Shown: in pieces, positions 1-64,000 of the stretch
Position numbering within the stretch: position 1 is the stretch's first letter
How the letters are laid out: each line of letters starts with the position of its first letter
NCBI GenBank assembly: GCA_028023455.1
Contig: JAQFVV010000006.1
Coordinates: 13,516,001 to 13,580,000 of the forward strand
Length of the DNA: 64,000 nt
Origin: Epiperipatus broadwayi
Lineage: Eukaryota > Animalia > Onychophora
Reading direction: 5' to 3'
Program-made: the position numbers and the translations under genes
The notes under the pieces: generated by a model
Databases searched by the model: none
Told to the model about the DNA's origin: nothing
The model's input: only the letters and a program-made list of their open reading frames with translations

Positions 1-269
1 ATACTAAATGAAATCAATAGTATGAGAGGCAGGTTATCATAATATATCTTGAAAATATTGAATTAAAATGGTTGAAGAATAAATGCTTAATAACAAATAA
101 GTTGGCCAGTAGGGGAAAATTATCGTTTTAGCTGCAACTTTGCCAAAAAAAAAGTCGGTAATTTACGAAATACCAAGGAAATGTCAGTTTTATTTTATAC
201 ATTGATTTGAGGTTTTGAGCATTCTGAACAGTACCTAAGATTTTGAATAAAATTTTAGAATTCAATAAT

Positions 270-440
270 GTCACTCTGAAGGTTTGTAATGATGGTATAT
301 TATAAGATGTGATATGTTGGACTATTTCCATCATTTATGAGTGGATGTAATAACACACTTGGACTATTTCCATCATTTATGAGTGGATGTAATAACACAC
401 AAATAGACAACACAAGTTAGTCCAACATATCACATCTAAT
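270..440 (-). repeat. Fragment of the PLE-C terminal-repeat tail, with a ~42-bp tandem duplication and a short inversion
   Basis: CTGAAGGTTTGT(A/G)ATGATGGT...TTGGACTATTTCCATCAT matches 13075-13130 and 37080-37140. TTGGACTATTTCCATCATTTATGAGTGGATGTAATAACACAC occurs twice. AGATGTGATATGTTGGAC (~305-322) is inverted at ~420-437. Confidence 0.6.
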
Positions 441-1371
441 AATGTCGCTATATGTAAATTTGATACAGTACAGTGCTTTCTAAAAGCCTTTTATTTTTAT
501 CATTTTATAACGACAGTTTGATCTTCGAGTCTCAAACTTTCTGCGCTCAGATCTTTGACAATATCCACTTTAGATAAATACCGTAATGATTATTGGCAAT
601 TATTTGCTAGACTAGAGATTATCATATCATCTTACTATAGTCCCTGATTAGTTAAATTTTATTTTTATATATATAATTGTAATCTTGTTTATCAATCACA
701 TTTTTTCATTAATTAAAGAGATATTTTAATTAAAGAGAATATTTTATTTTTCAATAAATCTTTCAAGTATTTTTGCTTTTCAATTTATTTTTGTTTATAT
801 ATATAAAACAATATTTGTTTTTTTTTGCTTGTTTATTTGTTTTAAATTCCTCTTCCCCTTTTATAGTAGTTTAAGGAATTAATTTTTAATTCAACATTCT
901 CTGCTTGTTTGAATTACAGAATTTCTTACATCTAAGTAAAAAAAATTGGAATCATGACAAATTTTACTGATTATAAACAAAAACTCACAAATAATTTATT
1001 GAAAATACAAAAGGAAATAGATTAATAGTGGAAAATCAAATATTAATTCAAATTAATAATTAATGTGAAGAATTCAATTTATTTTATTTTAATATTCTAT
1101 CAAAGTTTTGTTTGTGGACAGCACAGTGATAAATCAAATGGCTTTATTATTCAAGACTTCGTAAGAAATTTGATCACCAGAAGTGCTAAAATGGGAATCG
1201 ATTTGAAGACTTTACTTTTTACTGCTGTACTAAATTATACGGGGCAATTGTAAAATCAGGAATGACAATCATCTTGGGTATTTTTGGTTGCAGCATTGAG
1301 CGAAAGTTTTTTATATATATTTTAAACTATTACTGAAATTCAAAAATTAATTTTATTGTGAAACCATAAAC

Positions 1372-1707
1372 CAGGGGTCCCCAACCTTTTTGCACTTAAG
1401 AGCACATTCTATAATACCGACCAGATGGCGGGCACCATTTATTTTTTCCACTAGGTGGCGGGCACCATTTATTTTTTCAATGTAAATTTATAGTAGGATA
1501 TTGTTAATAATACACATAATGTACAAAAAAATATTTATTTCAAAAATAAAATTTTAACATATAATTAACGTTTATATAAGAAATTTTAAGAATTAAATTT
1601 ATTTGTATCAGATAAATAATTTTTTATCGTGTTCGGATAGTGGTGGGCACAGGTAAAATGGTCTGCGGGTGCCATGGTGCCCGCAAGCATAGGATTGGGG
1701 ATCCCTG
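1372..1707. mobile_element. hAT (Charlie-like) MITE, 336 bp
   Basis: TIRs CAGGGGTCCCCAACCT / AGGATTGGGGATCCCTG; perfect 8-bp TSD CCATAAAC at 1364-1371 and 1708-1715. Confidence 0.92.
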
Positions 1708-2631
1708 CCATAAACTTTAATCAGCAGGACTCGAGTTGAGAACCCTGACTGTATACAGTTTTAATCCTCCAAGGTTTTAAAACATTGTTTTGGTGTCAAC
1801 TCCTAGCACGGTTAAGTTTTTACAATGAGTTTATTAACATCTGCCACATTATTATCTATATACAGCATGAATTGACCATTCTAAGTATTAGAAATTCATT
1901 TAAAATTAGGGATTCCAGAAATTTTAATAGAGTAAGTTTTCAACACTTACCTGGAATCAAAATTATTAATTTGAATTTGGCCACTTACGCTAACCTGTTC
2001 TTTTTAAACCTATCCATGGAAGGAACAAGTCAATTATATTGCTAAGATAATTCACAATTCCCAAGGAATCTTTAAATGAATTTGCAAAGATCTCCGATCT
2101 TTTGTTATATGAATGCCGATCTACTTTGTTAGATAGATTGGTGTTGATAAAAGGTGGGTATTATATTCATGTTCATTTAAATAATTCTTTGGGAATCCAG
2201 CTTGTGAATTATCTTAATACTGAATTCGCACATTTGTTCTGAGAATAGATATGAATTCTTAATGTTACATATTCGAAAACCTACAAAATAATTTATACGC
2301 CATCAATAATCATTTGAATTTTTTTTATGGATGACTAGTATTTATTGGAAGAAAAAGGGCGGTGAATAATCCATCAGCATTCCAATTCTTTGTTATTATG
2401 GAATATTATTATATCTTGCTCTGTCTATAGCAAAACATGAAATAAGTTACAAAAATTATTAATAATCTATACAAAATAATAGTTAAAATATGAATGGATA
2501 TATCTACATTATACATTTGTCTACAATACAAAACCTTATCTAATATTTACATTTGTGTCTTCTTTTTTATCCCGAGCAAAATATTTTTTATATAGGGATG
2601 GACAATCATCGTTAATAGTATTCTGGCTCAA

Positions 2632-2900
2632 GGACAGGTCCAGAGAGTAATCACATCACAATTCATACATTTTCCCACTTCGTTCTCTTTATTGCCCAGA
2701 TCTTCAATTCAATGTAACTCTTCCCATCTCTTATATCATTCAGCAATGTCAACTTTTTCTAATTTTTCTTTTTGTTTCCTCTCACCATTCCCTTCAAAAA
2801 CATCTTACATTCTTCTTCTTAAGGTATGTCCAATCCAGTTTCTATTTCTAATTTTCCTCAATCAATCTTCTTTCTTCATTTACTTTTTTCAAAACCTTTC
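2632..2900 (-). mobile_element. RTE-clade LINE 3' fragment
   Basis: Reverse complement of the 12490-12730 fragment family (GGACAGGTCCAGAGAGTAATC...CCATTCCCTTCAAAAACATC). Confidence 0.7.
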
Positions 2901-3424
2901 AATATTTAGTATAAAATTAGCGCTATACATACTTGCAATGTATTAGTGGACAACAGTGGTAATATTCACTATTGATATTCATATTTATTTCTTAAATTTC
3001 AATGTGCATTGATATAATTAAAAGATAAATAAATTTTTAGAATTTAAGAAAGTTCAAGGAATCCATTTTTGTTTGATTTCCCTCAGCAACAGCTTACATT
3101 TGCCCTGTGTAAATAAGATTATCTTTGTTTTTCAAGACATCCTTCAATATTAATATTTGGAATTTGATAGATTTTATTAAGATTTGAATTGAAATAGTAA
3201 AATTACTTATTTAATTTCTAATAATGTGGGAGTTTTTTCATGATTTATTTACTTCCATCTTGATTTTATTTTTAATATATTAATTACCAATTAATATTAT
3301 TCACATTCAAAAATATTTAGTAAAGTTGGTTAATTTTCTCTCACTAATATATTCAAATATGAAATAGTTAATTTTAATTAATTCCTGTTTATGCATTTAT
3401 GTATTAAATGGGTAATCAATCAAG

Positions 3425-3900
3425 TGTTCTGTCCTGTAGGAAGGTCCAGAGAGCAATCACATACCTAACTCATCCATTTCTTCATACTCTTCTATTCATT
3501 GCCCAAATCTTCAATTCCATATATTTCTTCACATCTTACATCATTCGTTCAAGGTCAATTGTTTCCATGTTTTTTTCTCATTCCTATTCACCATTCCCTC
3601 CAAAACATCTTTCATTAAACTATTCTTTTTTTTTTTTAGTGTTTCCAGTCCAGTTTTTTTTTCTATCTTAATTTCCTCATTCAGTCTTCTTTTTCATTTA
3701 CTCTTTCCAAATTTTTTTTATTTATCATCTTATTCAGCTAACTAATTTTCTCCTCAACCATCTGAAAAGCTTCCAATTTATTCCTAATTCTTTTATTCAT
3801 TGCTCACATTTCACAACCATACAATAATACATTCCACACTTATCAGTTAATATTTTCCTTAATTTCCTCTTCAAAGATCTGTAATTTTTCTCTCCTCTTA
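3425..3900 (-). mobile_element. RTE-clade LINE 3' fragment (longer copy)
   Basis: Same family as 2632-2900 and 12490-12730; extends further into the decayed RT C-terminus. Confidence 0.7.
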
Positions 3901-5329
3901 ATTCTATATTGGTCCATTGATCCTTTATTACAAATACGTTTTCTATTCGTGTAATATTTTCCAAACAGCTTCATGAAAAATTGTTAAAATTAATGTGATA
4001 TTAATTTTTTTTTCTGAAAATATTAATTATTTTGGTATATTCCAAATGTGTCGTGATGCAACAATAGTCCATTTAATTGCCATACCTGCAATCTGGATTC
4101 AAATTCAGAACAAGTAAACTTAATTTTTTAACAGGTTTAGAGTTTTACCCCTAAATGGGTGGTTTGCTCTAATATTGATTGGTTAATGGGTGTTCAGCTA
4201 TTCTGAGTTAGATGGTGAAATATGTTCAAATTTTTCAATGACTAGCAATTGCCTTTTTTTTTCTCTTTGAGAGGTTGCCGGAACATACCCTGCAATAAGT
4301 TCTTTAAAGATTGTTTTACTTTTTTATCTTTGCTCCATAAACGAGTATCGGTGTTCGTTTTCTTTTAATATAAATACAAATTTATTGTAAGTGTTTTGTA
4401 ACAAAATGTTTGGGAAACATCGTTATATCATAGCAAGCGAATAAATCTTTAATTATTACAATAAGACATTGGCAATCACCTATAGAAGAAAAGAGAACTC
4501 TTGTAGTTATAAATTATTGTTATTTTTAACATGTTTTCATAAGGAAAATGTGGTGAGGCTTTTTTCAGTGATTCCTGCATGCAAGGATAGGCAAAAGACC
4601 ACTCACGCATATCACAATCAACAGCTGATTTTATGCGAATTTGCCATCTAGTGTCAGCTTTAGTAAACAATAGATGCCAGATAGTAGTGTTGAATAAATC
4701 CCTATCCAGTGCACCCATTTGACATCTATTGGTTTCTAAGGTCTGCACTAGGTGGCAGAATCATGGTGAAAAAAAAGAATTTCCATCTGAACAGCCTTGT
4801 GTAAGTATTATAGAAGATGTGGTCATGTGGTATATTATTAATTTGACAATCCTGAAAAGTTGCTTGAGTTCTACTGTGTAAGCAATCTTGGGAGCTATTC
4901 TTGGATGGAATAAAAATCAGGGACATTCCCAGATCGTCTACCTGTCATTTGTGCTCTACATAATACTTTATTATTAAATAAGAAAAAAGTGTGATATTTT
5001 TATATACTCTTCTGTTCAAGAAGGCCTTGAAGCATATGATTAAAGCATTCACCTACATCTAGCCATTCATTGCAGATTGGTAAAAGGATATCTAGGTATT
5101 CTTAGTTAGAAAGTAAATTAAGGATGGTCAATTGCATAACGAGCTTCATCTGTTCAATGTGTTTTGTCTTGGGATTGGGCTATTTAAAGACTACTTTTAT
5201 ATCTATGTAAAAAATATTAAGAGCCTATTTTTTACAGATGAAACACTACTGGTCAAATCCCCTCATACAAGAGTATGATTGAGAAGGTAATACTTTCCAA
5301 TTGTCAGATGGTGAGAATTTAAGTGTTTT

Positions 5330-5570
5330 TATATCTGTTTTAATCTAGAAAAGATTAGCTAAATACCCATTTCTTGTCCAATGTTATATGGTTGGCTGAA
5401 TTGATTATGGGCCAACCAAATCCTAAGTTTTTTGAAAAAGAATTTTGCTTGACCCAAATGCATTTCCTTCATACACTTGCCTATGTATATCTGACTGTGA
5501 TAACTTAACTGTACACAGTTATAAAAACATTGCAATAAAAAAAAAAGGATTGTACTATCTATATGTCCGT
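5330..5570 (-). pseudogene. Possible decayed GIY-YIG fragment of a Penelope-like element
   Basis: Minus-strand ORF contains QIYIGKCMKE followed by WLAHNQFSQPYNIG, loosely resembling YIG...A.H....GH. Confidence 0.35.
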
Positions 5571-7079
5571 AATTACATATTTCCATCGTATTAAATATTG
5601 AACATTAAATTATTGTTAATAGTTCATTGCAAGTGAAATCTCTTTAATACATCTCCACAATGATCTGTCTCAAGTTTTTCTTTTTCATAATGATTAAGAA
5701 AGCATTCTCATTTCATCATCTTGCCAATTACCCCTATTTCAAAGTTGTTTCTTGTGCTTAGGTATTTACTATCGTTTTTTACTAATTATTTGGTCTGACT
5801 CAGATTAAGTTCTTTATGTTTATTTTAGTAATATCAGTCTGCACTCATAGCTTCACTTTTTTCCTTATCATTCCTATTTATTCTTTTGCACTTATCTTGT
5901 AGTCTTTGTTTAACTATAGAATTCAATTCTCAAATTATCAAGGCTTTCTTCTTTTAATGTCATATTAATGCTATCATACATATATATCTGCGTCTATTTT
6001 TTACTTTACTTAATATAAAAATAAATATAATTGTCTTTTCAAGCTTTTTTTTTTCTATTAATTATAATAATATTCTCGGCCAATATAAATTTGTTAACAT
6101 TACATTAGTTTTACTAAGATTTCTTTTCAGTTCTTTTGATAACCCGTTTATTGACCAAATTTTTGGATTGTAAGTCACCGGCTGCTGTTATGGAAATAGT
6201 ATCATATGTGGAACTAAGATTGCAATCTGACGAATCCCAATTTAAACCTTTAAAAATTTACATGAAATATCTTAAAAAATGTTCTTAGAGTACATCTCAT
6301 TTTATTTTTTTATATATACATTGCTTTATAAATGACATCTGGGTTCATCGTTTTGTTATTCGTAGTACTATTATACTGGTGTTTCCTCTGGCTCACAGCT
6401 GCCATCTATTGGGTGATTAATGTTGTTATAAAAATAACTGTAGAGACACTGTAAGCATTCGTGTAGAATATTTAAAATCCAACCAATAAAAAGCAAGAAC
6501 AGCAAATTTTAAAAATATAAAGGGGAGAATGGAATTATGACAGATAAAAATAAAACTATAAAAATCAAAAGCTATTCAGATTAATGAGTTTAAAATATAT
6601 TACTTAATAATTTCAATATATGTCTTATTTATTTCCTGATTTTTTTTAAAATAGTAATCACACCACATATATATAAAGATAAAGCAACCTTTAAATAGTC
6701 TTTAAAAGATAAAGATCTCTTCTGTAACTCCTCATAAAGAAGACGGTATTTACCAAGTGTGCCAATTTCCAGAGGATATGGTTTTGAATTGTTTATCAGC
6801 CTTATTTTACTATATAGCTGAGAATATTTCGTTATCCATTTTTTTACCAAATGTTGGATGGATAGTTGAGATGGCTACAAGCCACGTGTCGGTTAGAAAA
6901 ATTCCAAACCTGCTGAGAAAATGAAAATTCTCTGTTCTGTTTATATATATATATATAAATTGAAATCTTTTCATAACGTGTAAAACTTAGTCATATTGTA
7001 AGTTCATGTGCATTACATTTTTAAATTATTTTATGTACTATATGTATGCGTGAAGAACTACATGGATAATAGTTAGTAC

Positions 7080-8330
7080 ATTACCTATCATGTCCATGAC
7101 TTGCGATTTAAGACCAGATCAGGCAAATGTTGATATTTTCATCGCAAGCAAACTTTTTCTTTTAAATAGACAGCTATAACTAATTTATACTAGCCCTCAT
7201 TAAGATAATTATTTCTAGCCAGAGAATAAAAATGTTAGGATAATCAATTTAAATAATGAAGAACTCGAACATAAGGGAAAAAACTGGGATTGTAATATAA
7301 TGGTAGATTCTTTTTCCTGGGCTGAACTCTTATTCTTTTATTATCGTAATTAATCTCTGGTACTAAATTTCTTTCTAGATGCTGCATCTTTTACTGAAAT
7401 AAAATCCAATCTTCTAATCTTATGCATGAAATGTCATATTGTAGAGCGTAGGTGGCAAATTGATAGATTTATAATTTTGTCAATGATTATCGTGTTTTTA
7501 TATAATAATGATACAAGTACATTACATCATGTTGACCGTTTAATATTTTCCGTTACCCTATTCTTTCAAGATAGTGACTGGGTTTTACCCATTTTTATCA
7601 TTTGGTGGAAGAATGAATAATCATTGTGCCGCAATTCTCATCTCGATTTCACCATATAACACAGAAACTCGGACCAATTTTTTTCCACTATTTTATCCAG
7701 AATACTGTTTTAAATTAAATATATTTTAAACAATAATAATATCTTTGATAATTCATCAGCAGCAGCTTTCTCATCTCTGATGACCTTTACGTATTAATAG
7801 AAACCGCATTATCTTTTTCAGCAGGAATTATATCGAATTTCATGTGTACCTGTTGAATCTATATCACTTTTATAAAAATGAAAAGATTCCAACTATTTTA
7901 AAAATTCTGTTAATTCTACTTCTGTTGATAATCAAAATTATGTTATTTCGTTTCTCTATTAATTTAAAATTTGGTTAATCTTTTTTCTTCATTCACTTTG
8001 TTTAAACTAAATTGCGTTTAAAGAAACCAATTTTTCGAACTACTTATTTATTGTTTTTTTGTTTAACTCTGCACTTTCGTTTGGAAAATTAAATCTTATT
8101 TTCCTTTTCTCTGCTTTTTCTTCATGATTTTAGTACTGTGTGAAATTTTGAGAGTTGTTAACAGCTTTTTTCTCCCGGCTTTTAAACTTGCAACTCACGT
8201 AATATTAATGATTTGGCTCATTACTTTAATCATCCAAATTTTTTGAATTTTGTTTGCTTTAAGACTAATTTATTTTTAACTTCTACTTTTGCTGTAGATG
8301 ACTGTTTACCAATATTTTTCAAATCTGTAT
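7080..8330 (-). pseudogene. Decayed Tigger/pogo transposase
   Basis: Broken minus-strand frames give KVIRDEKAAADEL, RVSVLYG...MGKTQS and NLVPEINY...LPLYYNPS, echoing the Tigger motifs GEAASAD, RLTVL..IGKS and FVPEV..LLLDN; many stops and frameshifts. Confidence 0.5.
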
Positions 8331-9249
8331 GCACATGTTTATTCTTTATTAGTTTATACTTTTTTATATAGCCTCTTACAATTTTATGTTCATACTGATA
8401 TTAAAAATATGTGCCCAAATGTATATACAGTATTGATAAACCTTCTCAAGGGCCTTCTCCAGTTATGCTAACAATGTGGGATTTGAGTCCAAATTGAATG
8501 AACATTACAAATTTTTCTGGTCACTAGCAGACTTAAATTGTTGGTTTTTTCCCCGTTTAACCAGCTAATCCATCTAGCTTCGGTCACTTATTGGCATTAA
8601 TGGATATAATCTTGGTCAGACAAATACATGTTGATGCCCTGACTATGAACAGAAAATGATTGTACGCTGATACAGTCTTCGCATTTGGTGTGGCACTAGA
8701 TGATAGTCAGCAATGGTACTGAATCCATCAGTGACTTTGTTCAAATAATGCTGGTCACATGGTCTACCTTTAAATATAATTGGATCATAAAAACTTTCCA
8801 TCCATCCATTCATCTTAATTTAATGTGTTAATTTACTCCCTCTACATAACCGACTTAAAAAATAAATAAAACTACCTTAATATACTTATTTAAAAGTCAA
8901 GAAAATATTAAATCATACTCTGTAGCCTAATAGTTCAGTCTAATTTACGAAAGTGACTTTAAATCACTGAATATTGTATATATACAATTACTTGGATTGT
9001 TAAAAATGAGGCACAGTCTTTATTATCTGATAGATATAATGATTTGAGATTGGTTTGCAGTCATACTGAAATCACAATATACAGATTTTATGCTGTGCAT
9101 TGTAACATGCCAATAATCATCAGAGTTCAGAATTAGGTGTGTCTCCTCCGTTATTTCTAGTTTGTTGACAGATTTATCTTAGTTTATATATTGCTCACTG
9201 GGGTTCTAGAAACTTCGGCTTTAATTTTATTGCCATCTATAGTAAGCGT

Positions 9250-9545
9250 GAGTAATCAGTCATTATCAGATGGTACTGCATTTAAATCCCCATTCATAGA
9301 CCAATTTTGAACTTTTGCCTTTATTAGTGCGATTTGGATTTCGAAAACTGGAAGTAATGCACATAGGATTTGACAACTTTCTTTAACTTCATTTTACTAT
9401 TCGATTTAAAAGTCTGAAATATCAAACATACTAAGATTTTGAATTCAAGCCAACCATTTGAACAGTTATGCAGGTGCAATCCTATGCCAGTAATTATATA
9501 TTTTATTATCTGGTTTTTTCTGATTGTAAGCCTCAACATTTCTGG
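9250..9545 (-). pseudogene. Tigger/pogo CENP-B-type HTH remnant
   Basis: Minus-strand ORF contains CSNGWLEFK, compare the F.ASNGWL.RFK motif. Confidence 0.5.
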
Positions 9546-10929
9546 CCAGGAATAAAGTAAGTCCTTTGGTTCTATACCTTAAATAATATGTAGTGTAATG
9601 AGAAACTCTCTAATATCATTTGATAATTATATTTGCTCACTATAGATGGCTCTAGAATAGAAAAATGCTCTTATTTTATTATGTATTCTATAAGCTAAAG
9701 AATTGAGCAGTATTGCTATAGTATATATGTATTTGAGTTTTCTGACTGACATCAAGTTCGAGATAATTATTTATAAAGATCCTTGACTAGGCAAATGACA
9801 GTTAATAATAATAAATATTCAAATGTCTTTATTATTTGAGGATTTATAAGAAGTTTGAGTTTCGCAAGTGCGAGTGGTGGAATCAGTCCTAGGACTCCAC
9901 GTTCCAATCTGACATTCTATTACTATGCAAACCCCAAGGGCATTGACAATTTATGATTATTATCAATGATACTTTTAGCATCCCAGTTTTTAAAACCACA
10001 AAATAAATTTTAATGAAGTCTTCATATATTAAAATAATCCATAGTTATTCACCACAAAATCATGTGATGTTTAAGTACTTGAGCTTTGGTCCAGAAATTT
10101 GTAGCTCGTAATGTTCATTACCATCTGGCCAAACACTGTTTTGAGCTTAAGATATATATTATAATCAAATCTTAAAAATTATTATTTTTTGTGTAGTTAA
10201 CATTATCTTTGTTGTATTATTTATAGAAAGCATCACGTGATCATTGAATTTTTTTGTTGTTGTCTAGAACTTTTGTCTTTCATGTTTCATTGTATCAGTC
10301 TTTACTCCACGTGTTGCAGTTGTTTATTACATGTGCAACAATATGCCGAGATATTTGTTAATCTCCATAAGTTTTTATTAATTCAATACTTCAGTTTTTT
10401 TTTAGTGGCGGGGGGGGGGGGGGGTATTTTATTATCTTTTTAAAAAAATCAAATTTGTTCAATATTGATAAATTATTCTTATCACCATTTCTTTGCAAGA
10501 TTATACAGTTATATGTTTTAAAATACATAATTAAAAGTTACTTTATTGGTCATTCTATTTTCTATTTTAGGAATCTGAAACCTGGCTACAATTGCATTTG
10601 TATTTTTTGAAAAATAATTATTTGTTGGTTGTTGTTTTTTTTATCTTGATTTTAGCTTTGAATCACACTTACTTATATGTTCTATTACCAAACCATCAGA
10701 TACATGACCTGATAAAATAATAATCAGGTTGCTAGTTGCTTGGAGGCCATGTGATGTTTGAGTACTTTACTGATTCTGGTAGCACAAATATTCTAGAATA
10801 TTGACAAAATTGGAATGGGTTTTTTTTTTTTAACTTTGTTGAGAATTGATACAACTTTTCATACTCGAGTTGACCACAATTAGAAATAGGAACTGTGATT
10901 TCTGTAGTAATTGGCTGGTTGTGATATGG

Positions 10930-11460
10930 ACTAACTGATGAGTGCTGTTTCAGCATGAAATGTTATTCTTGACGATCATACATTTTTTTCACATAACTCT
11001 GATCATTTGTTTATGATGATACTCCTCCACAATGTGTTAAAAGCAGATAGAAACCAGTCCCTACCTTGCATGAGAGTGGTGTACTGAAAATTACACTACA
11101 GAAATATTATTTATTAAGTGAATAATCTCTAGTCTAATGAGTGAGTAATAAAAATTATTAATATACTTTCATTAAGTGATTGGTGTCAAAGTTGTGATGG
11201 TGGTAATTTTAACACTTATCAAGGAAAGTGTAGTAATATATATATATATATATATTGAACAATGATAAAGATATATGTAAGGGATTGTGATCTGGGCCAA
11301 CTGATGATTGTTGATTCATAATGTGCATCTTGGGATTGTACATCTTGTTCACGTGTCTTCAGTCATGTGTTTATGATTACACCCCTCCACAAGGTGTTAA
11401 AAGTGGATTGCATAAGAGTGGTGTACCGAAAATTACAGAAATTTATCACTTGCAGGCTTC
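10930..11460 (+). repeat. Diverged direct duplication, ~360-bp period
   Basis: AACTGATGA...TTTATGAT.A..C.CCTCCACAA.GTGTTAAAAG...TGCAT.AGAGTGGTGTAC.GAAAATTACA is present at 10930-11105 and 11298-11440. Confidence 0.7.
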
Positions 11461-11967
11461 TAGATGGTTCTGCAGCGTCACCTGGTGGCCACAGTACATG
11501 TCACCGAACACTACCTTTTATTAAATCATGTAATTTCTAATATCAATTCTTCAATTTCAAATTTTTTTACAATACAGAATCTCGGAAAGTATTCAGATGA
11601 GGGTTTTGATGTCAAGCTGTTATCATATCACTCTGCCATCATTTTTGGTTGACTGATGGCAGGGAATTATGTTTCTGAATATTATTATAGGAAACGAAGC
11701 GCTGAGTTTTTGGTATGAAAACACAAATTTCAATATATTTGGCTTGGTGGGAAATTTATCTCTGCTTCCCGATTTGAATAAATTTGTGAAATGTTTTGAC
11801 ATAACAATTTGCTTCAAATATTATTGCGGCAGAGTGATATTTTCAAAATCTGGTAGATTTATTGAATGTATAATAGCTAAATCGTTGGCAAACCTGATAC
11901 TAATGTACTATAATAAATAATAATTACTATTGTAAATATATTAAATTTATTAAGCACAAGCAGGTGA

Positions 11968-12163
11968 TAATAATAATATGGAAGGCTGAAGCCTCTACCA
12001 GATGCGCCTTAAAAATGCTTATGTGACAGCCAATCAGATGTATTTCTGGCTTATGTTTTTGAATTGAGTTCCACGGGCAGTCTTTATTACATCTGATTGG
12101 CTGTCACATAATCATTTTTAAGGTGCATCTGTCAGAGGTTTCAGCCTTCCACGTTATTATTAT
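11968..12163. mobile_element. MITE with ~75-bp TIRs
   Basis: ATAATAATATGGAAGGCTGAAGCCTCT...GACAGCCAATCAGATGTA is inverted as TACATCTGATTGGCTGTC...AGAGGTTTCAGCCTTCCACGTTATTAT. Confidence 0.85.
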
Positions 12164-12489
12164 AATAGTTACTATCGAAGATGAAAGCCTCAATATAACA
12201 ATTTTAAAAAAAGATCATGTTCTAAAAATTAAGTTTAGAATAATGGTGAAAAAGTTTATAAATGTATTTTATTTCTAAAAGTTTTGATTGTTTATTAGCA
12301 GTTGTCTTTCAATCTCACTACTGTTATGCCACTTAGTGTAAACTTTAATAATCAATAGATGCCAGACTAGTTTTTAATGAATCTCTATCCAGTGCTAATT
12401 CCAGACCAGTTTCTAGCTTATGGCTTTCATCAATAAAGAGCTTTTTAGATTTTTTTTTGAACAGTGTTGAATCTTTTGAATCATGAGAA

Positions 12490-12730
12490 TATCAGAGAGA
12501 GAGAAAGAGAAAGTGGATTGGACATATATTAAGAAGAAATTATAGTTTAATGAAAGATGTTTTGGAGGGAATGGTGAGTGGAAATAAAAAGAAAGGACAG
12601 AAGAGATTGACATTATTGGATGATATAAGAGATGGGAAGATTTATGTGGAATTGAAGAAATGGGCAAGGAATGGAATGGATGAATTGATGTTGAAACTAC
12701 TCTCTGGACCTGTCTATTGGACAGAATACT
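12490..12730 (+). mobile_element. RTE-clade LINE 3' fragment
   Basis: ORF 12550-12768 reads DVLEGMVSGNKKKGQKRLTLLDDIRDGKIYVELKKWA, resembling the RTE C-terminal EG...GKR.RGR.R...LD motif. Confidence 0.75.
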
Positions 12731-13356
12731 ATAGATTGATTGATTACCAAACTACCAGCCCAAATTGAAAAACCTGTATTTTTTTCAATCCAAGCCAATT
12801 TGAGTGCATAGTTGTGTGTGTGTGTGAGCAAGGATCGTGTGATGCCTTATAAGTTTTGACTGTAAGTTGTAAAATAAAAAAAATCAAATTCTTAGCAATA
12901 TATTCAGCCTAAATCATCCTCGATATCAGACTACTTTTTTAAAAACAATCTTGATAGGCAGAGATTCTTGAAAATATTTTAAAACTATCCAATCATTTAA
13001 AAGTGACTGATATTATTACAATATAATCTCTCATTATATGAAAGATATGAAACAAATATAAAAAGTGTTTTTCTGAAGGTTTGTGATGATGGTGTTCTAG
13101 CTGTATTTTTATATTGGACTATTTCCATCATCTAATATGTGTGTTGAATGTCTTTAGAAAAGTTTAATTTTATTTAAATATTCCAAATGCATTCACCTGT
13201 TAGTAATATCACAGCAAACAGGTTAGTATATGCACCAACTGTTAGTAATACCACAACAAACAAATGTTAGTAATATCACAGCAAACAGGTTAGTATATGC
13301 ACTAACTGTTAGTAATATCACAGCAAACTGGTTAGTATATGCACAATGTTTCGAGT

Positions 13357-13436
13357 GGATGGCTCAGTTGGTTAGAGCGTTACCTTAAAATTCAATAATC
13401 AAGAATCTAAGGACCCAGGTTCGAATCCCATGCTAG
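13357..13436 (+). pseudogene. tRNA-derived sequence, tRNA-Leu(TAA)-like
   Basis: A box TGGCTCAGTTGGTTAG and B box GGTTCGAATCC. GGATGGC...GGTTA..GCGTT..CTTAA.AT.CAAT resembles eukaryotic tRNA-Leu(UAA), from memory. No intact acceptor stem. Confidence 0.7.
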
Positions 13437-13461
13437 TACTGTCACTTGGTCAGGCCAACAA

Positions 13462-13501
13462 CACCTGAAGAAGAGGGGAGAAAAATACGTCTCAAAACGT
13501 T
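13462..13501 (+). ncRNA. Decayed minimal type I hammerhead ribozyme
   Basis: CAC-CTGAAGA-A-GAG...CTC-(G>A)AAAC-GTT. The inverted arm at ~13340-13355 preserves CTCGAAACATTGTG. Confidence 0.6.
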
Positions 13502-13899
13502 ATATACTAACCTGTTTGCTGTGATATTACTAACAGTTGAATGCATTTGGAATATTTAAATAAAATTAAACTTTTCTAGAGACATTCAACACACATATTA
13601 AATGATGGAAATAGTCCAATATAAAAAGTACGCTGTAATTTGAATCCTTTGTATGATATTAATGTCGTAAAATGTTAATGCTTTCTACCATTAGCAAACC
13701 AAAATCTATTAGGTTTTGATATGATTTACACCTTTCGGTAAAACTAATTTTTGACTTTTTATTGTTTGTAATAAATCTGAATATATGTAGATAATATATA
13801 ATAAAATATATATACAAAGTTCACCCAGAAATGGATGAAATTGAAAGTAAGAAAGAGATGCCAAAGCAATTTTCAGAGAAACGCCCACATACAAAAGTT

Positions 13900-14330
13900 A
13901 AGTATTAATACTCCATTTGAATAAAAACACTAGTATAAAGAGCTTTTCAGCTTCCAATCTCATGCAAAGCTTCGAATAAACTAAACCAGAATAAGAAGTT
14001 TTCTGCACTAGCTAAGGATGGTTGAACATTCAGAAGTTGGTCAACAATGGGGAAAAGATCAGGATTAATTTTTTTGTTTGTGTGGCGTTTTTTTTTTTCA
14101 TCTTCTATCATTCCTAAGTTGATATTTGTAGCGTCTCAAAATCATTGAAAAATAATTTCTGAATGACATCACTCGTCTCTGGAATTTCTCAATTAATGGT
14201 TATAGAACACTTTTTGTACTCTGAGTTTACAAAATTAAGTCCAGGAGTTTTTTTATCTTCACAAAATTGGAAGTTTAAGTGTTATTCATTTGCTTTGACT
14301 TAAGCATGGATGCAAGACAGATGAAAATCA
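13900..14330 (-). pseudogene. Decayed hAT transposase C-terminal dimerisation domain
   Basis: Minus strand reads NPDLFPIVDQLLNVQPSLASAE, then after a frameshift GLVYSKLCMRLEAEKL (compare P.L..LA..LL..P.SSA..ER.FS..G.VHSKLRNRL..EK). Confidence 0.6.
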
Positions 14331-14545
14331 TATAAATATTAATTGCTCTATAAAGCGAGCATATCATAACACCAATAAAGTTAAGAAAGTAACATAAAAT
14401 AAAAATTAACAAAATAAAGAATTTAAACATTTTAAAAGTTATTAATATTAAATTTATTGATAAATTATATATTTAGATATGTTATTTTTAGAATTAGAAC
14501 ATTTTTAATTTTTTGAATAATTCTTTTTTTTTTCTCGTATGTCAT

Positions 14546-14633
14546 AGCATCGGCCGGGACACGAACCCACAACCGTCTGCAACCAACTACTTGCTTGCAA
14601 GGTGGCTGCGCTGACTTCTCGGCTAACAACGCT
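14546..14633 (-). pseudogene. tRNA-like sequence or SINE head
   Basis: Minus strand AGCGTTG...CGATGCT gives a 7-bp acceptor-like stem, with A box TAGCCGAGAAG, B box GGTTCGTGTCC and stem GCAGCC/GGTTGC around an oversized 19-nt loop. Confidence 0.6.
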
Positions 14634-15849
14634 TGACAATTTTTTGAATAATTGAAGTATGAATGTACTTGTTGATCATTATCAAATAGGTCTCTTTTTT
14701 CTGATAATGAGAATCCTTCAGTTATTGAATCCTTCAGTTATTTGACAGAATGTCAGAGCTAGACCTCATATAATATTTAGGCGGCCTTTTTTCCTAATGA
14801 AATATATATTATTCATAATTTTCTTTCATGTATTTATTTAATAATGATATTTTATAAAGATAGAAAAACAAAATACAACATCACCATAGGACATATGCTC
14901 CACGGGGGGGGGGGTTGAATTTTAAGAGGGGATAATTCGAGAATGATTAACTGAATTTTTTTAAGTTATTAACAGCGAATTTGAAACCTCTAATTGCTCA
15001 TATCTTCTTATTCATAAATTAAGCTGAGAATGTTTTTATATTTTTCTCTTTCTGTGCCATTTTTTTCTCTGTGTCTTCTCCTTAGACAATCTTTACTCTT
15101 TACCTGTCCATTGTTACTTGGAGCAAGTTAAGTGGCTTGAAACTGCATTATAGTTAAACTGTCCTTTCATTAATGATTTTTTAAGCTTTCTCCGCATGAA
15201 TAGGAGTTCACTTTTTCAATAATAATTATGTATCATTGGGGGTCAAGATTTTAGAGATGCATAGAAGAGGCATGGCCAAAAAAAGGATTGGGAACCATGT
15301 TATAGACATATATACATATGTAGATATATATATTACATAAAAACATAATTATTTGCTCCTTTTACAAATTAATATTTAAAAAATATAATTAATATTGTAA
15401 TGATGAACTTAATTTTCTTTTTATAATTAAAAGTAGCTTTGTAGCAAAATAATGCATTTTGTTATAACATTATGTTCATACTGAACCTATTTGTCAATTT
15501 CTTCTTTAAAAAAATCATGTATATTAATTGTCTGTGCAATTTTTAAAAAATTTTTTTTTTAAATGTACATTTTACAAAATGATTCTAAAACAAAAATTAT
15601 AAATCATACCATCGTTTCTAATATACAGTTTGAGAGAGCTGGAAATTTTCTAGAAGATGGTGTATCATATGCGTACATAGTGCAGATTTTTTCCCCCTAC
15701 ACTTTAGAAAAGATGATTTTATATGAAATTGACTTCTATATGTTGATGAAATTCTACCAGTAATGGTCATTCTCATCTTGTGCCATGTAGTTTTTTTTTT
15801 TTTGTTACTTTCGTAGATATACAACATGATCATTGGAACATAAGTTTTT

Positions 15850-16340
15850 TATATTTCATTGAGTTTCAGCTTTAGGCTTCAGGATGCAAATCAGATCTTG
15901 AACATTCGTCTTAAGCATAACATTGATAACTTTTGCTTAGAAATTTCTATTAATTTTATTACAATTACATTCGCAAATTTCTAGATCACAATTCACTAAA
16001 CTATTCCCAAAAGGTTTCAGCAGGTGTAAGTTTTGGAGTACCTGGTTGTCATGAAATGTTTAACATTAACAGTATGTTCTTTCTGGTTTAGTAAAGTGAT
16101 TGTGTTGCAGTTTTCAAGCAAGTCACACATCTATGAGACATTAGGTGCAACATCTGTCGTAATTCACTGTAAAATTCCAACTCTTCACATTTCTTGATAA
16201 CGCTGCTAGATACCATGCTTAATGTATCCATAAAATTATCAAATACCTATCGCCTTCTGCAGTTGTTATTATTACGTGCACTATTGATTCACCATGAACA
16301 TGTGGCCCATCCATCGATCCCTACATAAGCTATTTTATTT
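15850..16340 (-). pseudogene. Decayed Tc1/mariner DDD transposase fragment
   Basis: Minus strand gives QPGTPKLTPAETFW (compare WPPRSPDLTP.DFFLW); many stops. Confidence 0.5.
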
Positions 16341-17479
16341 TTTAACATTGAAGAACACTTTATTTTCTTTTAAATTTTGTAAATAGTGTCCAGTAAAGGA
16401 TTTTTATTTTATTTTATTTGGGGAACTAAAATCAGGATGCAATTGATGAATTATGGGTGTTCGGCACTGCAAAATATAGTATCAGTAGCACTCACAAATT
16501 AAGCTGCTTGTAAATATAATAAATCTTTCTATTCAGAGTTTTCATAACAGATAAATCCAATGAAGATGAAGTCATTTTGTTTTGCTTGGAGGATCCTGTA
16601 GTAATATTACAGGTGATTGTTAATTTGCTGGTTCTAAATAAGACAGGATTTGAAAAAAAAATTAATTAAAATATCCACAATATTGTTGTTAAAAATTTGT
16701 TGATCTATGTAAATTGAATCAATATGTGGTTAACTAGATGTGAAGGAATATTTGTACCGAATGATGCTACACTCTCATACATATTCCTGAAAAAACTTGT
16801 GAAAACTAAAACTAGAGATCAACTCATCGCTCCTCAATTCATTTACAGTGCAACATGAAAGCTCTTCTCCCAAAGTACTGTAACAGTCAGAAAACGTGTA
16901 ACTCGTAAACATAGTGCAGAATTCGACCACCATACAAAACAGCAGCAACATCGAGTAGCGAAGCCACCCGTGGTACTGAGTTCGAACATAGTTTATCAGT
17001 TCCACAATACCACCCACGAAACAATGCATCTGATGCGACATTAGTAAATATTTCCTTAGGCACGGTGGTCAGGGATATGCAAGAGACTCATGATTTTATT
17101 CTCGAGTTAGCCAATACTCAAACTAATATTAATTAAACATTCATATTTACATAATCGAGGAAATATTATGTAGAATGGGTATCGAATAAATGAAACGTAA
17201 ATGCAGACATATAGTTTAAAATTATTTATTAACACATTTTAAGAAGACAATCATTTACTAATAATATTTTGTGGATTTAAAGCTTCAGTAGCGGGATTTG
17301 CGACATATATTTATTTAATTAAAATATTTATTTTATGACTAAGGGCAAACATTTATTTGAGAGTGAATTATGAAGATAATGCAGAGGTGGGGTGATATAT
17401 AGAATAACAAAACTAAGTAAAGGAACACGTGGTACGCTTTAGAAAGGCGATATGGAAGGGCAGTATATCGAAACTGCAA

Positions 17480-18040
17480 TGCCGCGAATGGGTTTATAAG
17501 AATGTCGGGCTGGTCTCTGCCTCAGCCCGACCAAGTAAGGTGTCACATAAGCATAACCAGGGACAAGCGGTCCGTGTCGCAGTTTTTCCGGCTGGCTGCA
17601 TGACGTCAAGTCCTACGGGAGCACCCATTATGCCCGCTTGTATAGGACGACTGGGGTTAATTTCAACCCTGAAGAATCCGGAAATTTCATGGCGGAATGG
17701 GTCATTGCACTCTAAAACGTAACACATGTATAATGTATAAACGATTATGATGAGATTTAAATAGATTTCTAACTCGGCCCTACATTATCAACATTTACTA
17801 AAGAACGTTGGCGACTCTCAGAGAAATGTAATTTTCTGGAATTATTCATGATGATTTAATAAATACAAAACCTATATAAATTGGGAATTATTATAACTAA
17901 TACGTCAGCCATTTGCGAAGTAGTAGACCCTGCATTACAATAAGTGATGCACTGAATGCGTGTCGATTTAGATGAAAGTTAAGTTAGTTATGGTTTATAA
18001 GAATGGCGGGCTGGTCTCTGCCTCGGCCCGACGAAGTACA
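17480..18040 (+). repeat. GC-richer insertion, possibly LTR-like, with a duplicated 46-bp hairpin motif
   Basis: Starts TGCCGCG; hairpin GTCGGGCTG/CAGCCCGAC; motif repeated at ~17993-18038; full CRE TGACGTCA at 17601-17608; PBS-like TGGCGAC at ~17809. Confidence 0.4.
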
Positions 18041-21000
18041 TATTAATGAAAATGTGACAGGCATTCACTGTTTCAAACGATCATAGATTTAAACTTTGAA
18101 AATAGAGACAATTGTGAGCATGCAATAATTAAATAATAAATATAGATAAAATGTAGATTTTAGAAATACGCACCCAAGATAGAATGAGGTAAGCTAGATT
18201 ATTAGAGAAATTTACACATTAAGTTAATTATTCAGTTTTAGTTATACATACGGTAGTTTTTACATTTTATAATTTAGAGAAGTAGTATGAAGAAGAGCTA
18301 TAGCATATTATTAGAGTACTCTAGAGTTTGAACACAGACAGGTACCTGTTTTATAAGAAGTTTTCCGAGTCCATTGTTTAGTAGCAAATAGTTTATGAGT
18401 GGCAATTCTTTCTTGTATTTAGATATTTCATTTAACTTCACAGCAGCTTTATCATTTATTTCAGGCAGCAGATCTTCATGGTGAATTTATGATGGGCAAT
18501 GGCAAGTTCGGCATCCGATAGGCCATCTCCCGATGGAGAATAATCTAGGTGCTTTACTCTGTCATACCTTGGCAGGAACAAATTATTTTTATATTTTTGG
18601 AGACTCTCAGTGATCGAAAGCAAAGCTAAAGTTTAAGTGAATGTCTCCAGCAAGTCTAAGACGGCCTCTCTTTTTTTTATCTTGATCTTTCACATTTTTG
18701 TTAAGATATTTTTAGGTTCTACTTAATCTGCCCTGAGGATAATCAATACATTTTGTTGGTTTTTAATTAAAGAAAGCTGCCGTTCTATTGTTTACTTTTT
18801 ACATTTACTAATTATACTTTGGGGAATTTTTCTTTAATTAATCTATTATCTATCACTGACCGATGCTTTTCAATTTCAAAGACAAAAAGGGAACATAAGA
18901 TTATTTTAACTTTTAATTAAATATTACATCAGATTTTTTTAGAATTATTATTAAACGAAATTTAAACAAAGCAATAAATACGAACTTCATAATCCAAAAT
19001 AAATGATTAAAATTATACAAAATTATATAACTAAAAGAAATCTAAATTATACTATTTTATCCTTATTTATTGCCTTTAATTTGAGATCGAAATGTGTGCG
19101 TGTTTATGCTGAATTCTACATATATTTATACATTTTTAATATTGCTACACACACAATTCGATACCAAAAAGTTTAAATTTGGGTGGGATAGACCGGTCAG
19201 TGAGAGACGACAGAAAAAGGTGAAACTTAAGATTCGAATACGAATCTTACTGTTTCAGTACATGAACATCAGGAGAAAAACTATAAAAAACGGAACCCAA
19301 CGGACACTTACAGGAATTGAGATGTAATAAACAAGATTGCCATTTGAGAGAGCAGTAAACAAGTAACAGCAACAATGGCACAAAGAGTTCGATCTCAAAA
19401 GAGCAATGAATCTGCACCAGATCTGAAAATGGTCTTTCCGAATCTAAACACCTGCACAGACTGGACACATGAACTTAGACGCAGTCATGGAGAACACAGA
19501 ACAAAAAGAAACAAGGACAGCCCTGCGGATGACTCAAAGGCAACACAGGACATTAAAACCATGAAACAACTCAGAGCAAAATTAGTCTTTACCCTATTTG
19601 AGCTTAAATCATTTTACAAAATGCATGTAGAAATGTTTTGATTGTTTCTTTAATTAATCATTAGTCACTCTCAAAATGGTATGCATGCATGTAATTAAAC
19701 ATTGCTCAGGGGAAGATATTTACTTATGAAAGTTCATTTTATCTACTATTAAAAAACTACCAAGCATTTCATTCATTGCATCCGTTCGTTTGATGCTTGC
19801 AGCATGTGCAAAATTGAACTCACACTTCACAATGATTTTATACTTCACGGTAATGAATTATACTTATATATTGTATTAACAAGTCAGTAGTCAGTGACTG
19901 ATCTCTTTATCTTGAACGCAGGTTAATGTAAAAAAAAAGATTATATGTTATTGAATGCCGGTTAATAGTGAAATTTTCACTTCATGACAAAGCACTGTAA
20001 AAAAACAAGTAGATTATTGAAAAATCACATCCAGCAATTCGAGATTGTAGATAAATTTAATTGTAATGGAAGAATGCAACATGAAGTAAATAGAGATTTG
20101 AAGGATTATGTAAATGAGAGAAATAAAAAATAGTTTGTTTTACAAAAGCTATAAAATTCACATCAAAGTATATAAAGATTTACAGCAAACTTAGCATCTG
20201 AGGATTAGTAAATCTTATTGGATTATTACTGTCCTTCAGACATCGAGAAAAGCAGACTAATAGGGACACGTGTCCAGAAAGAGGCTACGGACAAATAAAA
20301 ATAAAATTTTAGAATCTTACAAAATATACATATATCCTTACATTATCTTAATGTTTTCAGCAATTAAATCTTATTCAATTAAGAAAATAAATTTAAAGGG
20401 TTAAACGATCTAATTTCATTAAAAAATACATAGGCCAATTTATATTTTTTGCAGGGTCTTAAGCTTTTTTTTTTGTTTGTCCATGACTTTCTGAATTTGC
20501 AACCATAATAGATTGCTTTTCTCAATACCATAAGGGCAGTTACATTTCGGAGAGATTTATTGCTCTCAACTGCAAAATTTGCAATAAATCTTTACAATAT
20601 TCGGTGTGGATTTATAGTGTCTGTAGGTTTTGAAATTATGCCTTTTTTATTTTGCACTCCTGCAATCCCTTTAATCATCGATTGTGATTTTCTAATAATC
20701 TTTGTGAAATGTTCATAATTAAATTGTATTTTTCGATAGAGATATAATATTTTTTGCTTTTGATCTAAGAATAGCCACCAAGCACTGACTAATTAGAACA
20801 GGGTACAAGTATCCATATTATAATTGTTTGCCTTGTAGTATAAAGCCAACGTGAAGTGTGCATTTAATTTTGAGCATGCTGCAGAAATACCTAAAATTGT
20901 TTTTTGATGAATTGTTAGAAGTTTGTTTGAAATAATATATTTTGGAAGTATACTTTTTTTAACTTTGAATATAGACTGTAATGATTCGTTAATTACATGC

Positions 21001-22937
21001 ATTCATTCAATTTTGTGAACCACTGTATATAAAGGAAAATTCCTTCTCTTGTCATTGAAAGCATCATTTTGGATAGTAATATCTTTTTTGTATAAGTAAA
21101 ATAGATCGCCAAATACAAGAAAAGTGAATTTTATAAATTGAAAATTTTCTCCGACTTATTTGCATTCTTTAAAATGATTCCTCATTCTGTGTTTTTGATT
21201 TTCCAATTCATATCCATATTTCTTGCATTTTGTTCTACATTCGCTTCTGCTGTTAATTTTTTTATTTGATCTAAAACAACGAACATTTTTTTTTTTTTTT
21301 TTTCTCATTTTTTTTTTTTTTTTTATTACAAAAAAAAAAACCAGGGGAAGAAAGAATGGAAAAGAATGGTGGGGATTTTTTTATAGTAGATCAACGTATG
21401 AAATCTTCTGTAGAAAGATGGGAGGATTTCTCAACAATTAATTTTGGGAATTATATTGATAAATTGGGAACCTATATATAAGAATATAGGACTATACCGG
21501 TATGAAACTAAAGCAGAAAATTAAATATGAAAATGTAAACCAGGTGTTACAAACATTGGCTTAAATACTAATTGTTTCTGAATGAAGTGCTTTTTTAAAG
21601 TAAATTATTTTATTGGACTCAAAGTAAGAATTTGTGAATTCTTTTGCTTGCATTATAAAATAGTTTAAAAGCTCCTGACACTGGGCAGGAGCATCTAACA
21701 ATAACTTAAAATTTAAATGTTTATCTTCAAACAGCCATCGTTTCAATAATAGAGTTGGAAATAATAGAGTAGTGAGACTTTTTAAAATGTGCTTATCAAA
21801 AAATTAAAAAAACAGATACTCAATTACTGCTCAATATGAATAATTAGTTTGATTAGTTGTGGACAAACTGCCTTAAAAAAATGTGTTCAGTCTGATTGGA
21901 GTCTGAAAAAAATTGTGGCTTTACCTAATGACAGACAAGATGCGTTTTCTCTAGAATGTAGCCATGAACCCTTTCACCATATTTATACAACTGTTTATAT
22001 TCTCACATGTAGCAGGTTACTTATTGTAATCAGTTTGATTAATAACAGATTTGTGTTCAGTGCCTATTCACTTCAGTAATCACTATCATTTATGAAGCCA
22101 TTAATATACCTCATATATGCAGCAAAATAATTGATGAATACAGTCAAACATAGTTTCATTAAATATACAATGGATTATAGATTTCTTTACAGGAAGATAG
22201 ATGAAAGTAATTATAGAATTCAAGTGTATAGTAAGAGGCTTGAGCAATAGGTTAATATATCATAGCTTGTATCTTATATCTCATGATACAACCAGTTTTA
22301 AATGTGAATTCGTTTTACGACAGTGTGGAAAGCTCTATAATTTTCTAACTTCCAATTTAATATTTAACAATATTTTTTATAATATGGAACTCATTAAAAT
22401 GTACATTAAGTTTTTTGCTTTGAGACAGGTGGAGAACATAAGTTAATGGACCAGTGTATTTTTGTTTCACAGATTAGTTAGTGTAATCGTCACAATACTT
22501 AATTTTTAATTATTTTAATATTTCTAACATTTGGAATTAAAATGACCATTCTTATTTATATTGTAAACGCTTCTGATGATAAATCATAGATGTACAAATA
22601 TTATGGCAGATGAAGTAGGCTGCTGGTTGTACTGAAGGCCTGGCTCCTTTAAACAAAAGTTCATACACACACATACTCACCAGTAAACCATGTAATTAAA
22701 TAAACAAAATATTGCAATTAACTACAATTTTCAAAATACAGTCAAATTTTCAATTTTAATTATAAAATGCTCCTAAGAATGGCAGTTATGTTACGAACTA
22801 GCTCTAGATTTTATTTATTTATATATTGATATTTTGAAAATAGTAGAATTAATTCCAGCAGTTTATTTTGTTATAATGTGATTTTATATATTAAAAATTG
22901 TGTAACATCTCGCACTATAAACAACTTTACGCAGAGG

Positions 22938-23073
22938 AAATTCTCCATACAATAGCATCACTTAGTGCAAGCCAGAGTAATAAATGGATGCAAGAAGATT
23001 AGTACGTAAAATCCCTACCTAGTGCCTACTCATCCAATATCCCCAGATATGGTGATCATATGATGTTTAGTGG
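22938..23073. mobile_element. Family R (HHR-bearing ~450-bp non-coding retroelement): short reverse fragment plus forward fragment
   Basis: Aligns to the R consensus (TCCCTACCTAGTGCCTACTCATCCAATATCCCCAG reverse; ATGGTGATCATATGATGTTTAGTGG forward). Confidence 0.8.
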
Positions 23074-23252
23074 TTTATAAACACTTGTTTGTAGAAAAGG
23101 ACTGGAAGGGAATAACCATGAGAGTCCCTTAACTTGTGGAGACCCTGTATAAGTGCTATTGGTGAATTCGCAAGCAGCTCTGAAGACATAGTTCATATAC
23201 AATATATATTATCAGCATAGTTTACTCCTTTAGTATTGCAATATTATATGCC

Positions 23253-23620
23253 AATAAACATCACACGATCACTATTTCTTATGCTTGCTCTTAACTGTTA
23301 TTAAAACAGGCAAAAATCTATACATATTGCCATTCAGTGCAAGTCAGATCCATCAATGGATGCCAGAAGACTTGTGCATAAAATCCCCATTTAGTGCCCA
23401 CTCATCCAATATCCCCAAACTAGTTTCTGACTTGTGGCCTTTGTCAGTGTTCTCAGATCCAAGATTCCTCACTGACAAAGGTCACAAGCCAGAAACTAGT
23501 CTGGGGATATTGGATGAGGAGGGACTAAATGGGGATTTTATGCACAAGCCTTCTGGCATCCATTGATTACTCTGGCTTGCACTGAATGGCAATACGTGTA
23601 GAAAGTTTTGCCTGTTTTAT
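23253..23620. mobile_element. Family R head-to-head foldback insertion
   Basis: Reverse copy 23253-23463 followed directly by forward copy 23464-23620; both include the HHR motif. Confidence 0.88.
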
Positions 23621-25256
23621 ATATTATATACTGTAACTTCTAAATTGAATACTGAATTAAAAGAATTTCTTGCTAATATTTTTTTTTAATTTACTGTAAC
23701 CAGCAATAACACTTGTTCATCATCGGTAATACATGGCATTCATTGTTTATCACATCTTTTTAATTTATTCTAACAATTCTATTTTAGAATTACGTCCATC
23801 CTTCGAAAAGATTCAAATATAATTTTTTTTTCATAAATTGTTTTATATATTTGTTTAAATATTACAGTAATTAATTTTAATTTTACAACTTATCCAACGG
23901 GAAAAAACACTTAATTAAACTCATTTGTGATTAAGCTAAAATATAATTAGATTTTGTAAGTAATTTTTAATCAGAGTTCTTAATGAGCTAGTTATTTAAG
24001 GATACGCTGTGGTTTTTTCCTCTCTTTTTAAGAGGTTTTTAATGATTTCCGATTTTGTAAATAATTTTAAATTATAAATATTATTTATCACTATATCTAC
24101 TATATACAAGCGATATAGTTTTAGTTTTTTTTATCTATTGATATGGTCAAAAGTAAACAGTATTAATCTGATTATATCTTGTGAAGTCAGATACGTGTTA
24201 CGAAATTTTAAATGTTCCAAGTACAGTATTTGTAAAGTAGGTTAATGAGATAAACATTTTAATTTGTAGGATGTTGTTTCTAATTCTCTTAATAAAATAT
24301 CAAATCTTTGCCTGAAATAATTATGCTGTTATTTTGAAAATGCATTCTCGGTGTTAATTATTAATAATATAGAATTATTGATTTTGTTTTCAGTACAGCG
24401 TATATATATATTGCAAATACTCTTGACACCAGACTATTCCAAGCGAGTTTTTAAGAAGTTATCACTTAAATAGGTCTGGGATTTTGAGCTACCGAAAATT
24501 AGTTAAATTCATACGATGAAACTTGGGTAGATGCTGTTTCTAATGAAAAATGGGTTTAAGAAAAATTAGTATCTTCAAAAAACAACAACAGACTATTTAA
24601 AAAAAAGATGCTGAAATTTTCCCAATAATGATCGTGTCGTATTTATAGTTTTATATGGGACAATTCCATTGGCAGTATTAAATTGATAAATATTTTTAAA
24701 AACAAACTTTTCCAAATGCATTGAATTGTTAGTAATGAGTACACATTAATATAGAACAATGTTTTAAGTAGTTTTTTTCTTTCTTAAGAGATTGCTGACT
24801 TGACCAATAGTGACAGTATTATCTCATTTGAACTAGTAGCCTTCAGATTTAATACTGAATTTAAGATGGCATTTCAACTTTCTAGACAATTTTGTCAAAG
24901 GCAACAGTCTGTAGAAATTTCATATATCTATGAAGGTAGTCCTGATTTCTCCAGTTTTTTCTTAAGGGGTCAGTTAAAGAATGGTTTTCATACATGAATT
25001 ATTGCATTCGATTGGCTTATGGGGTTATTTGCCATTATTGTGTGAGCACTTCTAATTTTTTTTCTCTAATATTTTTTTTTCTTTTGCCGAATGTAGTAAT
25101 ACGTCTTTTTTTTTTTCATTTCTAATTATCAGTTTGTGCTCTATTAATTGCTTCTCAATGGTGAAGTTGATTTCAACAATATATATCCTTCCATATTCAC
25201 ATGGTATTTTATAGATTCAATTTTTGCTTTTCATTATTTCAAATTTAGGTTTTAAA

Positions 25257-25588
25257 CCACTAAACATCACATGATCACCATTTCTTATGCTTGCTCATAA
25301 CTGTTATTAAAACAGGCAAAACTCTCCATACAGTAGTGCCACTCAGTGCAAGTTAGAGTAATCAATGGATGCCAGAAGGCTTGTGCATAAAATCCATAGA
25401 CTAGTTTCGAGCTTGTGGCTTTCATCAATGAGGGCTCCTCACTGACAAAAGCCACAAACTAGAAACTAGGAATATTGGATTAGTGGGCACTAGATAGGGA
25501 TTTTATGCACAAACCTTCTGGTATCCATTGATTACTCTAGTTTGCACTGATTGGCACTACTGTATGGAGAATTTGCCTGTTTTAATAA
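25257..25588. mobile_element. Family R head-to-head foldback insertion
   Basis: Reverse copy to ~25432 and forward copy from ~25433; the junction is just upstream of the HHR core in both arms. Confidence 0.88.
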
Positions 25589-27524
25589 ATTTAGGTTTTA
25601 TAAAGGTTAGGATTCATCATAATGTGCGATGCTTTGGAAAGCTGGTCTGATGATATATTGATTGCAGATTTTTTTTTAGTTTGCTATCCTTGACATTTAT
25701 GGAAATATTGCAGTACCTATAATTAAAAGGGCATAAATTGATGATTAAGAAAGAAAAAAATAGATGTATCTAAAATAGTGGGCAATGTGTGTATCAAGGA
25801 ACGTGTTCATTTAGAAAAAATGATAAAAATATTGGACAGATAACTTGTAATGTTTGGAAAATAGTCATTAACCTTATTCTTAAGAAAAATCAAGAGGATT
25901 TTCATCATAGATATGTTTATGAAATTTCTATTGACTGCTTTTGACAGAATAGCTAAATTAGGTCACTGATAGGATCAGCAACATCTGAAAAAAAAAGAGA
26001 AAAGTAAGTCATTTATGTTGTGTCAATATTAACTTATGTGTTAATATTATGTAGACTGCATTTGAAAAGTTTAAAGTTTTAATTATTCCAAAGTTATTTG
26101 GCAGTTAAAATATATCTGCAAATCTAAAATGATTTAGAAATTACTATTATTCTTGATATCACATATATTCCAATTTTTTAAACTTACCGAAAATTTTGAA
26201 GATGGTATAGGTTTTTTTAAATGTAATTTAATTGATGAAATAGCAATTGTACACTTTTTTACTAATTTCATTATGTCTTCTATCACCTGATTTGTAAAAG
26301 TATTAATCACAGCTATTATATATATATAGGATATAAAAAAAAAAGAAATTGCATAATATATTTCTCATGAATTCATAAGAACTTTATGCATCAAAAGTGG
26401 CAATCCGTTAAGTTAGAATAGAGTTTACTATGAGGACACCCAATTACTCGGCTATATGTTGAATAAAAATCTCTTCCTAATCTATAAAAACTATTTACAC
26501 AAAATAATTTGTCATTGAATTACTTTCTTTGTTATTTAGTCTCTTTTATTATTACTCTTTTGCCCAGTGAGATTTAATTCTGTGGTTAGCAGATTCATCA
26601 ACCAAAGGTTCCTGGATTTTGTTGCTTAAACATTATATTACCTCCTGAACAATTATTCATTCAGTTATTTTTATAATATTATTTTGCTTATCTGCTGTTG
26701 AGTAAATCCAACTTTTAAATTTATGTAAAATTTTAATTAAATGTTTGTAAAGAAATGGTAGCAAACTGATAATGTAACTTTTTTTAACCACTTTTTTTTT
26801 TTATTGTCATTTACATAATTAATGCATTACAGAGTTATACTTTATAATATTATTATAAATGAGTGCATTTAAGTACCCTCTAGTAGCTTATTATTTAACT
26901 AAGATATGTGTTATATATAATAACCAAATTCTGACATATAAGCTATGACAATATATGCTCATAGAAACAGTTTCAAGGGAATCCCTTTCATCAGCTACAC
27001 TAAGCCCCGTGATCACTAACCAAAATAAAGAAAAGACTAAATACAATCATTTATGATAATATTATAAATAGTTTAAGTAAGTTTACACATTTTATTCAAT
27101 TTATATGTTATTAGAATAGTCTGCAAGCATTTTTTGTATATTGATATTGAGTACAGGATTGTATTGGAAATGTATGGTGTGTTGAATGTGGCATCTCATT
27201 TGTGGTTTATAACAGGGTTACCTACCATCAATTCATATCTATAATACATTCCTCAAAATTTTGATCATTTATTAAATGATTTTAACTTTCTATTTGTTGA
27301 TTTATTCAGATCTCATAACCGATTTTTGATATGTTTCCATCAAATGGATTTTCTTCAAATTTTGTGCACATTAGGTATCAATGGCAATACGATATAACAG
27401 TGAAATATTTCAGAGTTGATTCCAGTCTAACAGTATTAGCAGGTCAAATTTCAAAATGCATCACATCAGTTCAATAAGTTTTTAATGATATTCTCTAGAT
27501 GGCAATATATATATTTTTAAATAT

Positions 27525-27710
27525 GCAGAAGATTTGGATAAAGAATTTATGTCAGTATACTTGTACAAAAGGTGGGATGATTGTGTTAGGAGAATTATTG
27601 AGTATTATAATGGCAAGGAATGGGGTAAAAGAATAGATGCATTAATAAAGAATAGGGTGTTGCAGAGATGGAGAATTGCTATGGAGAATAAAAATAGTTT
27701 ATATATATAT
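27525..27710 (+). mobile_element. CCHC-type LINE, left half of a split copy
   Basis: KRWDDCVRRIIEYYNGKEWGKRIDALIKNR matches 33960-34135; ends at a (TA)n tract. Confidence 0.85.
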
Positions 27711-28193
27711 AAAAATTCAGTTATATATAGATTGATATGTGGATGCGGCGTACAATACATTGGTGAATCTAAGTGTACATTTGAGAAGAGAATAAAAGAA
27801 TTCAAAAAGAGAATCAATATGGAACAGATATAAATAAACCTTCATCATCTGTTATATTTGATCATAATAAATCTTGTCAATATGGATTTAAATTTGATTA
27901 TAAAAATATGAAAATTATTCAAATTGAACGTTGTCATAATAAACGTAAAATAAAAGAGGCTATGTTGATTTCAAGAAATCGTCAAATGTTAATGAATCGC
28001 CAGTCATCAAATGTTAAGATAACAGAATTGTGGGAAATCTGAATTGAACTATGGGTATTGTTAAGGGTTGTCTTGTTTTGATTATTCAATATTATATAGT
28101 TGATAAAGACTACAAAGTGTATAGTCGAAAGTACTTCTAAAAGATTATAATTTATATAAATTGTACTGTATTTTGATATATATATATTGATTT
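27711..28193 (+). mobile_element. PLE-B: 5'-truncated Penelope-like element (GIY-YIG + 3' UTR), continuing at 31435-31493
   Basis: SVIYRLICGCGVQYIGESKCTFEKRIKEF, one frameshift, then GTDINKPSSSVIFDHNKSC...KRKIKEAMLIS...ITELWEI* (stop ~28042). Confidence 0.85.
28097..28139 (+). ncRNA. Minimal type I hammerhead ribozyme with U3-A8 core (PLE-B)
   Basis: TAG-TTGATAA-A-GACTA-caaagtgta-TAGTC-GAAA-GTAC-TT-CTA: 3-bp stem I, perfect 5-bp stem II, palindromic stem III AAGTACTT. Confidence 0.75.
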
Positions 28194-28290
28194 CCAAAAC
28201 TGTCTAACACTATACTAGCAAAAAATAAAAATGCAAAACCATAAAACAATACAGTACTAGATTAAATTCAAAATTTTACCAAAATCCTTA

Positions 28291-28333
28291 CACAACCATG
28301 GTTTCATCTACTACAAATAGACCTTCTCAAGTG
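28291..28333 (-). ncRNA. Minimal type I hammerhead ribozyme, U3-A8 core (PLE-A left arm)
   Basis: Mirror copy of 31332-31374. Confidence 0.68.
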
Positions 28334-28389
28334 AAAATCAACCTAAAGGAAAACATATATATATACAAACAAACAAACCTTCCCATAAT

Positions 28390-29814
28390 TCATTTCAAAC
28401 TCCACCTTCCCTTAATATCAAAAGAAGTCTTCATAAGATTGATAGCCTCAGAATCAAGGAGTTTTATCATCAAAGTCTCCTTTATTCTTCTTTTTAACTC
28501 ATTCTTTTCATAAAAAATAACCGAAGCATTGTCAAACAATATTCTATGACCTGTATTCAATTCATGAATATATAAAGCTGAGTTAAGATACCTATGTTTA
28601 ACTCTACTTATATGAACCTTAACCCTTTCCTTAAGGCTAAATTTACTCTGGCCTACATAAAATTTACCACAACTACATGGAATTTTATAAACAATACCAG
28701 GAATAGACCTACTATCAATAGACTGCTTTGAACCATTAAGTAATGAATTCAAATCAGAACCTTTCCTCCATGCAACCTTCTTTCCACCTAACAAATGACT
28801 ATTCCTATAAACCAAATTATAAATTGATGCTTTAAATGGTAAAGACATATAATCATCATCCTTACCAACAAAATTCTTATCATCCAAATCACGACTATAA
28901 ACATTATTATTAAATACCACTTTTTTAATAAAATCATGACTATAACCCAATTCTACATATTCAGCAGCAAATTGACTTTTTTGAATATCAGCATCATTAT
29001 TAAAATTATTAAGCCTTCTATTCCGACAACAAAAATTCAACAAAGACATTTTTTTATGTATAAAAGGCTGATAACTATCAGGCCTAATCATATTTCTCAA
29101 ATTTTTAGGTTTTATAAAATGACTACAAAACAAAACATCATTAACCTTCTCAACATTTAAATCTAAAAACTTTAATTTTACAAAATCAAAACCACCCCCC
29201 TCAATTGTAAACTTAATATTAGAATCAAAACCATTCAATCCACATAAAAACTCTTCTAATTTCTCTTTCTGAATAACAAACAAACAATCATCAACATACC
29301 TAACAAATAATTTAATAGAACCTGAAAACATATTAATAATACTACACTCCAAATAATCAATATAGACAGCACACATCAATGGAGAAATGACATAACCAAT
29401 AACCCAACCTTCTCTAATCTTATAAAACACATCATTAGACATAAAATACATTGAATCCTCTAACAGCAAAAGCAAATCATGAAAAACCTTAATCTTATCT
29501 GCAGAAAAACATTCTAATTTTTTTAAAATTGAAAGAAAAACATCAATACTTTTTAATCTATTAACCGATTGGTACATATTTTCAATGTCTAAACTACCAA
29601 AAACACAATCATCATCCAAAACAAAACCATTTATTTTCTTAAAAGCTTCAAAGGAAGAAGAAACACAAAATTGACCCAGTTTTATGTAATCCTTAAAATA
29701 TCTTATAATAAATTTTGATATTTTATCAACAATTCCTCCTGTAAAATCAAAAATACATCTCAAAGGAAAATTATCTTTATGAGACTTCAAATTAAAGAAA
29801 ACCTTTGGAGCCAC
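28390..29814 (-). CDS. Penelope-like RT + GIY-YIG endonuclease, 5'-truncated (474 aa, no ATG start)
   Basis: KSHK..PLR.I, SLDIENMY, SPLMCAVYIDYLE, RYVDD, FLDL, GIVYKIPCSCGKFYVGQS...ER...H...HELNTGH...R.IKE. Confidence 0.92.
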   Translation of the reverse strand: MAPKVFFNLKSHKDNFPLRCIFDFTGGIVDKISKFIIRYFKDYIKLGQFCVSSSFEAFKKINGFVLDDDCVFGSLDIENMYQSVNRLKSIDVFLSILKKLECFSADKIKVFHDLLLLLEDSMYFMSNDVFYKIREGWVIGYVISPLMCAVYIDYLECSIINMFSGSIKLFVRYVDDCLFVIQKEKLEEFLCGLNGFDSNIKFTIEGGGFDFVKLKFLDLNVEKVNDVLFCSHFIKPKNLRNMIRPDSYQPFIHKKMSLLNFCCRNRRLNNFNNDADIQKSQFAAEYVELGYSHDFIKKVVFNNNVYSRDLDDKNFVGKDDDYMSLPFKASIYNLVYRNSHLLGGKKVAWRKGSDLNSLLNGSKQSIDSRSIPGIVYKIPCSCGKFYVGQSKFSLKERVKVHISRVKHRYLNSALYIHELNTGHRILFDNASVIFYEKNELKRRIKETLMIKLLDSEAINLMKTSFDIKGRWSLK

Positions 29815-31275
29815 AAAATCACTAGGGTAACAATTCTGTTAATTGATTTTGTGGCTCCAAAGGTTTTCTTTAATTTGAAGTCTCATAAAGATAATTTTCC
29901 TTTGAGATGTATTTTTGATTTTACAGGAGGAATTGTTGATAAAATATCAAAATTTATTATAAGATATTTTAAGGATTACATAAAACTGGGTCAATTTTGT
30001 GTTTCTTCTTCCTTTGAAGCTTTTAAGAAAATAAATGGTTTTGTTTTGGATGATGATTGTGTTTTTGGTAGTTTAGACATTGAAAATATGTACCAATCGG
30101 TTAATAGATTAAAAAGTATTGATGTTTTTCTTTCAATTTTAAAAAAATTAGAATGTTTTTCTGCAGATAAGATTAAGGTTTTTCATGATTTGCTTTTGCT
30201 GTTAGAGGATTCAATGTATTTTATGTCTAATGATGTGTTTTATAAGATTAGAGAAGGTTGGGTTATTGGTTATGTCATTTCTCCATTGATGTGTGCTGTC
30301 TATATTGATTATTTGGAGTGTAGTATTATTAATATGTTTTCAGGTTCTATTAAATTATTTGTTAGGTATGTTGATGATTGTTTGTTTGTTATTCAGAAAG
30401 AGAAATTAGAAGAGTTTTTATGTGGATTGAATGGTTTTGATTCTAATATTAAGTTTACAATTGAGGGGGGTGGTTTTGATTTTGTAAAATTAAAGTTTTT
30501 AGATTTAAATGTTGAGAAGGTTAATGATGTTTTGTTTTGTAGTCATTTTATAAAACCTAAAAATTTGAGAAATATGATTAGGCCTGATAGTTATCAGCCT
30601 TTTATACATAAAAAAATGTCTTTGTTGAATTTTTGTTGTCGGAATAGAAGGCTTAATAATTTTAATAATGATGCTGATATTCAAAAAAGTCAATTTGCTG
30701 CTGAATATGTAGAATTGGGTTATAGTCATGATTTTATTAAAAAAGTGGTATTTAATAATAATGTTTATAGTCGTGATTTGGATGATAAGAATTTTGTTGG
30801 TAAGGATGATGATTATATGTCTTTACCATTTAAAGCATCAATTTATAATTTGGTTTATAGGAATAGTCATTTGTTAGGTGGAAAGAAGGTTGCATGGAGG
30901 AAAGGTTCTGATTTGAATTCATTACTTAATGGTTCAAAGCAGTCTATTGATAGTAGGTCTATTCCTGGTATTGTTTATAAAATTCCATGTAGTTGTGGTA
31001 AATTTTATGTAGGCCAGAGTAAATTTAGCCTTAAGGAAAGGGTTAAGGTTCATATAAGTAGAGTTAAACATAGGTATCTTAACTCAGCTTTATATATTCA
31101 TGAATTGAATACAGGTCATAGAATATTGTTTGACAATGCTTCGGTTATTTTTTATGAAAAGAATGAGTTAAAAAGAAGAATAAAGGAGACTTTGATGATA
31201 AAACTCCTTGATTCTGAGGCTATCAATCTTATGAAGACTTCTTTTGATATTAAGGGAAGGTGGAGTTTGAAATGA
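29779..31275 (+). CDS. Penelope-like RT + GIY-YIG endonuclease (498 aa; the first ~22 aa come from the antisense left arm and spacer)
   Basis: Same motifs as the minus copy; the ATG at 29779 lies in the left arm and reads through the spacer in frame. Confidence 0.92.
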   Translation: MRLQIKENLWSHKITRVTILLIDFVAPKVFFNLKSHKDNFPLRCIFDFTGGIVDKISKFIIRYFKDYIKLGQFCVSSSFEAFKKINGFVLDDDCVFGSLDIENMYQSVNRLKSIDVFLSILKKLECFSADKIKVFHDLLLLLEDSMYFMSNDVFYKIREGWVIGYVISPLMCAVYIDYLECSIINMFSGSIKLFVRYVDDCLFVIQKEKLEEFLCGLNGFDSNIKFTIEGGGFDFVKLKFLDLNVEKVNDVLFCSHFIKPKNLRNMIRPDSYQPFIHKKMSLLNFCCRNRRLNNFNNDADIQKSQFAAEYVELGYSHDFIKKVVFNNNVYSRDLDDKNFVGKDDDYMSLPFKASIYNLVYRNSHLLGGKKVAWRKGSDLNSLLNGSKQSIDSRSIPGIVYKIPCSCGKFYVGQSKFSLKERVKVHISRVKHRYLNSALYIHELNTGHRILFDNASVIFYEKNELKRRIKETLMIKLLDSEAINLMKTSFDIKGRWSLK

Positions 31276-31331
31276 ATTATGGGAAGGTTTGTTTGTTTGT
31301 ATATATATATGTTTTCCTTTAGGTTGATTTT

Positions 31332-31374
31332 CACTTGAGAAGGTCTATTTGTAGTAGATGAAACCATGGTTGTG
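31332..31374 (+). ncRNA. Minimal type I hammerhead ribozyme, U3-A8 core (PLE-A right arm)
   Basis: CAC-TTGAGAA-G-GTCTA-tttgtag-TAGAT-GAAA-CCATGG-TT-GTG: stem I CAC/GTG, 5-bp stem II, palindrome AACCATGGTT in stem III. Confidence 0.68.
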
Positions 31375-31509
31375 TAAGGATTTTGGTAAAATTTTGAATT
31401 TAATCTAGTACTGTATTGTTTTATGGTTTTGCATATATTGATTTGTATATTACATATTTTGTGAAACGAATACAGATATCAAACTTTATTTATTATATAT
31501 ATATATATA

Positions 31510-32012
31510 CAGAAGTAAACAGAATATTGGGTGTGAATTAATTTATGATAATGGAAGGAAAATAACTTACTATTTAAGACTCGAACAGGATTTTTAACAA
31601 CAATGGAATATAGACATAAATGGAAAAATGTGGTTGATGTAGTCTGCAAGTTGTGTAAGGAAGGCATAGAAAATATTAGGCATCTGTTAATTGAATGTAA
31701 ATACCTGCAAGCAGAAAGGGTACAAATAATGAAGTTGTGGAAGAATAAATATAAATAAAGTGATTATACAGAAAGTAGGTTCTTAGTTTTTATGCTGGGT
31801 TTGGGAAAAGATAAGGGGGATTTAGATATAAAGACCATAGAGTTGACAAAGATTATGTTATGGAAATGGGCTGGAGCAGGATAGAGAAGAATATGGGAAA
31901 AACTTAGGGTGGAGAATAGAAAGGGAAGGTAAAGTGGCTAACATGTTTCTCTGGGCATAGTGGCTGAGAGATTCCTGACTCCGAAAAAGGAGAAGTCAGT
32001 GCATTGCATCAC
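31510..32012 (+). mobile_element. CCHC-type LINE, right half of the split copy
   Basis: Resumes at AGAAGTAAA, exactly where 27710 stops relative to the uninterrupted copy at ~34139; encodes CKLCKEGIENIRHLLIEC; 3' end GAGATTCCTGACTCC...GCATCAC. Confidence 0.85.
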
Positions 32013-32631
32013 TATACTAGTTAAAATAGAAAGAAAAATAAATGCAGGATGGAATCTTAATTTCTCTTGATTGTTTATAACTAAAACTTCCTTTTTTAAA
32101 AGACACCTTCATAAACAAAAAAAATATTGTAAGCTATTTTTAGCACGCATGAATTTAATTTCAAAAACTAGAAATGTAATGACGTTCTTTACATTCTTAG
32201 TTTTTAATTTTGAGTATGAATAATATCAAAAACTCTGTTGCAAAATATCAGTGTTAAAAAATAATATATATATGTGTGTGTGTGTGTGGTTTTAGTGCAT
32301 TACTCTTCAGGTTAAATGCATTTTTCATAAAATATTTTTTATATAAATTATTTGCCTTTTTTTTTTTTTTAATCTATTTTAGAAATCATTATTTTCTCCA
32401 CTGTTTTATCTCTAAATTCTCGTTCATCCTAAAAAAAAAAAAACTATCCTTTTTTTTTTACCCTATCTTTCTTTATTATATTTATATATTCCACAGTTTC
32501 TCATTTGTTTTCAGTCTTTATTAAAACTGTTAAATTTATAATAAATGTTTGATATTTTAAATAGTTATCTCTGTTAATAGGCTGTGAAACCTGACAAGTT
32601 AAAGGTCTTAGAATAGATAATAATCAGTATT

Positions 32632-32754
32632 AACAGTTTAGCGCAATTGGTAGAACGATCATCTTCGGATCAGAAAGTCCCAGGATCGATTCTGGCATTC
32701 ACAGGTCTGGGGCTCAAACTTCTTATGAACTCGCAAGCAATAAAGCCATCAGCC

Positions 32755-32788
<34 letters not shown>

Positions 32789-32812
32789 CATCATCATTAT
32801 CATCATCATCAT
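32632..32812 (+). mobile_element. tRNA-Arg(TCG)-derived SINE with (TTA)n(TCA)n tail
   Basis: A box TAGCGCAATTGGTAG; CTTCGGATCAGAA resembles the tRNA-Arg(UCG) anticodon arm; degenerate B box GGATCGATTC; body shared with 63580-63700. Confidence 0.7.
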
Positions 32813-33104
32813 CAATATTTGCTGTGAGATTCCAGTTGAAATACATATTACAATGCCTGTTTATTCTTATATAAGTTGTTTGATATTTAAATGTCAATTA
32901 CTTTAAGTTTAAATTACAAAAGTCATAATTGATCCTAGTACATTTTTATCCCTAAATAATCAAATGGTCAATTGGTTGGAAGATCATTCGATGTTAATCG
33001 AGTTTTTTTACCAAGAGTCTTTAACTCTCCATTCTGTGGTTGGACAACTGCACTGACAACTTATAGGGGGCAGCTCAGTGCTGTGGGTGGGTAAAATCTG
33101 TTAT

Positions 33105-33420
33105 TTCAGTGTAAATGCTTGGAAGCAGAAAAGGTACAAATAATGAAGTTATGGAAGATTAAATATGAACAAAGTGATTATAAAGAAAGTGAGTTATTGG
33201 TTTTTATGCTAGGTTTGGGAAAAGATAAGGGGGATTTAGATATGAAGGTCATGGAGTTGACAAAGATTATGTTGTGGAAATGGGATGGAGCAGATTATGG
33301 GAAAACTTAGGGTGGACAATGGAAAAGGAAGTTCAAGTGGCTAACAGGTTTCTCTGAGCATAGCTGCTGAGAGATTCCTGACTCCGTTTAAGGAGAAGTC
33401 ACAGTGCATCACATCACAAA
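33105..33420 (+). mobile_element. CCHC-type LINE 3' fragment
   Basis: Aligns to 34330-34630. Confidence 0.85.
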
Positions 33421-33439
33421 GAGATGGGGATTAAATTTA

Positions 33440-34630
33440 GTGAAGATGTAGAATTTTTATTGGGGGATATAAAGTTAAGGGTGGTGGATAGATATAGGTA
33501 TTTGGGCATCATCTTATGTAATCAGGAAAATTGCTTGGATGAATGGGAGGAAAAAAATTGGTAAATGAAGCAAAAAAGAGAAAGGGTTTGGTAAAGAAAC
33601 TAACAGTGTTTTCATATAATAAATATGTAGCTAGAATTGTATGGAAGGGAGTTGCAGTAGCAGGGTTAACATATGATAATGATGCATTATGTGTTAGCAA
33701 AAGGGTTTTAGATTATTTAGGGAAAGTACAAAGGGAAATAGGAAGACATGCATTAGATGCGGACAGCAAAGGAGGCAATTCAAGGAGAAATGGGATGGTC
33801 AAGTTTTTACATGAGAGATGTGCAAAAAGTAAAATGAAAATGTTTGGTAGGTTGCAGTTTATGAATAGTAAAAGATTAGCCAAAATAGTGTTTAATTGGG
33901 TTATGAATACAGGGCAGGTAACAAGATGGGTGAGAAAGGTAATGCGGTATGCAAAAGATTTGGATAAAGAAATTTATATCAGTATAATTGTATAAAAGGT
34001 GAGATGATTGTGTTAGGAGGATTGTTGAGTGTTATAGTTGTAAGGAATGGGTTAAAAGAATAGATGCATTAATAAAGAATAGGGAGTTGGAGAGCTGGAG
34101 AACTAGTATGGAGGGTAAGAAGGGTTTAAATATATATAGAAGTAAATGGAACATTGGGTGCAAGTTAATTTATGATAATAGTATGGAAAGTAGTTTATTG
34201 TTTAAGGCTCGGACGGGATCTTTAGCAACAAGAGAATATACATGCAAATGAAAAAATATGGGTGATTTAGTGTGCAAATTGTGTAAGGAAGGTATAGAAA
34301 ATATTAGGCATCTGTTGATTGGATGTAAATGCTTGAAAGCAAAAAGGGTACAAATAATGAAGTTATGGGAGAATAAATATGAACAAAGTGATTATACAGA
34401 AAGTGAGTTATTGATTTTTATGCTGGGTTTGGGAAAAGATAAGGGGGATTTAGATATAAAGACCATAGAGTTGACAAAGATTATGTTGTGGAAATGGGGT
34501 GGAGCAGATTATGGGAAGGTTTAGGGTGGGGAATGGAAGGGGAAGGTAAAGTGGCTAACAGGTATCTTTGGGCATAGTTGCTGAGAGATTCCTGACTCCG
34601 TTTAAGAAGTCGCAGTACATCACATCACAT
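33440..34630 (+). mobile_element. CCHC-type LINE, RT C-terminus to 3' end (decayed)
   Basis: VVDRYRYLGI at ~33481; ORF 33543-33995; KARTGSL; zinc knuckle CKLCKEGIENIRHLLIGC; short CACAT-type tail. Confidence 0.85.
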
Positions 34631-34890
34631 TTAAGCATGAGAAGTGATTGGCTGACTTTGATTTAAGAATTATTGCTAAACCATACTGGGGGGGGGGGGA
34701 TTTCTTCATATAGAAGCATGAATATGATTTGATTATATAATTACCAAATTTTTTTAATTGTATATATTTGTAAGATTATAACTTAGTCTTTTTTGTATGT
34801 TTGTAATTTTGTAACCATACAATAATTGAAAATTGTGATTTTAATCTATAACTGAAAGGAACTTTCTATTTTTTTTTTTTTTTCTTTTAG

Positions 34891-35009
34891 GAAATTCATA
34901 GGAATTATTTAAATAAAGTGGATGAATTAAACAATGTCCAGCAGAAATGCATGAAGGAATTGGCCCACCATCAATATCGCATGAAACAAATTTCCGATTC
35001 ATTAAAGAA
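34891..35009 (+). CDS. TMEM120: TMEM120 homologue, internal coding exon (probable exon 2)
   Basis: poly-T ttttag|GAA...AA|gtgaga; EIHRNYLNKVDELNNVQQKCMKELAHHQYRMKQISDSLK; 119 bp, phase 0 to 2, matching the next exon. Confidence 0.88.
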
Positions 35010-35204
35010 GTGAGAAACTTTATACATGATATAATTGACAATATATATATATATGTTGTTGTTTTTAATGTTATAGTAGCTTTTGGCATTTGAATGTAAT
35101 TTTTTGTATACTTTCCATATTCTAATAATTTTTATATTGGAGAGCAAACAATGTCTGGAAATTATATGATGGCTTTTCTCCAAAATGATCTATCGTGAAC
35201 GGTT

Positions 35205-35490
35205 AACACTCTAGAGCCATCTAGTGTAAGCTTGAGTAATCAGGATGCAAGATGGTATAGTTCAATATCCCCTCTCGAACTTCATCAGTGAGGATTAGAA
35301 TTAGGTCATTAACTTGAATAGCTCGCAGGAATAAAGATGGTTTCTAGATGCACAAATGTATTGGTTCTAACTTTGAATCCTAGTCCTTACTGATGAAGGC
35401 AAAAATCAAACCAATATGAAGATGGAGATATTAAAGCACTACACCATCTGGTGTCTATTGTTTACTTAGATTTACAATAGATGCCTAGTA
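35205..35490. mobile_element. Older R-related family (R2), head-to-head pair with a decayed HHR core
   Basis: Reverse CCTCACTGATGAAG...GGGGATATT...GCATCCTGATTACTCAAGCTTACACTAGATGGC, then forward CCTTACTGATGAAGGC...GGAGATATT...ACCATCT. Confidence 0.55.
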
Positions 35491-36189
35491 TAAGGTGAAG
35501 AAAATAGTTTTGGAAGTATATAAAAGTCATACAATATCATTGTTAACAATGGCCTATCATTTATTTGTTTTTTCAGGCTGTTTAATGGGGTATTTATTAA
35601 TAAAGGTCTCTTGACTTTATTGCTAATCCCCCTTCTTTTTTATACTCCAATCATTCCAAGTATTATTTTTCTCTCTCATATTGCGACCACAATATGATAA
35701 ATTTCAAACTTATCATTTGTACTTCAAGTGAGATTCCAGATCTTATCATCAAGTATCTGCTTTTTTTTTTCCTCACTGTCTGAAATTTTCAAAATCTTTG
35801 CTAATTAATAAGTCAAAAGCTTCATTAAATTTTCTGGGGGTTCCAGTGTCTAACTTACACATATAGTAAGTGAATGGGAGATGAAAAAATAGATAAATAA
35901 TTTGTATATACTAATGAAGGGTAAGGTTTCCTTAATAAGAGCCTTATAAGATAGTTTTCATACATTTTTGACTGTTTAAGAACCACAAGCTATTAAATAT
36001 CATAACTTTACTAACCAAATATAATTATAAAATCCACATTAACAATCTTAATGTTTCAAAATATCTATTTTTTACTCATCTTCAAAAATTTGGGGAAAAT
36101 AGCAATAAAAATCAATATTCGCATTCTTTCGGAGGCCACCCAAAGTAGCTTTGGAAGCAGCAGAGTAGCTTCGAGAGTCACAGATTAAT

Positions 36190-36530
36190 TAAAAAGGCAA
36201 AACTCTCCATACAGTAGTGCCATCCTGTGCCAACCAGAGTAATCAATGGATGCCAGAAAGCTTGTGCTTAAAATCCCTATCTAGTGCCTACTCATCCAAT
36301 ATCCCAGACTAATTTCTGGCTTGTGGCCTTCATCAGTGAAGAGCCTTGGATCTGAGAGCACTGCACCTAGATATCGGGATCTAATGCAACCCTCCAGCAG
36401 CCGCCTTTTATCTCTACTTAACTACAAAACTATGAGAATGAAATTGAAAACAAGCCTTCTGGCATTCATTGATTACTCTGGTTGGCACAGGATGGCACTA
36501 CTGTATGGAGAGTTTTGCCTTGTTTAATAA
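36190..36530. mobile_element. Family R head-to-head insertion
   Basis: Reverse copy 36190-~36450 (near-intact HHR at 36302-36340 on the minus strand); forward copy ~36451-36530. Confidence 0.88.
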
Positions 36531-36649
36531 TAATTGTGCTAGTATATGTGATTAATTAAAAAGATGTTTAAATTGAAACATTCTAGCTGAAAATTAGAAT
36601 GTTAAAAAGATCTTTTTTTTTTTACTGAATGAAATTAAAAGCAAATTTA

Positions 36650-36960
36650 AAATGTTGAAAGATTGCACTACATGAATAAAAATAAATTAGTAAAATTAGT
36701 CTTTAATTGGATTATGTGGAGATGCCAACAAACATGTTGCTACAAAGAAAAGAATTTACATTATGGAAAATCAATAAATTTGAGAATTTATATTTACCTA
36801 TATATATATAAGGAATTGGATAAATGTGGAGAGAATATATATATTAGGTACATAATTATAAGGGTGGGAAATGAGGATAGGTAGGTCAGTTAAAGAAAAA
36901 GAAGTGATCTTATAGAAAAAATTATGAATAAAATAGTAATTTGGAGTTATAAAAAATGAA
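36650..36960 (+). mobile_element. Highly decayed CCHC-LINE fragment
   Basis: HYMNKNKLVKLVFNWIM parallels QFMNSKRLAKIVFNWVM at ~33860. Confidence 0.5.
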
Positions 36961-37074
36961 AATTGTGTAATATATGAAATAATGTATGATAACACCAGAG
37001 GGAATTAGTGTTTGAATGATGCAAGGATATGACCTTAAGAGACCATGGAAAAAAGGCTAAAGTGGAATAATGTT

Positions 37075-39790
37075 TTTCTAAAGGTCTGTGATGATGGTAT
37101 TTTTGTTTATATTTATATATTGGATTATTTCCGTCATTTAATATTAAGTATTGAATGTCTTTAGAAAAATTTAACTTCATTTAAATCTTCCAATTTCATT
37201 CAACTGTTAAAATAATAGCATACAGGTTAGTATATGCAAAACTTTTCAAGAGGTATTATCCTTTTCTTCAAGGGTTGTTGGCCTGATGAGTGACACTAGC
37301 ATGAGAATCAAACCTGGATACTTAGATTTAAAGTAGAAACCCATTTAACTTTCTTCTGTAAATATAAGTCTAAAGGGATAGTTCCTAAGGATTTGCAATT
37401 AAAACTTCCCATTCTCTCCCAGAGAGTTGAGAAAATTAGTCAGAGAGCAAGTGAAACTGTTAAGAGAAAGAATAAATGGTCAACGGTTTTCCATGTGTCA
37501 AACCTTGCATTCCACTAATAATGTAGAATGTTTTCTAAAAAATAGACTAACTAATGAAGATTTCACAAGAGTTTCTTAAACAGTAAGACAATTATATTTT
37601 ACATTATATGGAAAAATAAAAGAATGCCAAAAGAAGAAACTTGTTGAAAGTCATAATGTACCAAGCAGTGTATCAGCTTCATCTGCGAAGAGTCTCAGTT
37701 CTAAACATTTACAGATGATGACATTTCTGGTCTTGAAAAAGGATTAAACTTGCCAATAACACTGTCTAATAACCTATTATTAGATATAATGGCGGCCCCC
37801 GAGAAAGTCACTCAAAAATTGCCTTTAGAAGAAGCAGCAGAATTACGCTGGAGAATAAAAAGAACACTTGAGAAGCAACAAAAATGGAAGTCAAACATAT
37901 CTTATGATAAGAGGAAAGCAATTAAATCTCTCAAAGTAAATAAATCTCTTGATTATCTCCCTGCTGACAAAGGCGATGCAACAGTTGAAATGGATACAAC
38001 TGATTATGACAACAAAATACAAGAACGCCAACAGGCCAATACAGGAAAGTGGCAACAAATTCAATACCAAGTACAGAAACAAAATTACAAACATTACGCA
38101 GAAAATATCACAGTTATTTCAGTGATTCAGAAAAAGTAAATTAACATCATATTACAGTAAAATTTCTCATCTCCATAAGGATCATGTTTCATTAAGACCT
38201 ATTGTTAATTCTACAAATTCACTTTGCCAAAATTTGTCATGATTTTTTCTCAGTCCTTTGGCATGCAAGACCATGTTTTTGTCAGAGATTCAAGACTCTT
38301 TGTAGAAGTAATCAAGAACATGAAATTTTGAAAGAACTGACTTACTGGTAAGCTTTGGTGTGGAAAGTTTATTGACAAATGTACCCTGTGAAGAAACATT
38401 GTCTATTGTAAAAAAACGATTCAATGGTGGTAATGGCTTACAAACCAGAACAACACTTCCTATTGATGGTATAAAGGAACAACAACTTACATCACAGAAT
38501 TCTTCCACTAAAGTCAAAGAATGGCTTTGGACTCACCATTATCACTCCTGATTAGCAATATTTACATGGAAGAACTTGAAACCACAATCATGAAAACTAC
38601 TCCACATCCATCTAAAATTTGGCTTGACTATGTTGTTGATGCATTTAACACCTCAACAACATATCATCTTCAATTAAATTCACAGTAGAATTAGAACAAG
38701 AACAAAAATTTGCATTCTCAGATGTTCTTGTAAAAAAACTCCCTCATGTGTAAAATCAAAACTACAGTTTACAGAAAACCCATATATATAGGAAAATACA
38801 TAGCATGTACATCTAATCACACGAGAAGTGCAAAACATGGAGTTATACTATCCATATGGAACAGAACAAAAGAAGTTTGTTTAGAAACCAGCGATTTGAA
38901 ACCAGAAAAGATCTATATAAAACAAACTTATAAAAAATGGTTATCCCTCAGCTTTTATTAAGAAAACATTAAATTTCAACAGAAAGAACCATTAAAAGAA
39001 AAAAGTTATTTGTATCGTAGTGTATCCATACATAACAAAAATAGCACAAATTAAAGAAAATCTGCAATCAGTATAACATCACAACAGCTTTCCAGAGCCA
39101 TACCACACTACGAGGAATTCTAACATCTACAAAGCTAAACTTGAAATGCTGTAAATAAAAACTACATTTATGAAATACCATGTGAATGTGGAAGAATGTA
39201 TATTGGTGAGACTAGTTACCCCATTGAGAAGCGATTGCAAGAGTACAAACTGATGATTAGAAGAGAGAAAACGTGTCTAAGATAACAGACTATGTGTACC
39301 AATGCATACATTCAATTGGGAAAATACAAAGTATTTGATGAAGAGGAAAAGATACAAAGAAGAAAATTCAAAAAAGGTTTCTCACATGATGATGGAGAAT
39401 AATCCCATAAATCAACTAGTGTGACTATACATAATGTATTGAAACCAGTAATGAACTTTGCTTTTAGGAAAAAGTGAAGAAATCAAGAGTAATCTCATAC
39501 ATAAATATATGAAATTTCTACTGATAGTTTCCTTTGGGAGGATGGCTCAGTTGGTTAGAGTGTTATCTTAAAATTTCAATACTCAAGAATCTATGGATCC
39601 AGGTTCGATTTCCATGCTAGTACTGCCGCTGGTCAGGCCAGCAACATCTGAAGAAGAGAGGAGAATAATATCTCCCTAAATGTTGTGCATATACTAACCT
39701 GTATGCTATTACTAACAATTGTATGTAATTGGAAGATATAAATAAAATTAAATTTTTCTAAAGACATAAATAGTCCAATATATAAATAGA
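37075..39790 (+). mobile_element. PLE-C: decayed near-full-length Penelope-like element with an inverted 5' terminal segment
   Basis: Fragments HLTFFCKYKSKGIVPKDLQLKLP, LPADKGDATV, SLLTNVP, TTVYRKP...SNH and YIYEIPCECGRMYIGET. 37075-37330 is the reverse complement of the 3' end at 39590-39785. Confidence 0.88.
39540..39620 (+). pseudogene. tRNA-Leu-like sequence in the PLE-C 3' terminal repeat
   Basis: Aligns to 13357-13436; A and B boxes present; followed by a decayed HHR (CTGAAGA at ~39648). Confidence 0.68.
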
Positions 39791-40452
39791 ACTAAAGTGA
39801 ATAATGATTTAATGTACATGGGGAGATGGGAGGGAGAATATTGAACGTTAATTTTTTGAATGTATTTATTGAAAGATGATTGGGATAAATTGTAAAGAGA
39901 ATGGAAAAAAAATGAAAGTGGGGAATATTTGGGTAGCTTAGAGAAACTAATAAGGCAATTTTTATTAGATTGGGATAGAAGGGAAAAAAAGAAAGAAATT
40001 TTGACTGAGAAAATGATTCGGTATTAAGGACTAAGAATCAAATCTGTTTATTGTATTCTGTAACAGTTTCAGGGATGAGAATATTTAAGTTGAACTTGGT
40101 AGTAAGGAATAAGGATTTAAGCAGGTTTTCTATGTTATGCAATTGTTTTAGGAGCGAATGTTTGATTTGACTGACAAGGTTTCTGAACATACAGTCTGTA
40201 GAAGATAAATTTCATTTCATCTAAGGGAAGGATATTTTGTACCATATCATATGCTTTGCAGTAACATTTAATAATTTTAAAGGGAGTTCATGTTTAATTT
40301 TGCTAGCAGGATTTCTTGGAATATAATTTGTCCCGAAATTTTCACTTTGGTCTAAGTAACCATTTTACGTTACACTATGTAATCTTTCTGCAACATCTCT
40401 TAAATTTATTAAGATTATTGTTACTAATATCGCTAAATTTTTATTATTTCAG

Positions 40453-40725
40453 ATTATATCAGTCCGCAACAGAAGATGACAAACAAAAAATACAAGAACT
40501 CAATGGTCGAATTCATTCAAAGAAGCACCTTTTAAATGAAGTGAAAGAGAGTCTTCCCAAAACAAATAGTTTGTATCTTAAAATCATATTGGGGAATGTT
40601 AATGTGTCTATTTTAAATCGAGAAGACAAGTTCAAATATAAGGATGAGTACGAAAAATTTAAATTTGTCATCATCATTGTTACGTTTGTGTTATCTTTCA
40701 TAAATCTTTTTCTGCTTAAATACAG
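40453..40725 (+). CDS. TMEM120: TMEM120 homologue, coding exon
   Basis: tttcag|A...AG|gtaagc; LYQSATEDDK...LPKTNSLYLKIILGNVNVSILNREDKFKYKDEYEKFK...FLLKYR; 273 bp, phase 2 to 2. Confidence 0.95.
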
Positions 40726-41045
40726 GTAAGCACAATTACTTTAATCTCGTTTGTTTTTTTTTAAATAAATATTTTATATATCTATTTGGTAAGCATAGCA
40801 TTTTGGTTATTAATCATTCCATTTTAAATCGTAGACATTAAATGAAGAGGGCCCCATGCCCTTCTCTTTGCTTGACTTTCTATTTACAATGCAGAAGTTT
40901 AATCCCATTCCTCTCGACCATAGTTTTTTTTTAATCTTTATATCATTTCATAAATTTTCTTATTTATCTATCTCGCATGTGATCTTTCTCTAGATGTTTT
41001 ACAGTCTTTTGAGTTCAATGTAGGATTTATCCTATATATTTAGTT

Positions 41046-41115
41046 TGATAGATAGGTAGATAGATGGTTGGGTGGATGGGTAGGTATGTGGATGAGTAGG
41101 TAGTTAGGTTGGTTA
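41046..41115. repeat. Compound GATA/GGAT/GGTA microsatellite
   Basis: Directly visible tetranucleotide runs. Confidence 0.7.
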
Positions 41116-41573
41116 GCCAAATAAATGTTCTTTTCAGGAAAATATCTTTATGCATTAGCATAGCTAAATAACGGAAATTGAGAGAAATCTTTGATATGAC
41201 AGAATAAGAAAATCATCAAGTCATAAAGATGCTACGTATGAATAGGATAGCAGGAAGAAATTTATGACATATTATTAGATAAAAAAGCAAAAGATATTAG
41301 TAATTACCTGAGATTTATATACATCGTTAATCTTATGAATGAAGTCTTTAAATTCCCATCTATTATTTCATTATTTAACTAAGATATTTCTGAACTGTGA
41401 ACTATACACAACTCATACAATCGGTTTCAAGAGAACCTACTAATTACGACTATAGTATATATTTCTGTTTAACTCAAAATAATCTGTTACTATCGTGTTA
41501 ATAAATTAAAAGAGTTACAATAGATTCATTTAAATAAATGATTTAGTAAAAGAAATCTTTAATTTTTTTTTAG

Positions 41574-41663
41574 ATTTATGGATGCTGCTTTTCATTTTCT
41601 TCTTGTATGGTATTATTGTACACTAACGATACGAGAAAGTATTCTTATTGTCAATGGATCAAG
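41574..41663 (+). CDS. TMEM120: TMEM120 homologue, coding exon
   Basis: tttttag|A...AG|gtaaga; [30 protein letters not shown] (diagnostic [13 protein letters not shown] motif); 90 bp. Confidence 0.97.
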
Positions 41664-42019
41664 GTAAGATGATTGTTGAGTTAAAGTCATTTTATATCAA
41701 AATTATTACTTCATTTCGTATTATTCATTCTTTAAACGTAATAATTATGAATCTTTTTTCTAAAATATTGTCATCAGTTTTAATAATGATCATATTTATA
41801 GCATATTCATACTCTCTGCATAACCATGCAAAATCAATGAATTGGTGGTGCATTAATTACTCATGCTTACGGGGACAGTTCTAAAACAGAGTGATTTAGA
41901 TTGAAATTACGCTATTAATGTATAAGCTAGTAAAGTCAAGCGATGACCATTTTTGATATATAATTTGAATTATACCACTAAACATTACATGATAACCATA
42001 CTTTATGCTTACACAAGCT

Positions 42020-42430
42020 GGTAACACAAATGCGATGTGATGCGCTGTGACTTCTCCTTATATGGAGTCAGGAATCTCAGCAACCTGTTAGCTACTTTAT
42101 CTTTCCTTTCGATTCCCCACCCTAGTTTTCACATATCCTGCTCCATCCCATTTCCACAACATAATTTTTGTCAACTCCATGTTTTTTATATCTAAATTCT
42201 CCTTTTCCCAAACGCAGCATAAAAATCACTAACCCACTTTCTGTATAATCACTTTCCTTGTACTTGTTCTTCCACAACTTTATTATTTGTATCCTTTCTA
42301 CTTTCAGGCATTTACATTCAATTAACTGGTGCCTAATATTTTTTATGCCTTTCTTACACAACTTGCAGCTTAACTCACCCCCTTTTTTCCATTTACATGT
42401 ATAATACCCTGTTGCTAAAGATCCCGCCAA
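42020..42430 (-). mobile_element. CCHC-type LINE 3' fragment
   Basis: Minus-strand ORF GSLATGYYTCKWKK...CKLCKKGIKNIRHQLIEC. Confidence 0.85.
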
Positions 42431-42899
42431 AGGCAAAATTCCATATAGTAGCACCACTCAGTGCATGCCAGAGTAATCAATGGATGCAGGAAGGTTTGTG
42501 CATAAAATCCCTATCTAGTTCCTACTCATCTAATATCCCCAGACTGGTTTCTAGTTTATTGCTTTCATCAGTGAGGAGCCTTGGATCTGAGAGCATTGCT
42601 CTAGATGTTAGGAGCTTGAATTGAAAACATTATTGTGTTTTCATTTTGGACTCAAAGCTTTTATAGTTAGCTAATAAAATAAAATGTGGCTTTTGGAGGG
42701 TTACATTAGATCCTAAGATCTAGGTGCAGTGCTCTCAGATCCAAGGCTCCTTACTGATGAAAGTCACAAGCTAGAAACTAGTCAGGGGACATTGGATGAG
42801 TAGGAACTAGATAGGGATTTTATGCACAAATCTTCCTGCATTCATTGATTACTTTGGCTTGCACTGAGTCACGCTGCTATATGTAGAGTTTTGCCTCTG
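42431..42899. mobile_element. Family R head-to-head insertion
   Basis: Reverse copy 42431-~42617 and forward copy ~42618-42899; HHR cores at 42536-42577 (-) and 42750-42788 (+). Confidence 0.88.
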
Positions 42900-43860
42900 T
42901 GCTTTGAATTATACATTATGTTATTATTATTTTTATAGTATTTTTTTTACTCCAGTTTATTTAAATCTCCCTGACTCTTATTTAACAGACTGCTTGCAAA
43001 TCTGTAGATGAAAAAGTTCCATATAAATAAGAGGCCATTAAAGATGTCAATGAACATTTATCTGTTACCAAAAGTGTAAAGCAGTGCTGTTGTTGCAGGA
43101 TTATTACTATACTCTTTAGAGAAATTCACATTTATCAAAAGATTATTGAACTTTTGATTCAGCATTGAGTTCAAATTGCATAAATTTTCAAGATTGGCTG
43201 ATCTTTTCCAAAATTCATTTATGGTGGTCATGCAAGACATCGTTAAAGCATATGTGGACAGTTTGGAAATACAACTTGATTCCCATCCATTCTAAGTGTG
43301 CTACCCTTATGCTGAAATGCATTTAGATTATTTAGAAGCAAACTTACTTAAGCACTAAAAGAATTATTTTTATCACAACTTGAATTATGTGTAAATTTAT
43401 AAAGTAAATAATAACAACACTGCATTAAATGTATATATGAAAAAAGAGACAGAAATAGACAAATTTTCCAAATAATTGTAAATAAATATATAAACCAAAA
43501 CAACCCTCTCTTTTGTCACAAAAACCGTTCAGGCTTTAAAGATAACGGGTCCTAAAAAATGGGGGATTTTTTTGGTTTTTTTTGACAAAAGAAATGATTG
43601 TTTTGTGTATTCATTGACAGTTTTTTGGGGGATTTGTCTACTTCGGCCTCTGTTTCATTAACTGTATCTGCATAATGCTGTGGTTATTATTATTTGTATT
43701 TATTTGACTTCTATTAATTAATTATAAAAGATTGGTAAAAAAAAGATTCTTTCATTTACTCTTAAGTGATTATAATTTCAAATTTATTTATACTATGTTT
43801 ACATCTAACTAAGTGTATAATTTTTAGTTTTTTTGTGCCTAGTATTTTTATAGTGATATA

Positions 43861-46649
43861 TAGTCGTGGAGGGACCGTACTGCCGCTGTCAGATGGCGCT
43901 GCGACACCATCAACAACCGGCCCGAAGCCTGCAAGTCATAAATTTATATACGAAAGTGGCTGAAAATTGACAAATAAAAATGCCTGAGGCAATATATATC
44001 CAAGAAATACATCGAACATACAAATTATAAAAAAAAAACACAAGAAAATCCTATAAAATTCAAATTAAAAAAAAAGAAATCGATAAAAATACACAAACTA
44101 AGAAACATGGCAGAGAGAGAGCGGGAAATCCAAAAACATCACATTATTTACCTTTCAACATTTGCAAATATGAATTGGCAAATTAAGTATTTTTCAATAT
44201 TTGCAAACGATCAGATTTAAAAGCAACAGTTATATAAAATAAAAAGAATATTACTGGTTTGAAATTATGGCATCTCATCCAAAACCTACCCCCTCCCCCA
44301 ATGAAGAATTTCTATCCAAAAATAACTGAAATGGGCAAATTAAATCAAACAAATACTTCTAAAATACAAATAAAAAAAATTCGATCAAAAATAATTAAAA
44401 TCAACGGTTATATAAACTAAAAAGAATATTACTGGTTTGAAATTATGGCATATCATCAAAAATAAGTCAGACGTAAAACCTACCCCCTCCCCCATTGAAG
44501 AATTTCTATCCAAAAATAACTCAAATTATTTAGCTTTAAAGCAATTAATTGTTATCTGGTTTTCAAATTATGGCATATTTAAATTGATCAATAATATTTA
44601 AATAATTAAAAAGCAATACACAAAAATAATTACCAAAGTCCTTCCAATCATTTGTAGTAGGCACTTGAATGTGTTCAGCATAAAAATCCATTAAGAAGAA
44701 CATTATGTTGATTTAGAATTTTGAAGCTTTGAACACACTTGAATAGTAACAGAAGATTAAGTAATGATGGTTATTTTGGGTAAAAAATATGGCAGAATTT
44801 TCTTTGAACACACTTGATGGCATTTACACAATTATGAGTTTCTCAATATCCTGCCTTGTTTACAACTCTTCTTTAATTGAAATAATCAAATAATAAATGA
44901 TTCTTCAGCATTTTGACAAAGAGAAATGATTTGCTTTAAAATATACTTTAGTATCATATTCTGGTAATTATATATAAGATGCATATTGCATTACGTTTTA
45001 TTTAAACAAAGTTGCAAATTGAAATGTGACGTAATAGCTTTTTCTTACATTAAAAAAATATAGGCGCAAACAATGTACTTCCATAAAATATAACACGCCA
45101 ATGCAATTCAAAATACAAAATGATTTTTCAGCATTTTGTCAAAGAGAAAATATTTTTTTAAAAATATACTTTAGTAAAGTATATTTTGCAAAATGCTGAA
45201 AAATCATTTTGTATTTTGAATTGCATTGGCGTGTTATATTTTATGGAAGTACATTGTTTGCGCCTATATTTTTTTAATGTAAGAAAAAGCTATTACGTCA
45301 CATTTCAATTTGCAACTTTGTTTAAATAAAACATAATGAAATATGCATCTTATATATAATTACCAGAATATGGTACTAAAGTATATTTTAAAGCAAATCA
45401 TTTCTCTTTGTCAAAATGCTGAAGAATCATTTATTATTTGATAATTTCAATTAAAGAAGAGTTGTAAACAAGGCAGGATATTGAGAAACTCATACTTGTG
45501 TAAATGCCATCAAGTGTGTTCAAAGAAAATTCTGCCATATTTTTTACCCAAAATAACCATCATTACTTAATCTTCTGTTACTATTCAAGTGTGTTCAAAG
45601 CTTCAAAATTCTAAATCAACATAATGTTCTTCTTAATGGATTTTTATGCTGTACACATTCAAGTGCCTACTACAAATGATTGGAAGGATTTTGGTAATTA
45701 TTTTTGTATATTGCTTTTTAATTATTTAAATATTATTGATCAATTTAAATATGCCATAATTTGAAAACCAGATAACAACTAATTGCTTTAAAGCTAAATA
45801 ATTTGAGTTATTTTTGGATAGAAATTCTTCATTGGGGGAGGGGGTAGGTTTTACGTTTGATTTATTTTTGATGATATGCCATAATTTCAAACCAGTAATA
45901 TTCTTTTTAGTTTATATACATTGCTTTTAATTATATTTGATCAAATTATTTTTATTTGTATTTTAGAAGTATTTGTTTGATTTAATTTGTCCATTTCAGT
46001 TATTTTTGGATAGAAATTCTTCATTAGGGGAGGGGGTAGGTTTTATGTTTGTCTTATTTTGCATGAGATGCCATAATTTCAAACCAGTAATATTCTTTTT
46101 ACTTTATATAACCGTTGCTTTTAAATCTGATCATTTGCAAATATTGAAAGATACTTAATTTGCCGATTCATATTTGCAAATGTTGAAAGGTAAATATTTT
46201 GATGTTTTTGGATTTCCCACTCTCTCTCCGCCATGTTTCTTAGTTTGTGTATTTTCATCGATTTCTTTTTTTTGAATGTGAATTTTATAGCATTTTCTTG
46301 TTTTTTTTTTATAATTTGTACTTTCGATGTATTTCTTGGATATATATATCCTCAGGCATTTTTATTTTTCGCTTTAAGTCAAGAAAGCTTGATTTTAGGG
46401 GGGGGGGTAGGTCTTTCTCGTATTTTCGTGGATTGTTTTTTTTTTAATTTTATAGCATTTTCTTTGTTTTTTTTTTTTTATATAATTTGTACTTTCGATG
46501 TATTTCTGGGATATATTGCCTCGGGCAATTTTATTTGTCAATTTTCAGCCACTTTCGTATATAAATTTATCACTTGCAGGCTTCAGGCCGGTTGTTAATG
46601 GTGTCGCAGCACCATCTGACGGCGGCAGTACGGCCCCTCCACGATTACC
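43861..46649. mobile_element. 2.8-kb foldback element (arms ~43861-45138 and 45189-46649)
   Basis: Termini TAGTCGTGGAGGGACCGTACTGCCG / CGGCAGTACGGCCCCTCCACGATTACC. Inner arms are near-identical with few mismatches; outer arms have indels. No ORF. Confidence 0.9.
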
Positions 46650-47067
46650 GCCCTTTACTCAACCTAATTAAATACTATTTTGGCTATTCTCTTATTATAC
46701 ATAAATTGCAATCTACCAAATATTTTTATTTTGCTTTTTGCATCTCTCATATAAAAACTTGATCATTCCATTTCTCCTTGAATTTGCTTGCTTTGCCATC
46801 CACACATCTGCATCTAATGCATGTCTTCCTTTTTCTCTTTAATACTTTTTGGTTTAATGAAGTGGTCGATGGCGAATTCTGGAGGTCAAAATCTATAGAG
46901 TGCAGTTCCATTCTTATTTTAGATTATTATTTTTTTCAATGTTTAAATAAATATACACAAACTTTTATAGTAATTTAATAAAATAAAAATAATGCTAACT
47001 TACAGATAAAATGATGATACATATTTTATTTTACCAATTTTTTCAAATGTGAAATAATATATATCAC

Positions 47068-47254
47068 GGTAGTCGTGGAGGGACCGTACTGCCGCTGTCA
47101 GATGGCACTGCGACACCATCAACAACCATCCCGAAGCCTGCAAGTGATAAATTTATATATGAAAGTGGTTGAAAATTGACAAATAAAAATGCCTGAGGCA
47201 ATATACTGTTGCAGCGTCGTCTGATGGCAGGAGTACAGTCCCTCCACGACTACC
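47068..47254. mobile_element. 187-bp deletion derivative of the same foldback family
   Basis: GGTAGTCGTGGAGGGAC...GTCCCTCCACGACTACC TIRs; the first ~135 bp match 43861-44000. Confidence 0.88.
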
Positions 47255-47320
47255 TAAAGGGTAAACTATAGGATGGGTGAGAAAGATAGTACGGTATGCA
47301 GAAGATTTGGATGAAGACTA

Positions 47321-47970
47321 CTTTCTGACTTGTGGCCTAGAGCCTTGGATCTGAGAGTACTGCACCTAGATCTTAGGACCTAATGCAACTTTCCAGCAGC
47401 CACCTTTTATCTCTAATTAACTACAAAACTATGAGTCTTAAATTGAAAACACCATAATATTTTCAATCCAAGCTCATTAGCTTATATAGTCATATTAATA
47501 ACAGTTTTGAACAAGCGCAAGAAATGGTGATCATGTGTTGTTTATTGGCTTAAAACCAATCCTGCCTAATAGGATAGTGGTGGCTATGGTTATTAAAGAA
47601 CCAAAGACACCAAAATATATAGGTACTGAACTGAGTTCAGACCTATATGACTATATAAGCGAATGAGCTTGGATTGAAAATATTATGGTCTTTTCAGTTC
47701 AAGACTCATAGTTTTGTAGTTAAGTAAAAATAAAAGGTGACTGCTGAAGGGTTGCACTAGATCCTAAGATCTAGGTGCAGTACTCTCAGATCCAAGGCTT
47801 CTCACTGATGAAGGCCCCAAGCGATGGGGATTTTATGCACAAGCCTTTTGCATCCATTGATCACTCTGGCTTGCACTGAGTGGCAATACATATTGAGAAT
47901 TTTGTCTGCTTTAATAACAGTTTTGAGGAAGCATAAGAAATGATGATCATGTGATGTTTATTGGCTTAGT
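47321..47970. mobile_element. Family R: reverse fragment plus a forward copy longer than one monomer
   Basis: TAATAACAGTTTTGA...GTTTATTGGCTTA occurs at 47496 and again at 47912; a ~38-bp internal deletion removes GAAA and the HHR cleavage site. Confidence 0.88.
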
Positions 47971-49045
47971 AATATCGTATGTAAAAATAAAAGTACTTTG
48001 GGCAGTTTATTCAGTTGAATAATTAATGGGAGATAGCAAGTTAGACTATAATTTCTGGTGGAGAGATTTGGTAACTCAGCTGAGCTGATGATTGGACAGT
48101 TATTTCTTGAAATACAGGGTACCCCCACTGAAAAGATTACTGTTTGTCACTCCAAGATGTCTGTGCACTATCTCTGAATCAATGCATTTGCTACATAGTA
48201 ACATAGCTTAGCTGTTTACCACAAATTTTAAGATGTTAGAGAATCTGCATCATGAGTTTCGTATCTTCGTAGATCATCTTTAATGATGTCCTTACCTTAA
48301 CAAAATCTTGTGAACCGTTTGAATCATTTCAAGCATTTCAGTAACAGTTTCACATAATTTAAAACAAAATGTAATGTTAGCGCATTGTTTTATTATGGAT
48401 TAAATAAAAAACACAATATTACATTTTATGTTGGAACTTGTGGCCTGATGTGTTGATGCATTAAAACTTCATACATCGATACAAAGATGGTGCTGCAGGT
48501 ATTTTGAAGAGAGAACCAATTACCTTTCCACTGGGACGTGCTTTGCATATATATTGAGAAAGTCAGTCTGTTGTCTTTTATTGATATCTTATGCGATTAT
48601 AAAGTACAAATCGGGAACATTGTGAATTCATTTGATTGTTACATACTTGAAGCACAGTGCTAATCGTTCAATATATTGACAGATGTTTCGTATTTTTATT
48701 CACTTAGAGGAAATTGGGTTAGAAGCTTGAAATGTTTTCAGATTTCATTAACGTAAATTTTCACGTTATTGTATTTCTGTGCTCCTACGGGAAAGTGATT
48801 TATAATTTTCAGTTTCTGTAATTTATTTCACACACATTTTTGAAAATTTAGCTTTGGGACACCAATTACCTTAAAGGCATGCAGTCATTAAATACAAAAA
48901 TTTTAATATAAAAAATTATATATTAAATAGGAGAGATATCTGTATGATATGTGTTGATGAGAATTGATTTAAATAATGAAAATTTTTTCATTCATTAATA
49001 ATATTATATACTATATGTTTTTTTTATATTTTTTTTTTCTTTTAG

Positions 49046-49111
49046 AATTAAAGGATGGTGGTTGGCCCATCATTACATTTCTACAGTCATGGCAGGCATT
49101 CTTTTGATCTG
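49046..49111 (+). CDS. TMEM120: TMEM120 homologue, coding exon
   Basis: tttttag|A...TG|gtaatg; IKGWWLAHHYISTVMAGILLIW; 66 bp. Confidence 0.97.
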
Positions 49112-49542
49112 GTAATGTCTTTTATTTATGTACATATAAAATATTTACTTACATTCTTTAATAAATCAATACTAGTGTATTGTAAATACCAAAGTTTAAG
49201 ATGTAATTAAAGGGGATTTGAACACAGACTTTTTTCCTTCAGCTATCCATTCCCTCTTATGTAATCGATATGCATGTCCACACATGTGAAAACGATAAAC
49301 AAGCTCCAATATACATATTTCGTGCTAAACTACTACTCATCAGTTGGTCTATATCATCTGCCACACATATATATAATCAGTTTTTATTAAGATAGCAAAT
49401 CTTCAAACTTTAATGGACAGGCTTCAATCTTCTCTCCTCTCCAACTCTTCAGCCATCCATACCATTGAAAATCTGATGATGAAATGCTGAAACTCTTGAT
49501 AATGCCAATATTGTCGTCATATATAAAGCTATTAAACAGGCG

Positions 49543-49769
49543 AGATCTAGGTGCAGTGCTCTCAGACAAGGCTCGTCTCTGACGAAGGCCCCAAGCCAGA
49601 AACTAGTCTGGGGATATTGGATGAATAGGCACTGGATGGGGATTTTATGCACAAGCCTTCTGGCATCTATTGATTACACTGGGTAGCACTACTGTATGAG
49701 AGTTTTGCCTGTTTTAATAAGTTTGGTGCTAGCATAAGAAATGGTGATCATGTGATGTTTAGTGCTTTA
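49543..49769 (+). mobile_element. Family R 5'-truncated copy
   Basis: CTGACGA-A-GGC-CCCAA-GCC-A-GAAA-CTAG-TC-TGGGG at 49579-49613, followed by the consensus 3' part. Confidence 0.88.
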
Positions 49770-49785
49770 ACATATATAAAGCTAA

Positions 49786-50001
49786 TAATGCTCAGTGATA
49801 GATAGATCTATCAATGTAAATACATAAAAACCATGAACACTTAAACAATATCAATGACAATCGACAATTCCATTTAACAGTAAGGATGGTCTAATGCTCA
49901 GTGATAGATAGATCTATCAATGTAAATACATAAAAAACATGAACACTTAAACAATATCAATGACAATCGACAATTCCATTTAACAGTAAGGATGGACTAA
50001 T
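49786..50001. repeat. Near-perfect 106-bp tandem duplication
   Basis: TAATGCTCAGTGATAGATAGATC... starts at 49786 and 49892. Confidence 0.9.
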
Positions 50002-50007
50002 ATGATT

Positions 50008-50262
50008 GTATAGACACTAAATATTGTCACTTGACTATAGAGAGTGAAATTATTAATTCAGAGAAGTTTAAATAAACCTTATTAAACAGGTAAATATAAA
50101 CCTGTTCTGAAAGTAGATTAACAAATAATCAATTATAATTTTCAAACTGCTTTCTAACCATGTATTAGTTATATTTACCTGTTTAATGGGATTTATTTAC
50201 ACTTCTTTGAATTAATAATTTCACTCTCTGTAGTCAAGTTGCAATCTTTTAGGGTCTGTATA
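50008..50262. mobile_element. MITE with ~85-bp imperfect TIRs
   Basis: TATAGAC.CTAAA.ATTG..ACTTGACTA.AGAGAGTGAAATTATTAATTC...AAACAGGTAAATATAA is inverted at 50175-50262. Confidence 0.8.
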
Positions 50263-50289
50263 AAGATATTAGACCATAGATAAAGGTGG

Positions 50290-50748
50290 ATTTCCACCTT
50301 TATTGTTAAATGGAGGTTGCCTTGCCAACAGATTGGGATGGTTGATATTGATATTGGTGTAGTTTAAATGTTGACTGCTTTCAACCAACAATCTCAATCT
50401 GTTGTCAAGGTAACCTTTATAATTAAAAGGAGGTTTTCTCGACAACAAATTGAGATTGTTGATTGTTATTAATATTGGTATTGTTTCAGTGTTGACTGCT
50501 TTCAACCAACAATCTCAATCTGTTGTCAAGGTAACTTATTGTTAAAAGGAAGTTGCCTTGACAACAGATTGCGATTGTTGATTGTTATTAGTATTGTTAT
50601 TGTTTAAGAGTTGACTGCTTTCAACCAACAATCTCAATCTGTTGTTAAGGTAACCTCCTTTATTGTTAAATAGAGGTTGCCTTGACAACAGATTGCGATT
50701 GTTGATTGTTATTGATATTAGGGTAGTTTAAGTGTTGACTGCTTTCAT
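50290..50748. repeat. Tandem array of ~120-bp units, each containing a ~32-bp-stem hairpin
   Basis: GTTGACTGCTTTC at 50370, 50491, 50610 and 50734; hairpin CAACAATCTCAATCTGTTGTCAAGGTAAC-loop-GTTGCCTTGACAACAGATTG.GATTGTTG. Confidence 0.88.
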
Positions 50749-53700
50749 GTATTTATATTCTTTAGTAAAGCAAGAATGTTTATTGTAAAAAAAAAAAAAA
50801 AAAGGTCAAATGTACAATGAAATGTATAAATATATATAATTAATGTAATCATGTGAACAAATCTTAGCACTCTTTTGCTAAACTCTGTTCATTGTAAAAA
50901 CCAAACCAATTTTTTTCACTATAATAATTATGTTTCAGGTAGTGAATATATTGTCAAGTTTGCTGCAGATTTGAACACTTAGAATTATATTAGAATAACA
51001 ATATGTATGACCTCTTATATTAATACATGTTTTGCAGATCTTTTTATTTTATCATACGAATTTTATAAGCACAATCATAATTAAGTATTACATCCAAATC
51101 AGCTTCATAACATTAAACACGTACTATGTATTGAACAAAATATCTGTTAAAGGAAAAGGCTATAAGTCTATTTTAGAATAGTCACAGCTGTTCATGTCTC
51201 CAGCATACCTAACAGTATACATATTATATGAAACATTATTATGTAATACAAAAGATTAGTTTGCTAATTATAAATGAAGCAAACAACTTAAGGACATTAA
51301 TGCTTCTCTAGATCTGTCTTCAAAGATTCATTGCATACCTAATTGTATGGATAATCGCACCATCTTGTTGAAACCTGTATTGCTTTTCATTTTCTTCTTA
51401 GAAAAGAAAATTGTAAAATATTTGTCAGAGACTTTTTGCGCCACTATATATAAAGGATTTTTCTTAATTTATCTAAATGTATTTCCAAAAATTAAATGAC
51501 ATATTATTGTCGTTTGTTGAAATTTAAATCACAGTTCCTGTTCATTAAGTTAATTTTGACTCCGATTTAGCAGCTAAATGCTTTTTTTTTTTTTTCAAAT
51601 AAAATGTATGTTCTGGGAAAATGTTGATATCAAAAATCTTGGGCATTATCTTTTAATTAAATAACATGGTCTAAATATCAAAGAATGAAATATCTTTATT
51701 TTTTTGACACTTTTAAGTAAAATTGGCTTAATAAAACAATCCTGTTTTTTTTATCTTAATAATGATGACTCTTTATCAAAAAAGACATAATACTGAATTG
51801 GCTATTGCAAAAAGCATAAAAAAAATATGTGTATATGCAAGATGTCAGAAAATAATTTATGTATGCTTTAACATATCATTCACAAAATTCAGCTTATGGT
51901 CAGGATTGTGTGGGGCCTTTATCAGTCTTCGAGTATAGTTCTAATTTGCTTGCTTTAAAATTCAATTACATTGGTTTTACAAGCCAGCTTGTTAGACAGG
52001 TCTCGAATGATCTCCCTTTTAAATGTTCAACCAATCAATCAAAGCTAGTCATGATTTAAAAAATAGAATTGTTATAATGTTCCAAACAAATTTTCCAGAT
52101 CCAGCAATAAAACCAACTGGATTTGATCCTCTTAGCAGCAACTGCCATTTCATTGACGCTTTCAGAGCAATCAATGATCATTGCTCTCTTCGTGGAATTT
52201 ATCAACCAGTCTATGTAAATATCAGCAAGCAATAAAATACAAGCTATGAATCAGACGATTCTATAGTTATAGGGGCCCAATTGAAAGACTTAATAAAGCC
52301 ATTGGTGAATTTATCTCCTAGTTAGAATCTCTACAGATTCCTTTACAATAAATTGTTAATGGTTAAATTGTCAAAAAATCCATACATAAAATAAACAAAC
52401 AGGTTTTTTAATGTTTGTTATAAAAGTTGCAACACGTCTTGATATCTCGTTTTGGTGATGGTACACAGTACCTTCGGCTTCAAACTTCTTAATGATATAT
52501 AAAATTTTGAGATGTTATTATTTATGAGTGTAACATTTATTTTTAAACTGTCTCTGGATTCTATTGATATTTTCTGGGTCATATGCTGCATTTTTACGCT
52601 CGGAATCTAAAAAAGAAAATAAAAATTATTAAAAAAACAGTGTAATTGAGGACAGTTATGAAATGCTTTATGCCAGATTTGGAGGTACATTAGGAATGGA
52701 AAGATTTTCTTGGCTTGATCTTCTATTGAGTAATATATTTTTATTGCATATTGGTTCAAAAATGATAATTACTAACATATTTTCTGTGGCCATCTTGAAT
52801 TATAGAAATCATTTGCCCATTTAACTATTAGTACATAGGATATGCGCATTTACATTAAGGTATAAATAGTTAAAAGATCTTATGGTAAAGAACGTTAGAA
52901 GGAAAAATGAACCAGGAAAGTTGTGACATGGAAACATCTGGTGTTTGAAGACTGTTATAAAAGAAGCCATAGAAAAAACTTGTGAAGATGATAATATAGA
53001 TATGGTGCTTATCATATTTAATTGCTTTACCAATAAATCACAAACAGCGCTCATAGTATCCTGACAAAAAGTAGATAACTTGAATTAACAAGATCAGTTT
53101 TTGTGATATAGAAGCAGGTAGTAGTTCCAATTTGAATATATTCTGGCTGACCATTTTAGAAGTATATAGTTTAGAAGGACTTATGTTTCTCACAAGTTAT
53201 TATTGCAATAATTCACTTAATTTACCCTATACCAGAGCCATCTACTGTAAGCTTAAGTAATTAATGGTCATACGATAGTACTGCTATAATCCATATACAA
53301 TGTAAAAGATTATAAGATGACTTTTAGATACATAGATGCACATAATCCAAAGCTCATTAACAATGGACCATTAGTCAAAACCTACTCTGGATATGGAGTT
53401 TTCTAAAATGTGAACAACGATGCAATGTTTATTCATTTGCAATCGAAGCTAAACAAGCGTTCAGATTTTGATGATAAACAGACCCATAAACTCATCTGGG
53501 ACAAAACTTTAGAATGCTGCCGTCATTCTTGGTTGCAGTGAAAAATACTAATAGACTTCTACCTTCTATTTCTGATATCTAAGCCCAAAAAAATGAAAAA
53601 TTTTCAAATGAATTTTATATGTGTCTGTGTCTGTAGTCTCAAAAACCTGTCCACAACAATTCTAAGTTATGAAGGGTGACAGGGGAACATATTTTGTTAA

Positions 53701-54609
53701 ATTTATTGGACAAAGAAGTGCTTTTCTTTATAAAGTTATCCACATAAATGATAGTGTCAAAAATGAAATATTATTTTACTTATATATTACTTACACCACC
53801 AGTAATTTCTCTGTGATATATTGTGATTTCCATTTTTTTCTCTTTTGTTTTCTAGCATTTTATTCTTTGTCTTTTCTTTTTTGTTTTGACTTAGAATGGT
53901 GGTACTTGCTTACACCAATCGCTGCTAATGGTGATCGTTACTTTCTAAAGATCACTAGACAACCGGAAAAGAAGAGACTTACTGAATAAACATTAGTCAG
54001 TGTAAAAAGCCACTTCTAAATGAATATGGACATTGCAACATAAAAAAAAACAATTGTATTCTATTCTCAAATATATTTCTTGAGTTTGTAGCTTTCCTGG
54101 CATGATATAAAACAAGAGTAGCTATCTGCTCTAGCGCCATCTATAATGGGCTTGAGTAATCTGATGATAATTGATTTCTCGGAGCTATTTACAGATGGAG
54201 GTGAAGCAAAGATTTGATCTTGTTTATTCTCATACATACATGCATACTGGGAAAAAATAAATGGAGTTAGAATTACAGTTTGCATGATTAAAAACTGGAA
54301 ATGTGGTTACACATACTATTCCACTTTTATGATCAATGCAAAGAGACGATATGAAAGGCCTACTGTGATCAGCTCTCTCCTAATCTAAATGACTGAAAAT
54401 AGTACGGTAAAAAAATTTATATTAAAGAGAATAAGAGGAAAAGCATATTGAGGAGACCAGAAATGATGTTTATATGGGAAATAGTACTAATATTATGAAG
54501 AGAAGGCAAATCACTGGGAAGATCAATTGTTTTTATCGATTCTGAAATGACCATTTGCTTAGTTTGTTTACTTCCTCTTAGTTTAGCAAACTTAACTATA
54601 TACTGATTA

Positions 54610-55558
54610 AACCAGACAAAACTCTCCATACAGTAATGTCACTCAGTGCAAGCCAAAGTAATCAATGGATGCAAGAAAGTTTGCGCATAAAATCCCTACC
54701 TAGTGCCTGCTCATCCAATATCCCTAGATTAGTTTCTAACTTGTGGCTTTCAGCAGTGAGAAGTCTTGGATCTGAGAGCACTGCATCTAGATCTTAGGAT
54801 CTATTGCAACCCTCCAGCAGCCACCCTTTACCTCTTTACTTTACTTAACTACAGAACTATGAATTCAAAATTGAAAACCAATAATATTTTCAATCCAAGC
54901 TCCTTAGCTTATATAATCATATAGGTCTGAACTCAGTTCAGTACTCATACATTTTGATGGCTTTGATTCTTTAATTACCATAGCCACCACTATCCTATTA
55001 GGCAGGGTGGATATTAAACTACTAAACATCACATGATCACCATTTCTTATGCTTGCTCAGCTGTTAAAACAGGCAAAACTCTCCATACATTAGTGGTGAT
55101 CATATGATGTTTAGTGGTGTAATACTAATCCTGCCTAATATGATAGTGATGGCTATGGTTATTAAAGAACCAAAGATACCCAAATGTATGGATACTGAAC
55201 TGATTTCAGACCTATATGATTATATAAGCTAGTGAGCTTGGTTTGAAAATATTGTGTTTTCAATTTCAGACTCATAGCTTTGTAATTAAGTAGAGATAAA
55301 AGGTGGCTACAGGAGGGTTGCATTAGATCTTAAGATCTAGGTGCAGTGCTCTCATATCCAAAGCTCATCACTGATAAAAGCCACAGGCTAGAAGAAACTA
55401 GATGGGATATTGGATGAGTAGGCACTAGATAGAAATTTTATGCACAAACCTTCTTGTATCCATTGATTACTCTGTTTTGCACTGAGTGGCCATACTGTAG
55501 GGAGAGTTTTGTCTGTTTTAACAGCTTGAGCAAGCATAAGAAATGGTGATCATGTGAT
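54610..55558. mobile_element. Family R: two over-unit-length monomers head-to-head
   Basis: Reverse copy: CAAAACTCTCCATAC at 54617 and 55074 (period 457). Forward copy: GGTGATCAT at 55095 and 55545 (period 450). Confidence 0.9.
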
Positions 55559-55624
55559 ATATACAGGTTAATATAAAATGTGTGTAATTCACCAAAAAAA
55601 ATTAATCTTTCTGTATTTTTTTTT

Positions 55625-56708
55625 GGTAGTTGTAACTTACGCCACATGTGGCCGCTGGGTGATGCTGCAGTACCACCAACGAGCCACAAGAAGCATGCAA
55701 GTGATAAATTTTTTTTCAAAAATGGCTGAAATCATCAATGGGGGGGGGAAGTAAAAAATCGTTGAAATCATCAATGGAAAAAAAACCACTCAAATCATAA
55801 AAAAATGCCCAAGGCAATCAAACAAATACGTCGAAAATACAAATTATAAAAAAAAACACAACAAAGTGCTATAAAATTCAAATTAAAAAAACAGAAATGG
55901 TTGAAAGTAGCAAACAAACAACAAATCGACAAATTGAAATGACTAAATCGCACAAATCATCGATGGAACCAAAAATAAATAAAAAAATCCCTTCAAATTA
56001 TCGATGGAACAATAAATAAAAAAAAACCCTCAAATCGAGAAAATGCTATAAAATTCCAATTAAAAAAAAACAGATATCGGGGAAAATATGACCCCCCTCC
56101 CAATCAACAATTTGTCACTTCTGAGGCAATGTATATCAAACAAATACCTCGAAAATAAAACAACCCCAACAAAATGATATAAAATTCAAATTAAAAAAAC
56201 AGAAATGGTTGAAAGTAGAAAACAATCGACAAATTGAAATGACTAAATCAAATGAACAACAATGGAGGAACGCGGGAAAATCGAAATGGACAAATTGAAA
56301 TGACTAAATCACACAAATCATCGATGTTTCTGTTTTTTTTAATTTAAATTTTATAGCACTTTGTTGTGGTTTTTTTTTATAATTTGAATTTTCAATGTAT
56401 TTGTTTGATTGCCTCGGGTATTTTTTTTTTATGATTTGAGTGGGTTTTTTTTCATCGATGATTTTAGCGATTTCTTAATTTTTTTTTTTATAATTTGTAC
56501 TTTCAATGTATTTGTTTGATTGCCTTGGGCATTTTTTTTTATAATTTTAGTGTTTTTTTCCATCAATGATTTCAGCAGTTTTTTATTTTTTCCATCGACA
56601 ATTTCAGCCAATTTTGAATAGAAATTTATCACTTGCATGCTTTTCGCAGCTTGTTGATGATACTGCAGCATCGCCTAGAGGCCACATGTGGCATAAGTTA
56701 CAACAACC
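55625..56708. mobile_element. 1.08-kb foldback-like element with GGTAG-type termini
   Basis: GGTAGTTGTAACTTACGCCACATGTGGCC / GGCCACATGTGGCATAAGTTACAACAACC; shares GCAAGTGATAAATTT with the 43861 family; internal A-rich repeats. Confidence 0.85.
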
Positions 56709-56987
56709 TTTTTTTTTAATATGAATTTATTCCATGCTAAGAGTAAATCGGTTCTCAGACCAAATAGTTGGCACCATTGCCTACCTTTTCTATATAATGA
56801 ATTTTAAGATCTCAAATTTAGAGTTCTATTTTAAAACAATGAAATCTCTCACATTATTCGTTTGAATTGTTATTGTTGTTAGGATAATTAAGAAATAGAG
56901 AATATTATTTAATTTTATATATGATCTGTTTCTCTCCATTAGTACATATCCTTCAAACCATTTTAAGTTATTACATATATTTTACAG

Positions 56988-57049
56988 GCCAGATGGTGCC
57001 AGGTACCAAAAATTTCGAAACCAGTTTATGCTGCACCAATTATACATGA
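56988..57049 (+). CDS. TMEM120: TMEM120 homologue, coding exon
   Basis: ttttacag|G...A|gtaaga; PDGARYQKFRNQFMLHQLYM; 62 bp, phase 2 to 1. Confidence 0.96.
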
Positions 57050-57294
57050 GTAAGAAACTTTTTCTGTTTGTTTTGGAGTATGTGTCGGAGTGTACATTTG
57101 AAAATGATTGTTGGTAAATGAATAATTTTCAAAATATATACATCCTGCAAATACAATAACGTATTACACCTGAAATAAATAAATCCCGTTTTTCAAACTG
57201 CATAATATTTTACGCTAACAGTACACATTCTTAAATAGTGATGTGAGCCACTAATATGTAAATTTAACATTCCTCATACTTCCAAGTTTAATTA

Positions 57295-59113
57295 TTGGGT
57301 TGTTTTCTCATCCTTGGTGTTCGCCTTAAGATGTCGCTACTTCTAGGTAAATTCCTAGAAATATACCGTTTCACCGGCCTTCACCCAACCAAAGAGGAAT
57401 TTTTCTACGTTATAAACGCAGAAAAGTCCTCACATGATGTTGGACGGAGGAGGCGGCGACAGAAGCCAACACAAAGAGACTTCTTTCTATGATAAAACAC
57501 AGAAAGAGTTCCCGACGGTTGCCGGTTATGGCTTTTTTTCTATGCTAAAAGCAAGAGAAAGAAATGCCTTGATAGGCTGCCGTAGTAGTCGATTTTGTTC
57601 ATCATTTTCTCGTAATAGTAGAATATCTATTCTCTCTGTAGTTTCGGGTGAGAGTGTGTGTATTTGAAGCGGTCGTATTTTTTTAAAATTTGATAAGACG
57701 TCTCTGTTTTTTAATGTGTTGTAACTTACTTTACTGTTGTAAGTTTAGTAATAATGTCCTGAAGATTCCATTACGAAGGGGTAACCCTCAAAAATTGCTT
57801 TTAAGGGTGCGAAAGGAAAAAAAAATTAAATGATCACGCGAAAAGTACCGTTTTCGCGAGAATTCGTCCATGATTAGTTACTTTCGCTATATATATATAC
57901 GCACAAACAAAAACAACCCACTGTCTAATTATTAGGAATTACTTGTCCGAAAAATAAAATTAGTCGGGTATTATTTTTTTTTTTGTTTTGTTACATTTAT
58001 TATTTCAAAATAATTTATTATTTCAAAATAAGATTAGTTTTTATATCTACACACTAACAAAAACAACCCAGTTCCTGATTAATTACTGTCTTTAAAAAAA
58101 AAAAAGCAAATTCAACGGGGTTTGATTTTTTTCAATGGAGTCTTTGAATTACGATTTGTTTGTTTTTATATATACACAAGATTTACCAAAAAAAAAAAGA
58201 AACCCACTTTCTGATTAATTACTGTCAAAAGAAACGCAAATTAGTCGGCTATCATTTTTAAATTTAGTATTTCAATAACGGTACCCTTTTTATATAGACA
58301 GACTTAACAAAAAACAACCCACTTTCTGATTCATTACTGTCCCCCCAAAAAAAAAAGAAAACAGAAATTAGTCGGGTATCATTTTTCAGTCGAATCTTTT
58401 AATGACGGTACTTACTAATAATAGTAGTCGGGTATCAATTCTAAATTGTAGTATATAAATTACGTTACTTTTGATAGATTTAGAATTACATCTTTCTTTT
58501 TTAATAAAATGATTGATTTACTCTTGACCAAAAATACCGTAACTTTAAAAAAAAAGACACACATAAAATCCAAAAAAAAAAAAATGAGAAAAAGCCCCGT
58601 AACTTTAAAGACACACACAAACTCAAAAACAATCTAAGATTAATAAACATTGACTTATTACGCCTTGCTTTGGAATCAAATTATTGATTTACTCTTGCAA
58701 AAAAAATACTGTAACTTTAAAGACACATACACAAACTCAAAAACAAGATAAGATTAATAAACATTTACTTATTACGTCTTGCTTTTGAATAAAATTATTG
58801 ATTTATTCTTGCAAAAAAAAAAGAAAGACCGTAACTTTAAAACGGCACGTCAAGTCAAAAAAAATTAGAAAAACACCGTAACTTTAAAGACACACAAACT
58901 CAAAAACAAGATAAGATTAATAAACATTTACAAAAATGAAAAAAACTAATATCATATAATAGTTAGTAGAATATTTTATTACAAATCTAAGAAATCAGAT
59001 CTTTTTAGATCAAATCGATCATTTAGGTCCGGCCCGGAATTGTTATATGTATATGTTTTTGATTAGCATCAACGCCATCTTAAGGCGAACACCAAGGATG
59101 AGAATACAACCAA
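57295..59113. mobile_element. 1.8-kb non-autonomous TIR element with internal minisatellites
   Basis: TTGG(G)TTGT.TTCTCATCCTTGGTGTTCGCCTTAAGATG is inverted at ~59072-59113; possible TTA TSD; ~120-bp and ~125-bp internal repeats at 57900-58930. Confidence 0.8.
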
Positions 59114-60169
59114 TTATTGTAGTTATTGTTTTTTCTGTATTGAATATGTGTTTAGAGCACTAGGATATCTGACAATTTGGAGAACTGCTTGTAAATGAAA
59201 CGTTTTATGATAATTTAATTGTTGTTGTTTTTTAATTGCAATGATGTTTGTTTTGGCTCTGACGAGATTTGGTCGTATTTAAGAATTAAATTACTGGTGA
59301 ATAAAGAATACTTCTGCTATTTTAATTTATCATCATTTTTTTATAATAATAATTGTTTTGAGACTTATTAATCAAAATTTTTTTTATATATATAATTTCA
59401 TAAGTTTATACATTTGAGCAATACCTCCACTGAACTGTTGTTATTTATCCGCTTTGTTTTGATGTAAGACTGAATTACAGAAAATAAACATAAAATTTAT
59501 CTCGTTATTAGTGTCTACATAAACAAATATTATAAACGATAACTTCTTGTGTTAGAAATGTTGCTGTTTATCTCTTTCTGCGTAATATATGCGCCTAGTA
59601 ATTTATTTCCTGTTGTTCCCAAATATAATTACTCTTGACTTCAACTGTAGTCTGCTACAACTGCTTACACTTATTTTATTATTTAGTTGTAATTAATAAT
59701 TTATTAAGCGTGTACTCATTAAGTAAGTAATATATATTAAGCCTATAACCATAAGACTATGCGACAGTGGGGACCTCTACAAATCTTAACACAAGATTAA
59801 CGACTTAAAAGACAAAACTTATTCTTAAATGTAAAAAGACAAAACTTATGCTTAAATGGAAAGTTGATTATAAAAAAAATAATTCTACTCAATAATTATT
59901 TTATCTCTTGCTTAATTTATTAAAAAATGCTTATGCATGTACATAATGTGTCCCAGTTAAAATGGAGACATTCTTTCTCCAAGCTGCTTGTAGTGCCATC
60001 TTGAATCATTGTATGTGTTGCTTATGGAAAAAAATAATTCTATTCGGTAAATATTTTATCTGTCGCTTGATTTACGGTATGTCCCAGTTATAACGGCGAA
60101 ATTCTCTCTTCAAGCTGCCTGCAGTGCCATCTCTGAATTAATGTAGCTATTATATAATGATATAGATTA

Positions 60170-60600
60170 GCTATTCACTATGAAAAATTTAAGGTGCTAG
60201 GGTATCTGGATCATGAGCTGTGACGTGAAATATGATTGTGTTTCGTTGATCAACCCACAATGGAATAATGTGTTAACATCAAGTTTTATTTTAAATGGGC
60301 AAACCCATTACTGAAATGTTAGAAATGATTCAGACTGCATGTATGAATCAAGTAACTAACCTTCACATGGTTCCAAGATTTTATAGTAGAAAGGAAAGCA
60401 TTGAAGGCAGTCTAAGAAGATGTGAAACACATTGTCACATTTTATGTCATAACTGATGATCCAGAAACGCTAACATCTCAAAATATTTTTGACAAGAAAC
60501 AAAACAATGTCTTTATGTAACACATGCGTTGATTCAGAGATGGCAATACACACTGTTTGGAGAGGAAAATCGGACACCATTTTTCTAGAACACATTATGT
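60170..60600 (+). pseudogene. Decayed mariner transposase N-terminus
   Basis: IKFYFK, then after a frameshift GKPITEMLEMIQTA...W...RKESIE (compare IKF.FKLGK..TET.EM...W..RF..GRESIED); two TIR-like copies at ~59950-60140. Confidence 0.55.
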
Positions 60601-60648
60601 GTATGCACATGTAAATATGTACAATGTTTATCTTTTGGTTTTTTTTAG

Positions 60649-60741
60649 GTTTTGTTCAACTTCTACAATTTAATTATCAACGAGGCTGTCTTTATCGTTT
60701 AAAAGCTCTTGGGGAACGGCACAATATGGATATAACAATTG
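60649..60741 (+). CDS. TMEM120: TMEM120 homologue, coding exon (gene continues beyond the window)
   Basis: tttttag|GT...G|gtatag; [30 protein letters not shown]; 93 bp, phase 1 to 1. Confidence 0.97.
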
Positions 60742-61534
60742 GTATAGTTTTTAGATAGCCTTTTTTTTTATGTATGTGTATTTGTTTGATTTAATAGGGA
60801 ATATGTGTACTGTATTTGTCTTTTTTTTTAAGGAAATCTTAATTTTGTATAAACGGCATTATGAATATGTGTTATTAAACAAAATTGTTGACCGACTGTG
60901 ATTTATTTTTTTTATTTTTGTGGCAGAGATTTTTTTTTGAAACAGACTTGTTTTCTGCAACTTGTGAATAATTGAATTATTGATTTGATTTACTTATAAT
61001 GGAATTGATTCATTTTAATCTCTGAATACGGTGATATAAAACTGTGCATAACTCTACATTAAAAGGGCTTACAATTTCTTCATTTATGATGTTTATCAAA
61101 CTCACCCTTTACAAATTAGACTGCTTATAGCAATTATAGGATCAAAGACATTAAGTTTCTTTTGGATACTTTTCTATACACTCCTGAGGAGTTCCATATC
61201 TTAATCAGTGCATCCTTAGAAATATATTTGATTAAAAAAAATAGAAACGTTTTTATTGTTATTTTCTACAATAAATAAAAATAATTACTTTATCTTTTTA
61301 AAGTAATTATATATTTTTTAAAATATCTTTAAATACACACGATATTAGCAATAACAACAAAAAATAGTATACTTAAACGAACAATGAAGATGTGAAATAG
61401 ACACGATATACGCTGATGATTGAGCTGACAATTCAAGGAATAATCCCTATTCAGTAGTGTTAGCTTAGATTTGAAATATTTTATATGTTTTTCAATTTGG
61501 GCTGATGACTTGATAGTAGAGGAGAGAAGTAAGT

Positions 61535-61650
61535 AATGGCTGCTAGAAGGAGGGTATATTAGATCCTAAAGGTCCAGGTGCACTGTTCTAAAATGTAAAA
61601 CTTCTCATTGATGAAAGGCATAAGTAAAGGAGCACTGGATCAGGATTTAT
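61535..61650 (+). mobile_element. Highly decayed family R copy
   Basis: GGCTGCT.GA.GG...ATTAGATCCTAA.G..CCAGGTGCA...CTCATTGATGAAAGGC. Confidence 0.5.
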
Positions 61651-61810
61651 TAGTATTGTCAGCGGCCATAGAAAAAGAATACAATGCTAAGTGATTATAG
61701 GATTGTTATTCTGCCAATGTTATCGTATAGAAACAGGAAATGAACTTCTTTATAGACATAACTAAAAGGCATTGAAAAGTATTTAGATAGCATAATGATA
61801 AAACCAATTA

Positions 61811-62739
61811 CACCTGGGTCTTGTTTTATGCGGTAGATAGGTTCCACAGAAAACCCGCATTAAAAAAAATTGCACAAAAATAGACTTAACTTACCTTGAA
61901 AAATGGGGGATAGGTGCTGTAATTTTCAGAATTTGCATTAAAAAAATAAGCAAATAAAGTATGACTAATAAAAAATTTCAAATATTTGAAAAAAATTAAT
62001 ACAAAACAAACTTTTTTTTATTAACTACAGTATTTAATTTTACATTTTTCATATATATTTTAATTATTACCGCTACCGTTCGTTTGTAAACTGGCAAAAA
62101 ATCAGATTCGATGTGATATGATGTATTGTGGCTTCTTTAAACGAAGTCAAGAATCTCTCAGCAATTATGGCCCAGAGAAACCTATTAGCCACTTTATTTT
62201 TATTCATGATGTGATGTACAACTAGCGTCAGTTTCAGTCTTGTGTTGTGTTAATGGTTTTCTGTTTCTATATTAAAAAAAATGAAATCGCAAACAAAACA
62301 AAAAGATTGTACATTATCATTAGAAAGATTATTTCAGTTCATAAAATCTTCGTTTTTTATTTTAAAAATCTAAAAGATTATTTATTTATGTTATATATAA
62401 CAAAATATTTTAAAAGATTAAATTTTTTGAATATTTATTGCGATATTTTTATATGTAAGTATAAATCTATGATTATTATTTACTCATTAGTATAAATAAG
62501 TTATTTACATAGAAGCTAAAATTCTAAATACAGCTTCAGGCCATATTCACGTTAGCTGCTAATATAACATTATATTTTTGAAGAAAAAAAAAAGTATTTC
62601 AAGTGAAAATAAGTTATTAATAATTTAAATTTCTTGATATCTAATAAATATAGTGAAATATGAAAGATATTAAGAAGAAACATGAATCGCATAACTTCAA
62701 AATCGCATTAAAATAATCCACTAAAATGAGACCCAGGTA
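61811..62739. mobile_element. Tc1/mariner-pogo-type MITE with TA TSD
   Basis: TA|CACCTGGGTCTTGTTTTA versus TAAAATGAGACCCAGGTA|TA. Confidence 0.55.
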
Positions 62740-63579
62740 TAATGTGTTTTAAAACTTTCTGGGACTGTTCTTATATTCCGGAATTGTAACATCCACTTCA
62801 TTGTATTTAGCATGATGAGTGAAGAATGAATAACAATCTTACAAAAAAGACTGTGAACTTGTCATGGTTTTATGGGAGAGGCAAACCATATTTATTTTAT
62901 AAAAATTTGTTTACGAACATACAGTATTGATTTCTTTCAATAGAATGATATGACTGAGGGCAGACTACCGTTGAATGGGAATATATATTAATAAGCATTG
63001 AAATATTACGGTTTACATATTGATTCATATGATCATACACAAAAGCTTTTTTTTTTAATTTTGTTCTTTTTTGTCACTTTTTCTTTCTCTCTTTTATCTT
63101 GGGTTAGTATATTCATAATTGTTTATTGGTGGATATTGATGATTATTTAAGATTGGTCCTACCAGTGGCTTAGCTAAAATTTTTGGCCCATATGCATTGA
63201 CTTAATTTACTTCACGGTAGCTATCGTACTGCGACTTGTACATAAATTCACAAGAGTTTTGTGAAAATGGGAAATATGGAAATTGATACGGTTGGAAATA
63301 GAGAAATTACTTGTTGAGTTAATAAAGTATTGTCTACTTTATCGAATTACCAAAGCCATGATACACTATGAGGTTTAATGGGATGGTAGAATAGTAAACT
63401 CTAGAATTCAGGGTCTGTAAATTGTGGCTTTAACTAACATTTCTGGTGTTGAAGTTTCTTCCCAAGCAATAAACTGTTTATCTCTTTATTTATATCTTAA
63501 CCTTTGTAAATCATTTGGTATTTTTTATATTACTATGAAGACTATCTATAGATTCATTTTTTCATAATATAGGCTGAAC

Positions 63580-63700
63580 CATTGTGGTTTAGTGCATTGT
63601 AGAATGACAGACTCTGGAGTTCCAAGTCCTTGGTTCATGGTTCAAGTTCGGTGCTCGAACTTCATATGAACTCCCGAGCAATTAACTATTCAGTGGTTAT
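63580..63700 (+). mobile_element. Decayed copy of the tRNA-derived SINE at 32632
   Basis: Shared body GCTC(G/A)AACTTC.TATGAACTC.C.AGCAAT; A-box-like TTTAGTGCATTGTAGA. Confidence 0.6.
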
Positions 63701-64000
63701 TATTTACCATAATCGTAGTGATTAAGAGAGAGAGAGAGAGAAGTATTTAAAAATCTGGCTCTGAAAAGATTCCTAGCAAATGCACCCTTATGCATTAATA
63801 GCAGCCTTTAACACGTTGCTGCTGCTGTAAGAAAATAATATCGTAAGAATTGTTCTGCATGTAGACGAATAAAAATGAAGCATATAAAATTTAAATGATC
63901 AAAATGTAATATGAGATGGGTTAGATTTATGATATTTTTGCTGAAGACATTATTTTTTGATATATCGAATTTGGGAATAGAGAAGTGTGTAAACATTTTG

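Follow-up and report, generated by a model that had tools for sequence, protein, structure and literature searches.

The locus considered here raises the question of how a reverse transcriptase gene of the Penelope type came to stand twice, head to head and without any difference between its copies, and of what such a structure might do. The window, i.e., the whole stretch of 64,000 nt from the onychophoran Epiperipatus broadwayi that was analyzed, had been reported in an earlier note to hold a perfect palindrome with arms of 1.59 kb and a gap of 22 nt, and both a repeat search and an exact string test bear this out. The two arms (Table 1) are 1591 nt each, 100% reverse-complementary and 22 nt apart, giving a palindrome of ~3.2 kb in total, and the exact self-alignment proposed in advance as a check returned no mismatch over the 1591 nt. 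The string test also places the end of the complementarity at both outer edges of the arms, and the 3′ ends of the element point outward on either side. The observation of a perfect Penelope palindrome is thus confirmed as real.

Table 1. Features of the palindromic insertion and of its immediate surroundings (positions in the window).
Feature	Position	Strand	Basis or remark
Decayed endonuclease region from an older PLE, immediately upstream	27720-28039	+	tblastn, 25-34% identity
Left TSD copy (ATATTGATTT)	28184-28193	.	Single copy in X1 empty-site contigs, where 28184 is joined to 31435
37-nt PLE tail, distal 3′ end of the left copy	28194-28230	-	No partner on the right side
Left arm, 5′-truncated PLE copy	28231-29821	-	3′ UTR 28231-28389, ORF 28390-29814
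14 nt of the spacer, element sequence (extra 5′ extent of the left copy over the right)	29822-29835	-	X5 and X6 contigs
8-nt filler, CTGTTAAT	29836-29843	.	Family match on neither strand; divergence point and fold
Right arm, identical 5′-truncated PLE copy	29844-31434	+	Stop 31273-31275, 3′ UTR 31276-31434; proximal end point, without tail
474-codon ORF, RT core (YVDD) and C-terminal GIY-YIG endonuclease	29851-31275	+	Pfam, protein alignments
Right TSD copy	31435-31444	.	Direct sequence match

Judged from its sequence, the insert is an endonuclease-bearing Penelope-like element (PLE) with the canonical domain order. The ORFs of the two arms are identical, open and 474 aa long, with YVDD at residue 173 and GIVY...FYVG at residues 373-388. 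A PLE-type RT is indicated by a Pfam RVT_1 score just below the curated cut-off (29.3 bits, E 9e-7, vs. 29.6), by the database relatives, all 13 of which are RT proteins with the same Pfam domains in their precomputed annotation, and by an alignment of the ORF with residues 339-814 of the 817-aa relative P0007 (22% identity), in which YVDD falls on YVDD; the nearest database relatives are only 22-28% identical to the protein. The GIY-YIG endonuclease follows the RT within one ORF, on the C-terminal side, as residues 373-447 align to residues 716-784 of P0005, inside the Pfam GIY-YIG match of that protein (714-790), and the Pfam GIY-YIG search of the ORF itself gave no match at E up to 1. Since the alignment starts at residue 339 of P0007, about 340 N-terminal residues are absent, and the copy is therefore not autonomous: the claim that both ORFs are open with YVDD and GIY-YIG residues intact stands, that of a whole gene does not, what is left being the C-terminal 474 codons of a 5′-truncated copy. 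An exact-protein look-up of the 498-aa ORF that runs across the palindrome centre found no record. A hammerhead ribozyme was found in the window neither by Rfam (gathering score, or E up to 5) nor as the core CTGATGA...CGAAAC on either strand; in PAc the ribozyme is located at the pseudo-LTR/ORF start (PMC11167929), and the truncated copy here may lack the part that bears it.

The outer ends of the insert carry the marks of retrotransposition. The two TSD copies match at 10 of 10 positions, and the duplication reaches 12 nt when the final AT of the right arm is included, which agrees with the 10-12 bp of the earlier note; in empty-site contigs the two flanks are contiguous, with one copy of the TSD sequence. 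The asymmetric tail was likewise recovered, as 37 nt on the left side alone, where it separates the arm from the TSD copy. The motif CAAAAC sits 1-3 nt inside the start of the tail (28195) and likewise of the arm (28234), and 15 contigs (14 in X1, one in X7) begin their match to the family exactly at 28194 behind different TA-rich flanks, which makes the tail the 3′ terminus of the family itself. The insertion site is AT-rich, a stretch containing (TA)n, and the palindrome is nested in a high-copy repeat about 150 nt beyond the ORF end of the older PLE upstream; summed contig depth is very high across both flanks, the Penelope family being likewise high-copy. Truncation at the 5′ end, head-to-head arms, a one-sided tail and a 10-bp TSD together make up the architecture of a PLE insertion, the published signature of which consists of head-to-head 5′-truncated copies, one-sided tails of 30-40 bp, TSDs and targets that are AT-rich or microsatellites (PMC8557442, PMC3846280, PMC11167929). 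The TSD, the one-sided tail and the nesting hence uphold a recent one-event PLE insertion within an older repeat, while the idea that its structure is unusual gives way to that signature.

At the centre, the left copy extends 14 nt farther than the right one, and 8 nt of filler follow. The extent of the element was set by X5 and X6 contigs that match from 29425 and 29654, respectively, through 29835 and then diverge as longer copies of the family; the contigs of X5-X7 have their source in paralogous or longer copies, and not demonstrably in the palindrome locus itself. According to the predicted fold, the filler pairs with 29828-29832 in a mini-stem of 5 bp with a 4-nt loop. No microhomology was found at the centre of the palindrome, where the filler stands instead.

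We consider it likely that the locus is a very young, 5′-truncated PLE insertion, produced as a head-to-head fold-back by one retrotransposition event. The GIY-YIG endonuclease of the element would nick the TA-rich target with a 10-bp stagger, and reverse transcription would be primed on the + strand 3′-OH at 28193 from the distal start site of the RNA, giving rise to the tail. The first cDNA would extend for about 1.6 kb, to 29835. A cDNA 3′ end would then anneal, a few nucleotides back, to antisense cDNA from the same RNA, and its extension on that cDNA as far as the proximal start site would yield the second arm. For this template two variants are conceivable, between which the sequence cannot distinguish: the same cDNA strand (snap-back), or another cDNA, which the partner in an enzyme dimer would have primed on the second nicked strand. 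Snap-back alone leaves the exact stop of the second arm at the proximal end point unexplained; so sharp a stop needs an extra step, i.e., an endonuclease cut or a second priming. Inverted 5′-truncated copies, the tail at one end and self-priming have been described or proposed before (PMC8557442, PMC3846280), and in vitro both strands were nicked and extended by a PLE protein, the tail being bounded by two neighbouring internal sites from which reverse transcription sets out, with AT-rich targets (PMC11167929); how PLE integration is completed is still an open question (PMC8557442, PMC11167929). The identity of the arms could in principle be maintained by gene conversion instead of reflecting youth. 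Template switching during replication after the insertion was rejected, as it would not yield a TSD with 3′ ends on both sides.

Further copies of the family speak to how often such fold-backs form. Read-derived contigs show head-to-head joints of the family at many further points of truncation, the arms usually differing by 11-25 nt: among 10 arm-to-arm joints, arm lengths lie within 25 nt of each other in six and within 50 nt in seven, an agreement whose probability by chance is ~2e-7. This series of offset junctions makes the fold-back a habit of the family and not a one-off. Arm identity is 78-94% in seven further palindromes of the window with short spacers, indicating that such structures persist and then decay. 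One older palindrome of another family, at 23302-23619, shows a 27-nt offset and a 5-nt overlap, CAGTG/CACTG, exactly at the junction, as would be expected from annealing of a 3′ end. A longer arm always on the tail side was tried as a test for pure snap-back; it holds at 28.2-31.4 kb and fails at 23302-23619, where the longer arm is the one without tail, and with this counterexample the test does not separate the mechanisms. More speculatively, the PLE machinery of this genome might make near-symmetric fold-backs regularly, in the coding family and in non-coding palindrome families with one-sided tails alike, the present locus preserving the junctions of the second-strand step and perhaps also feeding siRNAs against its own family; we regard this broader reading as possible but doubtful.

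Whether the palindrome could be a product of the assembly deserves consideration, since a high-copy family invites mis-assembly and tandem and inverted PLE structures are known to trouble assemblies (PMC8557442). For the two 31-mers sampled from a 68-nt query over the centre no run was listed, X1-X4 included, although these hold 0.8 of the words from the wider 27600-32000; the centre does not appear among the contigs listed, none of which is shown to span the locus's own centre or flank junctions. On the artefact reading, the flanks and the outward 3′ ends would be real and the centre mis-joined or collapsed, or the whole fold-back would derive from chimeric reads. A fold-back chimera would, however, repeat one flank in inverted orientation, whereas the right flank continues the empty-site sequence with a second TSD copy; other copies of the family, with centre junctions of their own, show the same architecture in read-derived contigs, and so do the diverged palindromes of the window. 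The earlier objection to a plain assembly fold-back holds as well, the flanks being distinct and contiguous in empty-site contigs and the complementarity stopping at the arm ends, and we judge an artefact very unlikely.

Two other routes would lead to a real palindrome. A read-through transcript of an already existing head-to-head pair, reverse-transcribed from end to end, would likewise give identical arms and a tail on the priming side only; against such a palindromic master, the two centre words, for which no run was listed, give no sign of sister copies with the same centre, the many different centre positions in the family fit fresh formation at each insertion, and copying through a perfect 1.6-kb RNA hairpin would presumably be hard, all of which makes it highly improbable. 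We give the least credit to two independent primings, in which separate RNAs would be copied on the two nicked strands, the cDNAs would stop nearly together and host repair would join them. In its favour, cleavage and extension in vitro affect both strands, and a one-sided tail is accounted for by two start sites (PMC11167929). Against it, stops without a link between them would seldom come to lie within 14 nt over 1.6 kb, or within 25 nt in six joints out of 10, and zero differences between the arms are what a single template would be expected to give.

In addition to its origin, a function may be asked for. The only plausible activity of the copy is that of a putative dsRNA source, if transcribed: the perfect 1591-nt arms make a long inverted repeat from which dsRNA could fold, and the centre folds as a continuous stem. 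Acting as a source of hairpin RNA, the locus would be a candidate for siRNA production silencing its own family, a role we hold to be unlikely. A perfect inverted repeat of 1.6 kb would indeed fold to dsRNA when transcribed through, transformed D. melanogaster is reported to have siRNAs that match inverted Penelope regions (PMC3681739), small RNAs of Adineta vaga to change polarity at Penelope halves that are inverted (PMC3846280), and the family is present in runs labelled RNA. On the other hand, no transcript is assigned to the palindrome locus, and according to a review such siRNAs did not silence Penelope efficiently (PMC3681739); in the RNA-labelled runs the family contigs depart from the locus at 29835 into longer copies. 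The silencing idea for long inverted Penelope copies is already in the literature (PMC3681739).

The host gene considered is TMEM120, whose exons lie on the + strand from 34.9 kb onward, exon 2 being 3.5 kb downstream of the palindrome. Exon 1 (about 23 codons) was found on neither side of the palindrome: 46 near-full-length relatives, searched by tblastn, and ATG-started peptides, scanned on the + strand over 15.0-34.9 kb, gave noise-level candidates only. A loose end of an X7 contig at 32375 was rejected as a splice from an upstream exon, since the window does not contain its 30 letters and no AG stands at the site.

Overall, the locus is an unusually clean and young example of a known PLE insertion mode and by itself reveals no new system. 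Its value lies in being a zero-divergence insertion with both ends, tail, offset and filler intact, i.e., a clean natural record of PLE integration. If fold-backs are a regular product of the machinery, intramolecular snap-back could be told from coupled two-strand priming by a dimeric enzyme through a census of young copies. For annotation, perfect kilobase palindromes in this assembly are to be read as PLE insertion products, and microRNA-like Rfam matches on such palindromes as hairpin false positives.

Among known systems, the twin-priming inversions that Ostertag and Kazazian are said to have described for L1 in 2001 resemble the locus in using two target strands as primers and in yielding a product with an inverted 5′ segment. 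Twin priming of the L1 type was rejected as the origin here, since it needs a different segment for each arm and joins different, adjacent parts of the element, whereas both arms of the palindrome are the same 1591 nt. Inverted-duplicate loci that trigger silencing include Mu killer of maize and the hpRNA loci of Drosophila. The locus shares with them, and with Penelope in transformed D. melanogaster (PMC3681739), a long and perfect inverted repeat of transposon coding sequence. In the hairpin-primed (snap-back) second-strand synthesis of reverse transcriptases and in the self-priming proposed for Penelope (PMC3846280), a cDNA 3′ end folds back, or anneals slightly farther upstream, and is extended on cDNA; the product, as here, is an almost symmetric inverted duplication around a short loop, and the offsets in the present data are 11-27 nt. 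An antisense template was argued for in that work, while our data would also be met by priming on sense RNA followed by a switch to cDNA. Canonical endonuclease-bearing PLEs, such as Penelope of Drosophila virilis, Poseidon PAc of Anolis and Pen2a of Adineta vaga, have the same single ORF with the RT followed by GIY-YIG, and share the common 5′ truncation, the head-to-head inverted copy, the tail of 30-40 bp at one end, the short TSD and the AT-rich or microsatellite target. The locus differs from them in that no hammerhead ribozyme was found in the part retained, and in that the insert consists of two equal truncated copies with arms of 1.59 kb, without a full-length unit or a direct pseudo-LTR, whereas published examples usually carry an inverted piece of about 0.2 kb beside a longer unit.

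The two arms of the palindrome, 28231–29821 and 29844–31434, each measured 1591 nt and were 100% complementary across a 22-nt spacer in a repeat search of the window, and string comparison re-confirmed an exact reverse complementarity that ends at both outer arm limits. Around it, ATATTGATTT is present at 28184–28193 and repeated at 31435–31444, and a 37-nt stretch (28194–28230, hereafter the tail) separates the left ATATTGATTT from the left arm and has no counterpart on the right side. The two copies stand head to head, their 3′ ends outward and their truncated 5′ ends meeting centrally, and CAAAAC sits 1–3 nt inside both termini, at 28195 in the tail and at 28234 in the arm. The earlier note had described perfect arms, a 22-nt gap, a target-site duplication (TSD), a one-sided stretch and open reading frames, and this description was correct; the standout features of the locus are arm length, exact symmetry and zero divergence.

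Both copies carry the same 474-codon frame, with YVDD at residue 173 and GIVY...FYVG at residues 373–388. Its product matched Pfam RVT_1 with an E-value of 9e-7 (29.3 bits vs. a cut-off of 29.6), had 13 database relatives, all reverse transcriptase (RT) proteins with identity ≤29%, and aligned with its C-terminal part within the Pfam GIY-YIG domain of one of the relatives; on these similarities we assign the gene to the Penelope-like elements (PLEs), with the canonical RT-then-endonuclease order. The product aligned to residues 339–814 of another, 817-residue relative. The two copies are intact only in that they are unmutated since insertion; neither can encode a complete protein, about 340 N-terminal residues being absent.

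Coordinates of reading frames, minor palindromes, host coding pieces and element remnants in the window
Feature	Position	Strand	Remark
474-codon open frame, left copy	28390–29814	-	same frame as right arm
474-codon open frame, right copy	29851–31275	+	same frame as left arm
Short-spacer palindrome	42428–42899		0.2–0.5 kb, ~78% identity
Short-spacer palindrome	47341–47799		0.2–0.5 kb, ~78% identity
Short-spacer palindrome	49992–50277		0.2–0.5 kb, ~78% identity
Short-spacer palindrome	11967–12163		0.2–0.5 kb, ~78% identity
TMEM120 piece (exon 2)	34891–35010	+	~residues 24–64, behind splice acceptor
TMEM120 piece	40478–40708	+	best tblastn match
TMEM120 piece	41569–41661	+	
TMEM120 piece	49044–49112	+	residues 186–210
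TMEM120 piece	56989–57111	+	
TMEM120 piece	60633–60740	+	
Second decayed PLE, N-terminal-like ORF	37750–38139	+	
Second decayed PLE, RT motif segment	38324–38548	+	
Second decayed PLE, GIY-YIG remnant	39166–39363	+	

The host gene is a TMEM120 (TACAN) orthologue on the + strand with introns of 0.9–7.9 kb, its coding pieces being matches to the solved protein or relatives; residues 73–157 of the solved protein aligned within a stop-free segment (40307–40726). The first ~23 codons were not found within 15.0–34.9 kb, and the palindrome, which is followed 3.5 kb downstream by exon 2, therefore occupies either intron 1 or the 5′ flank of the gene. It is placed in high-copy repeat sequence, ~150 nt past the point where the ORF of an older, decayed PLE stops. 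Its flanks (27474–28169 and 31650–31997) were very high-copy repeats in public runs, with a summed contig depth of up to ~2.8 million vs. ~22 for the single-copy contig at 32299–32500. A second decayed PLE, 37750–39363 (+), occupies the TMEM120 intron between the 35.0- and 40.5-kb exons.

PLE structures are known to trouble assemblies (Craig et al., 2021, PMC8557442), and a query of the palindrome centre, which covered two sampled index words only, listed no run for either. Among the public sequencing runs compared with the locus, X1–X4 held 0.8 of the words of 27600–32000, a share for which paralogs alone could account, and the matches of the small runs X5–X7 were paralogous or longer copies. 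Nonetheless, a mis-assembled centre appears very unlikely: the TSD with its distinct flanks, the family-wide series of junctions and the older palindromes nearby all argue that the structure is real. Contigs assembled from the reads of four runs supplied these junctions. Fourteen X1 contigs and one X7 contig started matching exactly at 28194, after other TA-rich sequence, which identifies the tail as the distal 3′ end of the family itself, in use at many other sites. Further X1 contigs linked 28184 to 31435 (others 28179 or 28185 to 31433) with one TSD copy, and thus represent empty sites which, since the palindrome flanks are themselves high-copy, are probably paralogous; they fix the insertion boundaries. 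Ten joints, among those listed, ran from left arm to right arm on one strand, each marking where two other head-to-head copies of this family meet, with truncation at a different point. Arm lengths differed by 11–25 nt in six of the ten and by ≤48 nt in seven (chance probability of such similarity ~2e-7). Near-symmetric fold-backs at many truncation points therefore exist in the reads themselves, independently of the assembler. Runs X7 and X8, labelled with a second organism name, held 0.5–0.6 of the words of 27600–32000, and X7 contigs differed from the arms at 0–2 positions per 100–430 nt; the young PLE family is thus common to two labelled taxa, or to one species under two names.

No difference was found over the 1591 aligned arm positions (arm divergence < ~0.19%, 95% confidence), the two TSD copies are identical and contigs from other samples agree with the family at 99–100%, which together point to a very recent insertion, although arms homogenized by gene conversion could in principle look equally young. 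Palindromes are most prone to breakage when their arms are long and identical and their spacer is short (review, PMC7999016), in agreement with the instability put forward in the earlier note. In eukaryotic cells replication is stalled by a 12-bp palindrome spacer and not by one of 52 bp (PMC7999016); since 22 nt falls between these cases, fragility is plausible here.

Many such palindromes survive, as old neighbors show: self-alignment of the window revealed seven further short-spacer palindromes of 0.2–2.4 kb at 78–94% identity, and palindromes of this type thus remain in place and decay in the Epiperipatus broadwayi genome. Those at 23302–23619 and 54607–55521 form one non-coding family and have in common a ~40-nt extension beyond one arm only, the left arm at 23302–23619 and the right arm at 54607–55521. 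In the first, the tail-less arm follows the family sequence 27 nt beyond the tail-bearing arm, and the two arms meet at a 5-nt overlap (CAGTG vs. CACTG), which is what annealing of a cDNA 3′ end to a short complementary stretch of antisense cDNA, followed by extension, would leave. Because their architecture is that of the PLE palindrome, both (23241–23629 and 54607–55565 in full) were probably mobilized by PLE machinery; neither Rfam nor motif search found a hammerhead for this family. In the first, ATATTATAT also recurs as a 9-bp direct repeat (23241 and 23621); the palindrome at 42428–42899 is related to the family, with unequal arms of ~186 and 288 nt. The 2.4-kb palindrome at 43969–46370 (~94% self-alignment identity) has inner arms 44409–45143 and 45184–45918, 98% identical and 40 nt apart; it yielded no PLE protein similarity, no ORF ≥70 aa within the arms and no TSD. 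Sub-threshold Rfam matches to plant and animal microRNA precursors (42495–42830, 45060–45267, 50291–50464 and 23420–23499) fell mostly on centers or arms of window palindromes and appear to be false positives caused by hairpins rather than microRNA genes.

X5 and X6 contigs matched the left arm perfectly through 29835 before diverging, and their continuation translated with the arm as an uninterrupted open frame; longer family copies therefore exist, and 14 of the 22 spacer nucleotides are left-copy element sequence, leaving 8 nt of filler. In the mechanism we propose, the + strand of the left copy would be first-strand cDNA attached to the target 3′-OH at 28193, where priming from the distal start site would generate the tail, and synthesis would have extended to 29835, followed by the 8-nt filler and an exact cDNA copy from 29821 back to 28231. 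Folding gave a central mini-hairpin (TAACA, loop ATTC, TGTTA), five extra left-copy nucleotides pairing with five filler nucleotides, which hints that copying might have started at the very tip of the cDNA and then slipped. The CAAAAC resemblance of the termini agrees with the two start sites found in vitro, and the far end may therefore reflect second priming on the opposite nicked strand and not a run-off. A single cDNA could have snapped back, with a later endonuclease cut at the tail boundary; or a dimeric enzyme could have primed two cDNAs 37 nt apart on one RNA, whose 3′ ends annealed and copied one another. Both variants fit all observations. The longer arm relative to the tail is opposite in this locus and in the older palindrome 23302–23619, and was discarded as a discriminator, both variants accommodating either outcome.

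The locus is of value as a clean example of how PLE integration ends, its second half being still unsolved, and as a candidate source of dsRNA. PLE insertions show strong 5′ truncation, often with an adjoining inverted 5′-truncated copy, a 30–40-bp tail, often at one end only, and a preference for microsatellite targets (Craig et al., 2021, PMC8557442). Rotifer PLEs follow the same pattern, with 8–10-bp TSDs and a 31-bp tail, and self-priming was inferred from palindromes at their inverted junctions (Arkhipova et al., 2013, PMC3846280). Purified PLE protein, whose targets are AT-rich, cleaves and extends both target strands and initiates reverse transcription at two adjacent internal sites, the interval between which is the tail (Frangieh et al., 2024, PMC11167929). 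As to the suggestion that the palindrome could silence its own family, in transformed D. melanogaster Penelope copies were rearranged and carried long inverted repeats, and the siRNAs, which mapped to exactly these inverted regions, did not silence the element efficiently (Evgen'ev, 2013, PMC3681739). Given these reports, all structural features of the palindrome and the silencing idea already have published precedent, and the locus is an instance of a known phenomenon.
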